Shown here: piece by piece, positions 1 to 64,000 of the stretch | How the letters are laid out: each line of letters starts with the position of its first letter | Position numbering within the stretch: position 1 is the first letter of the stretch | Assembly (NCBI RefSeq): GCF_003334405.1 | Contig: NZ_QOWM01000007.1 | Length of the DNA: 64,000 nt | Direction: 5' to 3' (one strand) | Origin: Escherichia coli | GTDB taxonomy: Bacteria > Pseudomonadota > Gammaproteobacteria > Enterobacterales > Enterobacteriaceae | Made by a program: the position numbers and the translations under genes | Notes under the pieces: generated by a model | The model's database searches: none | What the model was told of the DNA's origin: nothing | The model's input: only the letters and a program-made list of their open reading frames with translations

Positions 1-34
1 GAACGCCCTGAAAGCGGCGAATATCGATATTTAA
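1..34 (+). CDS. gyrB: DNA gyrase subunit B, 3' end only (partial)
   Basis: Frame 2 translates ...NALKAANIDI then TAA at 32-34, matching the GyrB C-terminus as I recall it; the upstream part lies outside the window. Confidence 0.75.
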   Translation, partial: NALKAANIDI

Positions 35-54
35 TGGCGCTAACCATGCGAGCG

Positions 55-155
55 TGCCTGATGCGCTACGCTTATCAGGCCTACGAAAATCTTGCAATGT
101 ATTGAATTTTCATGATTTTGTAGGCCGGATAAGGCGTTCACGCCGCATCCGGCAA
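55..155. repeat. Pair of REP (repetitive extragenic palindromic) elements in inverted orientation
   Basis: gcctgatgcgctacgcttatcaggcctac and gtaggccggataaggcgttcacgccgcatccggc match the E. coli REP consensus. Confidence 0.6.
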
Positions 156-168
156 GAAGCTATAAGAA

Positions 169-198
169 AAGGGCGGAGATCATCTCCGCCCTTTTTAT
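169..198 (+). terminator. Rho-independent terminator downstream of gyrB
   Basis: Hairpin gggcggagatcatctccgccc followed by a T-run (ctttttattt). Confidence 0.6.
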
Positions 199-273
199 TT
201 CTGCAATCCGCAATTATCATCCCGCAAATCTATACTTTTTGGGTCAACACGTAACGCTTTACAGGTGATTATC

Positions 274-672
274 ATGGGGCTTTTTGATGAAGTTGTCGGT
301 GCCTTTCTGAAAGGCGATGCGGGGAAATATCAGGCTATTTTAAGTTGGGTTGAGGAGCAGGGCGGCATTCAGGTGCTGCTGGAAAAACTGCAAAGTGGCG
401 GCTTAGGGGCCATTCTCTCAACCTGGCTGAGTAATCAACAGGGCAATCAATCGGTTAGTGGCGAGCAACTGGAATCGGCGCTCGGCACAAATGCGGTGTC
501 CGATCTCGGGCAAAAACTTGGCGTGGATACCAGTACAGCTTCCATTTTACTGGCAGAACAATTGCCGAAGATTATTGATGCGCTCTCACCGCAAGGTGAA
601 GTGTCACCACAAGCCAATAACGATCTGCTTTCCGCAGGCATGGAACTGCTGAAAGGGAAACTCTTCCGCTAA
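274..672 (+). CDS. yidB: DUF937-family protein YidB
   Basis: ORF 265..672 trimmed to MGLFDEVVGAF... (132 aa); sequence recognised as YidB. Confidence 0.85.
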   Translation: MGLFDEVVGAFLKGDAGKYQAILSWVEEQGGIQVLLEKLQSGGLGAILSTWLSNQQGNQSVSGEQLESALGTNAVSDLGQKLGVDTSTASILLAEQLPKIIDALSPQGEVSPQANNDLLSAGMELLKGKLFR

Positions 673-675
673 GCA

Positions 676-716
676 AAAAGGGAGCACGCAACGCGCGTTG
701 CATCCCCCTTTTCCCT
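676..716 (+). terminator. Terminator-like hairpin after yidB
   Basis: Perfect palindrome gcaacgcgcgttgc flanked by aaaaggg / ccccctttt arms. Confidence 0.4.
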
Positions 717-786
717 CGGGTGTTGTACTGATTTTTGAGCGGAATCGCGTTAGCATGGGTCAGGAACCAATCTACCTGGGGAACTC

Positions 787-1599
787 ATGGCTATTAAACT
801 CATTGCTATCGATATGGATGGCACCCTTCTGCTGCCCGATCACACCATTTCACCCGCCGTTAAAAATGCGATTGCCGCAGCTCGCGCCCGTGGCGTGAAT
901 GTCGTGCTAACGACGGGTCGCCCGTATGCAGGTGTGCACAACTACCTGAAAGAGCTGCATATGGAACAGCCGGGCGACTACTGCATTACTTATAACGGCG
1001 CGCTGGTACAGAAGGCCGCTGATGGTAGCACCGTGGCGCAAACTGCTCTCAGCTATGACGACTATCGTTTCCTGGAAAAACTCTCTCGCGAAGTCGGTTC
1101 TCATTTCCACGCCCTGGACCGCACCACGCTGTACACCGCCAACCGTGATATCAGCTACTACACGGTGCATGAATCCTTCGTTGCCACCATTCCGCTGGTG
1201 TTCTGCGAAGCGGAGAAAATGGACCCCAATACCCAGTTCCTGAAAGTGATGATGATTGATGAACCCGCCATCCTCGACCAGGCTATCGCGCGTATTCCGC
1301 AGGAAGTGAAAGAGAAATATACCGTGCTGAAAAGTGCGCCGTACTTCCTCGAAATCCTCGATAAACGCGTTAACAAAGGTACGGGGGTGAAATCACTGGC
1401 CGACGTGTTAGGTATTAAACCGGAAGAAATCATGGCGATTGGCGATCAGGAAAACGATATCGCAATGATTGAATATGCAGGCGTCGGTGTGGCGATGGAT
1501 AACGCTATTCCTTCAGTGAAAGAAGTGGCGAACTTTGTCACCAAATCTAACCTTGAAGATGGCGTGGCGTTTGCTATTGAGAAGTATGTGCTGAATTAA
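787..1599 (+). CDS. yidA: Sugar phosphatase YidA (HAD superfamily, Cof-type)
   Basis: 270-aa ORF with the HAD motif IAIDMDGTLL near the N-terminus and GDQENDIAM near the C-terminus. Confidence 0.95.
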   Translation: MAIKLIAIDMDGTLLLPDHTISPAVKNAIAAARARGVNVVLTTGRPYAGVHNYLKELHMEQPGDYCITYNGALVQKAADGSTVAQTALSYDDYRFLEKLSREVGSHFHALDRTTLYTANRDISYYTVHESFVATIPLVFCEAEKMDPNTQFLKVMMIDEPAILDQAIARIPQEVKEKYTVLKSAPYFLEILDKRVNKGTGVKSLADVLGIKPEEIMAIGDQENDIAMIEYAGVGVAMDNAIPSVKEVANFVTKSNLEDGVAFAIEKYVLN

Positions 1600-1606
1600 T
1601 CTGTGG

Positions 1607-1637
1607 GCGGGCAAACAGCATAAACGCGTTTGCCCGC
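1607..1637. terminator. Hairpin between convergent yidA and yidX
   Basis: gcgggcaaac ... gtttgcccgc stem (10 bp) between the two stop codons. Confidence 0.5.
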
Positions 1638-1644
1638 TTACTGA

Positions 1645-2301
1645 TTATTGGTTTACTGCATATACAACCAGAAATTGCAGCGGTGCAGTAATGATGTCCA
1701 GCGTAACAGTCACTGGCAGTAATGCTGCGGAAACACCATCCGGAATGCCTCTGGGTGAATAGTATTCATAAAATCGCACTTTAAATGGATGGTAGAACGC
1801 CATCACCTTTGAGTAATCCATGTTTTTATTTTTCTCATGGATTGTGCCTTTTAGGTTTTCCAGTGACCTGGTACAGTGTTGAACACCACAGGCAAAACCA
1901 TAATGCGTTGCCAGTGCCTTTTCTTCTTCGTTATTCCAGTAGTAGTAAAGCGATATTGTGCCGGTAAATTTCTTTTTCCCCGCATTTAAAACAAATCTTG
2001 CGTCATCGGCAACCTGAATATTGTGCCGGTTAAGTGCTGGATCATTGAGCATCTTAACGATGTCATCGGCACCATCAGTGATAAGGTAATCCAGCGATTC
2101 CCCTACAAAAACATAGCCTTTTGTTCCATTACTATCTTTTGCCTGCGATAGCCCAGTGATGGTGTCTGACTGCGATTGATACTTTCCTGAACTACCCTTT
2201 GCGGTATGGGAAACCAGAGCATACGAGATACAGCCTGAAAGCATCAGCGCCAGTGGGAATAAACCGGCAGCCTTAAAAAATCCCTTAAAATTCAACTTCA
2301 T
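1645..2301 (-). CDS. yidX: Predicted lipoprotein YidX
   Basis: ORF 1645..2418 trimmed to [24 protein letters not shown]... (218 aa); signal peptide with lipobox LSGC. Confidence 0.85.
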
Positions 2302-2438
2302 GATTAATCCTTTAAACGAGTAGCTAAGCCGTTGAAAGCATACTCTTCTTTCCCTCCTGTTTAGCGCCTGATATCCCTTTTCAGATTTCTGCCCGACGCA
2401 TGTCATTTTTTTATGCATTGTTCTTTTTGTGATCTAAA

Positions 2439-2514
2439 TTGTAGTACAACAATATAAGTTTGTACTACATTACACGCACGGCAAACGCGAACGTCATCAC
2501 GCTGGTACTACAAA
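2439..2514. promoter_or_regulatory. dgo promoter region with three TTGTA-N-TACAA-like operator repeats (candidate DgoR sites)
   Basis: ttgtagtacaa (2439-2449, perfect inverted repeat), ttgtactaca (2460-2469) and gtactacaa (2506-2514), all within 140 bp upstream of the dgoR ATG. Confidence 0.55.
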
Positions 2515-2578
2515 GTTGCCGCGTTATGCATCGATCGGGGTAAAGTAGAGAAGAACATACAGAGCACAAGGACTCTCC

Positions 2579-3268
2579 ATGACTCTCAATAAAACCGATC
2601 GCATTGTCATTACGCTGGGTAAACAGATCGTTCACGGCAAATACGTGCCAGGCTCGCCGCTTCCGGCTGAGGCGGAACTCTGTGAGGAGTTTGCAACCTC
2701 GCGCAACATCATCCGTGAGGTGTTCCGTTCGCTGATGGCGAAGCGGCTGATTGAAATGAAACGTTATCGCGGGGCGTTTGTGGCACCGCGTAACCAGTGG
2801 AATTACCTCGACACTGACGTACTGCAATGGGTGCTGGAAAATGACTACGACCCACGGCTTATCAGTGCCATGAGCGAAGTGCGAAATCTGGTGGAACCGG
2901 CGATTGCCCGTTGGGCAGCAGAGCGCGCGACTTCCAGCGATCTGGCGCAGATTGAATCGGCGCTGAACGAGATGATTGCCAACAATCAGGACCGCGAAGC
3001 GTTTAACGAAGCGGATATTCGCTACCACGAGGCGGTGCTGCAGTCGGTGCATAACCCGGTGTTACAGCAACTTAGCATTGCGATCAGTTCGCTGCAGCGG
3101 GCGGTTTTTGAACGAACCTGGATGGGCGATGAGGCCAACATGCCGCAAACGCTCCAGGAACATAAGGCGCTGTTCGATGCGATACGACATCAGGACGGCG
3201 ATGCGGCAGAGCAGGCGGCGCTTACCATGATCGCCAGCTCGACACGAAGGTTAAAGGAAATCACATGA
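2579..3268 (+). CDS. dgoR: GntR/FadR-family repressor of the D-galactonate operon
   Basis: 229-aa ORF with an N-terminal winged-HTH region (PLPAEAELCEEFATSRNIIREVF); first gene of the dgo operon. Confidence 0.95.
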   Translation: MTLNKTDRIVITLGKQIVHGKYVPGSPLPAEAELCEEFATSRNIIREVFRSLMAKRLIEMKRYRGAFVAPRNQWNYLDTDVLQWVLENDYDPRLISAMSEVRNLVEPAIARWAAERATSSDLAQIESALNEMIANNQDREAFNEADIRYHEAVLQSVHNPVLQQLSIAISSLQRAVFERTWMGDEANMPQTLQEHKALFDAIRHQDGDAAEQAALTMIASSTRRLKEIT

Positions 3269-4143
3269 CAGCTCGCTACATCGCAATTGACTGGGGATCG
3301 ACCAATCTGCGCGCCTGGCTTTATCAGGGCGACCACTGCCTGGAGAGCAGGCAATCAGAAGCAGGCGTCACGCGCCTGAACGGAAAATCTCCGGCTGCGG
3401 TGTTAGCAGAAGTCACGACCGACTGGCGTGAAGAGAAAACGCCAGTGGTAATGGCAGGAATGGTTGGCAGCAACGTCGGCTGGAAAGTTGCACCGTATTT
3501 ATCTGTTCCTGCCTGTTTTTCGTCTATTGGCGAACAATTAACGTCAGTTGGCGACAATATCTGGATTATTCCCGGATTATGTGTCTCTCATGACGATAAC
3601 CACAATGTGATGCGCGGCGAAGAAACACAATTGATCGGCGCGCGAGCTCTGGCTCCTTCCTCTCTTTATGTCATGCCCGGAACCCATTGCAAATGGGTGC
3701 AGGCCGATAGCCAGCAAATCAACGATTTTCGCACCGTGATGACCGGTGAATTACATCATTTACTGTTAAATCACTCATTGATTGGCGCAGGTTTGCCGCC
3801 GCAGGAAAACTCTGCCGATGCCTTCACAGCTGGCCTTGAGCGTGGTCTTAATACGCCCGCCATATTGCCGCAGCTTTTTGAAGTTCGCGCCTCGCATGTG
3901 CTGGGAACACTTCCCCGCGAACAGGTCAGCGAATTTCTCTCTGGTTTGTTGATTGGCGCAGAGGTCGCCAGTATGCGCGACTATGTGGCCCATCAACACG
4001 CCATCACCCTTGTCGCCGGAACATCGCTGACCGCGCGCTACCAGCAAGCCTTTCAGGCGATGGGTTGCGACGTGACGGCGGTGGCGGGCGACACGGCATT
4101 TCAGGCTGGTATAAGGAGCATCGCTCATGCAGTGGCAAACTAA
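3265..4143 (+). CDS. dgoK: 2-dehydro-3-deoxygalactonokinase
   Basis: 292-aa ORF; ATGA overlap with the dgoR stop; recognised DgoK sequence. Confidence 0.95.
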   Translation: MTARYIAIDWGSTNLRAWLYQGDHCLESRQSEAGVTRLNGKSPAAVLAEVTTDWREEKTPVVMAGMVGSNVGWKVAPYLSVPACFSSIGEQLTSVGDNIWIIPGLCVSHDDNHNVMRGEETQLIGARALAPSSLYVMPGTHCKWVQADSQQINDFRTVMTGELHHLLLNHSLIGAGLPPQENSADAFTAGLERGLNTPAILPQLFEVRASHVLGTLPREQVSEFLSGLLIGAEVASMRDYVAHQHAITLVAGTSLTARYQQAFQAMGCDVTAVAGDTAFQAGIRSIAHAVAN

Positions 4144-4744
4144 ACTCCCGCTGATCGCCATTTTGCGCGGTATTACGCCCGACGAGGCGCTGGCGCATGT
4201 TGGCGCGGTGATTGACGCCGGGTTCGACGCGGTTGAAATCCCGCTGAATTCCCCACAATGGGAGCAAAGCATTCCCGCCATCGTTGATGCGTACGGCGAC
4301 AAGGCGTTGATTGGCGCAGGTACGGTACTGAAACCTGAACAGGTCGATGCGCTCGCCAGGATGAGCTGTCAGCTCATCGTTACGCCCAATATCCATAGTG
4401 AAGTGATCCGCCGTGCGGTGGGCTACGGCATGACCGTCTGCCCCGGCTGCGCGACGGCGACCGAAGCCTTTACCGCGCTCGAAGCGGGCGCGCAGGCGCT
4501 GAAAATATTTCCGTCATCGGCTTTTGGTCCGCAATACATCAAAGCGTTAAAAGCGGTATTGCCATCGGACATCGCAGTCTTTGCCGTTGGCGGCGTGACG
4601 CCAGAAAACCTGGCGCAGTGGATAGACGCAGGTTGTGCAGGGGCGGGCTTAGGCAGCGATCTCTATCGCGCCGGGCAATCCGTAGAGCGCACCGCGCAGC
4701 AGGCAGCAGCATTTGTTAAGGCGTATCGAGAGGCAGTGCAATGA
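4127..4744 (+). CDS. dgoA: 2-dehydro-3-deoxy-6-phosphogalactonate aldolase
   Basis: 205-aa ORF; Shine-Dalgarno aaggag 9 bp upstream; overlaps the dgoK 3' end by 17 bp. Confidence 0.95.
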
Positions 4745-5889
4745 AAATCACCAAAATTACCACGTATCGTTTACCTCCCCGCTGGATGTTCCTGAAAATT
4801 GAAACCGATGAAGGCGTGGTCGGTTGGGGCGAGCCCGTGATCGAAGGCCGCGCCCGTACGGTGGAAGCGGCAGTTCACGAGCTGGGTGACTATTTGATTG
4901 GTCAGGATCCATCGCGCATCAATGACTTATGGCAAGTGATGTATCGCGCCGGATTCTATCGCGGCGGTCCGATCCTGATGAGCGCCATCGCCGGGATTGA
5001 CCAGGCGTTATGGGATATCAAAGGTAAAGTGCTGAATGCGCCGGTCTGGCAACTGATGGGCGGCCTGGTTCGCGACAAAATTAAAGCCTACAGTTGGGTT
5101 GGCGGCGATCGTCCGGCGGATGTTATCGACGGCATTAAAACGCTACGCGAAATCGGCTTCGATACCTTCAAACTGAACGGTTGTGAAGAACTGGGGCTAA
5201 TTGATAACTCCCGCGCGGTAGATGCGGCGGTTAACACCGTGGCACAAATTCGTGAAGCTTTTGGCAATCAGATTGAGTTTGGTCTTGATTTCCACGGTCG
5301 CGTCAGCGCGCCGATGGCGAAAGTGCTGATTAAAGAACTGGAGCCGTATCGCCCGCTGTTTATTGAGGAGCCGGTGCTGGCGGAACAAGCCGAATACTAC
5401 CCGAAACTGGCGGCACAAACGCATATTCCACTGGCGGCGGGTGAACGCATGTTCTCACGCTTCGATTTTAAACGCGTGCTGGAGGCAGGTGGTATTTCGA
5501 TTCTGCAACCGGATCTCTCCCACGCGGGCGGTATTACCGAATGCTACAAAATCGCCGGAATGGCAGAAGCCTATGACGTGACCCTTGCGCCGCACTGTCC
5601 GCTCGGACCGATTGCACTGGCGGCTTGCCTGCATATCGACTTTGTTTCCTATAACGCCGTACTTCAGGAACAAAGTATGGGAATTCATTACAACAAAGGC
5701 GCGGAGTTACTCGACTTTGTGAAAAACAAAGAAGACTTCAGCATGGTCGGCGGCTTCTTTAAACCGTTAACGAAACCGGGCTTAGGCGTGGAAATCGACG
5801 AAGCTAAAGTGATTGAGTTCAGTAAAAATGCCCCGGACTGGCGTAATCCGCTCTGGCGTCATGAAGATAACAGCGTAGCAGAGTGGTAA
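4741..5889 (+). CDS. dgoD: D-galactonate dehydratase (enolase superfamily)
   Basis: 382-aa ORF; ATGA overlap with dgoA; recognised DgoD sequence. Confidence 0.95.
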
Positions 5890-6008
5890 TTCCTGCCACG
5901 TAAGCCCCTCATCGGGCACTAAAACAGCAATACAAAAATATAACCCTCTGTAAATTACAGGGCATGGTGAGCGGCTTCGCTATGCCCAAAATCTGGAGAA
6001 AGCTCGCT

Positions 6009-7301
6009 ATGGATATTCCCGTTAATGCAGCAAAGCCGGGGCGTCGGCGTTATCTGACGCTGGTGATGATCTTTATTACGGTAGTCATTTGTTATGTCGA
6101 CCGCGCCAACCTGGCCGTGGCTTCCGCCCATATTCAGGAAGAGTTCGGCATTACCAAAGCGGAAATGGGCTATGTATTTTCGGCCTTCGCCTGGCTTTAT
6201 ACGCTATGTCAGATCCCCGGCGGTTGGTTTTTAGATCGCGTAGGTTCTCGCGTGACTTATTTTATTGCGATATTTGGCTGGTCAGTGGCGACTTTATTCC
6301 AGGGCTTTGCCACGGGCTTAATGTCATTAATTGGTCTGCGCGCGATAACCGGTATTTTCGAAGCGCCTGCTTTCCCGACCAATAACCGGATGGTGACCAG
6401 CTGGTTCCCGGAACATGAACGCGCTTCTGCCGTTGGTTTTTATACGTCTGGTCAGTTTGTCGGTCTGGCGTTTCTGACGCCGCTGCTGATCTGGATTCAG
6501 GAGATGTTGAGCTGGCACTGGGTGTTCATTGTCACTGGTGGTATCGGCATTATCTGGTCGCTGATTTGGTTTAAGGTTTATCAGCCGCCGCGCCTGACCA
6601 AAGGTATCAGCAAAGCTGAACTGGATTACATTCGTGATGGCGGCGGTCTGGTGGATGGTGATGCGCCGGTGAAGAAAGAGGCGCGTCAGCCGTTAACAGC
6701 CAAAGACTGGAAACTGGTGTTCCATCGTAAACTGATCGGCGTTTATCTTGGGCAATTTGCGGTGGCTTCTACACTGTGGTTTTTCTTAACCTGGTTCCCG
6801 AACTATTTAACCCAGGAAAAAGGAATCACGGCGCTGAAAGCAGGCTTTATGACCACGGTGCCATTCCTCGCGGCGTTTGTCGGCGTCCTGCTCTCTGGCT
6901 GGGTAGCGGATCTGCTGGTACGTAAGGGCTTTTCACTGGGCTTTGCGCGTAAAACGCCGATTATCTGCGGCTTGCTGATCTCCACCTGCATTATGGGCGC
7001 TAACTACACTAACGATCCGATGATGATTATGTGCCTGATGGCGCTGGCATTCTTCGGTAACGGTTTTGCTTCGATTACCTGGTCGCTGGTTTCTTCTCTG
7101 GCACCGATGCGCCTGATTGGTTTAACCGGCGGCGTGTTTAACTTCGCCGGTGGTCTGGGCGGCATCACCGTTCCGCTGGTGGTGGGGTACCTGGCGCAGG
7201 GTTACGGTTTCGCACCTGCACTGGTTTATATCTCCGCCGTCGCGTTGATTGGCGCGCTCTCTTATATCCTGCTGGTGGGCGATGTGAAGCGCGTTGGCTA
7301 A
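6009..7301 (+). CDS. dgoT: D-galactonate:H+ symporter (MFS)
   Basis: ORF 5964..7301 trimmed to [15 protein letters not shown]... (430 aa); multi-helix hydrophobic MFS-type protein. Confidence 0.9.
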
Positions 7302-8362
7302 TCCTTCAACTGTGGAATATGTGCCACACCACTGCGCATAATCCACTTTCTTAAAGCCGGTGCGGTCAGGCATCGGCTTTTTACTATCTTGCCGAAGAGT
7401 TTTAAACGCAGTTTGCGGGTGGCGCGCCAGTAAGCGGTATTGAGCTTCTCTGGCTGCTTCAGTAACACCGAACGCAGAATGTCTGTGCTATCCAGCGCAT
7501 AGCTAATCCCCTCCAGCGAGCTGGCGCTGATAAATCCCGCCGCTTCACCAATCAGAAAGGCGTTGTCCTTACCGCAGACAAAATCCTGCCAGCGCGAGGG
7601 AAACAGCACCGTGCATTTTTCGCTTTTCACCGTCTTACCAAACTGGAACTGAAAGGCGCTCATTTTCTCTTTCAGCGTCGTGAAACGCGTCTGACCGTCT
7701 TTCATTGGATAGGCACCGCCAAAGATAAAATAACCGTCTTTGCTGATACTCCATGAATAACAGTTAGTTATCGAATTATCAAAGATGCAGGAGTAGAACG
7801 GCACCGGATGTTTCTCCGCGAACCACTGCTGGATAGCGACATATTTACGGATTTGATGATCCGGGTAGAGATGTCGCCGCACCATCGAGTTTGCGCCATC
7901 GGCACCGACCAGATAGCGGGCGGTAATATGTTGCTCCCAGCCGTCTGCACGAAAAATGACATGCCATTTATCATCCTCACGCCAGATTTTTCGGCACAGG
8001 CTGTCGTGATAAACCTCAACGCTGGCGGGGATCAGCGATTTCATCCACAAGTCGAAAGCATGGCGATTAATATTGATATAGCTTCGCTGGTAGTTACGCT
8101 TGAGCGATGCGGCGACGTCGACGGTTTTGACGCTGAAAATCTGCGGATTAGCGATCACATCGACAGGAAGCGTCAGCCCATCGCGAATAAAAGATCGCTG
8201 CGCGTCCGGTGCCAGCAGACCGCCGCAGGGTTTGCTGAAACCTTCAGTACCACACTGGTGCTTTTTATCCAGCGCGATCACCTGCATTTTGCCTGCTAAC
8301 TTTCGTGCCAACGCCGATCCTGCCGGGCCGAGGCCAATAATCGCCACGTCGAAATGTTCCAT
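7298..8362 (-). CDS. cbrA: FAD-dependent oxidoreductase CbrA (colicin E2 tolerance protein)
   Basis: ORF 7298..8383 trimmed to [19 protein letters not shown]... (354 aa); N-terminal GxGxxG dinucleotide-binding motif; start could also be 8383. Confidence 0.85.
7355..7382 (+). terminator. Terminator-like hairpin after dgoT
   Basis: gccggtgcggtcaggcatcggc stem followed by ttttt. Confidence 0.45.
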
Positions 8363-8426
8363 CTTTTCACTCACATTCATCACGATGGCAAAAGACTATT
8401 GTCTGAAAGTGAAGTCCTTGTGAAGT

Positions 8427-9677
8427 ATGATGGCGGGACCCGTTTTGTATCAGGACCGCGCCATGAAACAGATAACCTTTGCTCCCCGTAATCACCTGCT
8501 CACCAATACCAATACCTGGACGCCCGACAGCCAGTGGCTGGTATTTGACGTGCGTCCTTCTGGCGCGTCGTTTACCGGCGAGACCATTGAGCGTGTGAAT
8601 ATCCATACCGGCGAGGTCGAGGTTATCTATCGCGCGTCACAGGGCGCACACGTCGGCGTGGTGACCGTTCATCCGAAGTCAGAGAAATATGTTTTCATCC
8701 ACGGCCCGGAAAATCCTGATGAAACATGGCATTACGACTTCCATCATCGGCGCGGAGTGATTGTTGAAGGCGGCAAGATGAGTAACCTTGATGCGATGGA
8801 TATTACCGCGCCGTATACGCCAGGAGTGCTGCGCGGCGGCAGCCATGTGCATGTCTTTAGCCCGAACGGTGAAAGGGTGAGCTTTACCTATAACGACCAT
8901 GTAATGCATGAACTCGATCCGGCGCTGGATTTGCGAAACGTCGGTGTTGCTGCGCCGTTTGGCCCGGTCAACGTACAAAAGCAGCATCCGCGTGAATACA
9001 GCGGTAGCCACTGGTGCGTGCTGGTGAGCAAAACCACGCCCACGCCACAGCCTGGCAGTGATGAAATCAATCGTGCTTATGAAGAAGGATGGGTAGGAAA
9101 TCACGCGCTGGCATTTATTGGCGACACACTTTCGCCAAAGGGCGAGAAAGTGCCGGAGCTGTTTATCGTTGAGTTACCGCAAGATGAAGCTGGCTGGAAA
9201 GCGGCAGGTGATGCGCCGTTAAGCGGAACGGAAACAACCCTGCCCGCGCCACCGCGTGGCGTCGTGCAGCGACGTTTAACCTTTACCCACCATCGGGCTT
9301 ATCCGGGGTTAGTCAACGTCCCGCGCCACTGGGTGCGCTGTAATCCGCAGGGTACACAAATCGCGTTTTTAATGCGAGATGATAACGGCATTGTGCAACT
9401 GTGGCTTATCTCGCCACAGGGCGGCGAGCCGCGCCAGTTAACCCATAACAAAACGGATATTCAGTCTGCATTTAACTGGCATCCGTCAGGAGAATGGTTG
9501 GGCTTTGTGCTGGATAATCGAATTGCTTGTGCCCATGCGCAAAGCGGCGAGGTTGAGTATTTAACCGAACACCACGCCAATTCACCTTCTGCGGACGCCG
9601 TGGTCTTCTCGCCGGATGGTCAGTGGCTGGCGTGGATGGAAGGCGGCCAGCTGTGGATCACCGAAACTGATCGCTAA
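8427..9677 (+). CDS. yidR: Uncharacterised protein YidR (DUF3748-like)
   Basis: 416-aa ORF recognised as YidR; true start may be the second ATG at 8430. Confidence 0.85.
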   Translation: MMAGPVLYQDRAMKQITFAPRNHLLTNTNTWTPDSQWLVFDVRPSGASFTGETIERVNIHTGEVEVIYRASQGAHVGVVTVHPKSEKYVFIHGPENPDETWHYDFHHRRGVIVEGGKMSNLDAMDITAPYTPGVLRGGSHVHVFSPNGERVSFTYNDHVMHELDPALDLRNVGVAAPFGPVNVQKQHPREYSGSHWCVLVSKTTPTPQPGSDEINRAYEEGWVGNHALAFIGDTLSPKGEKVPELFIVELPQDEAGWKAAGDAPLSGTETTLPAPPRGVVQRRLTFTHHRAYPGLVNVPRHWVRCNPQGTQIAFLMRDDNGIVQLWLISPQGGEPRQLTHNKTDIQSAFNWHPSGEWLGFVLDNRIACAHAQSGEVEYLTEHHANSPSADAVVFSPDGQWLAWMEGGQLWITETDR

Positions 9678-9678
9678 A

Positions 9679-10011
9679 TCAGTTATCAGGCATTCTGGCC
9701 GGTGGAATAACCGCATTGGTGGCTTGCGCGTTGGCTTCGCTTTTTTCAACGCGCGAGCGCACCGAGCTGTCTTTGCGGAACACATCCCACGGCAGTAAAA
9801 GCGTGTCCATCACAGCGGTAAACGGCATATCGAGAATCGCCAGCGACTTAGTGCCCCAGTTGGTTTCATCGTCGCCAATCATGGTTGCGCTGGCGCGGGT
9901 GCCGGGATACGTTCCTTCTTTCCCTCCGGTATGGGACATCACGCTGGAGCATCCTCCGAGTAATGTCATTCCGCTGCATATCATGAACGCTAACAACACA
10001 TTTCTTATCAT
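9679..10011 (-). CDS. yidQ: Predicted lipoprotein YidQ (DUF1375)
   Basis: ORF 9679..10086 trimmed to MIRNVLLAFMICSGMTLLGGCSS... (110 aa); lipobox LLGGC. Confidence 0.8.
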   Translation of the reverse strand: MIRNVLLAFMICSGMTLLGGCSSVMSHTGGKEGTYPGTRASATMIGDDETNWGTKSLAILDMPFTAVMDTLLLPWDVFRKDSSVRSRVEKSEANAQATNAVIPPARMPDN

Positions 10012-10185
10012 AATAAATTCATCTGTTGATCGTGGGTGTTGGCCTGATGAGTTATAGCGATCCCTTGCTGAAAATAACATCATCATTACGTCGCACTGTG
10101 GCGGCTATCGCACTTTAACGTTTCGTGCTGCCCCCTCAGTCTATGCAATAGACCATAAACTGCAAAAAAAAGTCCGCTGATAAGG

Positions 10186-10214
10186 CTTGAAAAGTTCATT
10201 TCCAGACCCATTTT
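10186..10214 (+). promoter_or_regulatory. Sigma-32 heat-shock promoter of ibpAB
   Basis: CTTGAAA (10186-10192), 14-bp spacer, CCCATTTT (10207-10214), matching the sigma-32 consensus CTTGAAA-N13-15-CCCCATnT; about 100 bp upstream of ibpA. Confidence 0.65.
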
Positions 10215-10316
10215 TACATCGTAGCCGATGAGGACGCGCCTGATGGGTGTTCTGGCTACCTGACCTGTCCATTGTGGAAGGTCTTACATTCTCGCTGATT
10301 TCAGGAGCTATTGATT

Positions 10317-10730
10317 ATGCGTAACTTTGATTTATCCCCGCTTTACCGTTCTGCTATTGGATTTGACCGTTTGTTTAACCACTTAGAAAACAACCAGAGC
10401 CAGAGTAATGGCGGCTACCCTCCGTATAACGTTGAACTGGTAGACGAAAACCATTACCGCATTGCTATCGCTGTGGCTGGTTTTGCTGAGAGCGAACTGG
10501 AAATTACCGCCCAGGATAATCTGCTGGTGGTGAAAGGTGCTCACGCCGACGAACAAAAAGAGCGCACCTATCTGTACCAGGGCATCGCTGAACGCAACTT
10601 TGAACGCAAATTCCAGTTAGCTGAGAACATTCATGTTCGTGGTGCTAACCTGGTAAATGGTTTGCTGTATATCGATCTCGAACGCGTGATTCCGGAAGCG
10701 AAAAAACCGCGCCGTATCGAAATCAACTAA
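10317..10730 (+). CDS. ibpA: Small heat-shock protein IbpA (alpha-crystallin family)
   Basis: 137-aa [20 protein letters not shown]... recognised as IbpA; Shine-Dalgarno aggag at 10303-10307; the ORF-track start at 10311 is an upstream TTG. Confidence 0.95.
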
Positions 10731-10841
10731 TTCCCTAAGGCCGCCTGGCGCGGCCTGACATCTCCATGCTCGCCGTCAGGGAGCATATGCGAATCTTCGG
10801 ATTTGCAGGTACTTACTCGCTTCTTAGAAGGAGAAATGACT

Positions 10842-11270
10842 ATGCGTAACTTCGATTTATCCCCACTGATGCGTCAATGGATCGGTTTTGACAAACTGGC
10901 CAACGCACTGCAAAACGCCGGTGAAAGCCAGAGCTTCCCGCCGTACAACATTGAGAAAAGCGACGATAACCACTACCGCATTACCCTTGCGCTGGCAGGT
11001 TTCCGTCAGGAAGATTTAGAGATTCAACTGGAAGGTACGCGCCTGAGCGTAAAAGGCACGCCGGAGCAGCCAAAAGAAGAGAAAAAATGGCTGCATCAAG
11101 GGCTTATGAATCAGCCATTTAGCCTGAGCTTTACGCTGGCTGAAAATATGGAAGTCTCTGGCGCAACCTTCGTAAACGGTTTACTGCATATTGATTTAAT
11201 TCGTAATGAGCCTGAACCCATCGCAGCGCAGCGTATCGCTATCAGCGAACGTCCCGCGTTAAATAGCTAA
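10842..11270 (+). CDS. ibpB: Small heat-shock protein IbpB
   Basis: ORF 10803..11270 trimmed to [20 protein letters not shown]... (142 aa); paralogue of the adjacent IbpA. Confidence 0.95.
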
Positions 11271-11285
11271 CTAGCTATTCTCTTT

Positions 11286-11313
11286 GCCCCGCCATTCTGG
11301 TGGGGCTTTTTTT
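11286..11313 (+). terminator. Rho-independent terminator after ibpB
   Basis: gccccgcca-ttc-tggtggggc hairpin followed by ttttttt. Confidence 0.6.
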
Positions 11314-11465
11314 GTCTTACTTACTCAACAATGCGTTAAATTTCGACTGTTTAAGATATTTCGGCACGTTCTTTCCCGTGATAATGTGCGCTATAAGGCA
11401 AATCTGCTTCACCGATTCAGCCATAATCCGTAGCAATTAAAATGTTATCTCAAGAGAAATGGACG

Positions 11466-13127
11466 ATGAGTGATATAGCATTAACGGTCAGTATTCTGGC
11501 TTTGGTGGCAGTCGTCGGTTTGTTTATCGGCAACGTCAAATTTCGCGGCATAGGATTAGGTATTGGCGGCGTGCTGTTTGGTGGGATCATCGTCGGCCAT
11601 TTTGTTTCTCAGGCGGGGATGACATTAAGTAGCGATATGCTGCATGTTATTCAGGAATTTGGCCTGATCCTGTTCGTTTATACTATCGGGATTCAGGTAG
11701 GGCCGGGCTTCTTTGCCTCATTGCGCGTCTCCGGATTACGCCTCAACCTGTTTGCTGTTCTGATCGTCATCATCGGTGGTCTGGTTACCGCCATCCTGCA
11801 TAAACTGTTTGATATTCCACTGCCGGTAGTGCTGGGGATTTTCTCCGGTGCGGTTACCAATACGCCAGCGCTGGGGGCAGGGCAGCAGATTTTGCGCGAC
11901 CTGGGTACACCAATGGAAATGGTCGATCAGATGGGGATGAGTTACGCGATGGCGTATCCATTCGGCATTTGCGGGATTTTGTTCACCATGTGGATGTTGC
12001 GGGTTATTTTCCGCGTCAATGTCGAGACAGAAGCTCAGCAGCACGAGTCTTCACGCACCAATGGCGGCGCGCTGATCAAGACTATCAATATTCGCGTTGA
12101 GAACCCTAACCTGCATGATTTAGCCATTAAAGATGTACCGATTCTCAACGGCGACAAAATTATCTGCTCGCGTCTGAAACGCGAAGAAACCCTAAAAGTT
12201 CCTTCGCCAGATACCATTATCCAACTGGGCGATTTGCTGCATCTGGTGGGTCAGCCAGCGGATTTACATAATGCGCAACTGGTGATTGGTCAGGAGGTCG
12301 ATACTTCGCTGTCCACGAAAGGCACTGATTTGCGCGTCGAGCGTGTGGTGGTCACCAATGAAAACGTGCTCGGAAAACGTATTCGCGACCTGCACTTTAA
12401 AGAACGCTATGACGTTGTTATCTCGCGCCTGAACCGTGCCGGGGTCGAACTGGTCGCCAGTGGCGATATCAGCCTGCAGTTCGGCGATATCCTCAATCTG
12501 GTGGGGCGTCCGTCCGCAATTGATGCCGTTGCCAATGTGCTGGGGAATGCGCAGCAAAAACTGCAACAGGTTCAGATGCTGCCAGTGTTTATTGGCATCG
12601 GGCTAGGCGTATTGTTAGGTTCTATTCCCGTCTTTGTGCCAGGATTCCCGGCCGCGTTGAAACTGGGGCTGGCGGGCGGACCGCTGATTATGGCGTTGAT
12701 CCTCGGGCGTATCGGCAGTATCGGCAAGCTGTACTGGTTTATGCCGCCAAGCGCCAACCTCGCGCTGCGGGAGCTGGGGATCGTGCTGTTCCTCTCGGTC
12801 GTTGGTCTGAAATCTGGTGGGGATTTTGTGAATACCCTGGTCAATGGCGAAGGGCTAAGCTGGATTGGTTATGGTGCCCTGATCACCGCCGTTCCGCTGA
12901 TTACTGTTGGCATTCTGGCGCGGATGTTAGCCAAAATGAATTACCTGACCATGTGCGGGATGCTGGCAGGTTCCATGACCGATCCTCCGGCGCTGGCGTT
13001 TGCTAATAATCTTCATCCAACCAGCGGTGCGGCGGCGCTCTCTTACGCCACTGTCTATCCGTTGGTAATGTTCCTGCGCATTATCACCCCCCAATTACTG
13101 GCGGTGCTCTTCTGGAGTATCGGTTAA
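11466..13127 (+). CDS. yidE: Putative transporter YidE (aspartate:alanine exchanger-type fold with central TrkA-C domains)
   Basis: ORF 11442..13127 trimmed to [18 protein letters not shown]... (553 aa); hydrophobic halves flank a soluble middle region. Confidence 0.9.
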
Positions 13128-13840
13128 CTCTTTTCCGGGTGGAGTCGCCGTAAATGGTACTCCACCTGGTATTCGCTGGCATTTCTGAACATCACTGAAT
13201 AATTCAAAAACTCCCCGCTCTCGCTATATGACAACGAGGTGATCCGCAGCAGTGGCGTGTGTTCCGCTACCTTCATTTGCCGCGCCAGCAGTCTATCGGC
13301 GAGCACTGGCGTCAGGCTTTCATAATTACCGCCAATCAAAATCCCGCACTCTTGTTCAATATATTCAAACTTCGACCCTTCCAGATGTTGCAGCGAAAGA
13401 TTACGGAACAGTTTTACCGGCATATAGCTGTCTTCCAGCATCAGCGGTTTCCCTTCCACAAAACGAACGCGACGGGAGAAGTAGATCTGCTCGTTGATTT
13501 GAATCCGTAACTGGCTGGCAATGGCCGGAGGCGCAGGCATGATTTCAAAAATCAGCACCTGGCTGGTGACCGTTTTTCCCTGCCGTTTTAACACCTCCAC
13601 CAGCCCGGTCAGACTGGCGGTTTGATGCAGTACATCTTTGCGCACCAGGTAAGTGCCACTACCGTGGCGGCGGACCACCAGCCCCCACGCTACCAGCAGG
13701 TCAATGGCTTTACGGATGGTCATCCGCGATACCGCAAACTCTTCCGCCAGCTTTTTTTCACCGGGAAGAAGGCTGTTTAGCGTGAAATCTGCGGAGTTAA
13801 GTCGAATTCTTAACCGCTCCGCAATGCTTTTGTAGATCAT
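13124..13840 (-). CDS. yidP: GntR-family transcriptional regulator YidP
   Basis: ORF 13124..13999 trimmed to [14 protein letters not shown]... (238 aa); N-terminal HTH ([25 protein letters not shown]) plus UTRA-like C-terminal domain; 3' end overlaps the yidE stop by 4 bp. Confidence 0.85.
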
Positions 13841-14135
13841 CTCTAGATCTCTTTTTTGCCTGCAAGCCCGGGTAATGCGCACACAAGTTCTGCTTAATCG
13901 ATTGAAAAAACATCTTTTTTTTAAAGATGTGTTCGATGCTGTGTACCTGTGCTCACAGAGGTCTACTTTTTCGCGAAAACGTAGATCTCTACCGCCCAAC
14001 GAAAAGCATGAAAGCGATCACGAATCCCATTGGGTCGTCATGTTCTGCCGATCGCATCTTCCTATCCTCGCTCCAGGCCTGCCGCATAACCAATCAGGCT
14101 TCCTACTTACAGAATTGAGAAAAGAGGATGTGGAA

Positions 14136-17456
<3,321 letters not shown>

Positions 17457-17622
17457 TTTAATATCCCTCCGGCGAATTATGCTCACAACCTGAACTTAAC
17501 AGAAAACAATCCGTTCAGGGATACGACGTTTGTATTTTAAGAATCTGACTGCCTGACCCGACGCATTTTACCTCTCCCTATATTCATGCGTCCGGGACAT
17601 AAACATAAATAAGGGCTATGAG

Positions 17623-19338
17623 ATGAATTCGTTACAAATCTTGAGTTTTGTCGGTTTTACGCTGCTGGTGGCGGTGATCACCTGGTGGAAGGTCCGCAAA
17701 ACAGATACCGGATCGCAACAAGGCTATTTTCTTGCCGGACGTTCACTAAAAGCGCCGGTTATTGCCGCTTCGTTAATGCTAACCAACCTTTCCACGGAAC
17801 AACTGGTCGGCCTTTCCGGGCAGGCCTACAAAAGCGGCATGTCGGTGATGGGCTGGGAAGTGACTTCAGCGGTGACGCTGATCTTCCTCGCGCTAATCTT
17901 TTTACCGCGCTATCTGAAGCGCGGCATTGCCACCATCCCCGATTTTCTGGAGGAACGTTATGATAAAACGACGCGTATTATCATCGACTTCTGCTTCCTA
18001 ATTGCCACCGGCGTCTGCTTTCTGCCGATTGTTCTCTACTCCGGCGCGTTGGCGCTCAACAGCCTGTTTCACGTCGGGGAATCGCTACAGATTTCTCACG
18101 GTGCGGCTATCTGGCTACTGGTAATTTTGCTTGGTCTGGCGGGAATTTTGTATGCGGTGATCGGCGGACTGCGCGCAATGGCAGTGGCGGACTCCATCAA
18201 CGGTATTGGGCTGGTTATCGGCGGGTTGATGGTGCCGGTATTTGGCCTGATCGCGATGGGCAAGGGCAGCTTTATGCAGGGCATTGAGCAACTCACCACC
18301 GTTCACGCCGAGAAATTAAACTCAATCGGTGGCCCGACCGATCCCTTGCCGATTGGCGCGGCATTTACCGGTTTGATTCTGGTGAACACCTTTTACTGGT
18401 GTACAAATCAGGGCATCGTGCAACGCACGCTGGCGTCAAAAAGCCTGGCGGAAGGGCAAAAGGGGGCGCTGTTAACGGCGGTGCTGAAAATGCTCGACCC
18501 GCTGGTACTGGTGCTGCCAGGGTTGATTGCGTTTCATCTGTATCAGGATTTACCGAAAGCCGACATGGCCTACCCGACGCTGGTCAATAACGTTCTGCCA
18601 GTGCCAATGGTGGGTTTCTTCGGCGCGGTGTTATTTGGTGCGGTGATCAGTACCTTCAACGGCTTTCTGAATAGCGCCAGTACGTTATTCAGTATGGGTA
18701 TTTACCGTCGCATCATTAACCAGAATGCCGAGCCGCAGCAGCTGGTCACCGTCGGGCGCAAATTTGGTTTCTTTATCGCTATCGTTTCGGTGCTGGTCGC
18801 GCCGTGGATCGCCAACGCGCCGCAGGGGCTGTATAGCTGGATGAAACAGCTCAACGGCATTTACAACGTGCCGCTGGTTACCATCATCATTATGGGCTTT
18901 TTCTTCCCGCGCATCCCGGCGCTGGCGGCAAAAGTAGCGATGGGGATTGGCATAATCAGCTACATCACCATCAACTATCTGGTGAAGTTCGACTTCCATT
19001 TCCTCTATGTGCTGGCCTGTACGTTCTGCATCAACGTGGTCGTGATGCTGGTGATCGGTTTTATCAAACCGCGCGCCACGCCGTTCACCTTCAAAGATGC
19101 GTTTGCGGTGGACATGAAACCGTGGAAAAACGTCAAGATCGCGTCAATTGGCATCCTGTTCGCGATGATTGGCGTCTATGCCGGGCTGGCTGAATTCGGC
19201 GGCTACGGTACGCGCTGGTTAGCGATGATCAGTTATTTCATTGCCGCCGTAGTGATTGTCTACCTGATTTTTGACAGCTGGCGGCATCGTCACGACCCAG
19301 CCGTAACCTTTACTCCCGACGGGAAGGATAGCCTATGA
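17623..19338 (+). CDS. yidK: Sodium:solute symporter (SSS family) YidK
   Basis: 571-aa polytopic membrane protein recognised as YidK. Confidence 0.9.
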   Translation: MNSLQILSFVGFTLLVAVITWWKVRKTDTGSQQGYFLAGRSLKAPVIAASLMLTNLSTEQLVGLSGQAYKSGMSVMGWEVTSAVTLIFLALIFLPRYLKRGIATIPDFLEERYDKTTRIIIDFCFLIATGVCFLPIVLYSGALALNSLFHVGESLQISHGAAIWLLVILLGLAGILYAVIGGLRAMAVADSINGIGLVIGGLMVPVFGLIAMGKGSFMQGIEQLTTVHAEKLNSIGGPTDPLPIGAAFTGLILVNTFYWCTNQGIVQRTLASKSLAEGQKGALLTAVLKMLDPLVLVLPGLIAFHLYQDLPKADMAYPTLVNNVLPVPMVGFFGAVLFGAVISTFNGFLNSASTLFSMGIYRRIINQNAEPQQLVTVGRKFGFFIAIVSVLVAPWIANAPQGLYSWMKQLNGIYNVPLVTIIIMGFFFPRIPALAAKVAMGIGIISYITINYLVKFDFHFLYVLACTFCINVVVMLVIGFIKPRATPFTFKDAFAVDMKPWKNVKIASIGILFAMIGVYAGLAEFGGYGTRWLAMISYFIAAVVIVYLIFDSWRHRHDPAVTFTPDGKDSL

Positions 19339-20828
19339 AACGCCCCAATTTTCTGTTCGTCATGACCGATACCCAGGCCACCAATATGGTCGGTTGCTAT
19401 AGCGGTAAACCGCTGAATACGCAAAATATTGATAGTCTGGCGGCGGAAGGTATTCGCTTTAATTCCGCCTACACCTGTTCACCGGTTTGTACGCCTGCAC
19501 GGGCCGGACTATTTACCGGTATCTACGCTAACCAGTCCGGCCCGTGGACCAACAACGTCGCGCCAGGCAAAAACATCTCCACTATGGGGCGCTACTTTAA
19601 GGATGCCGGCTATCACACCTGTTACATCGGCAAATGGCATCTCGACGGTCATGACTATTTCGGCACTGGCGAGTGTCCGCCGGAGTGGGACGCTGATTAC
19701 TGGTTCGATGGGGCGAACTATCTTAGCGAACTGACGGAAAAAGAGATTAGCCTGTGGCGCAATGGCCTAAACAGCGTCGAAGATTTACAGGCGAACCATA
19801 TCGACGAAACCTTCACCTGGGCGCATCGTATCAGCAATCGGGCGGTGGATTTTCTGCAACAGCCTGCGCGCGCAGACGAGCCTTTCCTGATGGTGGTTTC
19901 GTATGATGAGCCGCATCACCCGTTCACCTGTCCGGTGGAGTATTTAGAGAAATACGCTGATTTTTACTACGAGCTGGGCGAGAAAGCACAGGATGACCTG
20001 GCTAACAAACCGGAACATCACCGCTTATGGGCGCAGGCGATGCCATCGCCAGTCGGTGATGACGGGCTTTATCACCATCCGCTCTATTTTGCCTGTAATG
20101 ACTTTGTTGATGACCAAATCGGACGGGTCATCAATGCCTTAACGCCAGAGCAACGTGAAAATACGTGGGTTATTTATACCTCCGATCACGGCGAAATGAT
20201 GGGCGCACATAAGCTGATCAGTAAAGGGGCGGCGATGTATGACGACATCACCCGCATTCCGCTGATCATCCGTTCGCCGCAAGGGGAGCGGCGACAGGTC
20301 GATACGCCAGTCAGTCATATCGATTTACTGCCGACAATGATGGCGCTGGCAGATATTGAAAAACCAGAGATTCTGCCGGGGGAAAATATCCTTGCCGTGA
20401 AAGAGCCACGCGGCGTGATGGTGGAATTTAACCGCTACGAGATTGAGCATGACAGCTTTGGCGGTTTTATTCCGGTGCGTTGCTGGGTGACGGATGACTT
20501 TAAACTGGTACTCAACCTCTTCACCAGTGATGAACTTTACGATCGCCGTAATGACCCAAATGAAATGCATAACCTGATCGATGATATCCGTTTTGCAGAC
20601 GTTCGCAGCAAAATGCATGACGCCTTATTGGATTACATGGACAAAATTCGCGATCCGTTCCGCAGTTACCAATGGAGTCTGCGTCCGTGGCGTAAAGATG
20701 CACGGCCGCGCTGGATGGGGGCGTTTCGTCCACGTCCACAAGATGGCTATTCGCCAGTTGTACGCGACTATGACACCGGCCTACCGACACAAGGGGTGAA
20801 GGTGGAGGAGAAAAAACAGAAGTTCTGA
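19335..20828 (+). CDS. yidJ: Putative sulfatase YidJ
   Basis: 497-aa ORF; N-terminal sulfatase signature around CSPVCTPARAGLFTG (the C-x-P-x-R formylglycine motif); ATGA overlap with yidK. Confidence 0.9.
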   Translation: MKRPNFLFVMTDTQATNMVGCYSGKPLNTQNIDSLAAEGIRFNSAYTCSPVCTPARAGLFTGIYANQSGPWTNNVAPGKNISTMGRYFKDAGYHTCYIGKWHLDGHDYFGTGECPPEWDADYWFDGANYLSELTEKEISLWRNGLNSVEDLQANHIDETFTWAHRISNRAVDFLQQPARADEPFLMVVSYDEPHHPFTCPVEYLEKYADFYYELGEKAQDDLANKPEHHRLWAQAMPSPVGDDGLYHHPLYFACNDFVDDQIGRVINALTPEQRENTWVIYTSDHGEMMGAHKLISKGAAMYDDITRIPLIIRSPQGERRQVDTPVSHIDLLPTMMALADIEKPEILPGENILAVKEPRGVMVEFNRYEIEHDSFGGFIPVRCWVTDDFKLVLNLFTSDELYDRRNDPNEMHNLIDDIRFADVRSKMHDALLDYMDKIRDPFRSYQWSLRPWRKDARPRWMGAFRPRPQDGYSPVVRDYDTGLPTQGVKVEEKKQKF

Positions 20829-20874
20829 CGATAATGCCCGCTGATGATCACCCGGCGGGCATTATTCAGGCTGC

Positions 20875-21324
20875 TTAAACCAGTGAACCGCCGGTCAGGA
20901 AGGAAAAGATAAGGAATATCAGCAAAATGCTGCACACGATGCCGATACCAAAAAGCAAGGTATGGAAAGCCAGCGTCCCGCCGCCAAAAACCAGCGCGCC
21001 GCGAATGCCCCAGCGATTTTCCTTACGCATACCGCCAATAAATGCGCAAAGTAGCGCAGCAATGGCCAGTGCGATACCGCTTTGATTGAGGATTTTATCG
21101 ACATCTACGTCCTCTTTTTTCTCCACGGTGGTAATTTTTTCGCCTTTTATTCCGGCGAGAAGACCTCTTTTAATTTCAGCCGTTTTGTCCGCCACGATGC
21201 TTTCAAACGTTGGCGGTGGTGCGGAGAAAGGGCCGAATGAAAAGTGGATAATCCCCATCATTAAAGCGATGGCACCGAACAGCATGCCCAATGAACTGAT
21301 TTTATTTTGAGCTATGATACCCAT
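20875..21324 (-). CDS. yidI: Small inner-membrane protein YidI
   Basis: ORF 20875..21432 trimmed to MGIIAQNKISSLGMLFGAIALMMG... (149 aa). Confidence 0.8.
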   Translation of the reverse strand: MGIIAQNKISSLGMLFGAIALMMGIIHFSFGPFSAPPPTFESIVADKTAEIKRGLLAGIKGEKITTVEKKEDVDVDKILNQSGIALAIAALLCAFIGGMRKENRWGIRGALVFGGGTLAFHTLLFGIGIVCSILLIFLIFSFLTGGSLV

Positions 21325-21431
21325 CTGACCTCCTTGTAGCGGATGGCAAAAGCATATCAGGAAACGGGCGGACGAAATTCTTAAAAAAACCGCTAAAGGT
21401 AGAGCGTTAGTGAAATTGCAAAGGAGCAACA

Positions 21432-21779
21432 ATGAAAATTTCCCGCCTCGGAGAAGCGCCTGATTACCGCTTCTCGCTGGCTAATGAGCGTACTTTTCTG
21501 GCGTGGATCCGTACTGCACTAGGATTTCTGGCGGCGGGGGTTGGGCTTGATCAACTTGCGCCAGATTTCGCCACGCCCGTCATTCGCGAACTGCTGGCGT
21601 TGTTGTTGTGTCTGTTTTCCGGCGGGTTAGCGATGTATGGCTACTTGCGCTGGTTACGCAATGAAAAAGCGATGCGTCTGAAAGAGGACCTGCCCTACAC
21701 CAACAGCTTATTAATCATTAGCTTAATATTGATGGTCGTGGCGGTGATCGTTATGGGACTGGTGTTGTATGCCGGATAG
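21432..21779 (+). CDS. yidH: DUF202 inner-membrane protein YidH
   Basis: 115-aa ORF recognised as YidH. Confidence 0.85.
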   Translation: MKISRLGEAPDYRFSLANERTFLAWIRTALGFLAAGVGLDQLAPDFATPVIRELLALLLCLFSGGLAMYGYLRWLRNEKAMRLKEDLPYTNSLLIISLILMVVAVIVMGLVLYAG

Positions 21780-22131
21780 CCGCAAAGCCAGACGCATTGC
21801 CGACCCAGGACTGCAGCCGGAGCGCACATCACTGGCGTGGTTTCGTACCATGCTGGGCTACGGCGCGTTGATGGCGTTGGCTATCAAACACAACTGGCAC
21901 CAGGCGGGCATGTTATTCTGGATTTCGATTGGCATTCTCGCCATCGTGGCGCTGATCCTCTGGCACTACACCCGTAATCGCAATTTAATGGATGTCACGA
22001 ATAGCGATTTTTCCCAATTTCACGTAGTCCGTGACAAATTTTTGATCTCCCTCGCGGTGTTATCTCTCGCAATACTGTTTGCTGTAACGCATATACATCA
22101 ACTTATCGTATTTATTGAGAGAGTCGCATGA
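21769..22131 (+). CDS. yidG: DUF202 inner-membrane protein YidG
   Basis: 120-aa ORF; overlaps the yidH 3' end by 11 bp. Confidence 0.85.
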   Translation: MPDSRKARRIADPGLQPERTSLAWFRTMLGYGALMALAIKHNWHQAGMLFWISIGILAIVALILWHYTRNRNLMDVTNSDFSQFHVVRDKFLISLAVLSLAILFAVTHIHQLIVFIERVA

Positions 22132-22625
22132 CAGGAAGTCAGGTCATTGATGCTGAAGAGGACAGGCATAAACTGGTTGTAGAGTACAAGGATGCTCTGC
22201 AACCTGCCGATTTTTATCACAATTTCAAACAGCGGGGCATCCGCTCCGTACAGCTCATTCCCTATCTTGAATTTGATGACCGGGGCGATCTGACGGCCGC
22301 TTCGGTGACAGCAGAGCTGTGGGGGAAATTTTTAATTGCCCTGTTCGAGTGTTGGGTGCGGGCAGATATCAGTCGTATCTCGATTGAGCTTTTTGACGCC
22401 ACCTTACAAAAATGGTGTGGCAGCGAAAACCCGCAACCGCGCTGTGACTGCCAGGCGTGCGACTGGCATCGCCTGTGCCCGCACGCTCGGCAGGAGACGC
22501 CAGACAGCGTGCTTTGTGCGGGCTATCAGGCGTTTTATTCTTACTCCGCACCGCATATGCGGGTGATGCGTGATCTGATAAAGCAGCATCGTTCTCCCAT
22601 GGAGCTGATGACGATGCTGCGGTGA
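22128..22625 (+). CDS. yidF: YidF, Cys-rich protein resembling the C-terminal auxiliary-cluster domain of anaerobic sulfatase-maturating enzymes
   Basis: 165-aa ORF with CDCQACDWHRLC and a further Cys pair; no CxxxCxxC radical-SAM motif; ATGA overlap with yidG. Confidence 0.8.
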   Translation: MTGSQVIDAEEDRHKLVVEYKDALQPADFYHNFKQRGIRSVQLIPYLEFDDRGDLTAASVTAELWGKFLIALFECWVRADISRISIELFDATLQKWCGSENPQPRCDCQACDWHRLCPHARQETPDSVLCAGYQAFYSYSAPHMRVMRDLIKQHRSPMELMTMLR

Positions 22626-22632
22626 CGTGCGC

Positions 22633-23817
22633 TTAAACGGGCTGCCCCTGATGCGACATCCGCGTCGCCAGCGGCAGCCAGCACAGCACGATCAACAATC
22701 CCATTAAGGTCATCAACAACCCCAGGCTGCCCTGACCGGTTTGCGGCAACATCGCAGAGAGCGACGCCAGCACGCCGGAACCAATGTTTTGCAGACCGCC
22801 GACCAGCGCGCCAGCCGTGCCCGCCAGGAAGGGGAACGGCTCCATCGCGCCGCTGGTCGCCAGCGGAAACAGCATCCCGGCACCGAAAAAGAACAGCGCG
22901 GCGGGAACGAGCAGCGTCCAGACATTCATCACGCCAAACCAGTCGGGGATCCACATCAGCAAGCCAGCCAGCAGGCAGCAGATAACCGACTGCCACATTA
23001 ACGTGGAGAAGCGTTTATTGGGACGTCCGGCAAACCATGCGCCAAAAAACGCTGCCGGAATCGGCAGAATAAACAAAATACTGACCGTCATACTGCTCAG
23101 CCCTAACACCGCGCCCATCAGCACGCCGGAGCAGGCTTCAAAGGCGGCAATCCCGGCCAGACCGCCAATCAGCATCAGCAAATAACAGTTAAAACCGCTG
23201 TTACCGAAAAGCGTTTTATAACTGGTAAGCAGGCGCGTGCGCGGTGCATCGACCGGACGCGTTTCCGGCATCCAGCGGGCCATACTGAAGGTCACACCAG
23301 CACAAAGAACCAACAAAAAGAGATAACAGGCGCGCCAGTTCCACATCGTATCCAGCAGACCGCCGATTAGCGGTGCGAGCAACGGACTGACGAGAATCCC
23401 CATGTTTAACAGGCTGTTAGCATGGCGCAACTGTGTCCGTTCATATAAATCTCGCGGTAAAGTACGCGCCATTACGCCGCCAACGCCGGTGCCCATCCCC
23501 TGCATCGCGCTGGCGGCAATCAACACCGTCAAACTGGAGGTCGTGACCGCGACCAGCGTTGCCAGCATAAAAATGGACATTCCGACGAGGATCACCGGTC
23601 GGCGGCCCACGCGGTCGGAAATCGGGCCATAAAACAGCTGTGAGACACCGTAAGTCAGCAGATAAGCGCCCATTACGCTCTGCACCGCCCCTTCACGGAC
23701 GTTGAGATCGCGCGCCATATCGGCAATAGCTGGAATATAAATGGTTTGCGCCATCTGACCGACGGCCACGAGTAATACCAACATCAATAACAAATTGACG
23801 TTTCTTTGCCTTTTCAT
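22633..23817 (-). CDS. emrD: Multidrug efflux MFS transporter EmrD
   Basis: ORF 22633..23823 trimmed to MKRQRNVNLLLMLVLLVAVGQMAQ... (394 aa). Confidence 0.9.
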   Translation of the reverse strand: MKRQRNVNLLLMLVLLVAVGQMAQTIYIPAIADMARDLNVREGAVQSVMGAYLLTYGVSQLFYGPISDRVGRRPVILVGMSIFMLATLVAVTTSSLTVLIAASAMQGMGTGVGGVMARTLPRDLYERTQLRHANSLLNMGILVSPLLAPLIGGLLDTMWNWRACYLFLLVLCAGVTFSMARWMPETRPVDAPRTRLLTSYKTLFGNSGFNCYLLMLIGGLAGIAAFEACSGVLMGAVLGLSSMTVSILFILPIPAAFFGAWFAGRPNKRFSTLMWQSVICCLLAGLLMWIPDWFGVMNVWTLLVPAALFFFGAGMLFPLATSGAMEPFPFLAGTAGALVGGLQNIGSGVLASLSAMLPQTGQGSLGLLMTLMGLLIVLCWLPLATRMSHQGQPV

Positions 23818-23991
23818 TATCACGGATGCTTTTATAAAAATAATTAGAATAAGTCACTACGCATTCCCATAAATGCGGGAGAGGAATCTATCACATTGAT
23901 GAATGTTAGCCAGATATACGCCAGGAATGGGGAATTGTTTAGCGGCAGAATATGTAAACAAAAGCGGCAATAAATGTTGCCGGGAGAGATG

Positions 23992-24028
23992 GTAGGGCGG
24001 ATAAGATGCGTCAGCATCGCATCCGACA
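23992..24028. repeat. REP element
   Basis: gtagggcggataagatgcgtcagcatcgcatccgaca resembles the REP consensus. Confidence 0.5.
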
Positions 24029-24042
24029 CCAACCCGCACGCT

Positions 24043-24077
24043 AAATATAAAAGGGGAGCGGTTTCCCGCTCCCCTTT
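24043..24077 (-). terminator. Rho-independent terminator of the tisAB transcript
   Basis: aaggggagcgg-ttt-cccgctcccctt hairpin 20 bp past the tisB stop, followed on the minus strand by a T-run. Confidence 0.6.
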
Positions 24078-24096
24078 GGTGCGACTTGAATCTGAA

Positions 24097-24186
24097 TTAC
24101 TTCAGGTATTTCAGAACAGCATCAAGCAGTTGCAGTGCTGCAACAATGAGTTTGAGGATAAGAATGGCGATATCCACCAGGTTCAT
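24097..24186 (-). CDS. tisB: Type I toxin TisB (29-aa membrane peptide, SOS-induced)
   Basis: Minus-strand translation gives MNLVDIAILILKLIVAALQLLDAVLKYLK then stop; too short for the ORF track. Confidence 0.9.
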   Translation of the reverse strand: MNLVDIAILILKLIVAALQLLDAVLKYLK

Positions 24187-24420
24187 ACGCGTCTCCTGTG
24201 GTTCAGGAGCACTGCCAGCTGACGTACCTTTCCGCTGCCTGTTGCCAGCTGTTGTGCACGCGGTATCTCAAGGAGAAACGTTGTGCTTGTTGACATAACA
24301 CAGTGTGCTCACGCGGGGTTAAGGCGCTGACGGCACCACCCGTTTCAGCCAGGACTTAGTGCGCCGGGTAACGATGCGGCCCCCGCATAACACATTGCGT
24401 ACAGTGATATTATAGAAGTT

Positions 24421-24440
24421 TACTGTATAAATAAACAGTA
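24421..24440. promoter_or_regulatory. LexA operator (SOS box) of the tisAB/istR locus
   Basis: tactgtataaataaacagta, a perfect 20-bp palindrome matching the CTGT-N8-ACAG consensus, about 235 bp upstream of tisB. Confidence 0.85.
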
Positions 24441-24546
24441 ATATTTGGACAAAACGCAAACTGTGATCGATACTCAACTATGCACTAAATACGTCAAAAT
24501 TCGTGCCGAAATTGCGCGTTCTGCGCGGAACACGTATACTTTCAGT

Positions 24547-24622
24547 GTTGACATAATACAGTGTGCTTTGCGGTTACCAGCCGCAGGCGACTGACGAAAC
24601 CTCGCTCCGGCGGGGTTTTTTG
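24547..24622 (+). ncRNA. istR: Candidate IstR-1 antitoxin sRNA (boundaries approximate)
   Basis: Candidate -10 tatact at 24535-24540; a 21-nt segment (24547-24567) repeats the tisAB leader segment 24319-24339; ends at a hairpin plus gggtttttt at 24601-24622. Confidence 0.5.
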
Positions 24623-24750
24623 TTATCTGCAATTCAGTACAAAACGTGATCAACCCCTCAATTTTCCCTTGCTGAAAAATTTTCCATTGTCTCCCCTGTA
24701 AAGCTGTGCTTGTATAAATATTGTTAAACACAAAACCAACAAGGTCCCCA

Positions 24751-24849
24751 ATGACTACTTCCATGCTCAACGCAAAACTACTACCAACTGCGCCATCCGC
24801 CGCAGTGGTCGTCGTGCGTGTGGTGGTGGTCGTCGGCAATGCGCCGTAG
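24751..24849 (+). CDS. ivbL: ilvB operon leader peptide
   Basis: Translates MTTSMLNAKLLPTAPSAAVVVVRVVVVVGNAP, with the Val/Leu-rich run typical of a branched-chain amino acid attenuation leader. Confidence 0.9.
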   Translation: MTTSMLNAKLLPTAPSAAVVVVRVVVVVGNAP

Positions 24850-24873
24850 GGACTGGAACAACACACGATTCCA

Positions 24874-24907
24874 AAACCCCGCCGGCGCAAACCGGGCGGG
24901 GTTTTTC
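24874..24907 (+). terminator. ilvBN attenuator terminator
   Basis: aaaaccccgcc-ggcgcaaaccg-ggcggggttttt: GC stem flanked by A- and T-runs, 25 bp after the ivbL stop. Confidence 0.75.
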
Positions 24908-24954
24908 GTTTAAGCACCTCCCGGAAAGTCGGCCCAGAAGAAAAGGACTGGAGC

Positions 24955-26643
24955 ATGGCAAGTTCGGGCACAACATCGACGCGTAAGCGCTTTACCGGCG
25001 CAGAATTTATCGTTCATTTCCTGGAACAGCAGGGCATTAAGATTGTGACAGGCATTCCGGGCGGTTCTATCCTGCCTGTTTACGATGCCTTAAGCCAAAG
25101 CACGCAAATCCGCCATATTCTGGCCCGTCATGAACAGGGCGCGGGCTTTATCGCTCAGGGAATGGCGCGCACCGACGGTAAACCGGCGGTCTGTATGGCC
25201 TGTAGCGGACCGGGTGCGACTAACCTGGTGACCGCCATTGCCGATGCGCGGCTGGACTCCATCCCGCTGATTTGCATCACTGGTCAGGTTCCCGCCTCGA
25301 TGATCGGCACCGACGCCTTCCAGGAAGTGGACACCTACGGCATCTCTATCCCCATCACCAAACACAACTATCTGGTCAGACATATCGAAGAACTCCCGCA
25401 GGTCATGAGCGATGCCTTCCGCATTGCGCAATCAGGCCGCCCAGGCCCGGTGTGGATAGACATTCCTAAGGATGTGCAAACGGCAGTTTTTGAGATTGAA
25501 ACACAGCCCGCTATGGCAGAAAAAGCCGCCGCCCCCGCCTTTAGCGAAGAAAGCATTCGTGACGCAGCGGCGATGATTAACGCTGCCAAACGCCCGGTGC
25601 TTTATCTGGGCGGCGGTGTGATCAATGCGCCCGCACGGGTGCGTGAACTGGCGGAGAAAGCGCAACTGCCTACCACCATGACTTTAATGGCGCTGGGCAT
25701 GTTGCCAAAAGCGCATCCGTTGTCGCTGGGTATGCTGGGGATGCACGGCGTGCGCAGCACCAACTATATTTTGCAGGAGGCGGATTTGTTGATAGTGCTC
25801 GGTGCGCGTTTTGATGACCGGGCGATTGGCAAAACCGAGCAGTTCTGTCCGAATGCCAAAATCATTCATGTCGATATCGACCGTGCAGAGCTGGGTAAAA
25901 TCAAGCAGCCGCACGTGGCGATTCAGGCGGATGTTGATGACGTGCTGGCGCAGTTGATCCCGCTGGTGGAAGCGCAACCGCGTGCAGAGTGGCACCAGTT
26001 GGTAGCGGATTTGCAGCGTGAGTTTCCGTGTCCAATCCCGAAAGCGTGCGATCCGTTAAGCCATTACGGCCTGATCAACGCCGTTGCCGCCTGTGTCGAT
26101 GACAATGCAATTATCACCACCGACGTTGGTCAGCATCAGATGTGGACCGCGCAAGCTTATCCGCTCAATCGCCCACGCCAGTGGCTGACCTCCGGTGGGC
26201 TGGGCACGATGGGTTTTGGCCTGCCTGCGGCGATTGGCGCTGCGCTGGCGAACCCGGATCGCAAAGTGTTGTGTTTCTCCGGCGACGGCAGCCTGATGAT
26301 GAATATTCAGGAGATGGCGACCGCCAGTGAAAATCAGCTGGATGTCAAAATCATTCTGATGAACAACGAAGCGCTGGGGCTGGTGCATCAGCAACAGAGT
26401 CTGTTCTACGAGCAAGGCGTTTTTGCCGCCACCTATCCGGGCAAAATCAACTTTATGCAGATTGCCGCCGGATTCGGCCTCGAAACCTGTGATTTGAATA
26501 ACGAAGCCGATCCGCAGGCTTCATTGCAGGAAATCATCAATCGCCCTGGCCCGGCGCTGATCCATGTGCGCATTGATGCCGAAGAAAAAGTTTACCCGAT
26601 GGTGCCGCCAGGTGCGGCGAATACTGAAATGGTGGGGGAATAA
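24955..26643 (+). CDS. ilvB: Acetolactate synthase I large subunit (ThDP-dependent)
   Basis: 562-aa ORF; Shine-Dalgarno aaggactggag; recognised IlvB sequence. Confidence 0.95.
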   Translation: MASSGTTSTRKRFTGAEFIVHFLEQQGIKIVTGIPGGSILPVYDALSQSTQIRHILARHEQGAGFIAQGMARTDGKPAVCMACSGPGATNLVTAIADARLDSIPLICITGQVPASMIGTDAFQEVDTYGISIPITKHNYLVRHIEELPQVMSDAFRIAQSGRPGPVWIDIPKDVQTAVFEIETQPAMAEKAAAPAFSEESIRDAAAMINAAKRPVLYLGGGVINAPARVRELAEKAQLPTTMTLMALGMLPKAHPLSLGMLGMHGVRSTNYILQEADLLIVLGARFDDRAIGKTEQFCPNAKIIHVDIDRAELGKIKQPHVAIQADVDDVLAQLIPLVEAQPRAEWHQLVADLQREFPCPIPKACDPLSHYGLINAVAACVDDNAIITTDVGQHQMWTAQAYPLNRPRQWLTSGGLGTMGFGLPAAIGAALANPDRKVLCFSGDGSLMMNIQEMATASENQLDVKIILMNNEALGLVHQQQSLFYEQGVFAATYPGKINFMQIAAGFGLETCDLNNEADPQASLQEIINRPGPALIHVRIDAEEKVYPMVPPGAANTEMVGE

Positions 26644-26646
26644 GCC

Positions 26647-26937
26647 ATGCAAAACACAACTCATGACAACGTAATTCTGGAGCTCACCGTTCGCAACCAT
26701 CCGGGCGTAATGACCCACGTTTGTGGCCTTTTTGCCCGCCGCGCTTTTAACGTTGAAGGCATTCTTTGTCTGCCGATTCAGGACAGCGACAAAAGCCATA
26801 TCTGGCTACTGGTCAATGACGACCAGCGTCTGGAGCAGATGATAAGCCAAATCGATAAGCTGGAAGATGTCGTGAAAGTGCAGCGTAATCAGTCCGATCC
26901 GACGATGTTTAACAAGATCGCGGTGTTTTTTCAGTAA
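26647..26937 (+). CDS. ilvN: Acetolactate synthase I small (regulatory, ACT-domain) subunit
   Basis: 96-aa ORF 3 bp after the ilvB stop. Confidence 0.95.
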
Positions 26938-26960
26938 CCGCTCAAGGCTTGAACAACATC

Positions 26961-26994
26961 GCGCTTATCGTTAAGGTAAGCGCGTATTTTTTTT
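26961..26994 (+). terminator. Rho-independent terminator after ilvN
   Basis: gcgctta-tcgttaagg-taagcgc hairpin followed by tatttttttt. Confidence 0.55.
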
Positions 26995-27012
26995 ACCCGC
27001 CAGGACAAGACC

Positions 27013-27603
27013 ATGATCACCGTTGCCCTTATAGACGATCACCTCATCGTCCGCTCCGGCTTTGCGCAGCTGCTGGGGCTGGAACCTGATTTGCAGGTAG
27101 TTGCCGAGTTTGGTTCGGGGCGCGAGGCGCTGGCGGGGCTGCCGGGGCGCGGTGTGCAGGTGTGTATTTGCGATATCTCCATGCCCGATATCTCCGGTCT
27201 GGAGCTGCTAAGCCAGCTGCCGAAAGGTATGGCGACGATTATGCTCTCCGTTCACGACAGTCCTGCGCTGGTTGAGCAGGCGCTTAACGCGGGGGCACGC
27301 GGCTTTCTTTCCAAACGCTGTAGCCCGGATGAACTCATTGCTGCGGTGCATACGGTTGCCACGGGCGGCTGTTATCTGACGCCGGATATTGCCATTAAAC
27401 TGGCATCCGGTCGTCAGGACCCGCTAACCAAACGTGAACGCCAGGTGGCGGAAAAACTGGCGCAAGGAATGGCGGTGAAAGAGATTGCCGCCGAACTGGG
27501 CTTGTCACCGAAAACGGTACACGTCCATCGCGCCAATCTGATGGAAAAACTGGGCGTCAGTAACGACGTAGAGCTGGCGCGCCGCATGTTTGATGGCTGG
27601 TGA
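27013..27603 (+). CDS. uhpA: Response regulator UhpA (NarL/FixJ family)
   Basis: 196-aa ORF with a receiver domain (IALIDDH...) and a C-terminal LuxR-type HTH. Confidence 0.95.
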
Positions 27604-29105
27604 TGAAGACGTTGTTCTCCCGCTTAATTACCGTTATTGCCTGCTTTTTTATCTTCTCTGCCGCATGGTTTTGCCTGTGGAGTATCAGCCTGCATCTGGT
27701 TGAGCGCCCTGATATGGCGGTGCTGTTATTTCCGTTTGGTCTGCGTCTGGGGCTAATGCTGCAATGCCCGCGCGGATACTGGCCCGTATTGCTGGGCGCG
27801 GAGTGGCTGCTGATTTACTGGCTAACGCAGGCGGTCGGTTTAACCCATTTTCCGTTATTGATGATCGGTAGTTTACTGACGTTACTGCCCGTAGCGCTGA
27901 TCTCGCGCTATCGCCATCAGCGTGACTGGCGCACCTTGCTGTTACAGGGGGCGGCGTTAACGGCGGCGGCGTTGTTGCAGTCGCTGCCCTGGCTTTGGCA
28001 CGGCAAAGAGTCGTGGAATGCGCTGTTGCTGACTTTAACTGGCGGCCTGACGCTGGCCCCGATATGTCTGGTGTTCTGGCACTATCTCGCCAATAACACC
28101 TGGCTGCCGCTCGGTCCGTCACTGGTTTCTCAGCCAATCAACTGGCGCGGGCGACATCTGGTCTGGTACTTGCTGCTGTTTGTTATCAGTCTCTGGCTCC
28201 AGTTGGGATTGCCGGACGAACTGTCGCGCTTTACGCCATTCTGTCTGGCGCTGCCGATTATCGCGCTGGCCTGGCACTATGGTTGGCAAGGGGCGCTGAT
28301 TGCGACGTTGATGAACGCCATCGCGCTGATCGCCAGTCAAACCTGGCGCGATCATCCGGTGGATTTATTGCTCTCGCTGCTGGTGCAAAGTCTGACAGGG
28401 TTGTTGCTTGGCGCTGGCATCCAGCGGTTGCGTGAACTTAACCAGTCGCTGCAAAAGGAACTGGCGCGCAATCAGCATCTGGCTGAACGGTTGCTGGAAA
28501 CCGAAGAGAGCGTGCGCCGTGATGTGGCGCGTGAGCTGCATGATGATATCGGTCAGACCATCACTGCTATTCGTACTCAGGCGGGCATTGTTCAGCGGCT
28601 GGCGGCAGATAACGCCAGCGTGAAGCAGAGCGGGCAGCTCATCGAACAACTATCGCTGGGCGTTTACGACGCGGTGCGCCGTTTGTTGGGTCGGTTACGT
28701 CCGCGCCAGTTGGATGATCTCACCCTGGAGCAGGCCATCCGCTCACTGATGCGGGAAATGGAGCTGGAAGGGCGCGGTATTGTCAGCCATCTCGAATGGC
28801 GAATCGATGAATCAGCGTTAAGCGAAAACCAGCGCGTGACGCTGTTTCGTGTCTGCCAGGAAGGGCTGAACAACATTGTGAAACATGCTGATGCCAGCGC
28901 GGTCACCCTGCAAGGCTGGCAGCAGGATGAACGGTTGATGCTGGTTATTGAAGACGATGGCAGCGGTTTGCCGCCGGGTTCCGGGCAACAAGGTTTTGGC
29001 CTCACCGGAATGCGCGAGCGCGTAACGGCGCTGGGTGGCACATTACACATTTCCTGTCTGCACGGCACGCGTGTCAGCGTTTCTCTACCTCAACGCTATG
29101 TCTAA
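27603..29105 (+). CDS. uhpB: Sensor histidine kinase UhpB
   Basis: Membrane N-terminal half and a C-terminal kinase containing the H-box ELHDDIGQ; ATG at 27603 overlaps the uhpA stop (the ORF-track start at 27600 is GTG). Confidence 0.9.
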
Positions 29106-29114
29106 GGTTTGATG

Positions 29115-30434
29115 ATGTTGCCGTTTCTGAAAGCGCCTGCCGATGCGCCATTAATGACTGATAAATATGAAATTGATGCCCGCTATCGCTACTGGCGTCG
29201 GCATATTCTGCTGACCATCTGGCTGGGTTACGCGCTGTTTTACTTCACGCGGAAAAGTTTTAACGCCGCCGTACCAGAAATCCTTGCTAACGGCGTGCTC
29301 AGCCGTAGCGATATCGGCCTGTTAGCGACCCTGTTTTACATTACCTATGGCGTGTCGAAGTTTGTCTCCGGCATTGTCAGCGATCGCTCAAATGCCCGTT
29401 ATTTTATGGGGATAGGGCTTATCGCCACGGGCATTATCAACATTCTGTTTGGCTTCTCGACGTCGCTATGGGCGTTTGCCGTGCTCTGGGTGCTGAACGC
29501 CTTTTTCCAGGGCTGGGGTTCACCGGTGTGTGCGCGTCTGTTAACGGCCTGGTATTCACGTACCGAGCGCGGCGGTTGGTGGGCATTATGGAACACGGCG
29601 CATAACGTCGGCGGCGCACTCATTCCCATTGTGATGGCAGCGGCTGCGCTGCATTACGGCTGGCGTGCCGGGATGATGATTGCTGGTTGTATGGCGATAG
29701 TCGTGGGGATTTTTCTCTGCTGGCGGCTACGCGATCGCCCGCAGGCGTTAGGTTTACCGGCGGTCGGTGAATGGCGACACGACGCGCTGGAAATTGCTCA
29801 ACAACAAGAAGGGGCAGGGTTGACGCGTAAAGAGATCCTCACCAAATATGTGTTGCTGAATCCGTATATCTGGCTGCTTTCGTTTTGCTATGTGCTGGTC
29901 TATGTGGTCCGGGCGGCGATCAACGACTGGGGCAATTTGTATATGTCCGAGACACTGGGCGTCGATCTGGTCACGGCGAATACGGCAGTGACGATGTTTG
30001 AACTGGGCGGATTTATCGGTGCGCTGGTAGCCGGTTGGGGCTCGGACAAATTGTTTAACGGCAACCGAGGGCCGATGAATTTGATTTTCGCCGCCGGAAT
30101 TTTGCTTTCAGTCGGCTCCCTGTGGCTGATGCCATTTGCCAGCTACGTGATGCAGGCAACCTGCTTCTTCACCATTGGTTTTTTTGTCTTTGGCCCACAG
30201 ATGTTAATCGGTATGGCGGCGGCAGAGTGTTCCCACAAAGAGGCGGCAGGGGCGGCGACGGGGTTTGTCGGCTTGTTTGCTTATCTGGGGGCGTCGCTTG
30301 CTGGTTGGCCGCTGGCGAAAGTACTCGATACCTGGCACTGGAGCGGATTTTTTGTGGTTATCTCTATCGCCGCCGGGATTTCCGCACTGCTGTTACTGCC
30401 CTTTTTGAACGCCCAGACACCGCGCGAAGCGTGA
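29115..30434 (+). CDS. uhpC: Glucose-6-phosphate sensor UhpC (MFS, organophosphate:phosphate antiporter family)
   Basis: ORF 29109..30434 (TTG) trimmed to MLPFLKAPADAPLMTDKYEID... (439 aa); paralogue of the adjacent UhpT. Confidence 0.9.
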   Translation: MLPFLKAPADAPLMTDKYEIDARYRYWRRHILLTIWLGYALFYFTRKSFNAAVPEILANGVLSRSDIGLLATLFYITYGVSKFVSGIVSDRSNARYFMGIGLIATGIINILFGFSTSLWAFAVLWVLNAFFQGWGSPVCARLLTAWYSRTERGGWWALWNTAHNVGGALIPIVMAAAALHYGWRAGMMIAGCMAIVVGIFLCWRLRDRPQALGLPAVGEWRHDALEIAQQQEGAGLTRKEILTKYVLLNPYIWLLSFCYVLVYVVRAAINDWGNLYMSETLGVDLVTANTAVTMFELGGFIGALVAGWGSDKLFNGNRGPMNLIFAAGILLSVGSLWLMPFASYVMQATCFFTIGFFVFGPQMLIGMAAAECSHKEAAGAATGFVGLFAYLGASLAGWPLAKVLDTWHWSGFFVVISIAAGISALLLLPFLNAQTPREA

Positions 30435-30571
30435 TGCATCTCACCTTTTCACTTCATATCCGGCAAAACTAAGAAATTTTCCAGGTTTTGCCTGGACGCT
30501 ATCTCAGGCCTGATTTGCTGCTGATTTTTACAATGCATGCCTCACGCAGGTATTCATTTCAGGAGTAACCC

Positions 30572-31963
30572 ATGCTGGCTTTCTTAAACCAGGTTCGCAA
30601 GCCGACCCTGGACCTTCCGCTCGAAGTGCGGCGCAAAATGTGGTTCAAACCGTTCATGCAATCCTACCTGGTGGTCTTTATCGGCTACCTGACGATGTAC
30701 CTGATTCGCAAGAACTTTAACATCGCGCAGAACGATATGATTTCGACCTACGGGTTGAGCATGACGCAGCTGGGGATGATCGGCCTGGGTTTCTCCATCA
30801 CTTATGGCGTGGGTAAAACGCTGGTTTCCTACTACGCCGACGGCAAAAACACCAAACAATTCCTGCCGTTCATGCTGATCCTCTCTGCTATTTGTATGCT
30901 GGGCTTCAGTGCCAGTATGGGCAGCGGCTCGGTTAGCCTGTTCCTGATGATTGCCTTCTACGCCTTAAGCGGCTTTTTCCAGAGTACCGGCGGTTCGTGC
31001 AGTTACTCCACCATCACCAAATGGACGCCGCGTCGTAAACGCGGGACATTCCTCGGTTTCTGGAATATTTCTCACAACCTTGGCGGTGCAGGCGCAGCAG
31101 GTGTGGCGCTGTTCGGGGCAAATTACCTGTTCGATGGCCATGTCATCGGCATGTTTATCTTCCCGTCGATTATCGCGCTGATTGTCGGTTTTATCGGCCT
31201 GCGTTACGGCAGCGACTCCCCGGAATCTTATGGCCTCGGCAAAGCTGAAGAACTGTTCGGCGAGGAGATCAGCGAAGAGGACAAAGAGACAGAATCTACC
31301 GATATGACCAAGTGGCAGATCTTTGTTGAGTATGTGCTGAAAAACAAAGTGATCTGGCTGCTGTGCTTCGCCAACATTTTCCTCTATGTGGTACGTATTG
31401 GTATCGACCAGTGGTCAACCGTATACGCGTTCCAGGAACTGAAACTCTCTAAAGCGGTGGCGATTCAGGGCTTTACGCTGTTTGAAGCTGGTGCGCTGGT
31501 CGGTACGCTGCTGTGGGGCTGGCTCTCTGACCTGGCGAACGGTCGCCGTGGCCTGGTGGCCTGCATCGCGCTGGCGCTGATTATCGCCACGCTCGGTGTG
31601 TATCAACATGCCAGTAACGAATATATCTATCTGGCTTCTCTCTTTGCGTTGGGTTTCCTGGTCTTTGGCCCGCAATTGTTGATTGGTGTGGCTGCTGTTG
31701 GCTTTGTACCTAAAAAAGCGATTGGCGCTGCCGATGGTATTAAAGGCACCTTTGCTTACCTGATTGGTGACAGCTTTGCCAAGTTAGGTCTGGGAATGAT
31801 TGCCGATGGGACGCCGGTATTCGGCCTTACCGGCTGGGCAGGCACCTTCGCCGCGCTGGATATCGCCGCGATTGGTTGTATCTGCCTGATGGCGATAGTG
31901 GCGGTAATGGAAGAACGCAAAATCCGCCGCGAGAAAAAAATTCAGCAGTTGACAGTGGCATAA
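30572..31963 (+). CDS. uhpT: Hexose-6-phosphate:phosphate antiporter UhpT
   Basis: 463-aa ORF; Shine-Dalgarno aggag at 30561-30565; recognised UhpT sequence. Confidence 0.95.
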
Positions 31964-31981
31964 ACGTAACTGGTGACTTTT

Positions 31982-32007
31982 GCCCGGCATGACGCCGGGC
32001 TTTTTTT
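31982..32007. terminator. Terminator hairpin between convergent uhpT and ade
   Basis: gcccggcatgacgccgggc hairpin followed by ttttttt. Confidence 0.7.
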
Positions 32008-32008
32008 A

Positions 32009-33775
32009 TTATTCCGTGACTTCCAGCGTAGTGAAGGCAAACTTCTCGCCATCAAATAGCCCCTGACTGGTTAGTTTTAGCGCGGGGATCACTGGCAGAG
32101 AAAGAAACGCCATCTGAATAAACGGCTCATCGGGTAACGGACCGCATTCACGGGCGGCGGCTTTCAAGGCGTCAATTTGTTCCGCCAGCGACTGCGCCGT
32201 GTCGGTGCTCATCAGCCCGGCAATGGGTAACGGCAGATGACTTTGTACCTGGCCGTTACGTACCACGCACAGCCCGCCGCCATCCTGAATCACCTGATTG
32301 ACCGCCAGCGCCATCTCTTCGGCACTGCGACCGATCACCACAATATTATGGCTGTCATGGCTGACCGTCGCAGCCAGCGCACCTTCATTCAGTCCAAAGC
32401 CGCCAAGCAAACCACAAGCCGGAGCCAGCCGTTGCCCGTAACGCTCAAGTACGGCAATAAAGCTCACATCATCGCGATCAAAACCATTTTCGCTGTAGAC
32501 GCTGGAGTGGGAGTGCGTAATCAATTCGTTATGGATGACGTCAATGACCCGATAGCGTTTTCCGGGCGTAAATTGCAGGGCAAAGTCGCTGGCGGAAACT
32601 GGCTGGCGGGCAATGGTGTTGCCATATGGCGGAGCGGATTGTGCCAGTCTCGCCGACTCTTCCGCCTGTAAGGTTTGCGCATCAATCGGCTCGCCTTTCA
32701 CCAGTACCTGCTGCACCGTGACCTTACGCGCATCGCTCAACAGGACGATATCGGCCTGCTTGCCGGGTGCCAGTAAGCCGAGGTGATTCAGACCAAAGTG
32801 GCGCGCCGTCGACCAGCTGGCGACGCGATATGCCACATGCAGCGGCACATTGTGTTGTTCGATCAGGCGGCGAATTAAGGCATCGATGTGTCCTTCATGG
32901 GCGATCTCCCACGGGTTACGGTCATCGGTACAGAGCATGCATTGCGGGCTGTTAAATTCGTTGATCAACGGTGCCAGCGCGTTGAGATTGCGGGCAGCGG
33001 ACCCTTCGCGGATCATCAACGACATGCCGAGTTGTAATTTCCGGCGTCCTTCTTCCAGCTGATAACTTTCGTGGCAGTTTTCAATACCCGCAGTAATATA
33101 GGCGTTAAGTTCTTTACCACCCAAACCCGGGCAGTGACCGTCCAGCGTCAGGTGGCGAAATGCATCCAGTTTATCGAGCAGCGCATTCTGCCCGCTAATT
33201 ACGCCAGGGTAGTCCATCATTTCTGCAAGGCCGGTAACCTGCGGATGGTCCCGCCAGGCGAGCATCTGTTCAAGGGTAAAACTGGCACCGTTAACATCGC
33301 AGCCTTCCAGGGCGGGTACGCAAGAGCTGACCTGTAAGTACTGGTTTTGCCTTGCCTGTTCGGCACAGCGGGCAAACCAGGCGAATCCGGCTTCGCCCAT
33401 CACGTTGACGATTTCATGAGGGTCGCAAATAACGGTCGTCAGGCCGCGCGGCAGGGTAGCGGTTTCAAAAGTGACCGGCGTCATCATGCTGGATTCAATA
33501 TGCAGGTGAGCATCAATAAACCCTGGCACCGCCGTTGCGCCGCGAGCATCAATCCGCTGCAAAGCCGGAGCATCAGTGTATTCTGCGCCAACACCGGCAA
33601 TGTAACGTCCTTTAATCACAATTGGGCCGGAAATTTCTCCGCCATTGATCAGGTCGAGAATAGAGACATTATCAATAATATAATCGGCAACAGCGTCGCC
33701 ACGGGAAACGGCTAACAATTCCTGGTATTCAGCCCGGCTAATGTGATGAAATTTATGGTTAATAGAATTATTCAT
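32009..33775 (-). CDS. ade: Adenine deaminase
   Basis: 588-aa ORF with amidohydrolase metal-binding motifs ([13 protein letters not shown]). Confidence 0.95.
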
Positions 33776-33949
33776 ATTTTTCTCATTTTGATTTTATCAA
33801 TTTGATTATTATTTATCATAAAGAAACGTCGCGAGATTATTAAAGAATATCCATTAATGTGCAATTGAAATGTGATAATTATCACTGAACCGTTGTTGTC
33901 ATTTGTTTTACAAAAGCAAGGGATTAAATCTCCTCCAATGGACAAAAAA

Positions 33950-35284
33950 ATGAATAATGACAATACCGATTACGTGAGTAATGAATCAGGGACGCTTTCG
34001 CGATTATTTAAACTACCTCAGCATGGGACCACCGTCCGCACAGAATTGATTGCGGGGATGACCACTTTTTTAACCATGGTGTACATCGTTTTTGTGAACC
34101 CGCAAATCCTCGGCGCGGCACAAATGGACCCGAAAGTGGTGTTTGTTACCACCTGTTTGATTGCCGGTATCGGCAGTATTGCGATGGGGATATTTGCTAA
34201 CTTACCCGTGGCGCTGGCTCCGGCAATGGGGCTGAACGCCTTCTTTGCCTTCGTGGTCGTGGGGGCGATGGGCATCTCCTGGCAGACCGGGATGGGCGCA
34301 ATATTCTGGGGCGCAGTTGGACTATTTTTGCTCACGCTGTTTCGTATCCGGTACTGGATGATCTCCAACATTCCCTTAAGTTTACGTATTGGTATCACCA
34401 GCGGAATTGGATTATTTATCGCCTTAATGGGATTAAAAAATACTGGCGTTATTGTCGCCAATAAAGACACGCTGGTGATGATTGGCGATTTAAGTTCTCA
34501 CGGCGTGTTGTTAGGTATTTTAGGGTTTTTTATTATAACCGTGTTGTCATCACGTCATTTTCATGCCGCGGTGCTGGTTTCTATTGTGGTGACGTCTTGC
34601 TGTGGATTATTTTTCGGTGATGTTCATTTTAGCGGCGTCTATTCCATTCCGCCTGATATTAGCGGCGTCATTGGTGAAGTAGATTTGAGCGGCGCGTTAA
34701 CACTTGAACTCGCCGGTATCATTTTCTCCTTTATGCTGATCAACCTATTTGATTCATCAGGAACATTAATTGGTGTAACTGATAAAGCGGGCTTAATAGA
34801 TGGTAACGGTAAATTCCCCAATATGAATAAGGCGCTGTATGTTGATAGCGTCAGTTCGGTGGCGGGTGCGTTTATCGGCACCTCGTCTGTTACTGCCTAT
34901 ATTGAAAGTACTTCTGGTGTGGCAGTCGGTGGCCGCACGGGGCTGACTGCGGTTGTGGTTGGCGTTATGTTCCTGTTGGTTATGTTCTTCTCACCGCTGG
35001 TGGCGATAGTTCCTCCTTACGCAACCGCCGGAGCGTTAATCTTTGTTGGCGTGCTGATGACTTCGAGCCTGGCGCGCGTTAACTGGGATGATTTTACCGA
35101 ATCGGTGCCTGCGTTTATTACCACGGTGATGATGCCCTTTACTTTCTCGATCACCGAAGGGATTGCACTCGGCTTTATGTCGTACTGCATCATGAAAGTA
35201 TGCACCGGGCGCTGGCGCGATCTGAACCTGTGTGTGGTGGTGGTCGCAGCTCTGTTTGCACTGAAGATTATTCTGGTGGATTAG
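33950..35284 (+). CDS. adeQ: Adenine permease (NCS2/AzgA family)
   Basis: ORF 33872..35284 trimmed to MNNDNTDYVSNESGTLSRLF... (444 aa); an alternative ATG lies at 33938. Confidence 0.85.
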   Translation: MNNDNTDYVSNESGTLSRLFKLPQHGTTVRTELIAGMTTFLTMVYIVFVNPQILGAAQMDPKVVFVTTCLIAGIGSIAMGIFANLPVALAPAMGLNAFFAFVVVGAMGISWQTGMGAIFWGAVGLFLLTLFRIRYWMISNIPLSLRIGITSGIGLFIALMGLKNTGVIVANKDTLVMIGDLSSHGVLLGILGFFIITVLSSRHFHAAVLVSIVVTSCCGLFFGDVHFSGVYSIPPDISGVIGEVDLSGALTLELAGIIFSFMLINLFDSSGTLIGVTDKAGLIDGNGKFPNMNKALYVDSVSSVAGAFIGTSSVTAYIESTSGVAVGGRTGLTAVVVGVMFLLVMFFSPLVAIVPPYATAGALIFVGVLMTSSLARVNWDDFTESVPAFITTVMMPFTFSITEGIALGFMSYCIMKVCTGRWRDLNLCVVVVAALFALKIILVD

Positions 35285-35336
35285 TAACTGGCGAGGGTTT
35301 CCAGATATCATGAGTTCTGATTACGCAGGAGAACTC

Positions 35337-35789
35337 ATGATCTGGATAATGCTCGCCACGCTGGCGGTAGTGTTTGTGGTTGGTTTTCGGGTGCTGACAT
35401 CCGGGGCCAGAAAAGCGATTCGCCGTCTCAGCGATCGGCTGAACATCGATGTCGTACCCGTGGAGTCGATGGTCGATCAAATGGGAAAGTCAGCTGGTGA
35501 CGAATTTTTACGTTATTTGCATCGTCCGGATGAGTCGCACCTGCAAAACGCCGCGCAGGTGTTGCTCATCTGGCAAATTGTCATTGTCGATGGTAGCGAA
35601 CAGAACCTGCTGCAATGGCATCGGATTTTACAAAAAGCTCGCCTCGCCGCGCCGATTACCGACGCTCAGGTCAGGCTGGCGCTAGGTTTTCTGCGCGAAA
35701 CCGAACCTGAAATGCAGGATATTAATGCTTTTCAGATGCGCTATAACGCGTTCTTTCAGCCTGCCGAGGGCGTTCACTGGTTGCATTGA
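35337..35789 (+). CDS. yicN: DUF1198 protein YicN
   Basis: ORF 35310..35789 trimmed to MIWIMLATLAVVFVVG... (150 aa); single N-terminal transmembrane helix. Confidence 0.8.
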   Translation: MIWIMLATLAVVFVVGFRVLTSGARKAIRRLSDRLNIDVVPVESMVDQMGKSAGDEFLRYLHRPDESHLQNAAQVLLIWQIVIVDGSEQNLLQWHRILQKARLAAPITDAQVRLALGFLRETEPEMQDINAFQMRYNAFFQPAEGVHWLH

Positions 35790-35795
35790 AACCGT

Positions 35796-35866
35796 TTCGT
35801 CTTATCAGCCTACAGACCGCGCCTGACCTGTCGGGTGGATAAGACGTTCACGCCGCATCCGGTAAT
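35796..35866. repeat. Pair of REP elements
   Basis: cgtcttatcagcctac ... ggataagacgttcacgccgcatccgg match the REP consensus; they overlap the spurious 5' extension of the nepI ORF. Confidence 0.5.
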
Positions 35867-35999
35867 CTTTGCCCTGTTCCGTTTCGATCTTAACTCCAGC
35901 TCAAGCAACACCGTAAAAGTTGCAAAAACGTTAAATGCGTCACACATTTCAATGTTAAAGTGGTCGGCTTTTCCCCTGAAACATGCCACGGGTAACACC

Positions 36000-37190
36000 A
36001 TGAGTGAATTTATTGCCGAAAACCGCGGCGCGGATGCCATCACCCGACCGAACTGGTCAGCCGTTTTCTCGGTGGCGTTTTGTGTCGCCTGTCTGATTAT
36101 CGTTGAGTTTTTGCCCGTCAGTTTGTTGACGCCAATGGCCCAGGATTTAGGCATTTCGGAAGGGGTTGCCGGGCAATCGGTGACCGTGACCGCCTTTGTG
36201 GCAATGTTTGCCAGTTTGTTTATTACCCAGACAATTCAGGCTACTGACCGCCGCTACGTTGTTATTTTGTTTGCCGTTTTGCTGACGCTCTCCTGCTTGC
36301 TGGTTTCCTTTGCTAACTCATTCAGTTTGCTTTTAATCGGTCGTGCCTGTCTGGGGCTGGCGCTGGGCGGGTTCTGGGCGATGTCGGCGTCGCTGACCAT
36401 GCGTCTGGTGCCGCCGCGTACGGTGCCGAAGGCGCTGTCGGTGATCTTCGGCGCGGTTTCTATTGCGCTGGTGATTGCCGCGCCGTTGGGCAGTTTTTTA
36501 GGCGAGCTTATCGGTTGGCGCAATGTCTTTAATGCGGCGGCGGTGATGGGCGTGCTGTGTATTTTCTGGATTATCAAATCATTGCCTTCACTGCCAGGCG
36601 AACCCTCGCATCAGAAACAAAATACTTTCCGCTTATTACAACGTCCGGGTGTGATGGCAGGGATGATCGCCATCTTCATGTCTTTCGCCGGGCAGTTTGC
36701 TTTCTTCACGTATATTCGCCCGGTGTATATGAACCTGGCGGGATTCGGCGTGGATGGCTTAACGCTGGTGCTGTTGAGTTTTGGTATCGCCAGCTTTATT
36801 GGTACGTCGCTTTCGTCGTTCATTCTTAAACGTTCGGTAAAACTGGCCTTAGCAGGCGCGCCGTTAATACTGGCTGTGAGTGCGTTGGTACTGACGTTGT
36901 GGGGAAGCGATAAAATCGTTGCTACCGGCGTGGCGATTATCTGGGGGCTAACTTTTGCATTGGTTCCCGTCGGCTGGTCAACGTGGATCACCCGCTCGCT
37001 GGCCGATCAGGCAGAAAAAGCCGGGTCTATTCAGGTGGCGGTTATTCAGCTTGCTAATACCTGTGGCGCGGCAATCGGCGGTTATGCGCTGGATAATATT
37101 GGTCTGACTTCGCCGTTGATGTTGTCCGGCACATTGATGTTGCTGACTGCATTGTTGGTTACTGCAAAGGTGAAAATGAAGAAATCCTGA
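36000..37190 (+). CDS. nepI: Purine ribonucleoside efflux pump NepI (MFS)
   Basis: ORF 35835..37190 trimmed to [23 protein letters not shown]... (396 aa). Confidence 0.9.
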
Positions 37191-37230
37191 TATCAGGTAA
37201 AGAAGCGTTGGTCAGTAGTTGTTGCTGTTC

Positions 37231-37524
37231 TTACATATCCGGGCATTCTACCTTACCCAACGCTTCCCAATAATTGCTCTGATTATTACGTTCCATCGCC
37301 ACGATGGCCTCGCGTATATGTTGTTTATTGTTTTCATCTGACAACATTAACTTTTCCCACGCTTCATCTGATAATGACGCCTGTGGCGTGCAAATTTTAC
37401 GTAAATCTTGTAATACCGTGGTTTTCTCTTTTGCGGACTGCAGTGAGCTAAAAGGCGACTCGGCGTATACGATGCCTGGCATAGCGAAAAAAGTGAAAAT
37501 AAGCAGTAGTGTCGTTGGTTTCAT
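37231..37524 (-). CDS. yicS: Uncharacterised secreted protein YicS
   Basis: 97-aa ORF with an N-terminal signal peptide (MKPTTLLLIFTFFAMPGIVYA). Confidence 0.85.
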   Translation of the reverse strand: MKPTTLLLIFTFFAMPGIVYAESPFSSLQSAKEKTTVLQDLRKICTPQASLSDEAWEKLMLSDENNKQHIREAIVAMERNNQSNYWEALGKVECPDM

Positions 37525-37745
37525 GGATTCAACCTTTTACAAATGTGTATCGAATGAAGCATAAGTGTAGTTTGCTTTCATCGCTCTCATCATGCTGTAC
37601 GAAACGCGCTTGCGTGGTCAGTAAGAAGTGCCAGACTTTATATTCCACTTTTATTCCTTTTTATTCTTATCGATAGCGTTTCGTTTTTTAAACCGCAGCG
37701 ACCTTACCGCTATAGTCAGGTAATCATTAATAAAAGGATAAAAAA

Positions 37746-38564
37746 ATGAAACTGACAACACATCATCTACGGACAGGGGCCGCATTATTGCTGGCCGGAA
37801 TTCTGCTGGCAGGTTGCGACCAGAGTAGCAGCGATGCAAAACACATTAAAGTTGGCGTTATAAATGGCGCAGAACAAGATGTCGCGGAAGTCGCTAAAAA
37901 GGTGGCAAAAGAGAAATATGGCCTCGATGTTGAACTGGTAGGATTTAGCGGTTCGTTGCTACCGAACGATGCGACAAATCATGGCGAACTTGATGCGAAT
38001 GTCTTCCAGCATCGACCCTTTCTTGAACAAGATAATCAGGCGCATGGTTATAAACTGGTAGCGGTGGGAAATACGTTTGTCTTCCCTATGGCGGGTTATT
38101 CCAAAAAAATCAAAACCGTGGCGCAAATAAAAGAAGGCGCGACAGTGGCGATCCCCAACGACCCGACCAACCTTGGTCGCGCACTTTTACTGTTGCAAAA
38201 AGAGAAGCTAATTACTCTGAAAGAGGGAAAAGGGTTATTACCTACCGCGCTGGATATAACCGATAATCCTCGTCATTTGCAGATTATGGAACTCGAGGGG
38301 GCGCAGCTCCCGCGCGTACTGGATGATCCCAAAGTTGATGTAGCGATTATCAGCACCACTTACATTCAGCAGACCGGGCTTTCTCCGGTGCACGACAGCG
38401 TATTTATTGAAGATAAGAATTCGCCGTATGTGAATATTTTGGTGGCACGGGAAGATAATAAGAATGCAGAAAACGTGAAGGAATTTCTGCAATCTTATCA
38501 ATCACCCGAAGTCGCTAAAGCGGCAGAAACCATTTTTAACGGTGGCGCGGTGCCTGGCTGGTAA
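37746..38564 (+). CDS. nlpA: Lipoprotein-28 NlpA (methionine-binding family)
   Basis: 272-aa ORF; signal peptide with lipobox LLAGC. Confidence 0.95.
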   Translation: MKLTTHHLRTGAALLLAGILLAGCDQSSSDAKHIKVGVINGAEQDVAEVAKKVAKEKYGLDVELVGFSGSLLPNDATNHGELDANVFQHRPFLEQDNQAHGYKLVAVGNTFVFPMAGYSKKIKTVAQIKEGATVAIPNDPTNLGRALLLLQKEKLITLKEGKGLLPTALDITDNPRHLQIMELEGAQLPRVLDDPKVDVAIISTTYIQQTGLSPVHDSVFIEDKNSPYVNILVAREDNKNAENVKEFLQSYQSPEVAKAAETIFNGGAVPGW

Positions 38565-38567
38565 TTC

Positions 38568-39491
38568 TCACTTATGCCGCGCCGGACGATTTATTTTTCT
38601 GGCGCGGCGACGGGAATCCATTGAAATCAAAATCACCGATGACAGAATCAGCAGCGTTCCCAGCCAGTCCGGTAATGTGAACGTGATCCCCAGCAACAGC
38701 AAAGAGAGTAGCGCGCTACTTAATGGTTCTGCACAGCTCAAAATGCTGGCTTTTGGACCGCCAATTAATTGTGCTCCTTTCAGGTACAGACTAAATGTCA
38801 GGGACGTACCAATGACCACCAAATAAAAAAACGCCAGAATCAAACTGCCGTTAACGACAAAGTTTGTTCCTTGTCTGGCATAAAAAGGCAACAGAATCAG
38901 ACCGCCAATCAGCATACTCCAGCCGACGACTGGTAACGTGCCATAGCGGGCAATTAGCGTTGAGGGATAGGTGGTATAGAATGCAGCAGCAAATGCCGAG
39001 GCAATGCCCCAGAACAACGCGGCAGGAGAGATCGATAATGACGTCGGATTACCGTGTGTCACCAATAAAAAAGTCCCGACCAGCGATGTCAAAATAGCGC
39101 AGAAAACCAGAATGCCCGGGCGCGATTTACGCACCAGTGAGAACCAGGCGACGATAATCGTCGGTGAGAGGAATTGCAGCACCGTTGCCGTGGCTGCGTT
39201 CGATTTTTCGATGGTTAGCAAAAAAGTGAGCTGTACAGTTAGCGCGCCAACCACGGAAAAAATCAGCAGGCTAATGGCATCTTTATGATTGTTAATAATA
39301 GAAAAGATTTTATCGCCATGAACAAATGACAGCGTCAGTAGAATCAAACCGGCGAATATCAAACGCGTCATAGTCAAAAACTGCGACGACATCTGGCTTT
39401 GCTCCATGATGTATTGCGCGCAGACCCCTGAACTTCCCCACAACACGGCGGCAATCAGAACGTTCAGCATCCCCTTTCTGGTGGAACCCAT
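38568..39491 (-). CDS. yicL: EamA/DMT-family inner-membrane transporter YicL
   Basis: 307-aa polytopic membrane ORF recognised as YicL. Confidence 0.9.
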
Positions 39492-39601
39492 TTTTCCCTC
39501 TGCATACTGTTTTGTCGTTTATGTATGCAGGCATGATAGCAAAAATGGCGAGGATGGCTCTGTTTGCGCCACGCCGATTTTTCTTAGCCCAGACTGGTGA
39601 G

Positions 39602-40786
39602 CTAAATATCTTTAATAAACAGCAGGCAAATCATCGCAATACCCAACATCCCTATCGCCAGCCAGAACAACGCATGGTAGCTCCAGATTTCAACCATAAT
39701 TCCGTCAACAGAGCCGGCGATAATCCAGCCGACGCGTGAAGTATTTGCATATAACGTTGTCGCAGAGCCTATTTTTTCAGGCATCAAGTCCTGAAAATAA
39801 AGCATGCCGATACCACAGAGAATACCAAGGAAGATGGCATTAAGAATTTGCAATTCCAGCTCAACCGCCGGAGTCGTCGCCATGAGTACGCTGGCGTAAA
39901 AACACATTCCACTCACGATAGCAATGAGCATTAATAGTCGCTTGCCAATACGTTTCATGTAATAGCCTGCGATTAACATCATCGGAATTTCCAGACCGGC
40001 AGCGATACCAATCATTTCTCCAGCCAGTTTATCGGTTAGATGCAGTTCATCAATAATAAATAGCGGCATATTTATCATGTAGAGATTATTCGCCGCCCAC
40101 ATCATTGAACAGACCACAAAAAGTAGCCGCGTATCCCGCTTCCTGTGGGTGGAGGGTAAAATTTCTACGGGTTGGGTAACGACAGGAATATTTCTTTGTA
40201 TTGATGGCAAAAACAACCAGACTATCAGTCCGCAAACAACAAATGCGATGGCAGCGGTGAGATACATCACTTTAAAACTAAATCCCATTGCCAGTTCATA
40301 AGCGAGCGGTGGCCCGATAACCCAGGCAAGCGAGATCTGAGCACGTAAAAATGTACTGAACATGACCGTCTCACGGCCTGTTCTGTCGGCGTGTTCACGG
40401 GCGAGGGCGAACATTTGCGGGTTTGCGGTGGAAGCAAAACTACTCAGAAGTACGCCCGTTGAGAGGAGAATGAAGTAGTTGCGATTCCACGCAAAAAGCG
40501 TGCAGGCCAGCACTCCAAATAAGCAACATAGCAGAATCAGTAATTTACGGTCGCCTTGTTTATCGGAGTGCCTTGCCAGAAATTGACTGACCAGAATTCC
40601 CATAATAGCGCTACCGGTGAAGAAAAAACCTACCATTATAGGACGGGCTTTCAGTTCATCTGCGAGGAATATACTTAGGGTAGGAGTCTGAAGAGCGCCC
40701 GCAATACCCGTCAGAAAGGCGACAAGTAAAAATGCCGCGGCAGTGAGATCAAGTATTTTTGATGGAGTGGTAGCCGTTTTTTGCAT
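39602..40786 (-). CDS. setC: Sugar efflux transporter SetC (MFS)
   Basis: 394-aa ORF recognised as SetC. Confidence 0.9.
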   Translation of the reverse strand: MQKTATTPSKILDLTAAAFLLVAFLTGIAGALQTPTLSIFLADELKARPIMVGFFFTGSAIMGILVSQFLARHSDKQGDRKLLILLCCLFGVLACTLFAWNRNYFILLSTGVLLSSFASTANPQMFALAREHADRTGRETVMFSTFLRAQISLAWVIGPPLAYELAMGFSFKVMYLTAAIAFVVCGLIVWLFLPSIQRNIPVVTQPVEILPSTHRKRDTRLLFVVCSMMWAANNLYMINMPLFIIDELHLTDKLAGEMIGIAAGLEIPMMLIAGYYMKRIGKRLLMLIAIVSGMCFYASVLMATTPAVELELQILNAIFLGILCGIGMLYFQDLMPEKIGSATTLYANTSRVGWIIAGSVDGIMVEIWSYHALFWLAIGMLGIAMICLLFIKDI

Positions 40787-41422
40787 TCTTCTGAATCACC
40801 GGGCGAAAAAATATAACTGAGTTACAAATAAGTACCAGTCGAATGAGTATTGTATTAAGAATTTTTGAGTATCGCTGATACAACCAGAAAGCAATGCTAG
40901 CGCAATATTATAGGGCCAGCAATTGAGATTATTAGTAAAAGCATGTTAAGAATTAATTACCGAATTTATATATTAATTATAGTAAGGCAATGAGCTATTT
41001 TTGATAGTAAAAATAAAACAAGTTGATTTGATATATTAAATGAACAAATTAATCTTGATGGCAGTCTGATTATTGGTGAAGTTTATAGTCAGTTTTTTTC
41101 GCCAGCGGTTAAAGAAATAGAATAGTCGTATAAAAAAGGGTGTTCTGGGGCGAGTAAAACAACATCTTCACCTTAATGGCGATACAGTTGGCTGAGAGTC
41201 AGCAGGGGGGCAAATCACCTGCAAATAAACACGGCGCATACTGGCGTGAATATCGCGGATGCGTTCGAGGACAGAAGAACCGACAGGCGGATTCTTCAGC
41301 CGCTCATCGTCCATCACAAAACCTTAGACCAGGTATTCCTGAAGCCGATTGAATATTGAGCAGTAGAAAATATCTGGATTGACAGTATTACAAGGGGTTG
41401 GAGAACGTCAGGAGAGGCATTT

Positions 41423-41517
41423 TGGCGGAAGATCACAGGAGTCGAACCTGCCCGGGACCGCTGGCGGCCCCAACTGGATTTGAAGTCCAGCCGCCTCACC
41501 GGAGACGACGATCTTCC
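41423..41517 (-). tRNA. selC: tRNA-Sec (selenocysteine tRNA, UCA anticodon)
   Basis: Minus strand reads GGAAGATCGTCGTCTCCGGTGAGGCGGCTGGACTTCAAATCCAGTTGGGGCCGCCAGCGGTCCCGGGCAGGTTCGACTCCTGTGATCTTCCGCCA, the E. coli selC sequence, 95 nt including the encoded CCA. Confidence 0.95.
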
Positions 41518-41809
41518 GCGCCTCGATTGCTACATGGAGGCGGGGCGCATTATAGCTACTTCCTTGAGTTTCTACATCCCCCAGATCAGTTTTTTCCGCC
41601 TAATACACGCAGCGTATTATCACGAAAGCATTATAGTTCATATAAAATCCATATTTTACAATGATATATGAGCGGAATTAACGCTACCACGATCACATAA
41701 AACAAGAATCATAAATTAATAACCAGATATCGGAATATTCGCTCTCACAGGGATGGTTTACAAAATGCGTTATCGGTCTCAGCACCCCTATAGCATCAAG
41801 GAAAAGTAG

Positions 41810-43192
41810 ATGAAGAGTGAAGTGTTGTCCGTTAAAGAGAAAATTGGTTATGGCATGGGAGACGCCGCCAGCCACATTATTTTCGATAACGTAATGTTAT
41901 ATATGATGTTCTTTTATACCGATATTTTTGGCATTCCTGCCGGATTTGTCGGAACCATGTTTTTGGTCGCTCGTGCACTGGATGCGATTTCCGATCCTTG
42001 CATGGGGTTGTTGGCCGATCGAACGCGCTCTCGCTGGGGTAAATTTCGTCCGTGGGTACTGTTTGGCGCACTGCCATTTGGGATCGTCTGTGTACTGGCC
42101 TATAGCACGCCAGATCTCAGTATGAACGGAAAAATGATTTATGCAGCAATTACTTACACCCTACTTACCTTACTTTATACCGTCGTCAATATCCCTTACT
42201 GCGCATTGGGTGGTGTAATCACCAATGACCCGACTCAGCGTATCTCGCTGCAATCCTGGCGTTTTGTGCTGGCGACCGCGGGAGGCATGCTTTCTACGGT
42301 TCTGATGATGCCACTGGTTAATTTAATTGGTGGTGATAATAAACCACTCGGTTTCCAGGGTGGTATCGCGGTCCTTTCCGTGGTGGCATTCATGATGCTG
42401 GCATTCTGTTTCTTCACCACTAAAGAACGCGTTGAAGCACCACCTACAACGACGTCTATGCGGGAAGATTTACGTGATATCTGGCAAAACGACCAGTGGC
42501 GGATTGTCGGTTTACTAACCATTTTCAATATCCTGGCGGTGTGCGTACGCGGTGGAGCGATGATGTATTACGTCACATGGATTTTGGGTACGCCGGAAGT
42601 GTTTGTCGCTTTTCTCACCACTTATTGCGTGGGTAACCTGATTGGTTCCGCTCTGGCAAAACCGCTGACCGACTGGAAATGTAAAGTCACTATTTTCTGG
42701 TGGACGAACGCCCTGCTGGCAGTGATTAGCCTCGCGATGTTCTTTGTTCCCATGCAGGCCAGCATCACTATGTTTGTCTTCATCTTCGTGATTGGTGTGT
42801 TGCATCAACTGGTGACACCTATCCAGTGGGTAATGATGTCCGATACCGTCGACTACGGCGAGTGGTGCAATGGTAAACGCCTGACCGGGATCAGTTTTGC
42901 TGGCACGCTGTTTGTGCTCAAACTGGGGTTGGCCTTCGGCGGCGCTCTTATCGGCTGGATGCTGGCTTATGGCGGATATGATGCGGCAGAAAAAGCGCAG
43001 AACAGCGCCACGATTAGCATCATTATTGCGCTATTCACGATTGTTCCGGCGATCTGTTATTTGCTGAGCGCGATTATCGCTAAACGCTACTACTCACTCA
43101 CGACGCACAATCTGAAAACCGTTATGGAACAGCTGGCCCAGGGCAAACGCCGTTGCCAGCAACAATTCACCTCTCAAGAAGTGCAGAACTAA
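41810..43192 (+). CDS. yicJ: GPH-family glycoside transporter (putative xyloside permease)
   Basis: 460-aa ORF recognised as YicJ. Confidence 0.9.
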   Translation: MKSEVLSVKEKIGYGMGDAASHIIFDNVMLYMMFFYTDIFGIPAGFVGTMFLVARALDAISDPCMGLLADRTRSRWGKFRPWVLFGALPFGIVCVLAYSTPDLSMNGKMIYAAITYTLLTLLYTVVNIPYCALGGVITNDPTQRISLQSWRFVLATAGGMLSTVLMMPLVNLIGGDNKPLGFQGGIAVLSVVAFMMLAFCFFTTKERVEAPPTTTSMREDLRDIWQNDQWRIVGLLTIFNILAVCVRGGAMMYYVTWILGTPEVFVAFLTTYCVGNLIGSALAKPLTDWKCKVTIFWWTNALLAVISLAMFFVPMQASITMFVFIFVIGVLHQLVTPIQWVMMSDTVDYGEWCNGKRLTGISFAGTLFVLKLGLAFGGALIGWMLAYGGYDAAEKAQNSATISIIIALFTIVPAICYLLSAIIAKRYYSLTTHNLKTVMEQLAQGKRRCQQQFTSQEVQN

Positions 43193-43201
43193 GGAACGGC
43201 A

Positions 43202-45520
43202 ATGAAAATTAGCGATGGAAACTGGTTGATTCAACCTGGCCTCAATTTGATTCACCCGCTTCAGGTGTTCGAGGTTGAACAGCAGGGTAATGAAATGGTG
43301 GTCTATGCTGCCCCCCGTGATGTGCGTGAACGTACCTGGCAGCTTGATACGCCTTTATTTACGCTGCGCTTTTTCTCCCCACAGGAAGGTATTGTCGGTG
43401 TACGGATTGAGCATTTTCAGGGGGCGCTGAATAACGGTCCTCATTACCCACTCAATATTTTGCAGGACGTGAAGGTCACAATCGAAAACACAGAGCGTTA
43501 TGCTGAGTTTAAAAGTGGCAACTTAAGTGCGCGTGTCAGCAAAGGTGAGTTCTGGTCACTGGATTTTCTGCGCAACGGCGAACGTATTACCGGTAGTCAG
43601 GTGAAAAATAATGGCTACGTGCAGGACACGAATAATCAACGAAATTATATGTTTGAGCGGCTGGATCTTGGCGTTGGCGAAACAGTTTATGGTCTGGGAG
43701 AGCGCTTCACTGCCCTGGTGCGCAATGGTCAAACGGTAGAGACCTGGAACCGGGACGGCGGCACAAGTACTGAACAGGCGTATAAAAATATCCCGTTCTA
43801 CATGACTAACCGTGGTTATGGGGTACTGGTCAATCATCCCCAATGCGTCTCTTTTGAAGTGGGATCGGAGAAAGTCTCCAAAGTGCAGTTCAGCGTTGAG
43901 AGTGAATATCTCGAATACTTTGTTATCGACGGTCCGACGCCGAAAGCGGTACTTGATCGTTATACCCGCTTTACTGGTCGTCCGGCGCTGCCGCCCGCGT
44001 GGTCCTTCGGTCTGTGGCTAACCACTTCATTTACCACCAACTACGACGAGGCGACAGTAAACAGCTTTATCGATGGTATGGCGGAACGCAATCTGCCACT
44101 GCATGTTTTCCACTTTGACTGTTTCTGGATGAAAGCCTTCCAGTGGTGCGATTTTGAGTGGGACCCGCTGACTTTCCCGGACCCGGAAGGGATGATCCGC
44201 CGCCTGAAAGCGAAAGGGCTGAAAATCTGCGTCTGGATTAACCCCTATATCGGGCAAAAATCCCCCGTCTTTAAAGAGTTACAAGAGAAAGGCTATTTAC
44301 TCAAACGCCCGGACGGTTCGCTGTGGCAGTGGGATAAATGGCAGCCAGGTCTGGCGATTTATGACTTTACCAATCCGGATGCCTGCACATGGTACGCCGA
44401 CAAACTGAAAGGTCTGGTCGCGATGGGCGTTGATTGCTTTAAGACCGACTTTGGCGAACGTATCCCAACCGATGTTCAGTGGTTTGACGGTTCCGATCCG
44501 CAGAAAATGCATAACCATTATGCGTACATCTACAACGAACTGGTGTGGAACGTGCTCAAGGACACCGTTGGTGAGGAAGAAGCCGTCTTGTTTGCCCGCT
44601 CGGCCTCCGTTGGTGCGCAGAAATTCCCGGTACACTGGGGTGGTGACTGTTACGCTAACTACGAATCAATGGCGGAAAGCCTGCGCGGTGGTTTGTCTAT
44701 TGGCCTTTCAGGTTTTGGCTTCTGGAGCCACGATATCGGCGGCTTTGAAAATACCGCTCCGGCACACGTTTACAAACGCTGGTGCGCGTTTGGTTTGCTC
44801 TCCAGCCATAGCCGTTTACATGGCAGCAAATCTTATCGTGTGCCGTGGGCCTACGATGATGAGTCCTGTGATGTGGTGCGCTTCTTCACGCAACTGAAAT
44901 GCCGCATGATGCCGTATCTGTATCGTGAAGCTGCGCGTGCAAACACGCGGGGTACGCCGATGATGCGGGCCATGATGATGGAGTTCCCGGACGATCCGGC
45001 TTGTGATTACCTTGACCGTCAATACATGTTAGGCGACAACGTGATGGTTGCGCCGGTGTTCACTGAAGCGGGCGATGTGCAGTTCTACCTGCCGGAAGGT
45101 CGCTGGACACACCTGTGGCACAACGATGAACTCGACGGTAGTCGCTGGCATAAACAGCAGCACAGCTTCCTGAGTCTGCCCGTTTATGTGCGTGATAACA
45201 CTCTACTGGCGCTGGGCAACAACGATCAACGTCCCGATTACGCGTGGCACGAAGGCACGGCATTCCACCTCTTTAATCAGCAAGACGGGCATGAAGCCGT
45301 CTGTGAAGTGCCCGCTGCTGACGGTTCGGTGATCTTTACTCTAAAAGCAACACGTACTGGTAACACGATTACTGTGATTGGTGCGGGCGAGGCGAGGAAC
45401 TGGACACTGTGCTTGCGCAATGTTGTGAAAGTAAATGGTCTGCAAGGCGGTTCGCAGGCTGAAAGTGAGCAGGGGCTGGTGGTGAAGCCTCAAGGGAATG
45501 CGCTGACAATTACGTTGTAA
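43202..45520 (+). CDS. yicI: Alpha-xylosidase (glycoside hydrolase family 31)
   Basis: 772-aa ORF starting 10 bp after yicJ; recognised YicI sequence. Confidence 0.95.
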
Positions 45521-45572
45521 TCTATTGATGGAATGCCGGGTACGTCTGAGTCGTACCCGACGAGATTGATGT

Positions 45573-47282
45573 TTACTGCACCGGCTCCGTCGATGTAACT
45601 TCACCGCTGGAAACGACGCCCGCATTCATGGTTTGAGTCACTTGCTGCTTTGCGGCGTTCACGGCATGCAATTGCCCGCTAACCGTAGGTTTCAGCGGGG
45701 CATTGGCCTGAATATCTCCACTGGCGGTAAGCTGAATATTGCCGTCGCCAGTCAACGGTAATTCAGGCCATCCCCATTGTTGCAAAATATTCACCGGCAC
45801 ACCGCGTCCATTCAGGCTGATATGGGTCTGACGTTGTGGCGTTTGTGAAACACTGGCGGTGGCTTCCAGAATGCCTTTTTCAGTAAATGCACTCAGTTCG
45901 CTGATATTCACCGTGCTGCTGTTGGCGGTCAGCGCCAGCGACGGGCGACGAACATCAACACGATTGAATGTCGCGGCGGCGGCATTCAGATTCGCCGAGC
46001 CACTCCAGACGCCCCATTTATGATCGGTAACCAGCGTCAGGTTGGCACCGTAACCATCGAGCGTGGTGAGCTGCCACGGGAAGTCAGGGTCGATATCAAT
46101 GATCAGATTGCGGCTGGCGCTAAATCTCTTCAGTTGCAGGCTGTTTAACCAACCGGGTGTCGTTTCCATCCACAACTGTTGCCAGTTTTTCGGCAAGGTA
46201 TATTCCAGCCCGGCAATTGCCGCATCATCAAGGATCAACGTTTTCCCGTCACGCAGCCAGTTCCCTGACGTTCTGACCATACCCCCTTCCCAGCGGCTGG
46301 TGAACTGGCGCAGCGCTACGCCCTGCGGGGAAAATTCCGCGTTTATAATCGGGTCAAATAAATGCAGCGAACCATAAATGAACTCGCTAGCGTTCATCGA
46401 CAGTTTGCCTTCTTGTGTCTGCCAGTCATCTTTACTGAAGGTCATGTTGCGCAAGCTGAGATCGAGGTCGGTCACCGCCCAGTCCGGACCTTGCAAACGA
46501 GCATCGATCACTTCCAGGCGACCAATCTGCAACGACGGGACAGAGCGTAATGGCGCAAAGAAGTCGGTTAGCGATTTTTCGCTTTGTAGACGGATATCCG
46601 CCATGCGCAGGTTTTCCACTTGCCAGCTGCCGTCGGCGTTACGCTGCGCGTTTCCGGTTAATGTCCCGCGCGCGATGTCGGCACCCAGGTTAGTCAGCGT
46701 AACGCGATCGTTATCAATACTGCCTTCAATCAGTACATTGGTGGCAGGAACATCATTGAGCGAAAGCGATCCGGCACTAAACTGAATCTGCGCCTTCGTA
46801 CCCAGCACTTTACCGGCTTCTGGTGACCACGGAACCACGCCGCCATTTACCCGCTGCGCGCTCAGTTTCCATTCGCTATTCGGGCTATTAAACGCCATAT
46901 CACGCAGTTGCAGACGATCGGCTTTGAACGGTAGCGGCGCGGTCTGGTCGGTGAGATTCAGCGTCCCGTTTTCCAGCAGGATGGTATCGACATGGCGTGG
47001 TTCGGTCAGTTGCCGACTACTTAGCGCAATGTCGACACTTTTGGCCACCAGGGTCGCGGGCTGGCCATCACGACCAAACGTGACATTCTCCAGCACGATA
47101 TGAGATGGCGCGGAAAAACGGTGATCCATCGCCCCGAAGGCCAGATGATAGTCGCTATTCTCGGAAACCCATGCGCTGATATGTTCTGCTCCCCAGCGGG
47201 TTTGCAGAAGAAAATAGAGGCCAGCGATCACCACTAACAGAGCGATGAGAATGTAGAGAAGCAGCTTCCCAATAAATTTCAT
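45573..47282 (-). CDS. yicH: AsmA-family protein YicH
   Basis: ORF 45573..47306 trimmed to MKFIGKLLLYILIALLVVIAGLYF... (569 aa); N-terminal membrane anchor. Confidence 0.85.
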   Translation of the reverse strand: MKFIGKLLLYILIALLVVIAGLYFLLQTRWGAEHISAWVSENSDYHLAFGAMDHRFSAPSHIVLENVTFGRDGQPATLVAKSVDIALSSRQLTEPRHVDTILLENGTLNLTDQTAPLPFKADRLQLRDMAFNSPNSEWKLSAQRVNGGVVPWSPEAGKVLGTKAQIQFSAGSLSLNDVPATNVLIEGSIDNDRVTLTNLGADIARGTLTGNAQRNADGSWQVENLRMADIRLQSEKSLTDFFAPLRSVPSLQIGRLEVIDARLQGPDWAVTDLDLSLRNMTFSKDDWQTQEGKLSMNASEFIYGSLHLFDPIINAEFSPQGVALRQFTSRWEGGMVRTSGNWLRDGKTLILDDAAIAGLEYTLPKNWQQLWMETTPGWLNSLQLKRFSASRNLIIDIDPDFPWQLTTLDGYGANLTLVTDHKWGVWSGSANLNAAAATFNRVDVRRPSLALTANSSTVNISELSAFTEKGILEATASVSQTPQRQTHISLNGRGVPVNILQQWGWPELPLTGDGNIQLTASGDIQANAPLKPTVSGQLHAVNAAKQQVTQTMNAGVVSSGEVTSTEPVQ

Positions 47283-47402
47283 GGTCTTCCATCCCGTGAA
47301 ATGCACATAAGGGAGTTATGCACGATTTACGCGCAATCCTCAAGGCGGGAATGGTGAAAGAGGTGAGACTGCGGCGGTAATTATCTTACCGCCGCCAGTG
47401 AA

Positions 47403-48794
47403 TTACTGTTTTTCTGGTGGGAAAATCAGATTCAGCACGATGGCAGTAATACCGCCCGCGGCGATCCCGGAGGAGAGCAGGTTTTTCAGCCATTCAGGGG
47501 CAAACTGCAAAATCAGCGGCTGCTGAGACACGCCCAGACCAACCGCCAGCGACAGCGCGATAATCAGAATCGCCCGACGGTTCAGCGGCTCACGAGAAAC
47601 GATACGCACACCGGAGGCGGCGATGGTGCCAAACATTACAAGCGTTGCGCCGCCCAGAACCGGTTCTGGAATGTGTTGTACAAAACCGCTCACTGCCGGG
47701 AACAGACCCAGCACGATCAACATCAGCGCGACGACAAAACCGACATAGCGGCTGGCAACACCAGTCAACTGGATCACTCCGTTGTTTTGCCCGAAGCAGG
47801 AGTTCGGGAAGGTGTTAAACACCGCCGAAACAAACGAGTTCAGGCCGTTTGCCAGCACGCCACCTTTCAGGCGTTTCATGTACAGCGGACCGGACACTGG
47901 CTGTTCGGAAACGTCAGAGGTCGCCGTGATATCGCCAATGGTTTCCAGCGAAGTGATCATAAAGACCAGCATCAGCGGCAGCAGCAGACTCCATTCAATG
48001 CCAAGACCGTAATAGAGCGGCGTTGGCACCATAATCAGTTCTTGCGTCATCGGTTCGTTGCTTTCTGGCAACATGCCCATAAACCACGCCAGCGCATATC
48101 CGGCCGCCATCGCAATCACCAGTGAGGCCACGCGTAAGTAAGGGTTACGTTGACGGTTAAGCAGGATAATTAAGGCTAAGACCACGCCTGCCAGCAGCAG
48201 ATTTTTCGGTGCGCCGAAGGTGTTATCGCTCATGGCTGCGTAACCGCCGCCAATGGACGTTAACCCAACCTGAATTAGCGACAGGCCGATAATCATCACC
48301 ACAACGCCAGAAACCAGCGGCGTAATAATGCGGCGCGCCAGATGCAGAACGCGGGAGATCACCATCTCGGTGCAACTTGCCAGCATCAACGTGCCGAACA
48401 AAGCCGCCATCATGGTAGGAACATCAGCACCACCGGTTTTCAGCGCGGTACCGCCCATAATCAGCGGGGCAACAAAGTTGAAGCTGGTGCCCTGAATAGA
48501 CAACAGCCCGGAGCCAACCGGACCCCAGGCCTTAATTTGAATAATCGATGCCACACCGGAGGCAAACAGCGACATACTAATAATGTGTTGCGTGTCTTGT
48601 GCCGGTAAACCCAGCGCCTGGCAGATTAATAGCGCTGGCGTGATCACCGCAACGAACATCGCCAGCAGATGCTGACAGGCGGCAAACAGGGTTTGAGGAA
48701 GCGGCGGACGATCTTCAAGACGGTAAATCAGTTCGCTGTTTTGAGTCTGCGCAACCGGTTGCGCATTTTCTGACTCGAGGGTGGAAACAGACAT
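47403..48794 (-). CDS. xanP: Xanthine permease (NCS2 family)
   Basis: ORF 47403..48803 trimmed to [16 protein letters not shown]... (463 aa). Confidence 0.9.
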
Positions 48795-49073
48795 CGAAAA
48801 CAATCCCGTGGTAGCAAAGCGGGCATTTTAGCTGACCGAAAGAGAAAAGCAAACGTTTGCCACATCCTCATCTAAATATTTAAATGAGATAAATGCACTT
48901 TTTTATATAACTTTTGGTATTTTTCTGCTTAAAATCCATGCCATTTGTTCATTAACAGCTGAGAATTTGACCCAGGAAAGCATAACTCGATACCCGTCAT
49001 AGTTCATGAAGTTGCCACTGCGCGATGAAGTATGACGAGTATGAAAGAGTGATGCGGATACAAAGGAGTAACT

Positions 49074-50279
49074 ATGTTTCATCTCGATACTTTAGCAACG
49101 CTTGTTGCCGCAACGCTGACGTTGCTGCTCGGGCGTAAGTTGGTCCATTCCGTCTCCTTTTTGAAGAAATACACCATACCGGAACCTGTTGCGGGTGGTT
49201 TGTTGGTGGCGCTGGCGCTACTAGTACTGAAAAAAAGCATGGGCTGGGAAGTCAACTTTGATATGTCCCTGCGCGATCCGTTAATGCTGGCTTTCTTCGC
49301 CACCATTGGCCTGAACGCCAACATTGCCAGTTTGCGTGCCGGTGGGCGTGTGGTTGGCATCTTCTTGATTGTGGTTGTTGGTCTGTTGGTGATGCAAAAT
49401 GCCATTGGCATTGGTATGGCTAGCCTGTTAGGGCTTGATCCGCTGATGGGGCTGTTGGCCGGTTCTATTACGCTTTCCGGCGGTCACGGTACGGGCGCTG
49501 CGTGGAGTAAATTGTTCATTGAACGTTATGGCTTCACCAATGCGACGGAAGTGGCGATGGCCTGTGCAACGTTCGGTCTGGTGCTGGGCGGCTTGATTGG
49601 CGGTCCGGTGGCGCGCTATCTGGTGAAACACTCCACCACGCCGAACGGTATTCCGGATGACCAGGAAGTCCCGACGGCGTTTGAAAAGCCGGATGTGGGC
49701 CGCATGATCACCTCGTTGGTGCTGATTGAAACTATCGCGCTGATTGCTATCTGCCTGACGGTGGGGAAAATTGTTGCGCAACTTTTGGCTGGCACTGCTT
49801 TTGAACTGCCGACCTTCGTCTGTGTACTGTTTGTTGGCGTGATTCTGAGCAACGGTCTGTCAATAATGGGCTTTTACCGCGTCTTTGAGCGTGCGGTATC
49901 CGTGCTGGGTAACGTAAGCTTGTCGTTGTTCCTGGCGATGGCGTTGATGGGGCTGAAACTGTGGGAGCTGGCTTCGCTGGCGCTGCCGATGCTGGCGATT
50001 CTGGTGGTACAGACCATCTTCATGGCGTTGTATGCCATCTTCGTTACCTGGCGCATGATGGGCAAAAACTACGATGCGGCAGTGCTGGCTGCGGGTCACT
50101 GTGGTTTTGGCCTCGGTGCAACGCCAACGGCAATCGCCAACATGCAGGCGATCACTGAACGCTTTGGCCCGTCGCACATGGCGTTTTTGGTGGTGCCGAT
50201 GGTCGGTGCGTTCTTTATCGATATCGTCAATGCGCTGGTAATTAAGTTGTATTTGATGTTGCCGATTTTTGCCGGTTAA
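49074..50279 (+). CDS. gltS: Sodium/glutamate symporter
   Basis: 401-aa ORF recognised as GltS. Confidence 0.95.
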   Translation: MFHLDTLATLVAATLTLLLGRKLVHSVSFLKKYTIPEPVAGGLLVALALLVLKKSMGWEVNFDMSLRDPLMLAFFATIGLNANIASLRAGGRVVGIFLIVVVGLLVMQNAIGIGMASLLGLDPLMGLLAGSITLSGGHGTGAAWSKLFIERYGFTNATEVAMACATFGLVLGGLIGGPVARYLVKHSTTPNGIPDDQEVPTAFEKPDVGRMITSLVLIETIALIAICLTVGKIVAQLLAGTAFELPTFVCVLFVGVILSNGLSIMGFYRVFERAVSVLGNVSLSLFLAMALMGLKLWELASLALPMLAILVVQTIFMALYAIFVTWRMMGKNYDAAVLAAGHCGFGLGATPTAIANMQAITERFGPSHMAFLVVPMVGAFFIDIVNALVIKLYLMLPIFAG

Positions 50280-50322
50280 CCGATGAAGCGGCGGTAGAAG
50301 TGCCGCCGCAACAAAGACAAAT

Positions 50323-50410
50323 GCCTGATACGCTTCGCTTATCAAGCCTGCGTATTGATTCATAATTTATTGAATTTGTAGGGTGAATCGCATCCGGCAG
50401 GAAGGTAGGG
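50323..50410. repeat. REP elements
   Basis: gcctgatacgcttcgcttatcaagcctgcg and gtagggtgaatcgcatccggcag are REP-like palindromic units. Confidence 0.45.
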
Positions 50411-50444
50411 TAACCTGAAATGGCGGTCTTCTCACTGCCGCCTT

Positions 50445-52526
50445 TTACGCATTCGAGTAACGTTCTGTCTCCGGCATCCAGCGTTCTATCAAGGCTTTTG
50501 CCTGTTGTGGGTAACGTTCGTGAATATGTCGCGCCAGGCGCTGAACTTCCGGGATCATCGCCTGATCGCGCAGTAAATCCGCCACTTTAAATTCAGCATT
50601 ACCCGTCTGACGCGTGCCTAACAATTCGCCAGGGCCGCGAATCTCCAGATCTTTTTGCGCAATCACAAAACCGTCGTTACTGTCGCGCAGCACTTGCAGG
50701 CGAATTTGCGCCGTTTTAGAAAGCGGCGTTTTGTAGAGCAGCACGCAGTGAGAAGCCACCGCGCCACGACCTACGCGCCCGCGCAGCTGGTGTAACTGCG
50801 CCAGACCCAGACGCTCAGGGTTTTCGATAATCATCAGGCTGGCGTTAGGCACATCAACACCGACTTCAATAACGGTAGTGGCAACCAGCAGATGTAGCTC
50901 ACCTTGTTTAAACGACGCCATCACCGCCTGTTTCTCGGCTGGTTTCATCCGCCCGTGTACCAGGCCAACATTCAATTCTGGTAGCGCCAGTTTCAACTCT
51001 TCCCAGGTAGCTTCCGCCGCCTGCGCTTCCAGTAACTCTGACTCTTCAATCAACGTACAAACCCAGTACGCCTGACGACCTTCAGTTATGCAGGCGTGGC
51101 GCACGCGGTCAATGATGTCGGTACGGCGGGTATCAGGAATAGCGACCGTAGTCACTGGCGTGCGGCCTGGCGGCAGCTCATCTATCACCGAGGTATCGAG
51201 ATCGGCATACGCCGTCATTGCCAGCGTGCGGGGGATCGGCGTGGCGGTCATGATCAACTGATGCGGATGGAAGCCCTGCTGCTGGCCTTTCTCCCACAAT
51301 GCCAGACGCTGATGCACGCCAAAACGATGCTGTTCGTCGATAATCACCAGCGCCAGGCCGTTAAACTGCACCTGTTCCTGGAAGATGGCGTGTGTACCGA
51401 CAATCATCTGCACCTGACCGCTGGCGATGGCTTCCTGCTGAGACAGTCGCGCTTTGCCTTTCTGCTTACCGGCGAGCCAGCCCACTTTGATACCGAGCGG
51501 TGCAAACCAGTTGCGGAAGTTATTGGCGTGCTGCTCGGCGAGTAATTCGGTTGGTGCCATCAGTGCCACCTGTTTGCCGTGGGCAATCGCACGCAGCGCG
51601 GCGAGGGCGGCGACCAGCGTTTTACCGGAACCTACATCGCCCTGTACCAGGCGCATCATCGGCACATCCAGCGCCATATCATGCTCGATCTCCGCCACTA
51701 CGCGTGCCTGTGCGCCCGTTGGCTTGAACGGTAAGGCGGCGAGGAGTTTATTTTTCAGCGTGTCATTGGCGCTCAGCGGCTGGGCATGAAAACGCTGTGC
51801 TCCGGCACGTAAGGCTAACATGCTGAGGTTGTGCGCCAGCAGTTCTTCCAGAATCAGACGACGTTGCGCCGGATGCTGCCCGGTTTCCAGATCGCTAAGC
51901 TGTAGCGTCGGTGGCGGGCGGTGCAAAGTGCGCAACGCTTCCGGTAGCGTCATCATTCCTTGTGACAGTTCCGGCGGCAGGAGTTCTTCAATGGCGCAGG
52001 TGTCGAGCAGATCCAGCGCCTGGTCGGTTAATTTACGCAGCGTGGCCTGCTTTACGCCTTCCGTTGTTGGATAAACCGGCGTGAGCGTTTCCTGTAATTC
52101 TGGCGTGCTGAGATCGCCCTGCACGCGGTATTCCGGGTGGATCATCTCCGCACCATATTTACCGCGCTTTGCTTCGCCATAAGCCAGTACACGGCGGCCC
52201 GTCGCCAGGCTATTTTTCATTGCCGCGCTGAAATTGAAAAAGCGCATGGTGAGGATGCCGGAACCGTCGCTGATCTGGCAGGTCATCATCCGCCGACCGC
52301 CGAAGGAGATATTGCAGTTCAGCACTTCGCCTTCCACCGTGGCATAAACGCCCGGCAGTAGTTCTCCGATGGGGTAGAGATGGGTGCGATCTTCGTAGCG
52401 CAGGGGAAGGTGTAAGAGTAAATCCTGCACGGTATGCAGGTTGATTTTCGCCAGTTTGTTACTAAGCGCTGCGCCAACGCCCGTTAGGGAACTGAGCGGG
52501 ACAGTATCTAACAGGCGGCCTTTCAT
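50445..52526 (-). CDS. recG: ATP-dependent DNA helicase RecG
   Basis: ORF 50445..52559 trimmed to MKGRLLDTVPLSSLTGVG... (693 aa); Walker A motif GDVGSGKT and DEQH box present. Confidence 0.95.
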   Translation of the reverse strand: MKGRLLDTVPLSSLTGVGAALSNKLAKINLHTVQDLLLHLPLRYEDRTHLYPIGELLPGVYATVEGEVLNCNISFGGRRMMTCQISDGSGILTMRFFNFSAAMKNSLATGRRVLAYGEAKRGKYGAEMIHPEYRVQGDLSTPELQETLTPVYPTTEGVKQATLRKLTDQALDLLDTCAIEELLPPELSQGMMTLPEALRTLHRPPPTLQLSDLETGQHPAQRRLILEELLAHNLSMLALRAGAQRFHAQPLSANDTLKNKLLAALPFKPTGAQARVVAEIEHDMALDVPMMRLVQGDVGSGKTLVAALAALRAIAHGKQVALMAPTELLAEQHANNFRNWFAPLGIKVGWLAGKQKGKARLSQQEAIASGQVQMIVGTHAIFQEQVQFNGLALVIIDEQHRFGVHQRLALWEKGQQQGFHPHQLIMTATPIPRTLAMTAYADLDTSVIDELPPGRTPVTTVAIPDTRRTDIIDRVRHACITEGRQAYWVCTLIEESELLEAQAAEATWEELKLALPELNVGLVHGRMKPAEKQAVMASFKQGELHLLVATTVIEVGVDVPNASLMIIENPERLGLAQLHQLRGRVGRGAVASHCVLLYKTPLSKTAQIRLQVLRDSNDGFVIAQKDLEIRGPGELLGTRQTGNAEFKVADLLRDQAMIPEVQRLARHIHERYPQQAKALIERWMPETERYSNA

Positions 52527-52531
52527 GGCGC

Positions 52532-53221
52532 TTACCCTGCGGCCTGCATGGTGGACCACCAGTCAGCATCAGCTTCGATCTCGCCTTGCTGATTGACGTG
52601 GGGGTAAGGCAGGCCTTTGCGTTTTGCGACTTTCGCCAGCACCGGATAGCCGCCTTCAAACAACAGGCGTTGTTGCTCTGCTTCCGGCAACATGCTGTTT
52701 TCACGCAGGTACATGCCTGCATTTTGCCGCTGACGCTGGGCTTCGTAAAGAATGAGGGCTGAGGCAACGGAAACATTCAGCGACTGCACCATGCCGATCA
52801 TCGGAATGATGATGTCCTGATCCGCCAGGGCCAATGCTTCCTGCGTGATGCCCGTTTTCTCCTGTCCCATCAAAATGCAGGTCGGGCGAGTGTAATCAAT
52901 TTCGCGGAAATCGACAGCATTATCAGAAAGATGGGTTGCCAGAATCTGCATGCCCTGGCCTTTCAGATGAGCGACGGCATCGCCAATGGTGCGGTGTGTT
53001 TTCACCTGTACCCAGCTGTTACTACCCGCCGCTGCCGAAGCCATGGTGCGCATCCGGCTACCAGGCCAGACGGCGTGAACTTCATGTACGCCAACGGCAT
53101 CTGCGGTACGAATAATCGCAGAAACGTTATGAGGTTTGTGGACCTGCTCCATGCAGACGGTCAGGTCAGGCTGCCGCCTGGCGAGCATTTCGCAGATGCG
53201 TGCATAACGTGTTGGGTTCAT
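52532..53221 (-). CDS. trmH: tRNA (Gm18) 2'-O-methyltransferase
   Basis: 229-aa SPOUT-family ORF immediately downstream of spoT. Confidence 0.95.
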   Translation of the reverse strand: MNPTRYARICEMLARRQPDLTVCMEQVHKPHNVSAIIRTADAVGVHEVHAVWPGSRMRTMASAAAGSNSWVQVKTHRTIGDAVAHLKGQGMQILATHLSDNAVDFREIDYTRPTCILMGQEKTGITQEALALADQDIIIPMIGMVQSLNVSVASALILYEAQRQRQNAGMYLRENSMLPEAEQQRLLFEGGYPVLAKVAKRKGLPYPHVNQQGEIEADADWWSTMQAAG

Positions 53222-53227
53222 AAAACA

Positions 53228-55336
53228 TTAATTTCGGTTTCGGGTGACTTTAATCACGTCTGGCATCACGCGGATTTTGCGCATGATATTCGCCAGATGC
53301 ACACGGTCACGAGCGGTCAGACGAATAAAGGCGCTGTAGACGCGACCATCTTTCTCTTCCGTATTCAAACTTTGAATATTCGAGGTCGTGGTGTTAATTG
53401 CCGCCGTCAGGTTTGCCAGCGCACCCTGATGATTGAACATCTCCACCTTGATTTCGGTGATGAATTCCTGCGCCGTCTCTTTATCCCATTCCACAGCCAT
53501 AAACTTCTCTGGCTCTTTCTGGTAGCCACGGATGTTACGGCAGGATTCATGGTGGATCACCAGACCTTTACCGGGGCTGACGTGGGCGATAATCGGGTCG
53601 CCAGGAATAGGGCGGCAGCATTTCGCAAAGGTGATCAGCACGCCATCGGCACCTTTAATTGGCAGATGTCCGTGACTTTGGGTTGCCGGTGGAATGGAGG
53701 CGTCCCCATGTTGTAGATTTTTCGCGACCACCACGCTCATTGCGTTACCAAGGCCGATTTCAGCCAGCAGATCGTCAAGCGTTGCCAGCTTCATGCGATC
53801 CAGCTCGCGCTGAATATTTTCCTGCGGGATTTCATTCAGCTTACGGCTACCACCCAAAGCATGGTTGAGCAGACGACGGCCCAGGCTTACAGAATCATCA
53901 CGCTTGAGGTTTTTCAGCAACTGACGAATTTTGGCGCGCGCTTTTGAGCTAACGACAAAGTTCAGCCACGCGGCATTCGGGCGAGCGCCCGGTGCGGTAA
54001 TGATTTCAACGGTTTGACCGCTGGTAAGCGGCTGCGACAGCGGGTAAGGCTGGCGGTCAACGCGTGCGCCCACGCAGGCATGACCGATATCGGTATGCAC
54101 TGCATAAGCGAAGTCGACGGGCGTTGCACCGGCAGGCAGCTCGACAATGCGCCCTTCCGGTGTGAAAACGTAAATCTCATCCGGGAAGAGATCGGATTTA
54201 ACGCTCTCGATAAATTCAAACGAACTACCGGCGCTCTGTTGCAGCTCCAGCAGGCTTTGCATCCAGCGCTGGGCGCGGATTTGTGCGGTAGTACTGGTTT
54301 CGCCGTGCTCTTTATAAGCCCAGTGCGCGGCAACACCCATCTCCGCCATCTGATCCATATCTTCGGTACGGATCTGGACCTCAACCGGCACGCCGTGCGG
54401 GCCAATCATCGAGGTGTGCAAAGACTGATAGCCGTTCGCTTTTGGAATGGCGATATAGTCTTTCACGCGGCCCGGACGCGGCTTGTACAGGCTGTGCATC
54501 TGGCCCAGCACGCGATAACAGGTGTCAGAATCATTGACGATCACGCGGAAAGCGTAGATGTCCATGATTGAGTGAAAACGCTGCTCTTTGAGCACCATTT
54601 TGCAGTAAATCGAATAAAGATGCTTTTCGCGACCACTGACGCGGCACGGTATTCCCGCTTCCTGCAAACGCCCTTCGATTTCAGAAAGAATCTTCTGGAT
54701 CATCTCTTTACGGTTGCCGCGCGCGGCTTTCACCACTTCTTTGATTACGCGATAACGGTTGGGATACAGCGCCTCAAAACCCAGCTCTTCGAGTTCGGTT
54801 TTAATGTGGTGGATACCTAAACGGTGCGCCAGCGGGCTGTAAATTTCGAGAGTTTCACGGGCGATGCGGCGACGTTTGTCCGGGCGAAGTGAGCCCAGCG
54901 TGCGCATGTTGTGGGTACGGTCGGCAAGTTTGATGAGGATGACGCGGATATCCTGCACCATCGCCATAATCATCTTGCGAAAGTTTTCGGCCTGCGCCTC
55001 TTTCTTATCGCGGAACTTGAGTTTATCAAGTTTCGACACCCCCTCTACCAGCTCGGCGACGCTTTTACCAAAAAGCTGTTCCATATCCTGGTAGGTGGCG
55101 GGAGTATCTTCAATCACGTCATGCAGCAGCGCCGCCATCAGCGTTTCATAGTCGAGTTTCATCTCGGCCAGAATGCAGGCAACCGCTACCGGGTGCGTGA
55201 TATAGGGTTCACCGCTTGAACGTGTTTGCCCCTCGTGAGCATCACGTGCAACGAGATACGCCTGCCGCAGACGCTTGATTTGGTCTTCCGGCAGGTAGGT
55301 TTGAATCAGTTGATTCAGGCTTTCAAACAGATACAA
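53228..55336 (-). CDS. spoT: Bifunctional (p)ppGpp synthetase / hydrolase SpoT
   Basis: 702-aa ORF; HD-domain motif LLHDVIEDT in the N-terminal hydrolase region. Confidence 0.95.
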   Translation of the reverse strand: MYLFESLNQLIQTYLPEDQIKRLRQAYLVARDAHEGQTRSSGEPYITHPVAVACILAEMKLDYETLMAALLHDVIEDTPATYQDMEQLFGKSVAELVEGVSKLDKLKFRDKKEAQAENFRKMIMAMVQDIRVILIKLADRTHNMRTLGSLRPDKRRRIARETLEIYSPLAHRLGIHHIKTELEELGFEALYPNRYRVIKEVVKAARGNRKEMIQKILSEIEGRLQEAGIPCRVSGREKHLYSIYCKMVLKEQRFHSIMDIYAFRVIVNDSDTCYRVLGQMHSLYKPRPGRVKDYIAIPKANGYQSLHTSMIGPHGVPVEVQIRTEDMDQMAEMGVAAHWAYKEHGETSTTAQIRAQRWMQSLLELQQSAGSSFEFIESVKSDLFPDEIYVFTPEGRIVELPAGATPVDFAYAVHTDIGHACVGARVDRQPYPLSQPLTSGQTVEIITAPGARPNAAWLNFVVSSKARAKIRQLLKNLKRDDSVSLGRRLLNHALGGSRKLNEIPQENIQRELDRMKLATLDDLLAEIGLGNAMSVVVAKNLQHGDASIPPATQSHGHLPIKGADGVLITFAKCCRPIPGDPIIAHVSPGKGLVIHHESCRNIRGYQKEPEKFMAVEWDKETAQEFITEIKVEMFNHQGALANLTAAINTTTSNIQSLNTEEKDGRVYSAFIRLTARDRVHLANIMRKIRVMPDVIKVTRNRN

Positions 55337-55354
55337 GGGCGACCCGCTTTGTGA

Positions 55355-55630
55355 TTAACGACGACCTTCAGCAATAGCGGTAACGGCTTGTAATTCAGCG
55401 GCTTCCTGCTCTTGCTGTTCCTGGCGTTCGCGAACGTCGAGGATCTGGTTGTTGATCAGACCTTCTTCGATTTCGCGCAGCGCGATTACAGTGGTTTTAT
55501 CGTTTTCTTCCGGTACCAGCGGATCCTTTCCGCCTACCTGCATCTGACGAGCGCGACGCGCGGCGACCAGTACCAGGTCAAAACGGTTACCAATTTTCTC
55601 TACAGCGTCCTGAACAGTTACGCGTGCCAT
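55355..55630 (-). CDS. rpoZ: RNA polymerase omega subunit
   Basis: 91-aa [21 protein letters not shown]... recognised as RpoZ. Confidence 0.95.
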
Positions 55631-55684
55631 ACTTAAAAAGCTCCACAGGTGAAGAAATGACTGGGCATGATACTGAAATCAGGT

Positions 55685-58862
<3,178 letters not shown>

Positions 58863-59153
58863 GGTTCTCTCCCTAAAAATCTGTCTGGCAGGGTAGCGAT
58901 TTGTGCGTATTGTCACGATTGAGATTTTTTAAGGTGAGAGGAAATTGATAACTTGTAGTTATGTGAAATCGCTATTTTCTGTAGCGTAGATGCATTCTTC
59001 TGACTTCTTGTCTGAGAAAATGCATAAGAAAAAATAGGTTAAAATTGAGGGGTGGAAAAGAAAGGTGCAATGTTTAGCCATTGTGTTCACCGCACCTGGA
59101 CTTTGGCTTACGCATCGGGTATCTCAATCAACAAAAAGAGTTTTTAGTTTCTG

Positions 59154-59978
59154 CTATTTCTTCTCTGTAATTTTTACACTGTTTTCCAACTGCTTGATGC
59201 TGACCTGCGGGGTCGGCAACTCCTCAGGCATGGTTCCGCCAAGTTCCTGAATGGTTTGCATCACCTTGCTACCCACGTCAAAGTGTGTGGTATTAGCTTG
59301 CTGTTTTGAATTCACGCCATCCCGCTTGAGTTTTTCTTCTGTTTGGGTAGCTCGAAAGAGATTAGCCGCCAGTTCTGTTGAACCCATATGATCCAGGATC
59401 TTCTGATTCTTTTTCAGCCCCTTCCGCTGATGAATAGCTTTCTGATCTAATCCACCATACAGCCCCTGGTAACCATGATTCTGAAATATGGCGAAATCAG
59501 TAGCTGTCGCTACCCCAGCTTGCTGTGCTGCCTCAACCAATTGTTTGTTATGTTCTTTCAACTCATTTCTCAGAAACAGACGCTTTTCGTCTTCACGAAG
59601 TTGCTTAAATGCTTCATCGTCAGCAAGCTCCTGCCGTCGGGTCTGGATAGCAAAATAAGTCTGCCCTGCCGCAATGACCGGTTTCGCAGGGTCGCCGTTT
59701 TGTACTACCAGGTAACAGGCATAGCGGGAGAGTACGATGTCTTTTAATGCTCTTTTGGCATTTGAGCCAATTTTGACCATATCGAGGATCTCCTCGAAAT
59801 GGTCATCAATTGTGTGACCACTGTTCTCACAGGCTTCTTTGGCGCGCGTTAATACAGGTATAAAGTGACGATACTCTGAATAACCCAGTAGTTTCCCAAG
59901 TTGTCTTGCTGACCATTGTTCTGCTCCGTTTGCATTAATCAGTTTTATCTCTTCAAAAGGTTGATGATGTTCGTTCAT
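59154..59978 (-). CDS. dinD: DNA-damage-inducible protein D
   Basis: ORF 59154..59990 trimmed to MNEHHQPFEEIKLINANGAEQ... (274 aa). Confidence 0.9.
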   Translation of the reverse strand: MNEHHQPFEEIKLINANGAEQWSARQLGKLLGYSEYRHFIPVLTRAKEACENSGHTIDDHFEEILDMVKIGSNAKRALKDIVLSRYACYLVVQNGDPAKPVIAAGQTYFAIQTRRQELADDEAFKQLREDEKRLFLRNELKEHNKQLVEAAQQAGVATATDFAIFQNHGYQGLYGGLDQKAIHQRKGLKKNQKILDHMGSTELAANLFRATQTEEKLKRDGVNSKQQANTTHFDVGSKVMQTIQELGGTMPEELPTPQVSIKQLENSVKITEKK

Positions 59979-60021
59979 TGCCCACTCCATGTGATATCAA
60001 TTGCAAAGAAAGTAAATCTGT

Positions 60022-60041
60022 AACTGTATTTATATACAGTT
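60022..60041. promoter_or_regulatory. LexA operator upstream of dinD
   Basis: aactgtatttatatacagtt, a CTGT-N8-ACAG palindrome, 44 bp upstream of the dinD start. Confidence 0.7.
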
Positions 60042-60133
60042 GTGAGTATCTCACGTTCTCAGTGTGCTGGGCAAAAAAACATCGCAAAATCTGGAGCAGG
60101 CACGAAAAACAGAATTGAAAGTTGCGGGGAAGA

Positions 60134-60166
60134 AAAATGCCGCTCTGTTTGAGTGGGCGGCATTTG
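60134..60166 (-). terminator. Terminator-like hairpin after yicC
   Basis: aatgccgc...gcggcatt hairpin 35 bp past the yicC stop, followed on the minus strand by a T-run. Confidence 0.5.
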
Positions 60167-60199
60167 TGAAGGCTGAAAAGTAAGAATTGGCGTTACGAG

Positions 60200-61063
60200 T
60201 TATTCAATATTCTGAATCTGCTCGCGCATCTGCTCAATCAACACTTTCAGCTCAATCGCGGAGTTTGTCACTTCGGCATTGATAGACTTCGACGCAAGAG
60301 TGTTCGACTCGCGGTTGAACTCCTGCATCATAAAGTCCAGACGACGACCAACGGCTTCTTTTTTCTTCAGAATGTTGTAGGTCTCTTTGACATGCGCTTC
60401 GAGGCGGTCCAGTTCTTCGGCAACGTCAATTCGTTGTGCCAGCAGAACCAACTCCTGCTCCAGACGGTTGTTTTCCAACTGAACCTGAGCATCTTCCAGC
60501 TTCGCGACCAAGCGTTCACGCTGCCATTGCAGGATTTCCGGCATATGGGAGCGGACTTTGACCACTTCGGCGGTGACGCCTTCCAGACGCTGCTCGATCA
60601 ATGCTTTCAGTGCCTGACCTTCGGTTTCGCGCGCGACAATAAAGTCGTCCAGCGTACCATCCAGCGCCGCGAGAATTTCAGCGGCAATGGCGTCAAGATC
60701 CTGCTCCTGGGCTGCCATCACGCCCGGCCAGCGTAGAATATCAACCGGGTTGATTTCCCCTTCGTCACTCTGCATTTTTACCCAGTTCGCGGCAGTTACC
60801 AGCTGTTTAGCCAGTTTTTCGTTGAGGATCAGCTCACCTTGCGCGCTAACATCTGGCTCATAGCGCAGGGTACATTCCACTTTACCGCGCGTCAGGCGAG
60901 AACGAATACGCTCGCGAACGACAGGTTCAAGGCTACGGAACTGCTCCGGCAGACGAAAGTAAGTTTCCAGATAACGCTGGTTTACCGAGCGCATTTCCCA
61001 GGTTGCGCTCCCCCATTCACCCTTGATTTCACGCCGGGCGTAGGCGGTCATACTGCGGATCAT
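60200..61063 (-). CDS. yicC: YicC-family protein (UPF0701)
   Basis: 287-aa ORF recognised as YicC. Confidence 0.9.
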   Translation of the reverse strand: MIRSMTAYARREIKGEWGSATWEMRSVNQRYLETYFRLPEQFRSLEPVVRERIRSRLTRGKVECTLRYEPDVSAQGELILNEKLAKQLVTAANWVKMQSDEGEINPVDILRWPGVMAAQEQDLDAIAAEILAALDGTLDDFIVARETEGQALKALIEQRLEGVTAEVVKVRSHMPEILQWQRERLVAKLEDAQVQLENNRLEQELVLLAQRIDVAEELDRLEAHVKETYNILKKKEAVGRRLDFMMQEFNRESNTLASKSINAEVTNSAIELKVLIEQMREQIQNIE

Positions 61064-61189
61064 AGACGTTCCTGTTTATAAAAGGAGAGGTGGAAGGATT
61101 ATAGCCATCGATGCCTTGTCAGGATAGGAATAACCGCCGGAAGTCCGTATAATGCGCAGCCACATTTGTTTCAAGCCGGAGATTTCAAT

Positions 61190-61906
61190 ATGCGTCCAGC
61201 AGGCCGTAGCAATAATCAGGTGCGTCCCGTTACCCTGACTCGTAACTATACAAAACATGCAGAAGGCTCGGTGCTGGTCGAATTTGGCGATACCAAAGTG
61301 TTGTGTACCGCCTCTATTGAAGAAGGCGTGCCGCGCTTCCTGAAAGGTCAGGGCCAGGGCTGGATCACCGCAGAGTACGGCATGCTGCCACGTTCTACCC
61401 ACACCCGTAACGCTCGTGAAGCGGCGAAAGGTAAGCAGGGTGGACGCACAATGGAAATCCAGCGTCTGATCGCCCGTGCGCTTCGCGCGGCAGTAGATTT
61501 GAAAGCGCTGGGTGAGTTCACCATTACGCTGGACTGCGACGTGCTTCAGGCTGATGGTGGCACGCGTACCGCTTCGATTACGGGTGCCTGTGTGGCGCTG
61601 GCAGATGCGCTACAGAAGCTGGTGGAAAACGGCAAGCTGAAAACCAACCCGATGAAAGGGATGGTAGCCGCGGTTTCTGTCGGGATTGTGAACGGCGAAG
61701 CGGTTTGCGATCTGGAATACGTTGAAGACTCTGCCGCAGAGACCGACATGAACGTAGTGATGACCGAAGACGGGCGCATCATTGAAGTGCAGGGGACGGC
61801 AGAAGGCGAGCCGTTCACCCATGAAGAGCTACTCACCTTGTTGGCGCTGGCCCGAGGGGGAATCGAATCCATTGTAGCGACGCAGAAGGCGGCGCTGGCA
61901 AACTGA
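61190..61906 (+). CDS. rph: Ribonuclease PH, full-length wild-type form
   Basis: ORF 61166..61906 (TTG) trimmed to the [17 protein letters not shown]... (238 aa), ending ...[16 protein letters not shown]; not the 228-aa truncated rph-1 form. Confidence 0.95.
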
Positions 61907-61912
61907 TTTTTA

Positions 61913-61938
61913 AGGCGACTGATGAGTCGCTTTTTTTT
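61913..61938 (+). terminator. pyrE attenuator terminator
   Basis: gcgact-gatg-agtcgc hairpin followed by tttttttt, starting 7 bp after the rph stop and 33 bp before the pyrE ATG. Confidence 0.7.
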
Positions 61939-61970
61939 GTCTGTAGAAAAGTAAGATGAGGAGCGAAGGC

Positions 61971-62612
61971 ATGAAACCATATCAGCGCCAGTTTATTGAA
62001 TTTGCGCTTAGCAAGCAGGTGTTAAAGTTTGGCGAGTTTACGCTGAAATCCGGGCGTAAAAGCCCCTATTTCTTCAACGCCGGGCTGTTTAATACCGGGC
62101 GCGACCTGGCACTGTTAGGCCGTTTTTACGCTGAAGCATTGGTGGACTCCGGCATTGAGTTCGATCTGCTGTTTGGCCCTGCTTACAAAGGGATCCCGAT
62201 TGCCACCACAACCGCCGTGGCGTTGGCGGAGCATCATGACCTGGACCTGCCGTACTGCTTTAACCGCAAAGAGGCAAAAGACCACGGTGAAGGCGGCAAT
62301 CTGGTTGGTAGCGCGTTACAAGGACGCGTAATGCTGGTAGATGATGTGATCACCGCCGGAACGGCGATTCGTGAGTCGATGGAAATTATTCAGGCCAATG
62401 GCGCGACGCTTGCTGGCGTGTTGATTTCGCTCGATCGTCAGGAACGGGGGCGCGGCGAGATTTCGGCGATTCAGGAAGTTGAGCGTGATTACAACTGCAA
62501 AGTGATCTCTATCATCACCCTGAAAGATCTGATTGCTTACCTGGAAGAGAAGCCGGAAATGGCGGAACATCTGGCGGCGGTTAAGGCCTATCGCGAAGAG
62601 TTTGGCGTTTAA
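61971..62612 (+). CDS. pyrE: Orotate phosphoribosyltransferase
   Basis: ORF 61956..62612 trimmed to [21 protein letters not shown]... (213 aa); PRPP-binding motif [14 protein letters not shown]. Confidence 0.95.
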
Positions 62613-62648
62613 AGAAACTCGCCGGATGAAAATTCATCCGGCGTCATA

Positions 62649-63245
62649 TTACTGCAACTGCGCGGCAATTAGCGGCCAGCGGGCGTCAAAATCATCCGTC
62701 GGGCGGTATTTAAATTCGCTGCGGACAAAACGTGACAGCATACCTTCACAGAAGGCCAGGATCTGGCTTGCCAGCAGGGTTTCATCGGTGGTGTAACCTT
62801 CACCCTCACGCATTCTCTTTTCACGCAATACCTGGCGCAGCTGCGCTTCAATACGCTCGAACAGCTGGTTGATGCGCCCTTGCAGGCGATCCTGTTCAAA
62901 CATTAGCGCATGACCAGTGAGGATGCGGGTCAGGCCAGGATTACGCTCACCAAAACCGAGAAGCAGCAACACAATCAGACGCAGGCGCGCTGTGGTGTCT
63001 TTCTCATCTTTCAGAATCAGATTGATGCGAGTAATCAGGCTATCTTCGATAAACTCAATCAGGCTATCGAACATGCGGGTCTTACTGGGGAAGTGGCGAT
63101 ACAGTGCCGCTTCGGAAACGCCGACAGAGGCGGCCAGTTTTGCCGTCGTGATACGTTGGCTTCCATCGCTGGATTCCAGCATCAGCGCCAGAGACTGAAG
63201 TATTTCCTCGCGACGGTTCCTTTTCGCAGTTTGTTTTTCTGCCAT
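62649..63245 (-). CDS. slmA: Nucleoid occlusion factor SlmA (TetR family)
   Basis: ORF 62649..63287 trimmed to [20 protein letters not shown]... (198 aa); N-terminal TetR-type HTH. Confidence 0.9.
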
Positions 63246-63351
63246 GTTACAAAATACCCCTGAAAATAAGCACTTGCCAGGCGGCACCCACGCTATGACC
63301 GCAAACGAAATGTTTGCGGCTATGTTATGACGTTATTCGGATGCGTATGTG

Positions 63352-63810
63352 TTACTGACGACCAGAGTGACCAAAGCCGCCTTCACCGCGGTCGGTGGCG
63401 TCGAAATCTTCCACCAGATTAAATTCAGCCTGTACTACCGGAACAAAAATCATCTGGGCGATGCGTTCGCCAGGTTGAATGGTGAAGCTGTCCTGACCAC
63501 GGTTCCACACGGAAATCATCAACTGGCCCTGATAGTCGGAATCGATCAATCCTACCAGGTTACCAAGCACGATACCGTGCTTATGTCCCAATCCGGAGCG
63601 CGGCAGCATCATTGCCGCCAGTGAAGGATCGGCAATATGAATCGCCAGCCCGGTCGGAACCAGCGTAGTGTCACCCGGAGCCAGTTCTACGGCGTCGTCG
63701 AGACAGGCACGCAGGTCAAGTCCGGCAGAGCCAGAGGTGGCATAAGTCGGGAGCGGAAATTCCTTCCCAACGCGCGGGTCCAGAATCTTAACGTCGATTT
63801 TTTTCATCAT
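63352..63810 (-). CDS. dut: dUTP diphosphatase
   Basis: 152-aa [15 protein letters not shown]... recognised as Dut; start could be the second ATG at 63807. Confidence 0.95.
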
Positions 63811-64000
63811 AACGGGTCACGATCTCGTCGAGTAATAATTGGCCAAGGAGCTCTTTGCGCTCAAGCGGTAAGACTTTATCTCCGTCCTGCCAGAAAAGGT
63901 GTAATGCGTTGTTGTCGCTGTTAAATCCTTGAGTTGGCTGGGAAACATCGTTCGCGCAGATCAGATCAAGGTTTTTACGGATACGTTTTTGCCGGGCGTA
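63788..64000 (-). CDS. coaBC: Phosphopantothenoylcysteine decarboxylase / synthetase, 3' end only (partial)
   Basis: Minus-strand frame ends ...[16 protein letters not shown] then TAA, overlapping the dut start; the N-terminus lies beyond the window end. Confidence 0.75.

Follow-up and report, generated by a model that had tools for sequence, protein, structure and literature searches.

The question raised by this Escherichia coli locus is why a gene, yidF, whose product corresponds to the C-terminal half of an anaerobic sulfatase-maturating enzyme (anSME), is kept close to the genes for a sulfatase and two small membrane proteins. The window, i.e., the whole 64-kb stretch of DNA that was analysed, is 100% identical to E. 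coli chromosomes, and for the matching locus RefSeq gives the order yidL(-), yidK, yidJ, yidI(-), yidH, yidG, yidF, emrD(-) (Table 1). The first-pass annotation had read the overlaps of the frames correctly: the yidK stop and the yidJ start share an ATGA, yidH and yidG overlap by 11 nt, and yidG and yidF by 4 nt (ATGA). It was also right in describing yidL as divergent and AraC-type, and the C-terminal HTH region of this gene gave partial matches to AraC/RhaS/RhaR models in an NCBIfam search. Its placement of yidF two genes downstream of the sulfatase gene was wrong: three genes lie between yidJ and yidF, including the opposite-strand yidI, which went unmentioned. yidI has no NCBIfam match and splits the ancestral yidKJ-yidHG-anSME array; it occupies this place in Escherichia, S. 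enterica arizonae and a few Citrobacter and is missing there in most genera. It probably stands outside the sulfatase system.

Table 1. Genes of the yid locus and sites within yidJ and yidF (positions in the window).
Feature	Position	Strand	Description	Basis
yidL	16563..17456	-	AraC-family regulator, divergent from yidK	ORF, RefSeq coordinates, partial model matches
yidK	17623..19338	+	sodium:solute symporter, sugar (SGLT) type	NCBIfam NF007790, solved relatives
yidJ	19335..20828	+	cytoplasmic Cys-type (formylglycine) S1 sulfatase, putative location	solved relatives, motif
C52-T-P-A-R sulfatase motif of YidJ	19488..19502	+		read in sequence, aligned with S/C-x-P-x-R of solved sulfatases
yidI	20875..21324	-	small membrane protein	RefSeq annotation
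yidH	21432..21779	+	DUF202 three-helix membrane protein, Vtc1-like	PF02656 on orthologues
yidG	21769..22131	+	second DUF202 membrane protein	PF02656 on orthologues
yidF	22128..22625	+	internally deleted anSME remnant, 165 aa	TIGR03942 partial match, tblastn, fold match
Retained 5' end of yidF, MTGSQVID	22128..22151	+	homologous to first 8 codons of full-length anSME (MTGCQVMA)	
Deletion junction 2 region of yidF	22416..22448	+		alignments, Cys table, anSMEcpe numbering
C108, C111, C117, C130 codons of yidF	22449..22517	+		sequence, mapping on anSMEcpe
YidF C-terminal tail, residues 131-165, ...APHMRVMRDLIKQHRSPMELMTMLR	22518..22622	+		dN comparison, pLDDT

YidF had been said to carry the C-terminal cysteine motifs of an anSME and to lack the radical-SAM core. 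The second statement is borne out: CxxxCxxC was not found in the sequence (its cysteines are C75, C97, C106, C108, C111, C117 and C130), a Pfam search returned no SPASM and no other domain, and the score against the anSME model TIGR03942 is 75 bits versus a cut-off of 349, the match being confined to model positions 160-245 and a second stretch. Homology to the C-terminal half of anSMEs is nevertheless clear. With the full-length enzyme of Citrobacter werkmanii as the tblastn query, residues 127-370 match yidF (E 4e-35), and the sole significant fold match of the AF2 model (pLDDT 83, pTM 0.80, with the Cys loop modelled with uncertainty and the tail forming high-pLDDT helices) is anSMEcpe from Clostridium perfringens (4K36-4K39; E 1e-5, TMq 0.63).

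Alignments of short and full-length forms locate what was lost from the ~370 residues of a typical anSME. The first deletion starts directly after the retained 5' end and covers approximately residues 9-150, and with them both the CxxxCxxC cluster and the barrel half that binds SAM; the second removed about 55 codons, comprising the first SPASM half and three of the four auxiliary-cluster-I ligand cysteines. The fourth is gone as well, and the claim about the motifs overlooked this loss of auxiliary cluster I; it holds for auxiliary cluster II, since C108, C111, C117 and C130 are the equivalents of the anSMEcpe ligands C317, C320, C326 and C348. In a set of 74 sequences, no variation occurs at C108, C111 or C130, and C117 is kept in at least 90%, its equivalent being Tyr in one Citrobacter clade. 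What remains in YidF, besides the yidG-coupled start codon, is the final third of the barrel together with the C-terminal helices and the cysteines of auxiliary cluster II; we have high confidence that radical-SAM chemistry is impossible for it.

Comparison of the yidG-yidF junction across relatives revealed intact homologues of anSME length, which bears out the reading of YidF as a decayed maturase. In C. werkmanii, Kluyvera, Atlantibacter, Kosakonia and others, yidH-yidG is followed by a full anSME gene of 370-374 aa, which begins with MTGCQVMAKPASSRCNLxCRYC at the same ATGA-overlapping start codon as yidF, has CxxxCxxC at residues 15-22 and usually lies directly 3' of the array of yidL and the divergent yidK-yidJ. 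Two such orthologues reach 484 and 458 bits against TIGR03942, above the cut-off, and the full-length form matches anSMEcpe (4K36) with an E value of 9e-69. At the DNA level, full-length and short Leclercia alleles differ by two clean in-frame gaps. The suggestion that the two DUF202 genes sit in place of the core is mistaken because an in-frame deletion within the anSME gene itself took out the core, and the full-length orthologues have the same yidH-yidG pair upstream.

The view of yidL, yidKJ and yidF as one sulfatase unit gained support from 61 species-level loci, of which 20 have yidL and the divergent yidK-yidJ-yidH-yidG followed by a full-length anSME gene. The gene is full-length without yidJ in nine loci, degraded with yidJ in eight and degraded without yidJ in 24; loci with yidJ more often have an intact anSME gene (odds ratio 6.7, Fisher p = 8e-4, phylogeny being ignored). 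yidL adjoins yidK-yidJ in other genera too, the yidH-yidG pair has identical overlaps in Citrobacter and Leclercia, and in these two genera yidH-yidG-yidF also occurs without yidJKL. The ancestral unit was yidL, divergent from yidK - yidJ - yidH - yidG - anSME, and it served the use of a sulfated sugar; its radical-SAM/SPASM anSME would have made the formylglycine of YidJ.

YidJ itself has kept its sulfatase motif. A missing catalytic Cys/Ser motif would have spoken against the first-pass annotation, and the Cys-type motif is present, with C52 as the cysteine needing conversion to formylglycine; within Escherichia yidJ has a dN/dS of 0.045 (all dN/dS values given here were estimated pairwise by the Nei-Gojobori method). 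Over its full length YidJ aligns (E 1e-39 to 3e-46) with carbohydrate S1 sulfatases from Bacteroides and from marine bacteria, and its solved relatives include 9IHK (S1_30), the iota-carrageenan 2S sulfatase 6PT4 and the GlcNAc-6-sulfatase 5G2V. It differs from these enzymes in lacking a signal peptide, because the alignment starts at query residue 2 versus chain residue ~25, and in being encoded alongside an SGLT-type importer; therefore, its expected site of action is the cytoplasm, with a small imported molecule as substrate. YidK, which scores 857 bits against NF007790 (cut-off 401) and has vSGLT and human SGLT1/2 as its closest solved relatives (E 1e-53 to 1e-40), is the probable importer of this sulfated substrate.

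Since YidF is unable to perform radical-SAM chemistry and YidJ is strongly constrained, we conclude with the same high confidence that the maturation of YidJ in E. coli depends on another route. This may be AslB or YdeM, which we take to be complete anSME-type enzymes, or an aerobic pathway. The pairs aslA-aslB and ydeN-ydeM, presumably the sulfatase/maturase pairs of E. coli, resemble the yid locus in having a sulfatase gene near an anSME-type gene, whereas the yid locus is distinguished by a cytoplasmic sulfatase, an importer and a DUF202 pair in the unit, and a maturase copy that is gutted in E. coli.

Gutting of the maturase was a repeated event. Monophyly of all short forms received 11% and 0% bootstrap in the trees of the two halves, the Leclercia/Silvania short forms cluster with a full-length Leclercia gene (89%), and the short Kluyvera form is closest to full-length Kluyvera genes. 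yidF-like stubs arose at least twice and probably three times or more, the count being uncertain as the deep tree nodes lack resolution. The 3' ends of the alleles in Leclercia are very similar, for which recombination could be responsible.

One member of the DUF202 pair, which accompanies both forms of the gene, weakly resembles a subunit of VTC, the polyphosphate polymerase/channel of yeast. The closest solved sequence to YidH is Vtc1 (residues 14-109, E 0.0025; PDB 7YTJ, 8I6V), with an alignment over three helices and the FxxANERTFLxW motif. R13, R20 and R27 of YidH are 99% conserved in 112 representatives, and the first two align to K24 and R31 of Vtc1, residues that form part of the lining of the polyphosphate channel and narrow it (PMC9911596). 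No Vtc chain was retrieved when solved structures were searched with YidG. Unlike yeast VTC, the bacterial proteins are stand-alone paired subunits of 115-120 aa with no polymerase or SPX domains.

Is the stub simply a dead relic of a maturase no longer needed, its frame surviving by chance or owing to the short time elapsed? Every catalytic element is missing, and the rate at which YidF evolves is 3-10 times that of its neighbours (dN/dS is 0.01-0.05 for yidH and 0.05-0.09 for yidG in Escherichia/Citrobacter, up to 0.32 for yidG in Leclercia/Silvania). Degraded forms are found mostly where yidJ was lost, and stages of decay occur elsewhere: a broken CxxxCxxC in RIT691, a 23-aa SPASM deletion in Kosakonia oryziphila, and frameshifts in L036, L052, E. 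albertii L021 and L. adecarboxylata L064. Enterobacter kobei possesses yidH-yidG and has no yidF at all; therefore, together with the frameshifted strains, it indicates that YidF is dispensable in at least some backgrounds. However, the dN/dS of yidF is 0.16 in Escherichia (dS 0.71) and also in short-form Citrobacter, versus 0.08-0.12 for the full-length orthologues, and dS in these short-form comparisons extends from 0.7 to over 1. Most short forms have intact ORFs from the yidG overlap, in a DNA-level search able to pick up broken copies too, and the same frame of 165-178 aa is shared by Escherichia, Citrobacter and Salmonella arizonae, where sequence identity is no more than ~50%. Both large deletions of each lineage are in frame, and there is selective retention of all four auxiliary-cluster-II cysteines, whereas several lineages have lost the fourth auxiliary-cluster-I ligand, left without its partners. 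Apart from its cysteines, the Cys loop is weakly constrained (dN/dS ~0.3), and the tail (dN 0.19 among short forms versus 0.23 among full-length ones, with synonymous sites near saturation) is the most constrained part of YidF, as constrained as in the active enzymes. We consider the relic unlikely and hold, with moderate confidence drawn from these substitution patterns and from the independent origin of comparable stubs in several genera, that YidF is still a working protein under purifying selection acting mostly on the C-terminal tail.

Very improbable, in our opinion, is the proposal that YidF is half of a split maturase helping AslB, YdeM or another radical-SAM partner in trans on YidJ. 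The stub does keep the barrel/SPASM part that contacts the substrate in anSMEcpe-like enzymes and the complete auxiliary-cluster-II ligand set, and E. coli has a constrained yidJ nearby. However, neither an N-terminal radical-SAM half nor a first SPASM half was found anywhere in the 64-kb window, so the "split protein" reading lacks support; the full-length orthologues indicate a single ancestral polypeptide, the deletions include auxiliary cluster I, the cluster that separates auxiliary cluster II from the active site, yidJ is absent in most short-form genomes, and the supposed partners are presumably complete already. The adjacency might also be purely historical, with YidH/YidG doing housekeeping work in the membrane that has nothing to do with the sulfatase, while yidF rides along in the operon. 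This is somewhat less likely again than the relic, although yidHG is conserved far above the retention of the neighbouring sulfatase genes and stands alone or beside unrelated genes (yidE, dsdA) in many genera, and a clone overexpressing YidH was a hit in a screen for D-alanine export, a result not borne out by the transport assay of the same authors (PMC10299036). Of five distant contexts of YidH-like genes (46-54% identity to YidH), one has only a ROK-family gene upstream, on a 1.4-kb contig; yet the other four adjoin a sulfatase and/or an anSME gene, with importers, regulators and gene orders that differ (the YidH-like genes are paired in three). The DUF202 partners in such loci are signal-less Cys-type sulfatases, importers and anSMEs, and DUF202 and anSME start and stop codons overlap or abut in three arrangements. 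No DUF202 genes were found in the Bacteroidales anSME loci examined, which presumably serve exported sulfatases; hence, the DUF202 link is limited to one kind of locus and does not concern anSMEs generally.

Taken as a whole, the best explanation, to which we assign a probability of roughly 0.6, is a maturase gutted by two in-frame deletions, the stub of which is retained under selection. The possibility that YidF works with membrane partners, as the first-pass annotation had offered, is indirectly supported by the purifying selection on YidF, the persistence of short forms with yidHG where yidJ is absent, and the DUF202-anSME linkage elsewhere. We suppose, with low confidence, that the residual role is non-catalytic and tied to YidH/YidG and that YidF is possibly a one-cluster Fe-S subunit. 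With equally low confidence, from a weak similarity (E ~0.003), YidH/YidG may form a Vtc1-like pore for the exit of sulfate released in the cytoplasm. The E. coli locus is a rearranged copy of an enterobacterial sulfated-sugar unit in which yidF is the gutted maturase, a stub that appears to be kept under selection although the catalytic parts of a sulfatase-activating enzyme are gone.

Comparison of the yid locus across genomes identifies YidF as an internally deleted copy of a locus-specific anaerobic sulfatase-maturating enzyme (anSME, a radical SAM/SPASM protein). One genome per bacterial species was scanned at the DNA level, and tblastn together with ORF extraction served to compare the resulting 77 loci. 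The gene that follows yidH-yidG encodes 370-374 aa in Citrobacter werkmanii, C. braakii, C. sedlakii, Kluyvera, Atlantibacter, Trabulsiella, Pluralibacter, Kosakonia, one Leclercia species and others. Its ATG overlaps the yidG stop as in yidF, its product starts with MTGCQVMAKPASSRCNLxCRYC and carries CxxxCxxC at residues 15-22, and in most genomes with this full-length gene yidL|yidK-yidJ lies directly upstream, without yidI. Full-length orthologues score 484 and 458 bits on the anSME equivalog model TIGR03942 (cut-off 349.45), and the one protein compared with solved structures, that of C. werkmanii, matches the Clostridium perfringens enzyme (anSMEcpe) over the whole length (E 9e-69). The comparison of the yidG-yidF junction across Enterobacteria proposed in the first-pass annotation has thus turned up intact anSME-length homologues at the same overlapping start.

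The E. coli protein retains the first eight codons of the full-length gene (MTGSQVID) and then jumps to approximately residue 150; in the alignments it also lacks the first half of the SPASM domain, through a further gap of about 55 residues. The same two clean in-frame gaps distinguish short from full-length Leclercia alleles at the same chromosomal site when these are aligned as DNA. YidF shares descent with the C-terminal half of anSMEs (the C. werkmanii protein finds it by tblastn at E 4e-35), and homologues of 165-178 aa with 42-52% identity, referred to here as “short forms”, occur in Citrobacter, Klebsiella, Leclercia, Superficieibacter and Silvania. A Foldseek search with the AlphaFold model of YidF (74 sequences; pLDDT 83, pTM 0.80; confident except around the Cys loop) gave significant matches only to the four anSMEcpe entries, 4K36-4K39. 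The claim that YidF lacks the radical-SAM core is borne out: CxxxCxxC, which holds the [4Fe-4S] ligands of the radical-SAM site, is absent from the sequence and alignments, and YidF reaches 75 bits on TIGR03942, matching model positions 160-245 and a short second stretch only. The anSME C-terminal Cys motifs ascribed to it are present in part. Mapping on the solved enzyme shows auxiliary cluster II complete (C317, C320, C326 and C348 of anSMEcpe correspond to C108, C111, C117 and C130), while the radical-SAM ligands and the equivalents of C255, C261 and C276 of auxiliary cluster I are deleted and the fourth ligand of the latter, C330, is absent in Escherichia. A complete SPASM domain with both ligand sets is accordingly lacking, and a Pfam scan finds no domain in YidF, SPASM (PF13186) being unrecognisable. 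We conclude that YidF almost certainly has no maturase activity. Its RefSeq product name, “radical SAM protein”, is misleading for a protein without a radical-SAM site.

Features of the yid region and of compared loci; gene order follows the RefSeq annotation, with which the six-frame ORF list concurs
Feature	Coordinates	Strand	Remark
Split gene after the PTS EIICB gene (glv operon)	15752-16390, 16354-16566		two overlapping ORFs, 15752-16566 in all; RefSeq “frameshifted”
yidL	16563-17456	-	
yidK	17623-19338	+	
yidK/yidJ shared ATGA	19335-19338	+	sequence
yidJ	19335-20828	+	
Inverted repeat, 8 bp	20834-20862		ATGCCCGC...GCGGGCAT; between convergent yidJ and yidI ends
yidI	20875-21324	-	
yidH	21432-21779	+	
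yidH/yidG overlap			11 nt; sequence
yidG	21769-22131	+	
yidG/yidF shared ATGA	22128-22131	+	sequence
yidF	22128-22625	+	
emrD, ysdE, tisB, ivbL-ilvBN, uhpABC	22633-23817 onward	- (emrD)	as in E. coli K-12
L047, Enterobacter sp. CC120223-11	5711-7642		yidJ remnant and anSME gene
L084, Enterobacter kobei	4001-4708		yidH-yidG end
L090, DUF202 locus	6690-7982		anSME gene
L091, DUF202 locus	1-11837		whole locus

The 7.4 kb surrounding the yid set are identical in many complete E. coli chromosomes, and at least 80% of this region is present in one place in 5107 of 5426 genomes. The description of the gene set in the first-pass annotation stands apart from three corrections, which concern the gene count, the partial Cys motifs and the model matches; yidF had been placed two genes downstream of yidJ, while RefSeq and the ORF list put three between them, one being yidI on the opposite strand. 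The yidI product (149 aa) is membrane-like and without a family match, and no genomes other than those of Escherichia, S. enterica arizonae and a few Citrobacter have the gene in the yidJ-yidH gap, which in the rest measures about 60-100 nt. The HTH region of YidL matches the AraC, RhaS and RhaR models in a profile search. A promoter and terminator consensus scan of positions 16400-22800 gave fewer promoter-like sites than shuffled sequences and nothing usable; the inverted repeat after yidJ was not called by it. Citrobacter and Leclercia have dsdCXA and other genes as an insertion between yidF and emrD. The position of the split glv-operon gene is taken in Superficieibacter and Enterobacter kobei by an intact gene for a 440-aa GH4 6-phospho-alpha-glucosidase, so the split gene is a real pseudogene adjoining the yid cluster.

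Several other explanations of YidF have to be considered. A split auxiliary-cluster protein would require its other half to be encoded separately, and this idea was dropped, as a search of the whole 64-kb window for the radical-SAM N-terminal half or for the first half of SPASM gave only noise (E > 0.1). Neither do yidH and yidG sit in place of the radical-SAM core, as had been supposed: full-length orthologues carry the same yidH-yidG upstream, and the core was lost from within the gene. Decay into a neutral pseudogene deserves more attention, since YidF evolves much faster than its neighbours in identity comparisons: its identity is 82-86% among Escherichia species vs. 91-100% for YidG and 97-99% for YidH, and about 50% between E. 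coli and Citrobacter vs. 80-84% and 91-97%, respectively. However, neither a dN/dS near 1 nor a disrupted frame, by which a pseudogene would be recognised, characterises YidF. Pairwise Nei-Gojobori estimates of dN/dS range from 0.16 to 0.33 in five short-form groups (0.16 in Escherichia, at dS 0.71, and in short-form Citrobacter; 0.21-0.33 in the others) and from 0.08 to 0.12 in full-length orthologues. The frame is intact from the yidG-overlapping ATG in most species with a short form; broken copies are few, though the DNA-level scan could find them (those of Escherichia albertii L021 and L. adecarboxylata L064, and two long forms with frameshifts).

The constraint is unevenly distributed. 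The barrel remnant of the short forms is relaxed about 2.5-fold, and the Cys loop is their most relaxed region except for the Cys themselves, of which C108, C111 and C130 never vary and C117 is lost in a single Citrobacter clade, where the neighbouring Cys persists. Over the last 35 residues, short forms and full-length proteins are equally constrained (dN 0.19 and 0.23, respectively), with synonymous sites near saturation. This saturation places the constraint on the protein and rules out an embedded RNA or DNA element as explanation for the conserved tail. The pattern is thus not that of a neutral pseudogene, and the substitution rates indicate purifying selection on YidF, which is probably a functioning protein with the C-terminal helices as its essential part. 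Within E. albertii, strain NBRC 107761 (L021) has lost yidK and yidJ, leaving the yidL 3' end and part of yidI, and its yidF is interrupted (a 95-aa ORF and a second matching piece); other E. albertii have an intact 165-aa YidF (P0010).

A single origin of all short forms is unsupported. They were not recovered as one clade in a neighbour-joining tree of 156 shared columns, and when the two halves were analysed separately their monophyly received 11% and 0% bootstrap. In this tree, the Leclercia and Silvania short forms group with the full-length Leclercia gene (89% bootstrap), and in both halves the Leclercia and Kluyvera sichuanensis short forms are closest to full-length genes of their own genera. 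The N-terminal deletion junctions vary by clade, and some genes are in intermediate states. A C. amalonaticus form of 192 aa still carries CxxxCxxC, and a further form has 213 aa; one Kosakonia gene lacks no more than 23 aa of SPASM, and a gene of 360 aa combines a disrupted CxxxCxxC with the loss of 14 SPASM residues. From these comparisons we conclude that truncation occurred at least two times and probably at least three, the deep order being left unsettled by the tree, and that each event removed, in frame, the catalytic core and the auxiliary-cluster-I half while sparing the same C-terminal module. Between the full-length and short Leclercia alleles L080 and L035, the last ~180 nt and the downstream flank are by eye about 95% identical, against 77.6% for the whole alignment, which suggests either recent 3'-end recombination or very recent common ancestry of this segment.

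The probable client of the lost enzyme is encoded next to it. YidJ has the alkaline-phosphatase-type fold of formylglycine-dependent S1 sulfatases and, as anticipated, the catalytic C/S-x-P-x-R motif (C52-T-P-A-R). Its alignments with solved carbohydrate S1 sulfatases run end to end from YidJ residue 2, so the protein lacks a signal peptide. PF00884 is found on its orthologues, and the scores of YidJ fall below the NCBIfam arylsulfatase and choline-sulfatase equivalog cut-offs, which leaves its subfamily undefined. The gene is strongly constrained in Escherichia (dN/dS 0.045). In the literature searched it turns up in gene lists only, one of which records its enrichment in Escherichia clade II strains of the gut (PMC7716201). 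YidK is a sodium:solute symporter (857 bits vs. a cut-off of 401 on NF007790; 417 vs. 184 on TIGR00813); among solved structures, it is closest to the vSGLT and SGLT1/2 sugar transporters.

Among 61 species-level loci, yidJ accompanies 20 full-length anSME genes and is missing beside 9, while it accompanies only 8 degraded ones and is missing beside 24 (odds ratio 6.7, Fisher p 8e-4, kinship ignored). This association fits a maturase that served YidJ. Escherichia belongs to the minority in which a constrained yidJ stands beside a gutted maturase, and E. coli YidJ therefore most likely relies on another maturation route, with AslB, YdeM and a proposed third pathway as candidates; in the 2007 work of Benjdia et al., aslB and ydeM mutants reportedly pointed to a third maturation system. 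The compared loci document the ancestral unit with its gene order, the two deletions, the Cys lost and retained, and the occurrence of YidF without yidJ, yidH-yidG-yidF being kept between yidE and dsdA in Citrobacter and Leclercia that have no yidJKL at all. The reverse of the E. coli situation is seen in Enterobacter sp. CC120223-11 (L047), where the last 18 yidJ codons are left and the downstream anSME is full length with CxxxCxxC intact. In E. kobei (L084), yidH-yidG end 8 nt before a convergent dsdA-like gene with no trace of yidF, so the pair can stand alone, as an end state of maturase loss.

Conservation within the set is highest for YidH and YidG. Both are DUF202 proteins (PF02656 on the orthologues; ~100 aa, three helices) with the motif (A/P)xERTxLxWxRT, 96-99% conserved. 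The best 120 close YidH homologues are all from Enterobacteriaceae and hence uninformative about distant contexts, for which 1.8 billion representative proteins were searched (1,773 representatives at E up to 0.001) and five loci with 46-54% identity to YidH were sampled. The arrangements are AraC / SSS importer - sulfatase - DUF202 - DUF202 in L087; two DUF202 genes, the first overlapped by the stop of an anSME gene, in L088; PTS importer - sulfatase - GntR - DUF202 - DUF202 - full-length anSME in L090; and, within 12 kb in L091, an MFS importer, a sulfatase, two GH16, one DUF202, GH127, TauE and a full-length anSME. In L089, a 1.4-kb contig, the DUF202 gene is preceded by a ROK-family gene alone and followed by a cut ORF. 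The sulfatases of these loci are signal-less, with CTPAR, CMPAR or CMPSR, and no DUF202 gene lies within 7 kb of the Bacteroidales anSME loci. These neighbourhoods demonstrate a DUF202-sulfatase-anSME linkage, and the association with importers and signal-less sulfatases makes the pair look like a regular component of import-then-cytoplasmic-desulfation systems. The L090 anSME (430 aa) has a C-terminal SEC-C-type CPCGSGKKYKKCCG motif, an unusual addition for anSMEs. L091 has the appearance of a sulfated-galactan utilisation locus with a signal-less sulfatase and a TauE-family exporter; its DUF202 gene appears to be single.

Among solved structures, Vtc1 is the nearest to YidH by sequence (residues 14-109, with a weak E of 0.0025-0.005), while nothing meaningful matched YidG. 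The polyphosphate channel of the yeast VTC complex is built from the first helix of each of five DUF202-type subunits, and it is lined by K24 of Vtc1 and constricted by R31 (PMC9911596). These residues align with R13 and R20 of YidH, each 99% conserved in 112 representatives. Given this alignment and the gene context, YidH/YidG might form an arginine-lined oxyanion pore, with sulfate leaving the cytoplasm as the obvious candidate cargo. YidH also scored in an overexpression screen for D-alanine exporters; we do not follow this lead, as the same authors saw no effect in their uptake assay (PMC10299036).

We suggest, tentatively, the following scheme. YidH/YidG would be a bacterial counterpart of the Vtc1 channel that exports sulfate freed by cytoplasmic sulfatases, and thus a third, previously unrecognised component of the importer, cytoplasmic sulfatase and anSME systems. 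This pore would be a docking site for the C-terminal module of the anSME, and lineages losing maturase activity would repeatedly keep the docking module as YidF, with a single auxiliary-II-type Fe-S cluster, in the role of a non-catalytic, possibly redox-sensing pore subunit. We give this combined reading a probability of roughly one in five. Of its parts, sulfate export by YidH/YidG, the binding of one [4Fe-4S] cluster by YidF and its action together with YidH/YidG are each put forward tentatively; all functional statements beyond the loss of maturase chemistry are hypothetical. The kinds of component are already known (sulfatase, SSS transporter, AraC regulator, DUF202 and anSME), and the genes are long-annotated E. 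coli y-genes. In the searchable literature we found nothing specific on yidF, no description of it as a deleted locus-specific anSME or of recurring, selected anSME stubs, and none of a DUF202 pair with Vtc1-like pore residues as partner of cytoplasmic sulfatase systems.

For E. coli, YidF has to be left out of the list of maturases when the activation of its three sulfatases is considered. For the anSME family, the locus represents a “natural experiment” in domain loss, in which a radical-SAM/SPASM enzyme was repeatedly reduced in frame to the same module, still under selection, which suggests that this module has a function of its own. The DUF202/YidH family, to which no function is assigned, gains a concrete context in cytoplasmic desulfation, and its homology to Vtc1 suggests a mechanism.

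Follow-up and report, generated by a model that had tools for sequence, protein, structure and literature searches.

Genomic context and identity of the locus

The locus described here lies within a 64,000-nt stretch of an Escherichia coli contig (hereafter, the window) and comprises the toxin gene tisB with its leader on the minus strand, the small RNA gene istR on the plus strand, and a LexA box between them. The module is located between emrD and ivbL-ilvBN and has the same neighbours as in E. coli K-12: emrD (22633-23823, minus strand), ysdE (23899-23973, plus strand), ivbL (24751-24849, plus strand), and ilvB (24955-26643, plus strand). The 661-bp segment 24040-24700 is 100% identical to the chromosome of E. 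coli K-12 MG1655, as well as to many other E. coli chromosomes. Window positions were obtained by subtracting the K-12 position from 3877739. The curated K-12 record NC_000913.3 lists tisB as b4618 and, in the same interval, the ncRNA gene istR, with two products, as b4616.

A preliminary description, made from the sequence of the window, had interpreted this region as a tisB/IstR locus. The interpretation is borne out by the RefSeq annotation, where tisB, IstR-1 and IstR-2 occupy exactly these places in the identical K-12 DNA, and alignment to the reference istR locus agreed with the proposed placement of the small RNA. We are thus practically certain that this is a type I toxin-antitoxin module, the chromosomal tisB/istR-1 system of E. 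coli K-12. It is already known; indeed, it is the reference locus itself and does not differ from the K-12 module. The errors of the preliminary description are limited to details, namely the coordinate of the first repeat copy, the distance from this copy to tisB, and the perfection of the LexA palindrome. The gene for a 29-aa toxin, the LexA operator, and the logic of pairing in trans were all correctly recovered from raw sequence, which gives the locus the value of a positive control.

The tisB gene and the tisAB mRNA leader

The tisB coding sequence occupies positions 24097-24186 of the minus strand, including the stop codon, and encodes the 29-aa membrane toxin MNLVDIAILILKLIVAALQLLDAVLKYLK, in agreement with the minus-strand peptide proposed earlier. 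The product is identical to WP_001054909.1 and YP_001165331.1 and matches both NCBIfam equivalogs for TisB, NF011340 (69.6 bits, cutoff 53) and TIGR04459, above their cutoffs. It represents the K-12 (N2) variant with asparagine at position 2; serine at this position is the commonest form among the metagenome matches described below (53 of 103 intervals) and has been reported as the majority form in E. coli (PMC11264685). The gene is followed by an intrinsic terminator hairpin with a perfect 12-bp stem and a 4-nt loop (24050-24077, minus strand). The Shine-Dalgarno sequence AGGAGA (24192-24197, minus strand), identified in the sequence and listed as the ribosome-binding site (RBS) in Table 1 of PMC11264685, is predicted by partition-function folding to be buried in all three forms of the mRNA, the +1, +42 and +106 forms, with an unpaired probability of 0.01-0.06.

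These forms are known from previous work. The primary +1 mRNA is untranslatable, whereas removal of 41 nt gives the active +42 form with a 30S/S1 standby site located about 100 nt upstream of the sequestered RBS; pairing of IstR-1 across the standby region prevents standby, and cleavage by RNase III yields the inert +106 form (PMC6690012; also PMC4147584). In the window, the tisAB transcription start was placed at about 24402, 7 nt after the -10 box, and the positions of the +42 and +106 ends were derived in the same way. The first ~41 nt of the primary mRNA, absent from the active form (PMC6690012, PMC8145889), would then correspond to 24361-24402 of the minus strand. The IstR-1 target, which coincides with the ribosome standby segment (24289-24310, minus strand; PMC6690012), would extend from about +93 to +114, and the +106 end would fall at 24297, inside the duplex, in agreement with the published data. 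The standby segment is 92-113 nt away from the Shine-Dalgarno sequence, close to the published distance of about 100 nt from the RBS.

The istR gene and its two products

The antitoxin small RNA IstR-1 (24547-24621, plus strand) begins with a single-stranded 5' tail, followed by an internal stem-loop and a terminator. The Rfam istR model RF01400 matches positions 24492-24621 of the plus strand over its full length, with 150.1 bits compared to a gathering score of 45. Other Rfam matches in the window are a ROSE_2 RNA thermometer (10251-10323, plus strand, 100 bits), tRNA-Sec (41427-41517, minus strand, 84 bits), and the ES036 small RNA (77-119, minus strand, 45 bits). The short plus-strand unit of the preliminary description, with a -10 box and a terminator of its own, is indeed present: the -10 box TATACT is located at 24535-24540, and the intrinsic terminator (24596-24621, plus strand) is composed of a 10-bp stem (24596-24619) followed by a T run. 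The proposed 5' end requires a small correction, as the RefSeq start is 24549 instead of 24547 (24549-24621, 73 nt). In the minimum free energy (MFE) fold of IstR-1, the first 12 nt are unpaired and are followed by the stem-loop and the terminator; this predicted layout, with a free 5' tail, is the usual one for an antisense seed.

The longer product, IstR-2 (24482-24621, plus strand; RefSeq b4616; PMC2826370), is a 140-nt RNA that is controlled by LexA and includes the whole of IstR-1. Since the pairing segment is part of IstR-2, and since the promoter elements of IstR-2 are conserved in E. coli (PMC11264685), one could argue that IstR-2, rather than IstR-1, is the functional antitoxin. However, the MFE fold of IstR-2 places GUUGA, with which the pairing segment begins, in a 5' helix, whereas IstR-1 presents the first 12 nt of the same segment as a free tail. 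Moreover, IstR-1 has been described as the constitutive antitoxin and IstR-2 as LexA-controlled and without repression of tisB (PMC2826370, PMC11264685), and the Citrobacter loci have an 11-nt deletion upstream of the part modelled in Rfam while IstR-1 is kept. We therefore consider an antitoxin role of IstR-2 highly improbable and regard IstR-1 as the antitoxin of the module.

The LexA box and the divergent promoters

The LexA box TACTGTATAAATAAACAGTA at 24421-24440 is common to the divergent tisAB and istR-2 promoters. It had been described as a perfect 20-bp palindrome at these coordinates; the coordinates are confirmed, but 4 of the 20 positions differ from the reverse complement. All asymmetric positions are in the AT-rich centre, and the outer arms, TACTGT and ACAGTA, are symmetric. 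The box has two mismatches to the consensus TACTG(TA)5CAGTA, and its heterology index was reported to be lower than that of the other LexA-controlled genes of E. coli (PMC9040746).

On the minus strand, the box ends 6 bp upstream of the -10 element TATAAT of the tisAB promoter (24409-24414; PMC11264685, Table 1). On the plus strand, the istR-2 promoter (24446-24474), formed by TGGACA, a 17-nt spacer and GATACT and identified both by a consensus scan and in Table 1 of PMC11264685, is located 6 bp from the box. The istR-1 promoter (24512-24540, plus strand; PMC11264685, Table 1) is composed of TTGCGC, a 17-nt spacer and TATACT, and is kept in divergent loci.

Only two consensus-like LexA sites were found in the 64 kb of the window, compared to 0 expected by chance. 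The second site, AACTGTATTTATATACAGTT at 60022-60041, has three mismatches to the consensus and is located 43-62 bp upstream of dinD (in K-12 coordinates); presumably, it is the dinD SOS operator.

The repeat and the IstR-1/leader duplex

The module contains a segment repeated on the same strand. The second copy reads GTTGACATAATACAGTGTGCT at 24547-24567, exactly where it had been described, and 20 of its 21 positions are identical to the first copy, also as described. The first copy, GTTGACATAACACAGTGTGCT, is at 24289-24309 and had been misplaced by 30 positions, at 24319-24339, where the sequence is TTAAGGCGCTGACGGCACCAC. As a consequence, it is found 103-123 nt upstream of the tisB ATG, instead of the approximate distance of 130 nt given before, and it overlaps the ATG of tisA. 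The gtgct...gcgg tails noted after both copies are out of register with each other (CACGCGG versus TTGCGG) and carry no information. A repeat finder recovered the pair as a family of 22-nt repeats (D2; 24288-24309 and 24546-24567, 95% identical), and a pattern search with up to three mismatches found only these two sites in 64 kb, compared to 0.00 expected from 100 dinucleotide-preserving shuffles.

Since the two copies are on the same strand and are transcribed in opposite directions, the repeat itself is present in IstR-1 and its complement in the tisAB mRNA, and hence the two RNAs can pair. The antisense segment of IstR-1 (24547-24568, plus strand), that is, the second copy extended by one nucleotide, pairs with the minus-strand mRNA at 24310-24289, and the one position at which the copies differ (C/T) forms a G.U wobble. 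In K-12 the duplex comprises 22 bp, two of them G.U pairs; counted from the RefSeq 5' end at 24549, it has 20 bp.

Several further similarities were observed in this region. An extended IstR-1/leader duplex calculated by duplexfold (-78 kcal/mol), which includes the terminator arm, was rejected as a functional structure, as the calculation ignores stable intramolecular hairpins; the leader part of this duplex (CCCCGCG) is not conserved in other lineages, which also argues against its function. The leader segment 24307-24320, immediately 5' of the IstR-1 target, is identical at 12 of 14 positions to the descending arm of the istR terminator (24604-24617); this similarity, which permits a long predicted duplex, is not conserved in other lineages and is probably fortuitous. 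Finally, the repeat core occurs a third time, as a partial copy (CATAACACATTG; D1) at 24386-24397, which corresponds to about +6 to +17 in the primary tisAB transcript and is absent from the +42 form.

Conservation of the duplex in homologous loci

Homologous loci were collected by two scans. The exact 20-mer of the LexA box is common at SOS genes throughout Proteobacteria, and the scan of a genome collection with this 20-mer returned mostly unrelated SOS operators; tisB loci accounted for 4 of 120 stretches (one from E. coli and three from Citrobacter). Metagenome contigs were scanned for the TisB core LQLLDAVLKY in degenerate back-translated form; this query is independent of the pairing segment. 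The 111 stretches obtained contained 80 unique full-length intervals, with more than 20 variants of TisB. Two pattern matches (L154 and L230) were set aside as chance matches inside unrelated long ORFs, and one locus with a truncated leader (L168, see below) was set aside from the pairing set.

When the 80 unique intervals were searched blindly for the best ungapped repeat shared by leader and distal region, 77 gave the same segment as in K-12; the other three are L154, L230 and L168. The homologous intervals also share the general layout of the module: a CTGT-N8-ACAG box is present between the copies in 75 of 77 intervals, the distance from the end of the TTGCG/TATACT (or TATAGT) promoter to GTTGA is 6 nt, and the length of the small RNA up to the end of the T run is 74-79 nt in 76 of 77 intervals.

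To assess pairing, we wrote the 38 distinct combinations of small RNA and mRNA segments as in-register hairpins and counted the pairs. Standard pairs occupied 90.1% of cells in 25 columns, compared to 23-48% when the partner was slid by 1-3 columns; these loci were anchored on the conserved core motif, so that very divergent pairing sites would escape the count. Pairing was almost complete in the central 22 columns. Both partners changed at three pairs: G-C in 22 combinations and A-U in 13, C-G in 35 and U-A in two, and U-A in 36 and A-U in one. Several other pairs alternated between G-C or A-U and G.U. A single A.C mismatch inside the duplex was observed in two Citrobacter loci, at the pair corresponding to K-12 positions 24553/24295, and, one position further in, in five metagenome variants. 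The IstR-1/leader duplex is conserved with compensatory changes across these 38 homologous loci.

This pattern also bears on the nature of the repeat. Both copies contain a perfect TTGACA hexamer (24290-24295 and 24548-24553), and the third, partial copy at 24386-24397 might be counted with them; the repeat could accordingly be a DNA-level signal made of two -35 elements, or else a functionless relic of chance or duplication, and no pairing device at all. However, the promoter scan found no suitably spaced -10 element after either hexamer, and the second copy is the transcribed 5' end of IstR-1. Further, the copies co-vary so that RNA pairing is kept, including single changes compatible with G.U pairs, which a DNA-binding signal would not need, and the chance expectation of zero argues against a chance relic. 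We consider the probability of a DNA signal or a relic to be negligible, and interpret the repeat as an RNA pairing device.

The homologues are also informative about tisA, a 37-aa ORF at 24183-24296 of the minus strand, which was reported to be untranslated (PMC2826370). Its ATG (24294-24296) is inside the IstR-1 target and its end overlaps the start of tisB in an ATGA sequence (24183-24186); in addition, its conservation among E. coli strains exceeds 99% (PMC11264685). Such an arrangement would be expected under a coupling mechanism in the style of hok/mok, in which IstR-1 blocks translation of tisA, translation of tisB is coupled to that of tisA, and ribosome standby is not involved. In contrast, outside E. 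coli tisA is lost, but TisB and the pairing site persist. Most variants from outside E. coli have ACG or ACA in place of the ATG and a leader shorter by 34 nt, with the pairing site 67-89 nt from the tisB ATG; where an ORF remains, it encodes an unrelated peptide. Changes of this kind, including a different 46-aa ORF, are seen among loci L092, L115, L130, L133, and others. The tisA product had no family match in the NCBIfam search, and in addition to the reported lack of tisA translation, standby binding has been demonstrated directly (PMC2826370, PMC6690012). The loss of tisA outside E. coli is consistent with the view, already published, that tisA does not represent a real gene, and we regard translational coupling as a very improbable explanation compared with blocking of the standby site.

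Two loci deviate from the common layout. The Rfam istR model matched 10 of 11 divergent loci, the exception being L162 (metagenome contig Ga0302349_1021903, 1876-2200). This divergent homologue has a K-12-like layout and a different small RNA terminator, and falls below the Rfam istR gathering threshold; its pairing site is located 140-163 nt upstream of tisB, and the duplex contains two mismatches. Locus L168 (metagenome contig OIXA01009399.1) contains an E. coli-type tisB with unrelated sequence starting from about 100 nt upstream of the ATG, and has no pairing site, promoter, LexA box, or istR. A rearrangement or a chimeric assembly could explain this structure.

Predicted occlusion of the standby segment by the mRNA 5' end

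According to partition-function folding, the unpaired probability of the target is 0.39 in the +1 form versus 0.48 in the +42 form. This difference is small, and the exposure of the standby segment upon processing was not convincingly reproduced by these predictions. In the MFE structure of the K-12 +1 form, nucleotides 3-22 form a helix with the 5' half of the target. Analysis of 25 leader variants by RNAalifold did not recover this long-range 5' helix and gave no compensatory pairs. The MAFFT alignment could not hold the highly variable 5' ends in register, and duplex energies calculated per sequence and compared to shuffles were used instead. In all 25 distinct leaders, the first 30 nt are able to form a strong duplex with the target (-22 to -33 kcal/mol), with a median z of -2.5 relative to dinucleotide shuffles. 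When the K-12 5'-end helix was projected onto the other leaders, 82% of cells were paired, compared to 28-63% in slid registers, with modest covariation. As a whole, the comparative analysis provides a small confirmation of the published scheme: divergent enterobacterial homologues keep the duplex of IstR-1 with the leader as well as the capacity of the mRNA 5' end to occlude the standby segment.

In some enterobacterial lineages represented in metagenomes, the mRNA 5' end contains a perfect IstR-like decamer, CACAGUGUGC. The module thus features three related copies of one motif: the 5' end of IstR-1, the standby/target segment, and the partial copy at 24386-24397. One might speculate that the 5' occluder acting in cis and the antitoxin acting in trans are evolutionary paralogues, both derived from local duplication of a leader fragment, and that the copy in istR subsequently gained an antisense promoter. 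We put this scenario forward as a tentative and rather unlikely one; if true, it would suggest a general route for the origin of divergently encoded type I antitoxins (istR, agrB, orz, ohsC).

Reconstruction of the regulatory mechanism

The mechanism of IstR-1 named in the preliminary description is the published one (PMC6690012, PMC4147584, PMC8145889). In the reconstruction given below, identity to K-12, the sequence elements, the complementarity with its conservation and covariation, and the sequestered Shine-Dalgarno sequence come from the present analysis, and the transcripts, processing sites, standby binding, RNase III cleavage, SOS control, and phenotype are taken from the literature. 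Expression of tisAB is repressed by LexA and strongly induced by DNA damage (PMC2826370, PMC8145889). LexA bound to the 24421-24440 box would repress both the minus-strand tisAB promoter and the plus-strand istR-2 promoter, and its removal upon DNA damage would allow synthesis of the tisAB mRNA of about 350 nt. The primary +1 transcript is expected to be translationally inert, with the tisB RBS buried and the upstream single-stranded standby segment occluded by the 5' end of the same mRNA. Loss of the first 41 nt would produce the +42 mRNA, in which the standby segment (24289-24310), located some 100 nt upstream of the RBS, is free and may load 30S/S1, which would then slide to the tisB start.

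Constitutively expressed from its own plus-strand promoter, IstR-1 (about 75 nt) would pair with the standby segment through its single-stranded 5' end (24547-24568). The resulting duplex is expected to block standby binding and to be cut by RNase III, leaving the inert +106 mRNA. Once the tisB mRNA exceeds IstR-1, TisB would be inserted into the inner membrane, collapse the proton motive force, and promote dormancy, giving rise to persisters. This mechanism was published for this exact sequence, as were detection of the ~75-nt plus-strand RNA, mapping of the duplex, and induction with mitomycin C or ciprofloxacin, and we found nothing that contradicts it.

Distribution of the module in E. coli

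Using a 2-kb query, we found the full emrD-ilvB interval in 4349 of 5426 complete E. coli genomes. In about 20% of complete E. coli genomes, including that of strain Nissle 1917, emrD, ysdE, ivbL and ilvB are kept without tisB/istR. In Nissle 1917, about 114 bp of unrelated sequence between ysdE and ivbL take the place of positions 23986-24632 (647 bp). The replaced segment runs from just past the tisB terminator to just past the istR terminator, and the whole tis/istR module appears, by sequence comparison, to behave as a presence/absence cassette of about 647 bp. Variation of this kind in the presence of tis/istR was reported for E. coli (PMC11264685). The same 2-kb interval contains an ISL3-like ISKox3 element in strain M217, and an extra ~139 bp at some position within it in many E. 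coli strains.

Comparison with related toxin-antitoxin systems

Three other divergently encoded type I systems of E. coli, dinQ/agrB, zorO/orzO, and shoB/ohsC, resemble tisB/istR in several features: (i) the toxin is a small hydrophobic protein, (ii) its mRNA has a long structured 5' UTR, and (iii) a divergent small RNA is complementary to the leader, clear of the translation start and coding sequence of the toxin (PMC4147584). The similarity is further extended in dinQ, which is also controlled by LexA and has an active processed mRNA (PMC3567139). However, the toxin and small RNA sequences of these systems are different, they are encoded at other loci, and none of them is involved here. The hok/sok system is also of type I, and shares with tisB/istR an inert primary transcript, an activating processing step, and cleavage of the duplex by RNase III. 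In hok/sok, the activating processing occurs at the 3' end, and Sok is a cis-encoded, overlapping antisense RNA that blocks the coupled leader ORF mok, whereas in tisB/istR the small RNA is encoded apart from its target and blocks the standby site (PMC4147584).

Follow-up and report, generated by a model that had tools for sequence, protein, structure and literature searches.

The ivbL-ilvBN locus and its surroundings

The window analysed here is a stretch of 64,000 nucleotides from Escherichia coli, in which the segment 24751-24954 on the plus strand lies directly before the genes of acetohydroxyacid synthase I. It opens with a short open reading frame, ivbL (24751-24849; 32 codons plus UAG, product MTTSMLNAKLLPTAPSAAVVVVRVVVVVGNAP), continues into a GC-rich hairpin followed by a run of T, and ends precisely where ilvB begins (ATG at 24955), as an earlier note on this DNA had placed it. 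The first regulated gene, ilvB (24955-26643, plus strand), encodes the large subunit of acetohydroxyacid synthase I (NCBIfam NF006016 equivalog, 1087.5 bits, cut-off 870) and ilvN (26647-26937, plus strand) encodes the small subunit (NCBIfam NF006036 equivalog, 185.8 bits, cut-off 128); the pair directly follows ivbL on the same strand. Upstream of ivbL stand yidH, yidG, yidF, emrD, ysdE and tisB, and beyond ilvB come ilvN, uhpA and uhpB.

Positions 24400-25100 show 100% nucleotide identity to E. coli K-12 MG1655, where the RefSeq annotation at the matching positions reads 'ivbL: ilvB operon leader peptide IvbL', together with ilvB. The peptide MTTSMLNAKLLPTAPSAAVVVVRVVVVVGNAP scores 78.7 bits (cut-off 60) over positions 1-32 of 32 of NCBIfam NF007579, the equivalog model 'ilvB operon leader peptide IvbL'. 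These matches, along with the IlvB and IlvN equivalogs, bear out the claim of the earlier note that an ivbL leader and attenuator precede ilvBN. A search of Rfam with the plus strand of 24722-24910 matched no family at E up to 1; Rfam appears to be without an ivbL model, and the missing match says nothing against a leader structure. Weak Rfam matches on the minus strand, to P6 and STnc310, were rejected, being the terminator hairpin read backwards.

Of 5426 complete E. coli genomes, 5419 contain the whole leader and attenuator (24751-24912), at 95-100% identity and, with a single exceptional record, in one copy. When the wider query 24400-25100 is used, coverage falls below 80% in about 1070 of 5424 E. 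coli genomes, and most genomes carry a second matching place. The attenuator was rejected as the source of this second place, as it is single copy; since the leader is both complete and single copy, the variable or repeated part of the query must lie on its tisB/istR side (24400-24750). In that direction lie the divergent type I toxin gene tisB (24097-24186, minus strand), just upstream of the ilvB promoter, and the istR sRNA (24492-24621, plus strand; Rfam RF01400, 150 bits, full model), which is the only strong Rfam match nearby, with a LexA-box-like palindrome, TACTGTATAAATAAACAGTA (24421-24440), between the two. The 24-aa small protein YsdE (23899-23973, plus strand) is annotated by RefSeq between emrD and tisB and corresponds to a 25-aa TTG-start frame at 23896-23973 in the list of open reading frames.

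The ilvB promoter is reportedly cAMP-dependent, to go by the title of the 1982 paper of Friden and colleagues. The promoter scan flagged no sigma-70 promoter, and a search with the CRP consensus returned 200 matches against 210 expected by chance; a weak CRP match at 24645-24660 was rejected as evidence because the search overall was no better than chance.

The leader peptide and its control codons

Translation of the sequence places the ivbL frame between an ATG at 24751 and a TAG at 24847-24849, and 12 of its 32 codons specify Val or Leu; the start, length and Val/Leu-rich character proposed beforehand are thus all correct. The Val control codons occupy 24805-24834 (codons 19-28) and read GUG GUC GUC GUG CGU GUG GUG GUG GUC GUC, that is, nine Val and one Arg. 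The earlier note counted nine Val in a 13-residue stretch: the count stands and the span does not, as all nine fit within 10 residues. Six-frame translation of the whole 64 kb gives no other 10-residue run with at least eight identical residues, besides the reverse-complement reading of the same run. The three Leu codons are CTC at 24766-24768 and the tandem CTA CTA at 24778-24783 (codons 10-11). The latter pair, CUA CUA in the transcript, probably takes part in the sensing of leucine, as suggested by the reporter data of PMC11187965.

The 5' untranslated region of ivbL is C/A-rich at 24727-24741 and is followed by AAGG at 24741-24744, 6 nt 5' of the ATG, a putative Shine-Dalgarno element as read from the sequence, the AGG of which is kept in most of 73 aligned leaders from related species. 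Within the frame, just 5' of the Val run, a hairpin at 24783-24809 is built around a CUGCG/CGCAG core (24788-24792 with 24801-24805) and has a predicted stability of -11.0 kcal/mol (z = -2.7). One of its pairs covaries among the aligned sequences (UA in 39, CG in 33), with no sequence left unpaired. By analogy with trp, its position suggests a candidate pause hairpin that would synchronise ribosome and polymerase. In a second, long helix (24751-24833), the Val run is paired with the beginning of the frame.

Two alternative hairpins beyond the Val run

The Rho-independent terminator (regions 3 and 4; 24873-24910) consists of a 13-bp stem with one bulged G, formed by 24873-24885 and 24892-24905, and a tail of UUUUUCGUUU. 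Its hairpin, AAAACCCCGCCGG-CGCAAA-CC(G)GGCGGGGUUUU (24873-24905), closes on a six-base loop, has its GC core at 24877-24901 and folds at -21.1 kcal/mol (z = -2.8 against shuffled sequences). The GC hairpin and T-run had been expected 25 bp past the ivbL stop, and they are found there, the A-U-extended stem beginning after 23 nt and the GC core after 27 nt. A generic promoter and terminator scan did not flag the attenuator, likely because the bulged G leaves an uninterrupted stem of 7 bp and a loop of 11 nt, above the limit of 8 set in that scan. The terminator coincides with a 3' end found in vivo: Term-seq places one at MG1655 3852831(-), 47 nt upstream of ilvB, which corresponds to window position 24908, just past UUUUUCG (Adams et al. 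2021; PMC7815308, supplementary files 1 and 3), and it was classed there as not Rho-dependent, given an intrinsic-terminator score of 11.96 and flagged uORF (PMC7815308).

The alternative structure, the antiterminator (regions 2 and 3; 24840-24889), pairs 24840-24846 with 24883-24889 and 24849-24851 with 24878-24880, and encloses an inner hairpin (24854-24873; UGGAAC/G-UUCCA) with a C/A-rich, conserved loop. Its 5' arm, region 2 (24840-24851; UGCGCCG plus GGG), holds the UAG stop of ivbL. At -21.9 kcal/mol (z = -4.0) it is matched in stability by none of 200 dinucleotide shuffles. Bases 24873, 24878-24880 and 24883-24885 are common to the antiterminator and the 5' arm of the terminator, and because of these shared bases in 24873-24885 the two structures cannot coexist. 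The mutually exclusive pairings that the earlier note proposed looking for in the leader are therefore present, with the antiterminator overlapping the terminator 5' arm.

Conservation across the Enterobacteriaceae

A scan with IlvB, at one genome per species, collected 80 loci from the Enterobacteriaceae with 83-99% protein identity (Escherichia, Citrobacter, Salmonella, Klebsiella, Raoultella, Enterobacter, Kluyvera, Kosakonia, Pluralibacter and others). Two of them were excluded for having too little upstream DNA, leaving 78 that could be tested; their leaders gave an alignment (A1) of 73 distinct sequences. Each of the testable loci (78/78) repeats the ivbL-ilvB-ilvN layout and carries a leader of 31-33 codons with the core (V/A)VVV(R/S)VVVVVG(N/S/I)AP. 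The N-terminal codons of ivbL vary from locus to locus; the start, frame, length and stop are conserved, and CTACTA is invariant in all 73 aligned leaders. The alignment with other ilvB leader regions that had been suggested as a check thus favours the attenuator reading, with the terminator and the outer antiterminator kept in 73/73 sequences.

The segment 24805-24906, about 100 nt that reach from the Val run across the terminator, is almost invariant across the 73 species of the alignment, synonymous positions included, at loci where the IlvB protein itself is 83-99% identical. Such near-invariance is compatible with overlapping constraints from coding, tRNA sensing and the formation of several structures. 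Across the alignment, pairing is kept in 98.7% of cells at the terminator, where 11 of the 13 pairs never change, and in 98.6% of cells at the outer antiterminator helices, where 8 of the 10 never do. Because these main helices are invariant, covariation neither supports nor opposes either of them. The inner hairpin (24854-24873) displays a compensatory change, with AU in 37 sequences and UA in 11. The RNAalifold consensus of the alignment is the antiterminator, not the terminator, a choice consistent with the near-equal stability of the two.

In three other genera an ERIC-like insertion (loci L007:626-800, L022:629-800 and L054:628-800) lengthens the spacer from the attenuator to ilvB by about 125 nt, and shorter related insertions occur in loci L016, L044 and L052; carriers include some Citrobacter, Klebsiella and other Enterobacteriaceae. 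The insertion of about 125 nt presumably belongs with the ERIC/IRU repeats, which it resembles in matching the ERIC primer sequences with up to 5 edits.

Folding of the leader and the position of the ribosome

The effect of translation on folding was modelled by placing a 30-nt ribosome footprint codon by codon and masking the bases beneath it, both on the full leader and on nascent transcripts. For the full leader, the terminator conformation (-71.0 kcal/mol) is favoured over an enforced antiterminator (-66.6 kcal/mol), and at equilibrium the terminator forms at every masked ribosome position with a probability of about 0.75-0.89. A thermodynamic switch at equilibrium was consequently rejected in favour of a co-transcriptional one, since the full leader never abandons the terminator under masking; without equilibrium switching the switch must be kinetic.

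Nascent transcripts ending at 24886-24891, before the 3' arm of the terminator has been made, behave differently from the full leader. Their minimum free energy structure is the antiterminator, which remains complete when the ribosomal A site is on any of codons 6-27 (all of the Leu codons and nearly all of the Val codons) and is lost when the A site is on codons 28-33, because the ribosome then masks region 2, including the UAG. This predicted behaviour under masking follows the logic of classical attenuation. Switching is seen only in these truncated transcripts, and the decision would presumably be made by the kinetic order in which the structures fold. Energies for nascent RNA that is not translated favour the antiterminator by about 10.7 kcal/mol over 'protector' pairings that form earlier (one of 24834-24837 to 24843-24846, the other of 24743-24748 to 24849-24854), and termination without translation therefore does not follow from thermodynamics alone.

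The structures suggest the following course of events. Transcription of the leader would start at a point probably some 25-30 nt upstream of the ivbL ATG, and a ribosome would translate the 32 codons of ivbL while RNA polymerase is still within the leader. With charged Val- and Leu-tRNA plentiful, the ribosome would reach the last codons or the UAG and mask region 2 (24840-24851), region 3 (24878-24889) would be free to pair with region 4 (24892-24905), and transcription would end near 24906-24908, before ilvB. With Val or Leu scarce, the ribosome would stall within the run of nine Val codons (24805-24834) or at CUA CUA (24778-24783) and leave region 2 exposed; region 2 would then pair with region 3 as soon as the latter is transcribed, sequestering the 5' arm of the terminator and permitting read-through into ilvBN.

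Published work describes the element in these terms. The original description is credited to Friden, Newman & Freundlich 1982 (review, PMC6123439), and the element is presented as a Val/Leu-responsive attenuator in PMC11187965, PMC6123439 and PMC5373646. An ivbL-gfp reporter is repressed by Val plus Leu (CRUISE paper, PMC11187965), and swaps of the control codons in ivbL change the amino acid that is sensed (PMC11187965). Translational fusions of ivbL to lacZ are expressed, and attenuation at ivbL is stronger with longer ribosome dwell on the UAG (Baggett et al. 2017; PMC5373646), an effect in line with the masking model. The literature is the source for the Val/Leu response, for the effect of stop-codon occupancy and for the 3' end in vivo.

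A second 3' end and the alternatives to attenuation

A second abundant Term-seq 3' end is listed at MG1655 3852897(-), equivalent to window position 24842 on the plus strand, inside ivbL codon 31, in two blocks of the published table (PMC7815308, supplement). The attenuator end at 24908 appears in a block with Rho scores and the 24842 end in two other blocks (PMC7815308), which, from their order and their missing Rho scores, probably represent LB at OD 2.0 (stationary-phase LB) and M63 (minimal medium). The 24842 end lies 9 nt beyond the long helix 24751-24833 and about 13 nt beyond Val codons 26-27. An exonuclease may have stopped here, either at that helix or at a stalled ribosome, and the end may be a decay intermediate, a ribosome-protected end, or the terminus of a stable leader-derived RNA; alternatively, a ribosome stalled on the final Val codons could have its front edge here. 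Were the stable RNA real, it would be about 120 nt long with a C/A-rich 5' end, and a reported partner of GcvB, and might work in trans, for instance by sponging GcvB. A second role for the ivbL leader RNA besides attenuation is nonetheless judged improbable.

Another alternative makes a trans-acting factor on the leader RNA the main control in place of ribosome stalling, the candidates being GcvB, an sRNA, together with Hfq and RNase E. There is some reason to consider it, since GcvB is reported to target ivbL, with sites for RNase E in the interval up to ilvB (PMC11347164), C/A-rich stretches are present both in the 5' untranslated region (24727-24741) and in the conserved loop at 24860-24866, and the 24842 end has been published. 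The authors of PMC11347164, however, call GcvB an added layer that needs corroboration, and control of this type would leave both the invariant Val/Leu codons and the alternative hairpins unexplained. Exchanging control codons, moreover, re-targets the amino-acid specificity (PMC11187965), and GcvB as the principal regulator is very unlikely. Least credible of all is a constitutive terminator, or the leaky insulator of an independent short transcript, next to which the Val-rich frame would be incidental and no ribosome-dependent switch would exist: it agrees with an equilibrium structure that is the terminator at any ribosome position and with outer antiterminator helices devoid of covariation, but not with an antiterminator far stabler than its shuffled controls (z = -4.0) and kept in 73/73 species, a UAG stop placed inside region 2, a frame whose length, start and stop are conserved though its N-terminal codons vary, or published reporters that respond to Val/Leu and to stop-codon occupancy.

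The segment 24751-24954 is thus read, with a probability of about 97%, as the leader peptide ivbL with the ribosome-mediated attenuator that governs transcription of the E. coli ilvBN operon, which encodes acetohydroxyacid synthase I. The identity of the element and its open reading frame are demonstrated by the present analysis, as are the two alternative structures, which exclude each other and are conserved.

Relation to other amino acid attenuators

The element is the same as the ivbL-ilvBN attenuator of E. coli K-12, with identical peptide, terminator and downstream genes and no difference between them. It shares with trpL, hisL, leuL, thrL, ilvL and pheL a short frame rich in the codons that are sensed, alternative hairpins, and a Rho-independent stop before biosynthetic genes. 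Unlike these leaders, ivbL belongs to a separate sequence family (with no Rfam leader match at E up to 1), its sensing is multivalent (Val and Leu), its stop codon falls within region 2, and its 'protector', the analogue of a 1:2 pairing, is thermodynamically weak. The attenuator of the Corynebacterium glutamicum ilvBNC operon is likewise described as a leader peptide with branched-chain codons and a three-hairpin model ahead of the acetohydroxyacid synthase genes (PMC11857589). It is unrelated in sequence, belongs to another phylum and precedes an operon of other make-up.

The ivbL attenuator is already known, and nothing in it is new: it is a textbook element from a model organism, RefSeq annotates it and synthetic biology makes use of it, and the present findings alter none of this. 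The value of the present check lies in the exact coordinates that it provides, in the alternative hairpins found to be present, and in the near base-for-base conservation of the element across the Enterobacteriaceae.

Follow-up and report, generated by a model that had tools for sequence, protein, structure and literature searches.

The window analysed here is a stretch of 64,000 nucleotides of Escherichia coli DNA. Its sole tRNA gene, found with ARAGORN, is selC, which encodes tRNA-Sec. The neighbouring genes are arranged in the order yicL, setC, selC, yicJ and yicI, and between yicL and yicJ the window matches K-12 MG1655 at 99.9% identity over 3,243 bp. The 3´ end of selC (41423) points to lower coordinates and thus to the side of setC, from which it is separated by a spacer of 636 bp (40787-41422). 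The initial annotation was right that the gap before setC is short but gave its length as 637 bp. The features of the locus are as follows:

38568-39491, minus strand: yicL
39602-40786, minus strand: setC, an MFS sugar-efflux paralogue of 394 aa (NCBIfam TIGR00899, 646.7 bits)
40800-41130, minus strand: AT-rich block upstream of setC (composition; K-12 promoter island 3834632_331)
41131-41182, no strand assigned: segment joining the rhuM relic to the AT-rich block (5.9% mean pairwise difference)
41183-41344, minus strand: rhuM pseudogene fragment, 162 bp (tblastn; RefSeq annotation; K-12 yicT)
41345-41407, minus strand: probable leader relic from an older rhuM unit variant, 63 bp (homology to E69, L005)
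41408-41422, minus strand: 15-bp trailer directly 3´ of selC (homology to L002, E. albertii and Hafnia resumes at 41408)
41423-41517, minus strand: selC, gene for tRNA-Sec(UCA) (ARAGORN; Rfam RF01852, 83.8 bits)
41810-43192, plus strand: yicJ

The TIGR00899 score marks the product of setC as a sugar efflux transporter of the SetA/B/C type. The spacer is the K-12 spacer, with no differences between the two in alignment A2.

The last 21-24 nt of selC constitute the att core for islands that integrate at this gene, and in the present strain the attachment site is empty. A tblastn search with the selC-linked integrase of O157:H7 gave no match to the spacer at E ≤ 10 and none in the whole window at E ≤ 1e-3. 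Allowing up to 3 mismatches, the window contains a single copy of the 26-nt selC 3´ end, and the best matches in the spacer to the last 16, 20, 24 or 30 nt of selC were no better than those in shuffled spacers. Internal repeats in the spacer were restricted to short AT-rich chance families, none of them related to selC. Rfam at E ≤ 1 reported tRNA-Sec alone and no other structured RNA in the spacer, and the search for an intrinsic terminator after selC returned one weak candidate with a 5-bp stem (41168-41182), which is at chance level. Open reading frames of at least 40 aa in the spacer are confined to frames of 44-61 aa, and the longest of these (61 aa, 41314-41499) overlaps the tRNA.

The occupied selC loci of O157:H7, O104:H4 and Combat2C1 share their tRNA and att core with the window, but carry a tyrosine recombinase beside selC and tens of kb of cargo, both of which are missing here. 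In O104:H4, the distal junction of a CP4-like island repeats 24 nt of the selC 3´ end and is followed by an intact spacer that is 100% identical to that of the window; the selC island of EAEC 042 has been described likewise, with a 21-bp repeat (PMC7058095). In Combat2C1, a P4-like satellite prophage sits between selC and the rhuM gene that is also present in APEC O2-211. The islands of O104:H4 and Combat2C1 both end in the 21-24-nt repeat of the selC 3´ end, after which comes the same 15-bp trailer. In O157:H7 86-24, the order is selC, integrase, CP4-like remnant, IS elements, LEE, a piece of setC and yicL; this locus has lost the spacer and retains no more of setC than a 174-bp pseudogene of its 3´ end. 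The trailer itself, which reads AAATGCCTCTCCTGA on the minus strand, is common to setC-type and rhuM-type E. coli loci, and in a comparison of eight divergent spacers it is the piece that varies most among island-carrying strains (mean pairwise difference 16%).

The states of the locus in the population were counted in 5,426 complete E. coli genomes. setC is present at a coverage of at least 80% in 3,722 of these and the whole spacer in 3,619, while selC is contiguous with the spacer, as in the window, in 2,494, making this junction the commonest E. coli state. The difference between the last two counts implies that about 1,100 genomes carry an insertion between selC and the spacer. Full-length rhuM adjoins selC in 843 genomes (~16%). 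The proposal of the initial annotation that the selC hotspot is unoccupied, with no integrase and no direct repeat of the tRNA 3´ end, is borne out by the searches and by a flank shared with nearly half of the genomes. Neither a second selC terminus nor integrase remnants, the two signs of an occupied or decayed island that it had named, are present in the spacer. This test is, however, too narrow to detect a remnant of rhuM, and the statement that the spacer has no coding ORF, although correct in that only short frames occur, overlooked the pseudogene fragment at 41183-41344. The accessory content between selC and the backbone gene yicL consists of this fragment and a variably present setC block.

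The part of the spacer proximal to selC (41183-41422) is a decayed rhuM unit joined to the tRNA gene. A RefSeq feature, “rhuM: RhuM family protein”, surfaced under the spacer in a megablast search against the complete genomes, and on the identical O104:H4 sequence RefSeq has 'rhuM' with an internal stop and a missing N-terminus and C-terminus. With an intact RhuM as query (WP_001280586.1, 345 aa; Pfam PF13310, Virulence_RhuM, at E = 6e-118), tblastn aligned residues 121-185 with 41344-41183 at 63% identity (E = 2e-20), and blastn of the DNA gave 94.7% identity between 41271-41345 (75 bp) and the intact gene. The fragment represents codons 121-185 of a gene of 345 codons, codons 1-120 and 186-345 being absent. 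Within it, an in-frame TAA replaces K127, and deletions of eight residues (VPDYFDEM) and three residues, i.e. 24 bp and 9 bp, have occurred. The fragment is not expected to give a functional product. In K-12, yicT (b4653; NCBI PGAP 'rhuM: RhuM family protein, partial') overlaps the fragment at the same position and on the same strand; it maps to 41183-41314 of the window and lies 109-240 nt 3´ of selC in MG1655. The PGAP fragment (162 bp) reaches 30 bp nearer to selC than K-12 yicT (132 bp), and there is otherwise no substantive difference between them.

The 63 bp between the fragment and the trailer (41345-41407) are most plausibly interpreted as the leader of an earlier rhuM unit, based on one divergent genome, E69. 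In this genome (L005), the 15-bp trailer comes after a partial selC core (1878-1900) and precedes a homologue of the 63-bp piece, with a local alignment at z = 18 against shuffles. About 30 bp past this homologue, a second, truncated copy of rhuM starts, represented by its ribosome-binding site and ~14 codons of its 5´ end. We also considered that the 63-bp piece might derive from a diverged P4-like attL arm, and rejected this: MAFFT had hinted at a resemblance to the O157:H7 arm, but local alignment scores are at shuffle level (z = 1.2 for O157 and 0.8 for copy 1 of E69).

The 24-bp deletion and the truncations are common to spacers that are up to ~6% divergent, whereas the stop codon is lineage-specific and is not found in the most divergent spacers, CUVET19 and GIMC1405. 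The decay thus appears to be both old and ongoing. The mean pairwise difference in the rhuM relic is 3.0% (eight spacers). A rhuM unit would once have been located directly 3´ of selC, with 41183-41407 (225 bp) as its in-place remains. One deletion of ~390 bp would have taken the end of the leader together with codons 1-120, and a separate break would have removed everything past codon 185. The 24-bp and 9-bp deletions would have come afterwards, as would the stop codon in this lineage. We infer both this order of deletions and the decay in place by deletions ending inside rhuM and its leader.

Intact rhuM genes at the equivalent position are found in other strains and species. APEC O2-211 has yicJ, selC, 52 bp, rhuM, a gene for a 165-aa hypothetical protein and yicL in succession, without setC; this rhuM is 1,038 bp long, is on the strand of selC and matches PF13310. 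Neither RhuM nor the 165-aa protein, which takes the place of setC in B2-type loci, is represented by an NCBIfam model. In Salmonella, rhuM of SPI-3 (STM3755, Infantis SARB27) is 71% identical at the DNA level over the fragment and has the same orientation, 3´ of selC, the gene order being yicI-yicJ ... rhuM-rmbA-misL-fidL-marT. The Salmonella gene is intact (1,023 bp) and ~3 kb from selC, whereas the window has only codons 121-185 followed by setC. A scan for RhuM in one genome per bacterial species gave 80 loci, 24 of which have a tRNA-Sec gene upstream on the same strand, often 150-900 bp away. The genera with selC-linked RhuM include Enterobacter, Erwinia, Pantoea, Raoultella, Hafnia, Huaxiibacter and Pseudescherichia as well as Proteus, Providencia, Morganella and Photorhabdus; in Serratia and Yersinia, the distances are larger.

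In E69, an intact unit of 1.67 kb comprising rhuM only, without an integrase, is flanked on both sides by selC-core repeats. The left arm of the unit matches the arm between selC and the integrase in O157:H7 at 82% identity over 162 bp, and the right arm and core match O157 L085 44004-44106 at 81%. In Pseudescherichia vulneris, a core repeat follows rhuM after 112 bp, with the layout rhuM, right arm, core. Most selC-rhuM loci have no second att core within 6 kb.

The distal part of the spacer belongs with setC. The rhuM-type loci L002, L003 and L005 have neither setC nor the AT-rich block, and their homology to the window extends from the yicL side as far as 39520-39564 and from the selC side as far as 41216, which is within rhuM. 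It follows that setC and its 396-bp upstream region (40787-41182) constitute one block that is either present or absent. A tblastn search against the 80 RhuM loci of other species found no setC there. Either a rhuM locus may have received the block by insertion, or rhuM and setC may have been paired ancestrally, with erosion differing by lineage. The junction segment (41131-41182) is variable in 9 of 52 columns, which makes it the internal segment with the highest variability in the eight spacers, and searches for relatives returned none, including no match in rhuM-type loci.

The initial annotation had noted the AT-richness of the spacer at 40800-41100, and 100-bp intervals over 40950-41100 do indeed have a GC content of 19-23%. 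The block at 40800-41130 has 29.6% GC against 51.8% for the window, a value as low as that of just 0.05% of 331-bp intervals, and the minimum for any 331-bp stretch in the 64 kb (27.8%) is reached by the one starting at 40806. The composition is also asymmetric. GC skew, which the initial annotation had suggested calculating across the spacer, reveals an excess of G over C on the plus strand between 40750 and 41150 (+0.18 to +0.48), such that RNA in the sense of setC, transcribed from the minus strand, is C-rich and G-poor. The predicted RNA composition fits a zone of Rho-dependent termination, rut sites being likewise C-rich and G-poor. A distant blastn search for the block on plasmids and phages found only mislabelled E. 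coli chromosomes and two contaminated “Campylobacter phage” records; a 47-bp match in Fusobacterium was dismissed as chance.

In K-12, the same DNA has been studied from several angles. The 'promoter island' 3834632_331, selC(+)/setC(+), is bound by H-NS in all ChIP studies (Panyukov and Ozoline 2013, PMC3661553) and was flagged as foreign-associated by Nakamura et al. (PMC3661553). By coordinates it is the same object as 40800-41130; it was placed on the window via our own conversion from U00096.2, with an offset of 1,977 bp between MG1655 versions. Peaks of RpoS and RpoH holoenzyme have been reported in the K-12 selC>setC spacer by genomic SELEX (PMC5493296). In a Rho N340S mutant of K-12, setC mRNA is up 31.9 +/- 1.9-fold (PMC9160355), and setC was classed as having a “very strong” upstream Rho-dependent termination zone, its location given as “upstream of” the probe without exact coordinates (PMC9160355). 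H-NS binding and Rho dependence are K-12 data rather than data from this strain, the spacer sequence being identical (A2). Our own scan for the sigma-70 consensus in 40600-41900 found one promoter-like site against 3.5 expected from shuffles, the published call having been made with PlatProm; the single site is on the strand opposite setC. This simple scanner did not reproduce the published density of promoter-like signals.

Silencing of setC of the xenogeneic type is the most likely role of 40800-41130, since H-NS binds this DNA in K-12 and a defect in Rho strongly de-represses setC there. In the mechanism that we infer, H-NS on the AT-rich DNA would occlude promoter-like sites, and Rho, acting on the C-rich leader RNA, would halt transcripts that begin there or read through from selC. 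Together, the two would hold setC nearly off, and the silencing zone would at the same time shield setC from selC read-through. Among the eight divergent spacers, variability is lowest in the AT-rich block (1.8% mean pairwise difference); variable columns number 15/344 here and 26/277 in the rest of the spacer (Fisher p = 0.014, from only eight sequences). This lower diversity is mild support for constraint on the control region of setC, and none for constraint on the relic. The suggestion of the initial annotation that the spacer is native H-NS-type promoter DNA for setC is thus supported by the K-12 literature for the distal 396 bp, but fails for the proximal 240 bp.

Taken together, the spacer is in all likelihood a composite of three layers, namely the trailer, a rhuM fossil and the upstream region of setC, beside an empty att site. 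That it could instead be pristine intergenic DNA, serving as the promoter region of setC and without any island history, is very hard to credit; the lack of an integrase, an att repeat or a long ORF and the prevalence of the contiguous junction would be in line with this, but are outweighed by a highly significant match of 162 bp to the middle of RhuM with the lesions of a pseudogene, by RefSeq and K-12 annotations that both say pseudogene, and by the intact rhuM genes that other E. coli and Salmonella SPI-3 carry at this position. For 41183-41407, a pristine origin is already refuted by the homology to rhuM. Hardly more credible is that the rhuM-like stretch has been kept for a function of its own, as a 49-aa ORF (41168-41317) or as a regulatory RNA for setC. 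A GTG-start frame of this length covers most of the fragment, which persists in >3,600 genomes, but such persistence would be expected even of neutral DNA enclosed by selC and setC; moreover, the fragment varies more than the AT-rich block, one lineage has a frameshifting 1-bp deletion and others have different lesions, and tRNA-Sec is the only Rfam match. The initial annotation had offered the scar of an ancient excised element as its second reading, and 41183-41422 (240 bp) is indeed a scar, albeit one of rhuM with internal deletions rather than of excision. Excision by an integrase recombines attL with attR, restoring a clean site with no internal gene fragment. In the window, both breakpoints lie within rhuM or its leader and not at att cores, no attR-like repeat or integrase remnant has survived, and the same truncations recur across divergent lineages, as fits one old deletion history. 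Excision of a large, integrase-bearing pathogenicity island from selC is therefore improbable as the origin of the spacer, even though selC-core repeats flank the rhuM units of E69 and Pseudescherichia vulneris and the E69 arms are ~81-82% identical to the arms of the selC prophage remnant of O157:H7. From these bracketed units and shared arms, rhuM probably first arrived on an integrative element. The two alternatives of the initial annotation, promoter DNA and scar, thus each hold for a different part of the composite spacer.

How rhuM came to reside at selC is less clear-cut. One tentative possibility is that the rhuM unit is a miniature, integrase-less cassette flanked by att sites and carrying one candidate anti-phage gene (PDC-S05), which uses the integrases of selC-specific P4-like islands and accumulates in tandem at selC, with yicT of the K-12 type as its oldest and most heavily eroded copy. 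Old vertical linkage is a live alternative to this, because most selC-rhuM loci lack a second core within reach. rhuM would then be a long-standing neighbour of selC in Enterobacterales rather than cargo, and the fragment would reflect ordinary gene loss. The synteny yicJ-selC-rhuM in Huaxiibacter, Pseudescherichia, Enterobacter and Hafnia speaks for such inheritance, as do the identities to the E. coli proteins among the Enterobacteriaceae in this group, which are close for RhuM (77-83%) and YicJ (86-88%). We nevertheless consider it rather unlikely. Hafnia RhuM is 85% identical compared with 74% for YicJ, E. albertii RhuM is just 87% identical, and copies with 66-79% identity occur in Vibrio, Shewanella, Zhongshania and others with no selC nearby. 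Serratia sp. DD3 has 8 loci, although repeated spacing over four contigs suggests a duplicated assembly. Finally, att-bracketed units are found in two genomes, and the family belongs to the defence candidates of PADLOC, which are typically mobile.

All elements of the locus are already known, i.e. yicT/rhuM, the selC/setC promoter island and the selC integration hotspot. With its pieces in annotation or literature, the locus is ordinary and matters little for discovery. It does illustrate that an “empty” tRNA hotspot can still hold fossils of past occupants, and that tests for an integrase or an att repeat alone overlook fossils of the rhuM type. A possible lead is the link of rhuM, a candidate anti-phage gene, to selC across Enterobacterales, sometimes in att-flanked form without an integrase. 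Intact E. coli RhuM matches the PDC-S05 single-gene candidate anti-phage models of PADLOC (E = 3e-173), in comparison with which the fragment in the window is a dead 54-codon piece with no expected defence function. One PDC-S05 representative reduces the plating of T7 and T5 by ~1,000-fold (bioRxiv 10.1101/2024.09.26.614923).

RhuM has long carried the label of a 'virulence' protein, and one Salmonella record names it a 'Fic family toxin'. The intact RhuM WP_001280586.1, encoded at 5397-6434 of an E. coli locus (L002), scores E = 3e-173 against PDC-S05, a candidate anti-phage system in PADLOC. One PDC-S05 member is reported to confer ~1,000-fold protection against T7 and T5 (preprint, bioRxiv 10.1101/2024.09.26.614923).

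The gene is linked to selC across many genera of Enterobacterales. In a scan of one genome per bacterial species, which gave 80 RhuM loci (L005-L084), tRNA-Sec lies just upstream of rhuM and on the same strand in 24, often at a distance of 150-900 bp, and yicJ is retained on the opposite side of selC in several rhuM loci. As the tRNA is single-copy, adjacency in 24/80 loci is far above chance. Examples of RhuM loci beside tRNA-Sec are:

L030, 5702-7035
L060, 5736-7035
L077, 5737-6984

Two loci of the scan contain units in which an intact rhuM is the only gene and the selC 3' core, the att core used by selC-integrating islands, stands on both sides as a direct repeat:

L005, 204-1913, rhuM-only unit of E. 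coli E69
L027, 5732-7157, rhuM-only unit of Pseudescherichia vulneris

The arms of the E69 unit share 81-82% identity with the ends of the O157:H7 selC prophage remnant, and its distal selC core is followed by a second, truncated rhuM start. Such a core-bracketed unit looks like either a mini-element devoid of integrase or the product of tandem accretion.

At the selC/LEE locus of O157:H7 strain 86-24 (L085), the prophage remnant ends in a partial and diverged selC core (44004-44028). At the distal LEE junction setC is reduced to a 174-bp 3' fragment (5486-5659), annotated as an MFS transporter pseudogene, and the selC-setC spacer is entirely absent. Among the eight divergent spacers aligned across strains, the 15 bp adjoining the selC core (window 41408-41422) are by far the most variable part, with a mean pairwise difference of 16%; the differences cluster in strains carrying islands at selC, as if crossovers had brought in element-derived sequence. 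IS1 has inserted into the spacer in strain SW071611 (NZ_CM129855.1 46578-48064) and into setC in strain 64EVA (NZ_CP138399.1 338147-340108), and disruption is therefore tolerated by the region.

The E. coli spacer also occurs, at 100% identity over 636 bp, in two records of ~174 kb named 'Campylobacter phage A18a/A11a', where it probably represents contaminating E. coli DNA or misassembly:

MG065686.1, 68924-69559, spacer copy
MG065691.1, 104564-105199, spacer copy

Three PLSDB records with the chromosomal selC-setC locus (CP061233.1, NZ_OL790696.1 and NZ_CP141089.1; 1.0-4.9 Mb) are evidently chromosomes or chromosome fragments misfiled as plasmids.

Elsewhere in the window, only 33656-33989 has a GC content almost as low as that of the setC upstream block (331-bp GC <= 31.6%), and it may be a further H-NS-type region. 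It is flanked by divergent ORFs at 32009-33775 (-, 588 aa) and 33872-35284 (+, 470 aa), which are probably the adenine deaminase and permease pair of the K-12 map. The other Rfam matches of the window at the gathering threshold, besides tRNA-Sec, are all K-12-type features, as expected:

77-119, ES036 sRNA
10251-10323, ROSE_2 thermoregulator
24492-24621, istR

Follow-up and report, generated by a model that had tools for sequence, protein, structure and literature searches.

The 20-bp site at positions 60022-60041 of the window (the whole stretch of E. coli DNA that was analysed, 64,000 nucleotides long) can be assigned, with a probability of about 95%, as the LexA operator of E. coli dinD. 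This operator is fully described in the literature, which covers its sequence, its regulator and its induction phenotype, and the finding serves as a positive control, in that a reading of the sequence alone recognised two canonical SOS operators; nothing is added to SOS biology. In what follows, the identity of the site, its matrix score, its rarity, its conservation and its gene context come from the present analysis, and the LexA-dependent induction of dinD by DNA damage comes from the literature.

The dinD gene and its operator

The gene, its leader and the operator lie on the minus strand, as follows.

59154-59978, minus strand: dinD coding sequence, 274 aa, beginning MNEHHQPF (open reading frame, RefSeq annotation, NF008573, PF02498)
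59979-60021, minus strand: 5' leader of dinD, from the box to the ATG (read from the sequence)
60022-60041, minus strand: LexA operator (SOS box) of dinD (exact match, identity with the published box, matrix, conservation)

The minus-strand gene at 59154-59978 is dinD, as established by its match to the NF008573 equivalog, by the RefSeq annotation and by synteny with b3645 of K-12. The predicted protein scores 483.5 bits over residues 1-274 against the NCBIfam equivalog NF008573 ('DNA damage-inducible protein D'), whose cut-off is 242, and it carries a Bro-N domain (Pfam PF02498) at residues 10-105 (E 4.6e-7). The DNA of the window is chromosomal, with the gene order ligB-yicG-dinD-yicC-rph-pyrE; in K-12 the yicC-dinD-yicG order is the same, although b3645 lies in the opposite orientation in MG1655. 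The DinD proteins of K-12 and of the window differ at 2 of 274 residues, while the 20-bp box of K-12 dinD (pcsA, b3645) is identical to the one described here, as are the promoter and leader from the -35 hexamer through to the start codon. Around the box, a segment of 1.35 kb is likewise 100% identical to that of E. coli CFSAN061772.

Two further differences from these strains were observed. The rph gene (61190-61906) is intact in the window, whereas it is truncated in K-12 MG1655, and an integrase/IS/autotransporter island of about 8 kb, which stands beside selC in CFSAN061772, is missing from the window, where tRNA-Sec is found at about 41427-41517. The window therefore stems from a strain other than these two.

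An exact 20-mer search placed AACTGTATTTATATACAGTT at 60022-60041, and this is its single occurrence in the 64-kb window. When this site is read on the coding strand of dinD (minus), it becomes AACTGTATATAAATACAGTT, which is letter for letter the dinD SOS box listed in Table 4 of PMC3009722. The original prediction had claimed such a box for dinD and had quoted it on the plus strand, while dinD itself is a minus-strand gene (59154-59978); the match to the published box and the matrix score described below bear the claim out. The site is an imperfect palindrome, with 18 of 20 positions self-complementary and one central pair mismatched, and its CTGT-N8-ACAG core is exact at 60024-60039. The gap between the box and the ATG at 59978 is 43 nt, or 44 when the first base of the start codon is included, and by the latter count the palindrome lies where it had been predicted, 44 bp upstream of dinD and inside 59979-60060.

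LexA matrix scores and chance expectation

To score the site, a 20-column LexA matrix was made from 16 published E. coli operators (PMC3009722, Table 4), from which dinD and istR2/tisAB had been excluded, so that the test is not circular. Three sites were returned from the 64-kb window, here given with their heterology index (HI), and no other site in the window exceeded 12 bits with this matrix.

24421-24440: tisAB/istR, 29.3 bits, HI 0.85
60022-60041: dinD, 26.7 bits, HI 2.50
1654-1673: 3' end of yidX, 18.2 bits, HI 7.09

The maximum of the matrix is 30.5 bits, and a low score, which had been named as the outcome that would count against the prediction, was seen neither for dinD nor for tisAB/istR, the latter being the top site of the window and the sole one stronger than dinD. 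The dinD box beats 13 of the 16 training operators, whose scores range from 16.8 to 30.1 bits, and the training sites above it are only umuDC, sbmC and recN (30.1, 30.1 and 27.8 bits). These three operators are the highest-affinity SOS boxes, and they belong to the same score class as dinD; they differ from it in having T and A at positions 1 and 20, where dinD has A and T, and in their spacer, which is TATATAAAAA as opposed to TATATAAATA in dinD. The published heterology index of the dinD box is 2.2, among the lowest of the regulon (PMC11228462), as compared with 2.50 computed here, and the two values are in the same range.

An AT-rich intergenic inverted repeat that arose by chance and has no regulatory role could in principle give rise to such a palindrome, and the bare CTGT-N8-ACAG core does little against this reading, since a mean of 0.57 cores is found per shuffled window and the core is thus uninformative alone. 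Two or more bare cores occurred in 36 of 300 shuffles, and the core with one mismatch is not enriched in the window (12 observed as against 17.7 expected). The full site behaves differently. When the window was shuffled with its dinucleotides preserved, the best hit per shuffled window had a mean of 13.0 bits (sd 2.3, n=100) and a maximum of 21.1, well short of the 26.7 bits of dinD, and cores whose spacer is entirely A/T, of which the real window has two, turned up in 2 of 300 shuffled windows, with no shuffle containing a pair. In addition, the site hardly varies within E. coli, unlike the leader and coding sequence beside it, and LexA-dependent induction of dinD has been published (both described below). 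The probability of a chance repeat is thereby brought close to zero.

The third LexA-like 20-mer, TACTGCATATACAACCAGAA at 1654-1673, has a score similar to those of the weakest proven operators, and was rejected as an operator for having no promoter nearby. It sits where yidA and yidX converge, within the 3'-terminal part of the yidX ORF, and since its 18.2 bits fall inside the range given by the shuffles it was discounted; this site is probably a product of chance. Two other genes of the window, ibpA and glvB, are named in a review as 'potential SOS box' genes. The former (with its ROSE element) lies at about 10251-10730, and glvB is probably the unnamed PTS IIB gene found at about 14136-15752; near ibpA and the putative glvB, the leave-out matrix gave no LexA site above 12 bits.

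Published regulation of dinD

The dinD gene is said to have been among the original din::Mu d(Ap lac) fusions of Kenyon and Walker, and binding of LexA to its box was reportedly shown by Lewis et al. in 1994. In a review, dinD is entered under 'Known SOS box' (PMC6590174), and LexA binding is thus available by secondary citation.

With respect to induction, the LexA dependence of dinD has been confirmed by RT-qPCR in lexA71::Tn5 (Def) and lexA3 (Ind-) strains (PMC3009722). In cells treated with AZT, dinD was up 9.8-fold, with a 12-fold dependence on cleavable LexA and no dependence on SspA (0.77) (PMC11228462), and in a time course with ciprofloxacin, dinD mRNA reached log2 4.5 and the DinD protein log2 5.3-5.8 (PMC11002266). 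LexA-dependent induction of dinD has been published also after UV. The check that had been proposed for the predicted box, namely damage induction of dinD in lexA(Def) as compared with lexA(Ind-) backgrounds, had therefore already been carried out by RT-qPCR with a positive outcome, and a lack of damage induction, which would have counted against the predicted box, is contradicted by the AZT and ciprofloxacin data.

Promoter, leader and transcription unit

The elements between the yicC and dinD genes that were placed by promoter scanning and RNA folding are as follows.

60069-60074, minus strand: candidate -35 hexamer TTGCCC of the dinD promoter (best relaxed sigma-70 match, 18-nt spacer)
60045-60053, minus strand: candidate extended -10 TGaGATACT of the dinD promoter (relaxed scan)
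60135-60165, minus strand: probable intrinsic terminator of yicC, a hairpin with a 9-bp stem, then UUUUUCUU (RNA fold)

A strict consensus scan of 59000-60300 for promoters and terminators found nothing, while a relaxed sigma-70 scan of the yicC-dinD intergenic region gave a candidate promoter that matches 8 of 12 consensus positions and whose extended -10 would leave 3 nt before the LexA box begins. Both candidate hexamers are invariant in all aligned E. coli sequences with that segment, and three positions of the spacer vary; judged from the alignment, hexamers that are fixed while their spacer varies are the pattern that would be expected of a real promoter. Downstream of the box, a GGAG Shine-Dalgarno sequence at 59985-59988 stands 6 nt ahead of the dinD ATG, which favours the annotated start codon over another in-frame ATG that lies four codons further upstream.

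With 3 nt between the candidate -10 and the box, transcription would be expected to start within the first bases of the operator, and bound LexA would therefore block initiation. It is thus most likely that LexA acts on dinD by occluding its transcription start. Given that the strict scan was empty and that a literature search found no mapped dinD transcription start, the geometry of promoter, start site and operator, and hence occlusion itself, is something that we infer.

It could also be argued that the palindrome acts mainly as RNA, with LexA binding secondary; the box would then fold into an 8-bp hairpin at the very start of the dinD message, with a stabilising effect on the mRNA or an influence on its translation. 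The candidate promoter would have most of the box transcribed, and the predicted fold of the leader does open with the 8-bp hairpin made by the box. However, any DNA palindrome gives a hairpin of this sort, and the leader as a whole folds no better than shuffled sequences (z -0.79, with 43 of 200 shuffles folding as well), so that RNA structure is unlikely to be the function of the box. Moreover, the site matches the LexA matrix position by position, the unpaired central bases included, and dinD expression is under the control of the lexA genotype, and an RNA role as the main function of the palindrome is accordingly held to be very improbable.

The yicC gene lies upstream of dinD and is co-directional with it, its stop codon being at 60200, 221 bp away. 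Between the two genes, the hairpin at 60135-60165 folds with -12.4 kcal/mol (z -4.87), a value equalled by 0 of 200 shuffles; it was missed by the strict scan because its loop is 13 nt. This hairpin most likely terminates yicC, and with this terminator upstream, dinD would be a single-gene LexA-controlled unit. The arrangement bears on a further reading, according to which LexA does bind at the box and the box is nevertheless minor, dinD being induced mainly by read-through from yicC or by another regulator. The co-directional position of dinD 221 bp downstream of yicC and the weak match of the dinD promoter to consensus are in keeping with read-through or a second regulator, while the strong terminator-like hairpin with its U-run between the genes speaks against the former. 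With regard to another regulator, induction is lost in lexA3 (the 12-fold dependence mentioned above), SspA dependence is none, at 0.77, and the LexA dependence of dinD has been confirmed in both Def and Ind- mutants, which makes it most unlikely that the box plays only a minor part.

Direct control of dinD by LexA at 60022-60041 is the preferred reading, and the course of events in this system would be as follows. In an undamaged cell, a LexA dimer would occupy the near-consensus 20-bp palindrome. Upon DNA damage, filaments of RecA on single-stranded DNA would form and lead to self-cleavage of LexA, and the operator, once freed, would allow dinD to be transcribed as a single-gene unit that is bounded upstream by the putative yicC terminator. 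The product, a Bro-N-domain protein, is reported to help clear RecA filaments, a role for which PMC4849656 cites Uranga et al. (2011). The operator of tisAB/istR, at a distance of 35.6 kb, would work in the same mode and independently.

Conservation of the operator within E. coli

An alignment of 9 E. coli lineages was used to compare the parts of the locus, with the following shares of variable columns.

LexA box: 1 of 20 columns (5%)
dinD promoter region: 7.7%
Leader, from box to ATG: 14%, more than in any other non-coding part of the locus
dinD coding sequence: 15.5%

The LexA box is thus more conserved than the surrounding non-coding DNA (5% as opposed to 14% in the leader), and in the N-terminal third of the dinD coding sequence the share of variable columns rises to 22-48%. 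A match to the promoter/operator segment was found in 4,706 of 5,426 complete E. coli genomes, with about 980 genomes falling in the 90-95% identity band of the most divergent promoter class. Five sequences were sampled from this class (O102:H6, A3176, AR_0372, AST240 and, in two halves, 24AR0180), and in all five the sole change within the box is T14C. This change, which is the commonest box variant, keeps both arms of the palindrome and scores 26.2 bits.

In 24AR0180, the box itself has been interrupted by an ISL3-family element (ISKox3), with ATATAA duplicated at both junctions. The interrupted site, at positions 1870-3260 of the 24AR0180 locus, is the equivalent of 60022-60041 in the window, and each of its junctions scores at most 2 bits, the operator being split. 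The dinD gene downstream of this split box is a frameshifted pseudogene.

The tisAB/istR operator

The second SOS locus of the window, and the stretch of dinD that is related to it, are made up of the following features.

24421-24440, no strand assigned: second LexA operator TACTGTATAAATAAACAGTA, common to the divergent tisAB and istR-2 (29.3 bits; published istR2 box)
24492-24621, plus strand: istR small RNA, the tisB antitoxin (Rfam RF01400, 150.1 bits, E 3.7e-31)
24097-24186, minus strand: tisB toxin coding sequence (sequence; RefSeq annotation of the collinear CFSAN061772 segment)
59187-59202, minus strand: 16-nt stretch in the dinD mRNA that is complementary to tisAB (exact opposite-strand matches; PMC2577331)

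The tisAB/istR type I toxin-antitoxin locus is present here, with istR divergent from tisB and the LexA box between them. The istR2 box has been published (PMC3009722), and its heterology index is 1.8 (PMC11228462). The original prediction had described two separate SOS loci about 36 kb apart; the box at 24421-24440 is real, and the distance between the dinD and tisAB operators is 35,601 bp. The two boxes are alike in being near-consensus 20-bp sites of the form CTGT-(A/T)8-ACAG with a very low published heterology index (1.8 for tisAB/istR-2 and 2.2 for dinD), and they are the only two near-consensus sites of this form in the 64 kb. They differ in their setting, as the tisAB box stands between divergent units, a toxin mRNA and a small RNA, whereas the dinD box controls just one gene, which encodes a protein, and in the extent of induction by AZT, which is 73-fold for tisB as opposed to 9.8-fold for dinD (PMC11228462).

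The RNAs of the two loci also share an exact 16-nt complementarity, between tisAB RNA (24117-24132, minus strand) and the dinD mRNA near its 3' end (59187-59202). This complementarity has been described previously, in a study in which no tisAB-dependent cleavage of dinD mRNA was seen (PMC2577331), and chance alone would give about 0.74 such 16-mer matches to tisAB RNA in the whole genome.

Variation of dinD and its homologs

Beyond the operator, dinD was found to be a presence/absence cassette of about 1.2 kb, which is carried by about 4,670 of 5,426 complete E. coli genomes and is missing from about 14%. Besides the gene, the unit, at about 59040-60221, takes in the LexA box and the yicC terminator, together with the final 7 or so codons of yicC, and its GC content is 0.40-0.47 as compared with 0.52-0.57 in the flanks. 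In APEC17 (positions 3746-3998 of the locus retrieved from that strain), the equivalent of about 59040-60221 is replaced by about 75 nt of unrelated sequence.

Where the gene is present, it occurs as two alleles, whose identity is 62% over residues 1-105 (the Bro-N part) and 98% over residues 106-274; the dimorphic region, as compared in five loci, corresponds to 59680-59950 of the window, or about codons 11-100 of dinD. Of the complete genomes, 1,896 have the allele of the window and of K-12 and 2,767 the alternative one (for example O157:H7), and both classes stand behind essentially the same operator and promoter. That two forms of the Bro-N domain stand behind one invariant operator is a hint that DinD may have different partners in vivo in different E. 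coli lineages, which is relevant because the physiological role of DinD is still poorly defined. One could go further and regard dinD as a movable Bro-N cassette and DinD as an SOS-triggered effector whose N-terminal recognition module is being diversified or exchanged, for example in conflict with phages or satellites, and not as a housekeeping modulator of RecA, although we consider this a speculative and rather unlikely reading. While the operator is well known, the evolutionary setting of dinD may be undescribed.

Homologs of DinD are found outside Escherichia, in unrelated gene contexts. One in Klebsiella, with about 71% identity, occupies a different chromosomal site, between ibpB and a yidE-like gene, and has an apparent internal stop; another, with 64% identity, lies beside parAB on a Thiothrix plasmid, and a third, with 58% identity, is found in Neisseria. 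Full-length homologs with 52-60% identity are also present on Streptococcus satellite phages and on gut phage contigs. In the 210 nt upstream of the Klebsiella, Thiothrix and Neisseria genes there is no LexA-like site (the best scoring 7.4 bits), and the best site anywhere in these three loci of 5.8 kb, at 11.1 bits, is 1.6 kb away from the gene. A near-consensus LexA box is therefore seen only at the Escherichia locus among the four genera that were sampled, and with no box at the three homologs outside Escherichia, the operator seems to be a property of the Escherichia locus rather than of the family. The Thiothrix, Zymomonas and Streptococcus copies are annotated as 'DNA damage-inducible protein D', and the Klebsiella and Neisseria copies have no listed annotation; as no LexA box was found upstream of the three sampled homologs, this name, which many homologs of this kind bear, may often be wrong outside Escherichia.

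Two records of 'Campylobacter phage' gave DinD matches of 99.3%, and these were rejected as phage homologs, the A18a record segment being E. coli chromosome. In that record (MG065686.1, 'UNVERIFIED: Campylobacter phage A18a'), positions 46367-55188 are 99.1% identical to 55155-63979 of the window over 8.8 kb, and the E. coli DNA in it is probably the result of contamination or misassembly and not a phage dinD. The second record is that of A11a, whose DinD match is 99.3%.

A different arrangement upstream of the gene was seen in E. coli A3176 (positions 2800-4300 of its locus) and O111:H8, where homology with the window stops just upstream of the yicC terminator. In some strains, a PerC-family regulator and a hypothetical protein are found between dinD and the expected position of yicC, and in A3176 and O111:H8 this suggests that an island has been inserted at the dinD-yicC junction.

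Follow-up and report, generated by a model that had tools for sequence, protein, structure and literature searches.

The intercistronic attenuator between rph and pyrE of Escherichia coli K-12 was reportedly described by Bonekamp et al. (1984) and Poulsen et al. (1984). The attenuation model built on it is said to have been established by Bonekamp (1984) and Jensen (1993), and the rph-1 allele of MG1655 and W3110 is likewise credited to Jensen (1993). To our knowledge, K-12 is the only strain in which this attenuator has been characterized, and we know of no sequence relationship between it and the attenuator of the pyrBI leader. A ribosome covers roughly 12–15 nt of mRNA downstream of its decoding site. 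The pyrBI attenuator works in the same way, in that UTP-sensitive pausing of the polymerase determines how closely the ribosome follows, and a close ribosome blocks the terminator (PMC7818426), but pyrBI has a short dedicated leader peptide, whereas pyrE uses the end of the full-size, functional rph gene as its leader. In K-12, a ribosome that is close behind the polymerase at low UTP blocks the terminator and pyrE is transcribed (PMC2784333, PMC11148124, PMC7818426). The same papers describe the phenotype of rph-1 (PMC2784333, PMC11148124, PMC7818426): the ribosome leaves the mRNA early, resulting in constitutively high termination, low OPRTase levels and partial pyrimidine starvation (PMC2784333). 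During laboratory evolution of MG1655, this defect has been repaired repeatedly by an 82-bp deletion that puts the stop codon beside the hairpin (PMC2784333). K-12 strains that are rph+, such as JM83, also exist (PMC11148124).

The operon analyzed here lies near the end of a 64,000-nt stretch of E. coli DNA (the window), and its features are collected in Table 1. The rph reading frame comprises 239 codons including the stop and, as its translation confirmed, specifies a 238-aa product, the wild-type length that the original prediction had assigned to it. We assessed family membership with TIGR01966, the NCBIfam RNase PH equivalog model, taking a score above the curated cut-off together with end-to-end coverage of the model as the test. 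The product scored 380.8 bits against a cut-off of 141.5 and covered model positions 1–235 of 236, whereas the truncated MG1655 product covers positions 1–221 only. The two-domain architecture was present, with PF01138 (RNase_PH) at residues 10–140 (E = 1.7e-30) followed by PF03725 (RNase_PH_C) at residues 157–222 (E = 1.4e-15). The closest solved structure was P. aeruginosa RNase PH (1R6L; E = 3.7e-104, residues 2–237), and the B. subtilis and Aquifex RNase PH structures were full-length matches too. In RefSeq, an identical sequence is labeled rph (WP_001247093.1) and is annotated in two independent genomes, E. coli M217 and 23CRST050. The window rph is full length, and to judge from its sequence its product is a complete RNase PH that would be expected to act as a phosphorolytic 3′–5′ exoribonuclease. 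A 144-aa ORF on the opposite strand (61546–61980) runs antisense to the conserved end of rph; it had no independent support and was set aside.

Table 1. Features of the rph–pyrE region and noncoding RNA elements of the window (positions are those of the window).
Feature	Position	Strand	Evidence
rph, full-length RNase PH, 238 aa plus TGA (start codon ATG)	61190–61906	+	ORF, translation, TIGR01966, Pfam, RefSeq
GGGGG run, codons G223–G224, site of the rph-1 one-G deletion, intact	61856–61860	+	MG1655 alignment, position check
rph stop codon TGA	61904–61906	+	translation, position check
U-rich spacer TTTTT between rph stop and terminator stem	61907–61911	+	sequence
Attenuator hairpin, total	61912–61933	+	pattern scan, RNAfold, alignment
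Hairpin 5′ arm AAGGCGACT	61912–61920	+	pattern scan, RNAfold
Hairpin loop GATG	61921–61924	+	pattern scan, RNAfold
Hairpin 3′ arm AGTCGCTTT	61925–61933	+	pattern scan, RNAfold
T8 run, terminator U-tract; first three can pair with A61912, A61913 and G61915	61931–61938	+	sequence
GAGGAG, likely pyrE ribosome-binding site, 7 nt before ATG	61958–61963	+	sequence, cross-species conservation; putative function
pyrE, orotate phosphoribosyltransferase, 213 aa	61971–62612	+	ORF, TIGR00336, RefSeq
ES036/CssrF sRNA	77–119	−	Rfam, 44.8 bits
ROSE_2 thermosensor upstream of ibpA	10251–10323	+	Rfam, 100 bits
istR	24492–24621	+	Rfam, 150 bits

To compare the locus with that of the reference strain, we aligned window positions 61100–62000 (901 nt) with MG1655 (NC_000913, 3814000–3818000). 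The alignment revealed nine substitutions (61480, 61573, 61591, 61602, 61648, 61672, 61684, 61836 and 61846), two of them non-synonymous (61602 and 61836) and seven synonymous, together with two single-base indels. The first indel is the rph-1 deletion itself: the GGGGG of the window is shortened to GGGG in MG1655, and from this run to the window stop codon the two sequences are otherwise identical. This is the single-base difference that had been foreseen, at a run placed at 61855–61859, one base short of its actual position. In rph-1 the frame shifts after G223; translation of the MG1655 gene (NC_000913, 3815863–3816549, annotated as truncated RNase PH) gave 228 aa ending in ...LLALARGESNPL, that is, in ESNPL, confirming the truncation that had been stated for this strain. 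Having five G and a 238-aa product in place of four G and 228 aa, the window gene does not belong to the rph-1 class. The frameshift also displaces the stop codon: the TAG of MG1655 lies 34 nt before the hairpin stem, which makes pyrE expression polar, whereas the window stop lies 5 nt before it. When compared to an rph+ K-12 strain such as JM83, the window has the same protein length (238 aa), C-terminus, stop position and operon layout, and it differs by two residue changes, V138A (61602) and I216T (61836), by the seven synonymous substitutions and by one C fewer in the attenuator stem, which is the second indel.

The frequency of each allele was determined by searching exact queries of 70–72 nt against 5,426 complete E. 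coli genomes. The MG1655 rph-1 region (GGGG, 71-mer) was found in 167 of 5,356 genomes; the 40 matches listed were all K-12 laboratory derivatives, including MG1655, W3110, BW25113, J53, HMS174 and evolved clones. By contrast, the window G-run region (GGGGG, 71-mer) was found in 1,639 of 5,423, and a synthetic version of it lacking one G in a single genome of 5,423. These counts indicate that rph+ is the ancestral, normal state of nearly all E. coli and that rph-1 essentially marks one laboratory lineage. The intact gene had been proposed as a useful lineage marker. It does exclude descent from MG1655 or W3110, but it tells nothing more, rph-1 being as restricted as it is, and it adds little here because nine substitutions in 901 nt already show that the DNA is not from K-12. 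The attenuator proved to be the more discriminating marker: the single-C form of the window was found exactly in 488 of 5,411 genomes and the CC form of MG1655 in 4,581 of 5,411, so that the single-C form, present in about 9% of complete genomes, is a genuine minority allele. The sole match to the synthetic four-G query came from a non-K-12 human stool isolate, E. coli 2015C-3101 (NZ_CP027221.1, 5050248–5052117), whose rph is marked as frameshifted in RefSeq; this rph-1-like lesion outside K-12 is either real or mis-assembled.

Both a pattern scan and RNAfold identified one hairpin between rph and pyrE, with a 9-pair stem, a 4-nt loop and a following U-run, on the coding strand, which constitutes an intrinsic terminator. 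The 51-nt stretch that contains it folded better than 198 of 200 shuffled sequences (z = −3.2). Searched against Rfam, neither the attenuator nor anything else in 61000–62700 matched a family, even at E ≤ 1. The stop codon had been said to lie 7 bp before the hairpin; this distance holds for the G-C core, which begins at G61914, but the base of the stem, when the A-U pairs are included, is only 5 nt away. In its position, 5′ arm, loop and 8-T run, as well as in its distances from the rph stop and to pyrE, the hairpin is the same as that of K-12. The 3′ arm, however, reads AGTCGC-T8 in the window and AGTCGCC-T8 in K-12, a C being missing between 61930 and 61931 (GAGTCG-CTTTTTTTT in the window, GAGTCGCCTTTTTTTT in MG1655), so that the hairpin is not identical with the experimentally characterized one. 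Because of this missing C, the pair that is G-C in MG1655 is replaced by a G·U pair between G61915 and U61931, and the predicted stability of the isolated hairpin drops by about 2.7 kcal/mol (−11.6 versus −14.3 kcal/mol). Three tract U residues are drawn into the stem instead of two, leaving five unpaired rather than six. The original prediction of an intact attenuator with normal attenuation is thus right in that a terminator is present, but overlooks the 1-nt deletion in its stem relative to K-12. Because the hairpin carries this deletion relative to the characterized K-12 one, normal pyrE regulation in the window strain is something that we infer, with help from the occurrence of the allele in several hundred complete genomes and of the same G·U form in five other species.

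The arrangement is the one expected from the K-12 model, in which the last codons of rph would double as the leader of a UTP-sensitive pyrE attenuator. When UTP is scarce, RNA polymerase would lag at U-rich sites with the ribosome that finishes rph just behind it; positioned on the TGA, this ribosome would cover the 5′ arm of the hairpin, no terminator would form and transcription would run on into pyrE. With ample UTP, the polymerase would run ahead, the hairpin and U-run would form and transcription would stop. The geometry fits a functional state, since the stop lies 5–7 nt from the stem and therefore within the ribosome footprint, near enough for a terminating ribosome to cover the 5′ arm; it is from the known size of this footprint that occlusion of the hairpin is predicted. 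With the G5 run intact, translation would reach the stop adjoining the hairpin, and for this reason the polarity of MG1655 should be absent from the window strain.

To examine whether this design is conserved, we used a degenerate pattern covering pyrE codons 1–11 to search a single genome of each species, which yielded 120 loci, almost all from Enterobacteriaceae and a few from Budviciaceae. In 118 of the 120 species-level genomes, the rph stop is separated by a T-rich spacer of 2–8 nt from a hairpin that is built in the same way and has a T-run behind it. The exceptions were Budvicia diplopodorum, in which no hairpin was found, and Kluyvera genomosp. 3. In strain YDC799 of the latter (CP022114.1, 157060–162910), the rph run is GGGG, the protein ends in ...LLALARGESNPL* and 34 nt separate the stop from the attenuator, which is precisely the K-12 rph-1 arrangement, while the neighboring ORFs yicC, pyrE and slmA are undamaged. 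Either the lesion recurred independently at a run prone to slippage, or the assembly contains a homopolymer error. The slippage-prone run was also compared at rph codons 222–224 in 123 sequences, for which the window, MG1655 and E. coli M217 were added to the 120 species-level genomes: 83 have G5, 7 have G7 and 9 have an interrupted run of G3, and the pattern was unmatched in 22.

The hairpin core, GCGAC/GTCGC, is almost invariant across species. Because variable loop lengths make automatic alignment unreliable, we tallied base pairs directly, anchored on this core, rather than with RNAalifold or a covariance model. The pair just outside the core, which is the one changed in the window, was G-C in 103, A-U in nine and G·U in five of 117 sequences, with no mismatches, and two-sided changes from G-C to A-U were seen at it; the middle core pair was A-U in 110, G·U in six and G-C in one. 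The paired structure of the stem has thus been preserved while bases on both sides changed. The form of the window, GGCGAC...GTCGC-U, also occurs in Siccibacter colletis, S. turicensis, Tenebrionibacter intestinalis, Citrobacter sp. JGM124 and one MAG. Given that the G·U hairpin is shared with these five other enterobacterial species, the single-C hairpin is most likely still a working terminator. The CC form is found in E. albertii, Escherichia sp. E1V33, Escherichia sp. MOD1-EC7003 and the E. coli E69 representative. Because other Escherichia carry CC, the single-C allele is, by this comparison, a derived one that arose within E. coli.

Downstream of the attenuator, and 64 nt from the end of rph, begins pyrE, whose product scored 240.6 bits against TIGR00336 (cut-off 106.8) and for which an identical sequence is annotated pyrE in RefSeq. 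At the position of the candidate pyrE ribosome-binding site, GAGGAG or AGGAG is kept across species. As in annotated E. coli genomes, yicC (60200–61063) lies upstream of rph on the opposite strand, and slmA and dut lie downstream of pyrE. A promoter scan revealed no σ70 consensus upstream of rph; a perfect TATAAT is present at 61148–61153, but no good −35 hexamer lies 16–18 nt from it, and we make no promoter claim for it. In E. coli 23CRST050 (NZ_AP045825.1, 4383875–4388920), a transposase gene of the IS200/IS605 family is located between the attenuator and pyrE, and the match to the window ends just past the T-run.

The surroundings of the operon were examined by searching three overlapping 25-kb pieces of the window, which were collinear with non-K-12 isolates at approximately 100% identity. 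The isolates matched at this level were MDK6L1, EC416, NCTC9087, ML35 and NCTC10973. At the gathering threshold, an Rfam scan of the whole window yielded only istR, ROSE_2, tRNA-Sec and ES036, all of them outside rph–pyrE. The tRNA-Sec gene (selC, 41427–41517, minus strand), a classic site of pathogenicity-island integration, is unoccupied in the window; in several otherwise identical genomes, about 11 kb of inserted DNA, including primase-helicase and SIR2-family genes, occupies the selC interval. Given the collinear non-K-12 matches and the lack of an island at selC, the window is an ordinary commensal-type E. coli chromosome segment, extending from dgoR to coaBC. E. coli M217 (NZ_AP019189.1) was the first 100% match for the 901-nt stretch and is identical to the window across rph–pyrE. 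It carries two copies of ISKox3 (ISL3 family), between tisB and ivbL and between dinD and yicC, to be compared with window positions of about 24600–26000 and 58700–60100. At least the dinD–yicC copy is absent from the window, because window positions 39001–64000 align uninterrupted with genomes that list no such insertion. M217 was rejected as a whole-window reference on account of ISKox3 insertions that the window lacks.

Combined, these results make it very probable that the window carries the ordinary wild-type rph–pyrE operon of a non-K-12 E. coli, with a common one-base variant in the attenuator. The frame and length of rph, the single-G difference from MG1655, the RNase PH and PyrE memberships, the terminator, the position of the stop, the cross-species conservation and the allele counts all argue for this reading. 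Against it weigh V138A and I216T, which may affect the enzyme, although the same protein is annotated in independent genomes, and a hairpin whose predicted stability falls 2.7 kcal/mol short of that of the K-12 hairpin used in all experiments, so that quantitatively normal attenuation is a presumption. There is next to no chance that the extra G and the missing C of the window arose through faulty sequencing or assembly. Although each alters the length of a short run by one base, which is the error that assemblies show most often, the 71-mers that span them recur exactly in 1,639 and 488 complete genomes, at least 30 independent assemblies match all 901 nt with 100% identity, and with five G the protein regains the C-terminus that is conserved in all other species; the exact allele matches and the identical assemblies refute an artifact. 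It is equally far-fetched that the window comes from a K-12 derivative with a repaired rph-1, or from a branch of K-12 that, like JM83, never acquired the allele. The existence of rph+ K-12 strains (PMC11148124), the K-12 layout of the window genes and the empty selC site would agree with such an origin, but the substitutions from MG1655, two of which alter the protein, and the attenuator C-deletion do not, and the best whole-window matches, at approximately 100%, are to the non-K-12 strains MDK6L1, EC416, NCTC9087 and ML35. The alignment to MG1655 refutes a K-12 origin.

A different possibility, which leaves the operon wild type but not its regulation, is that the one-C deletion makes the attenuator leakier than that of rph+ K-12 and most E. 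coli, giving higher basal pyrE expression or a narrower range and hence altered attenuation. The replacement of G-C by G·U, with its predicted loss of stability, the additional tract U drawn into the stem with five rather than six left unpaired, and the fact that the allele is derived relative to the CC of the other Escherichia and in the minority (488 versus 4,581 genomes) all point in this direction. We nevertheless consider it rather unlikely. Five other species have the G·U form as their sole allele and nine have A-U at the same pair, which means that natural attenuators tolerate weaker outer pairs; the 6-pair G-C core is untouched; and the presence of the allele in 9% of complete genomes, from varied hosts, argues against harm.

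The strain from which the window derives would be without the defect of MG1655 and W3110, namely partial pyrimidine starvation and loss of RNase PH, and studies of physiology or tRNA processing in this strain would not suffer from the rph-1 artifact, although the practical value of this is small. The biology of rph-1 and of the attenuator is already known from the literature of 1984–1993, whereas we found no paper describing the one-C attenuator deletion. The one-C deletion could conceivably be a natural regulatory polymorphism that shifts the set-point of pyrE attenuation through a leakier terminator, although the odds are against it; if so, the single-C allele would change pyrimidine homeostasis in one E. 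coli lineage, a result that even then would be of modest interest.
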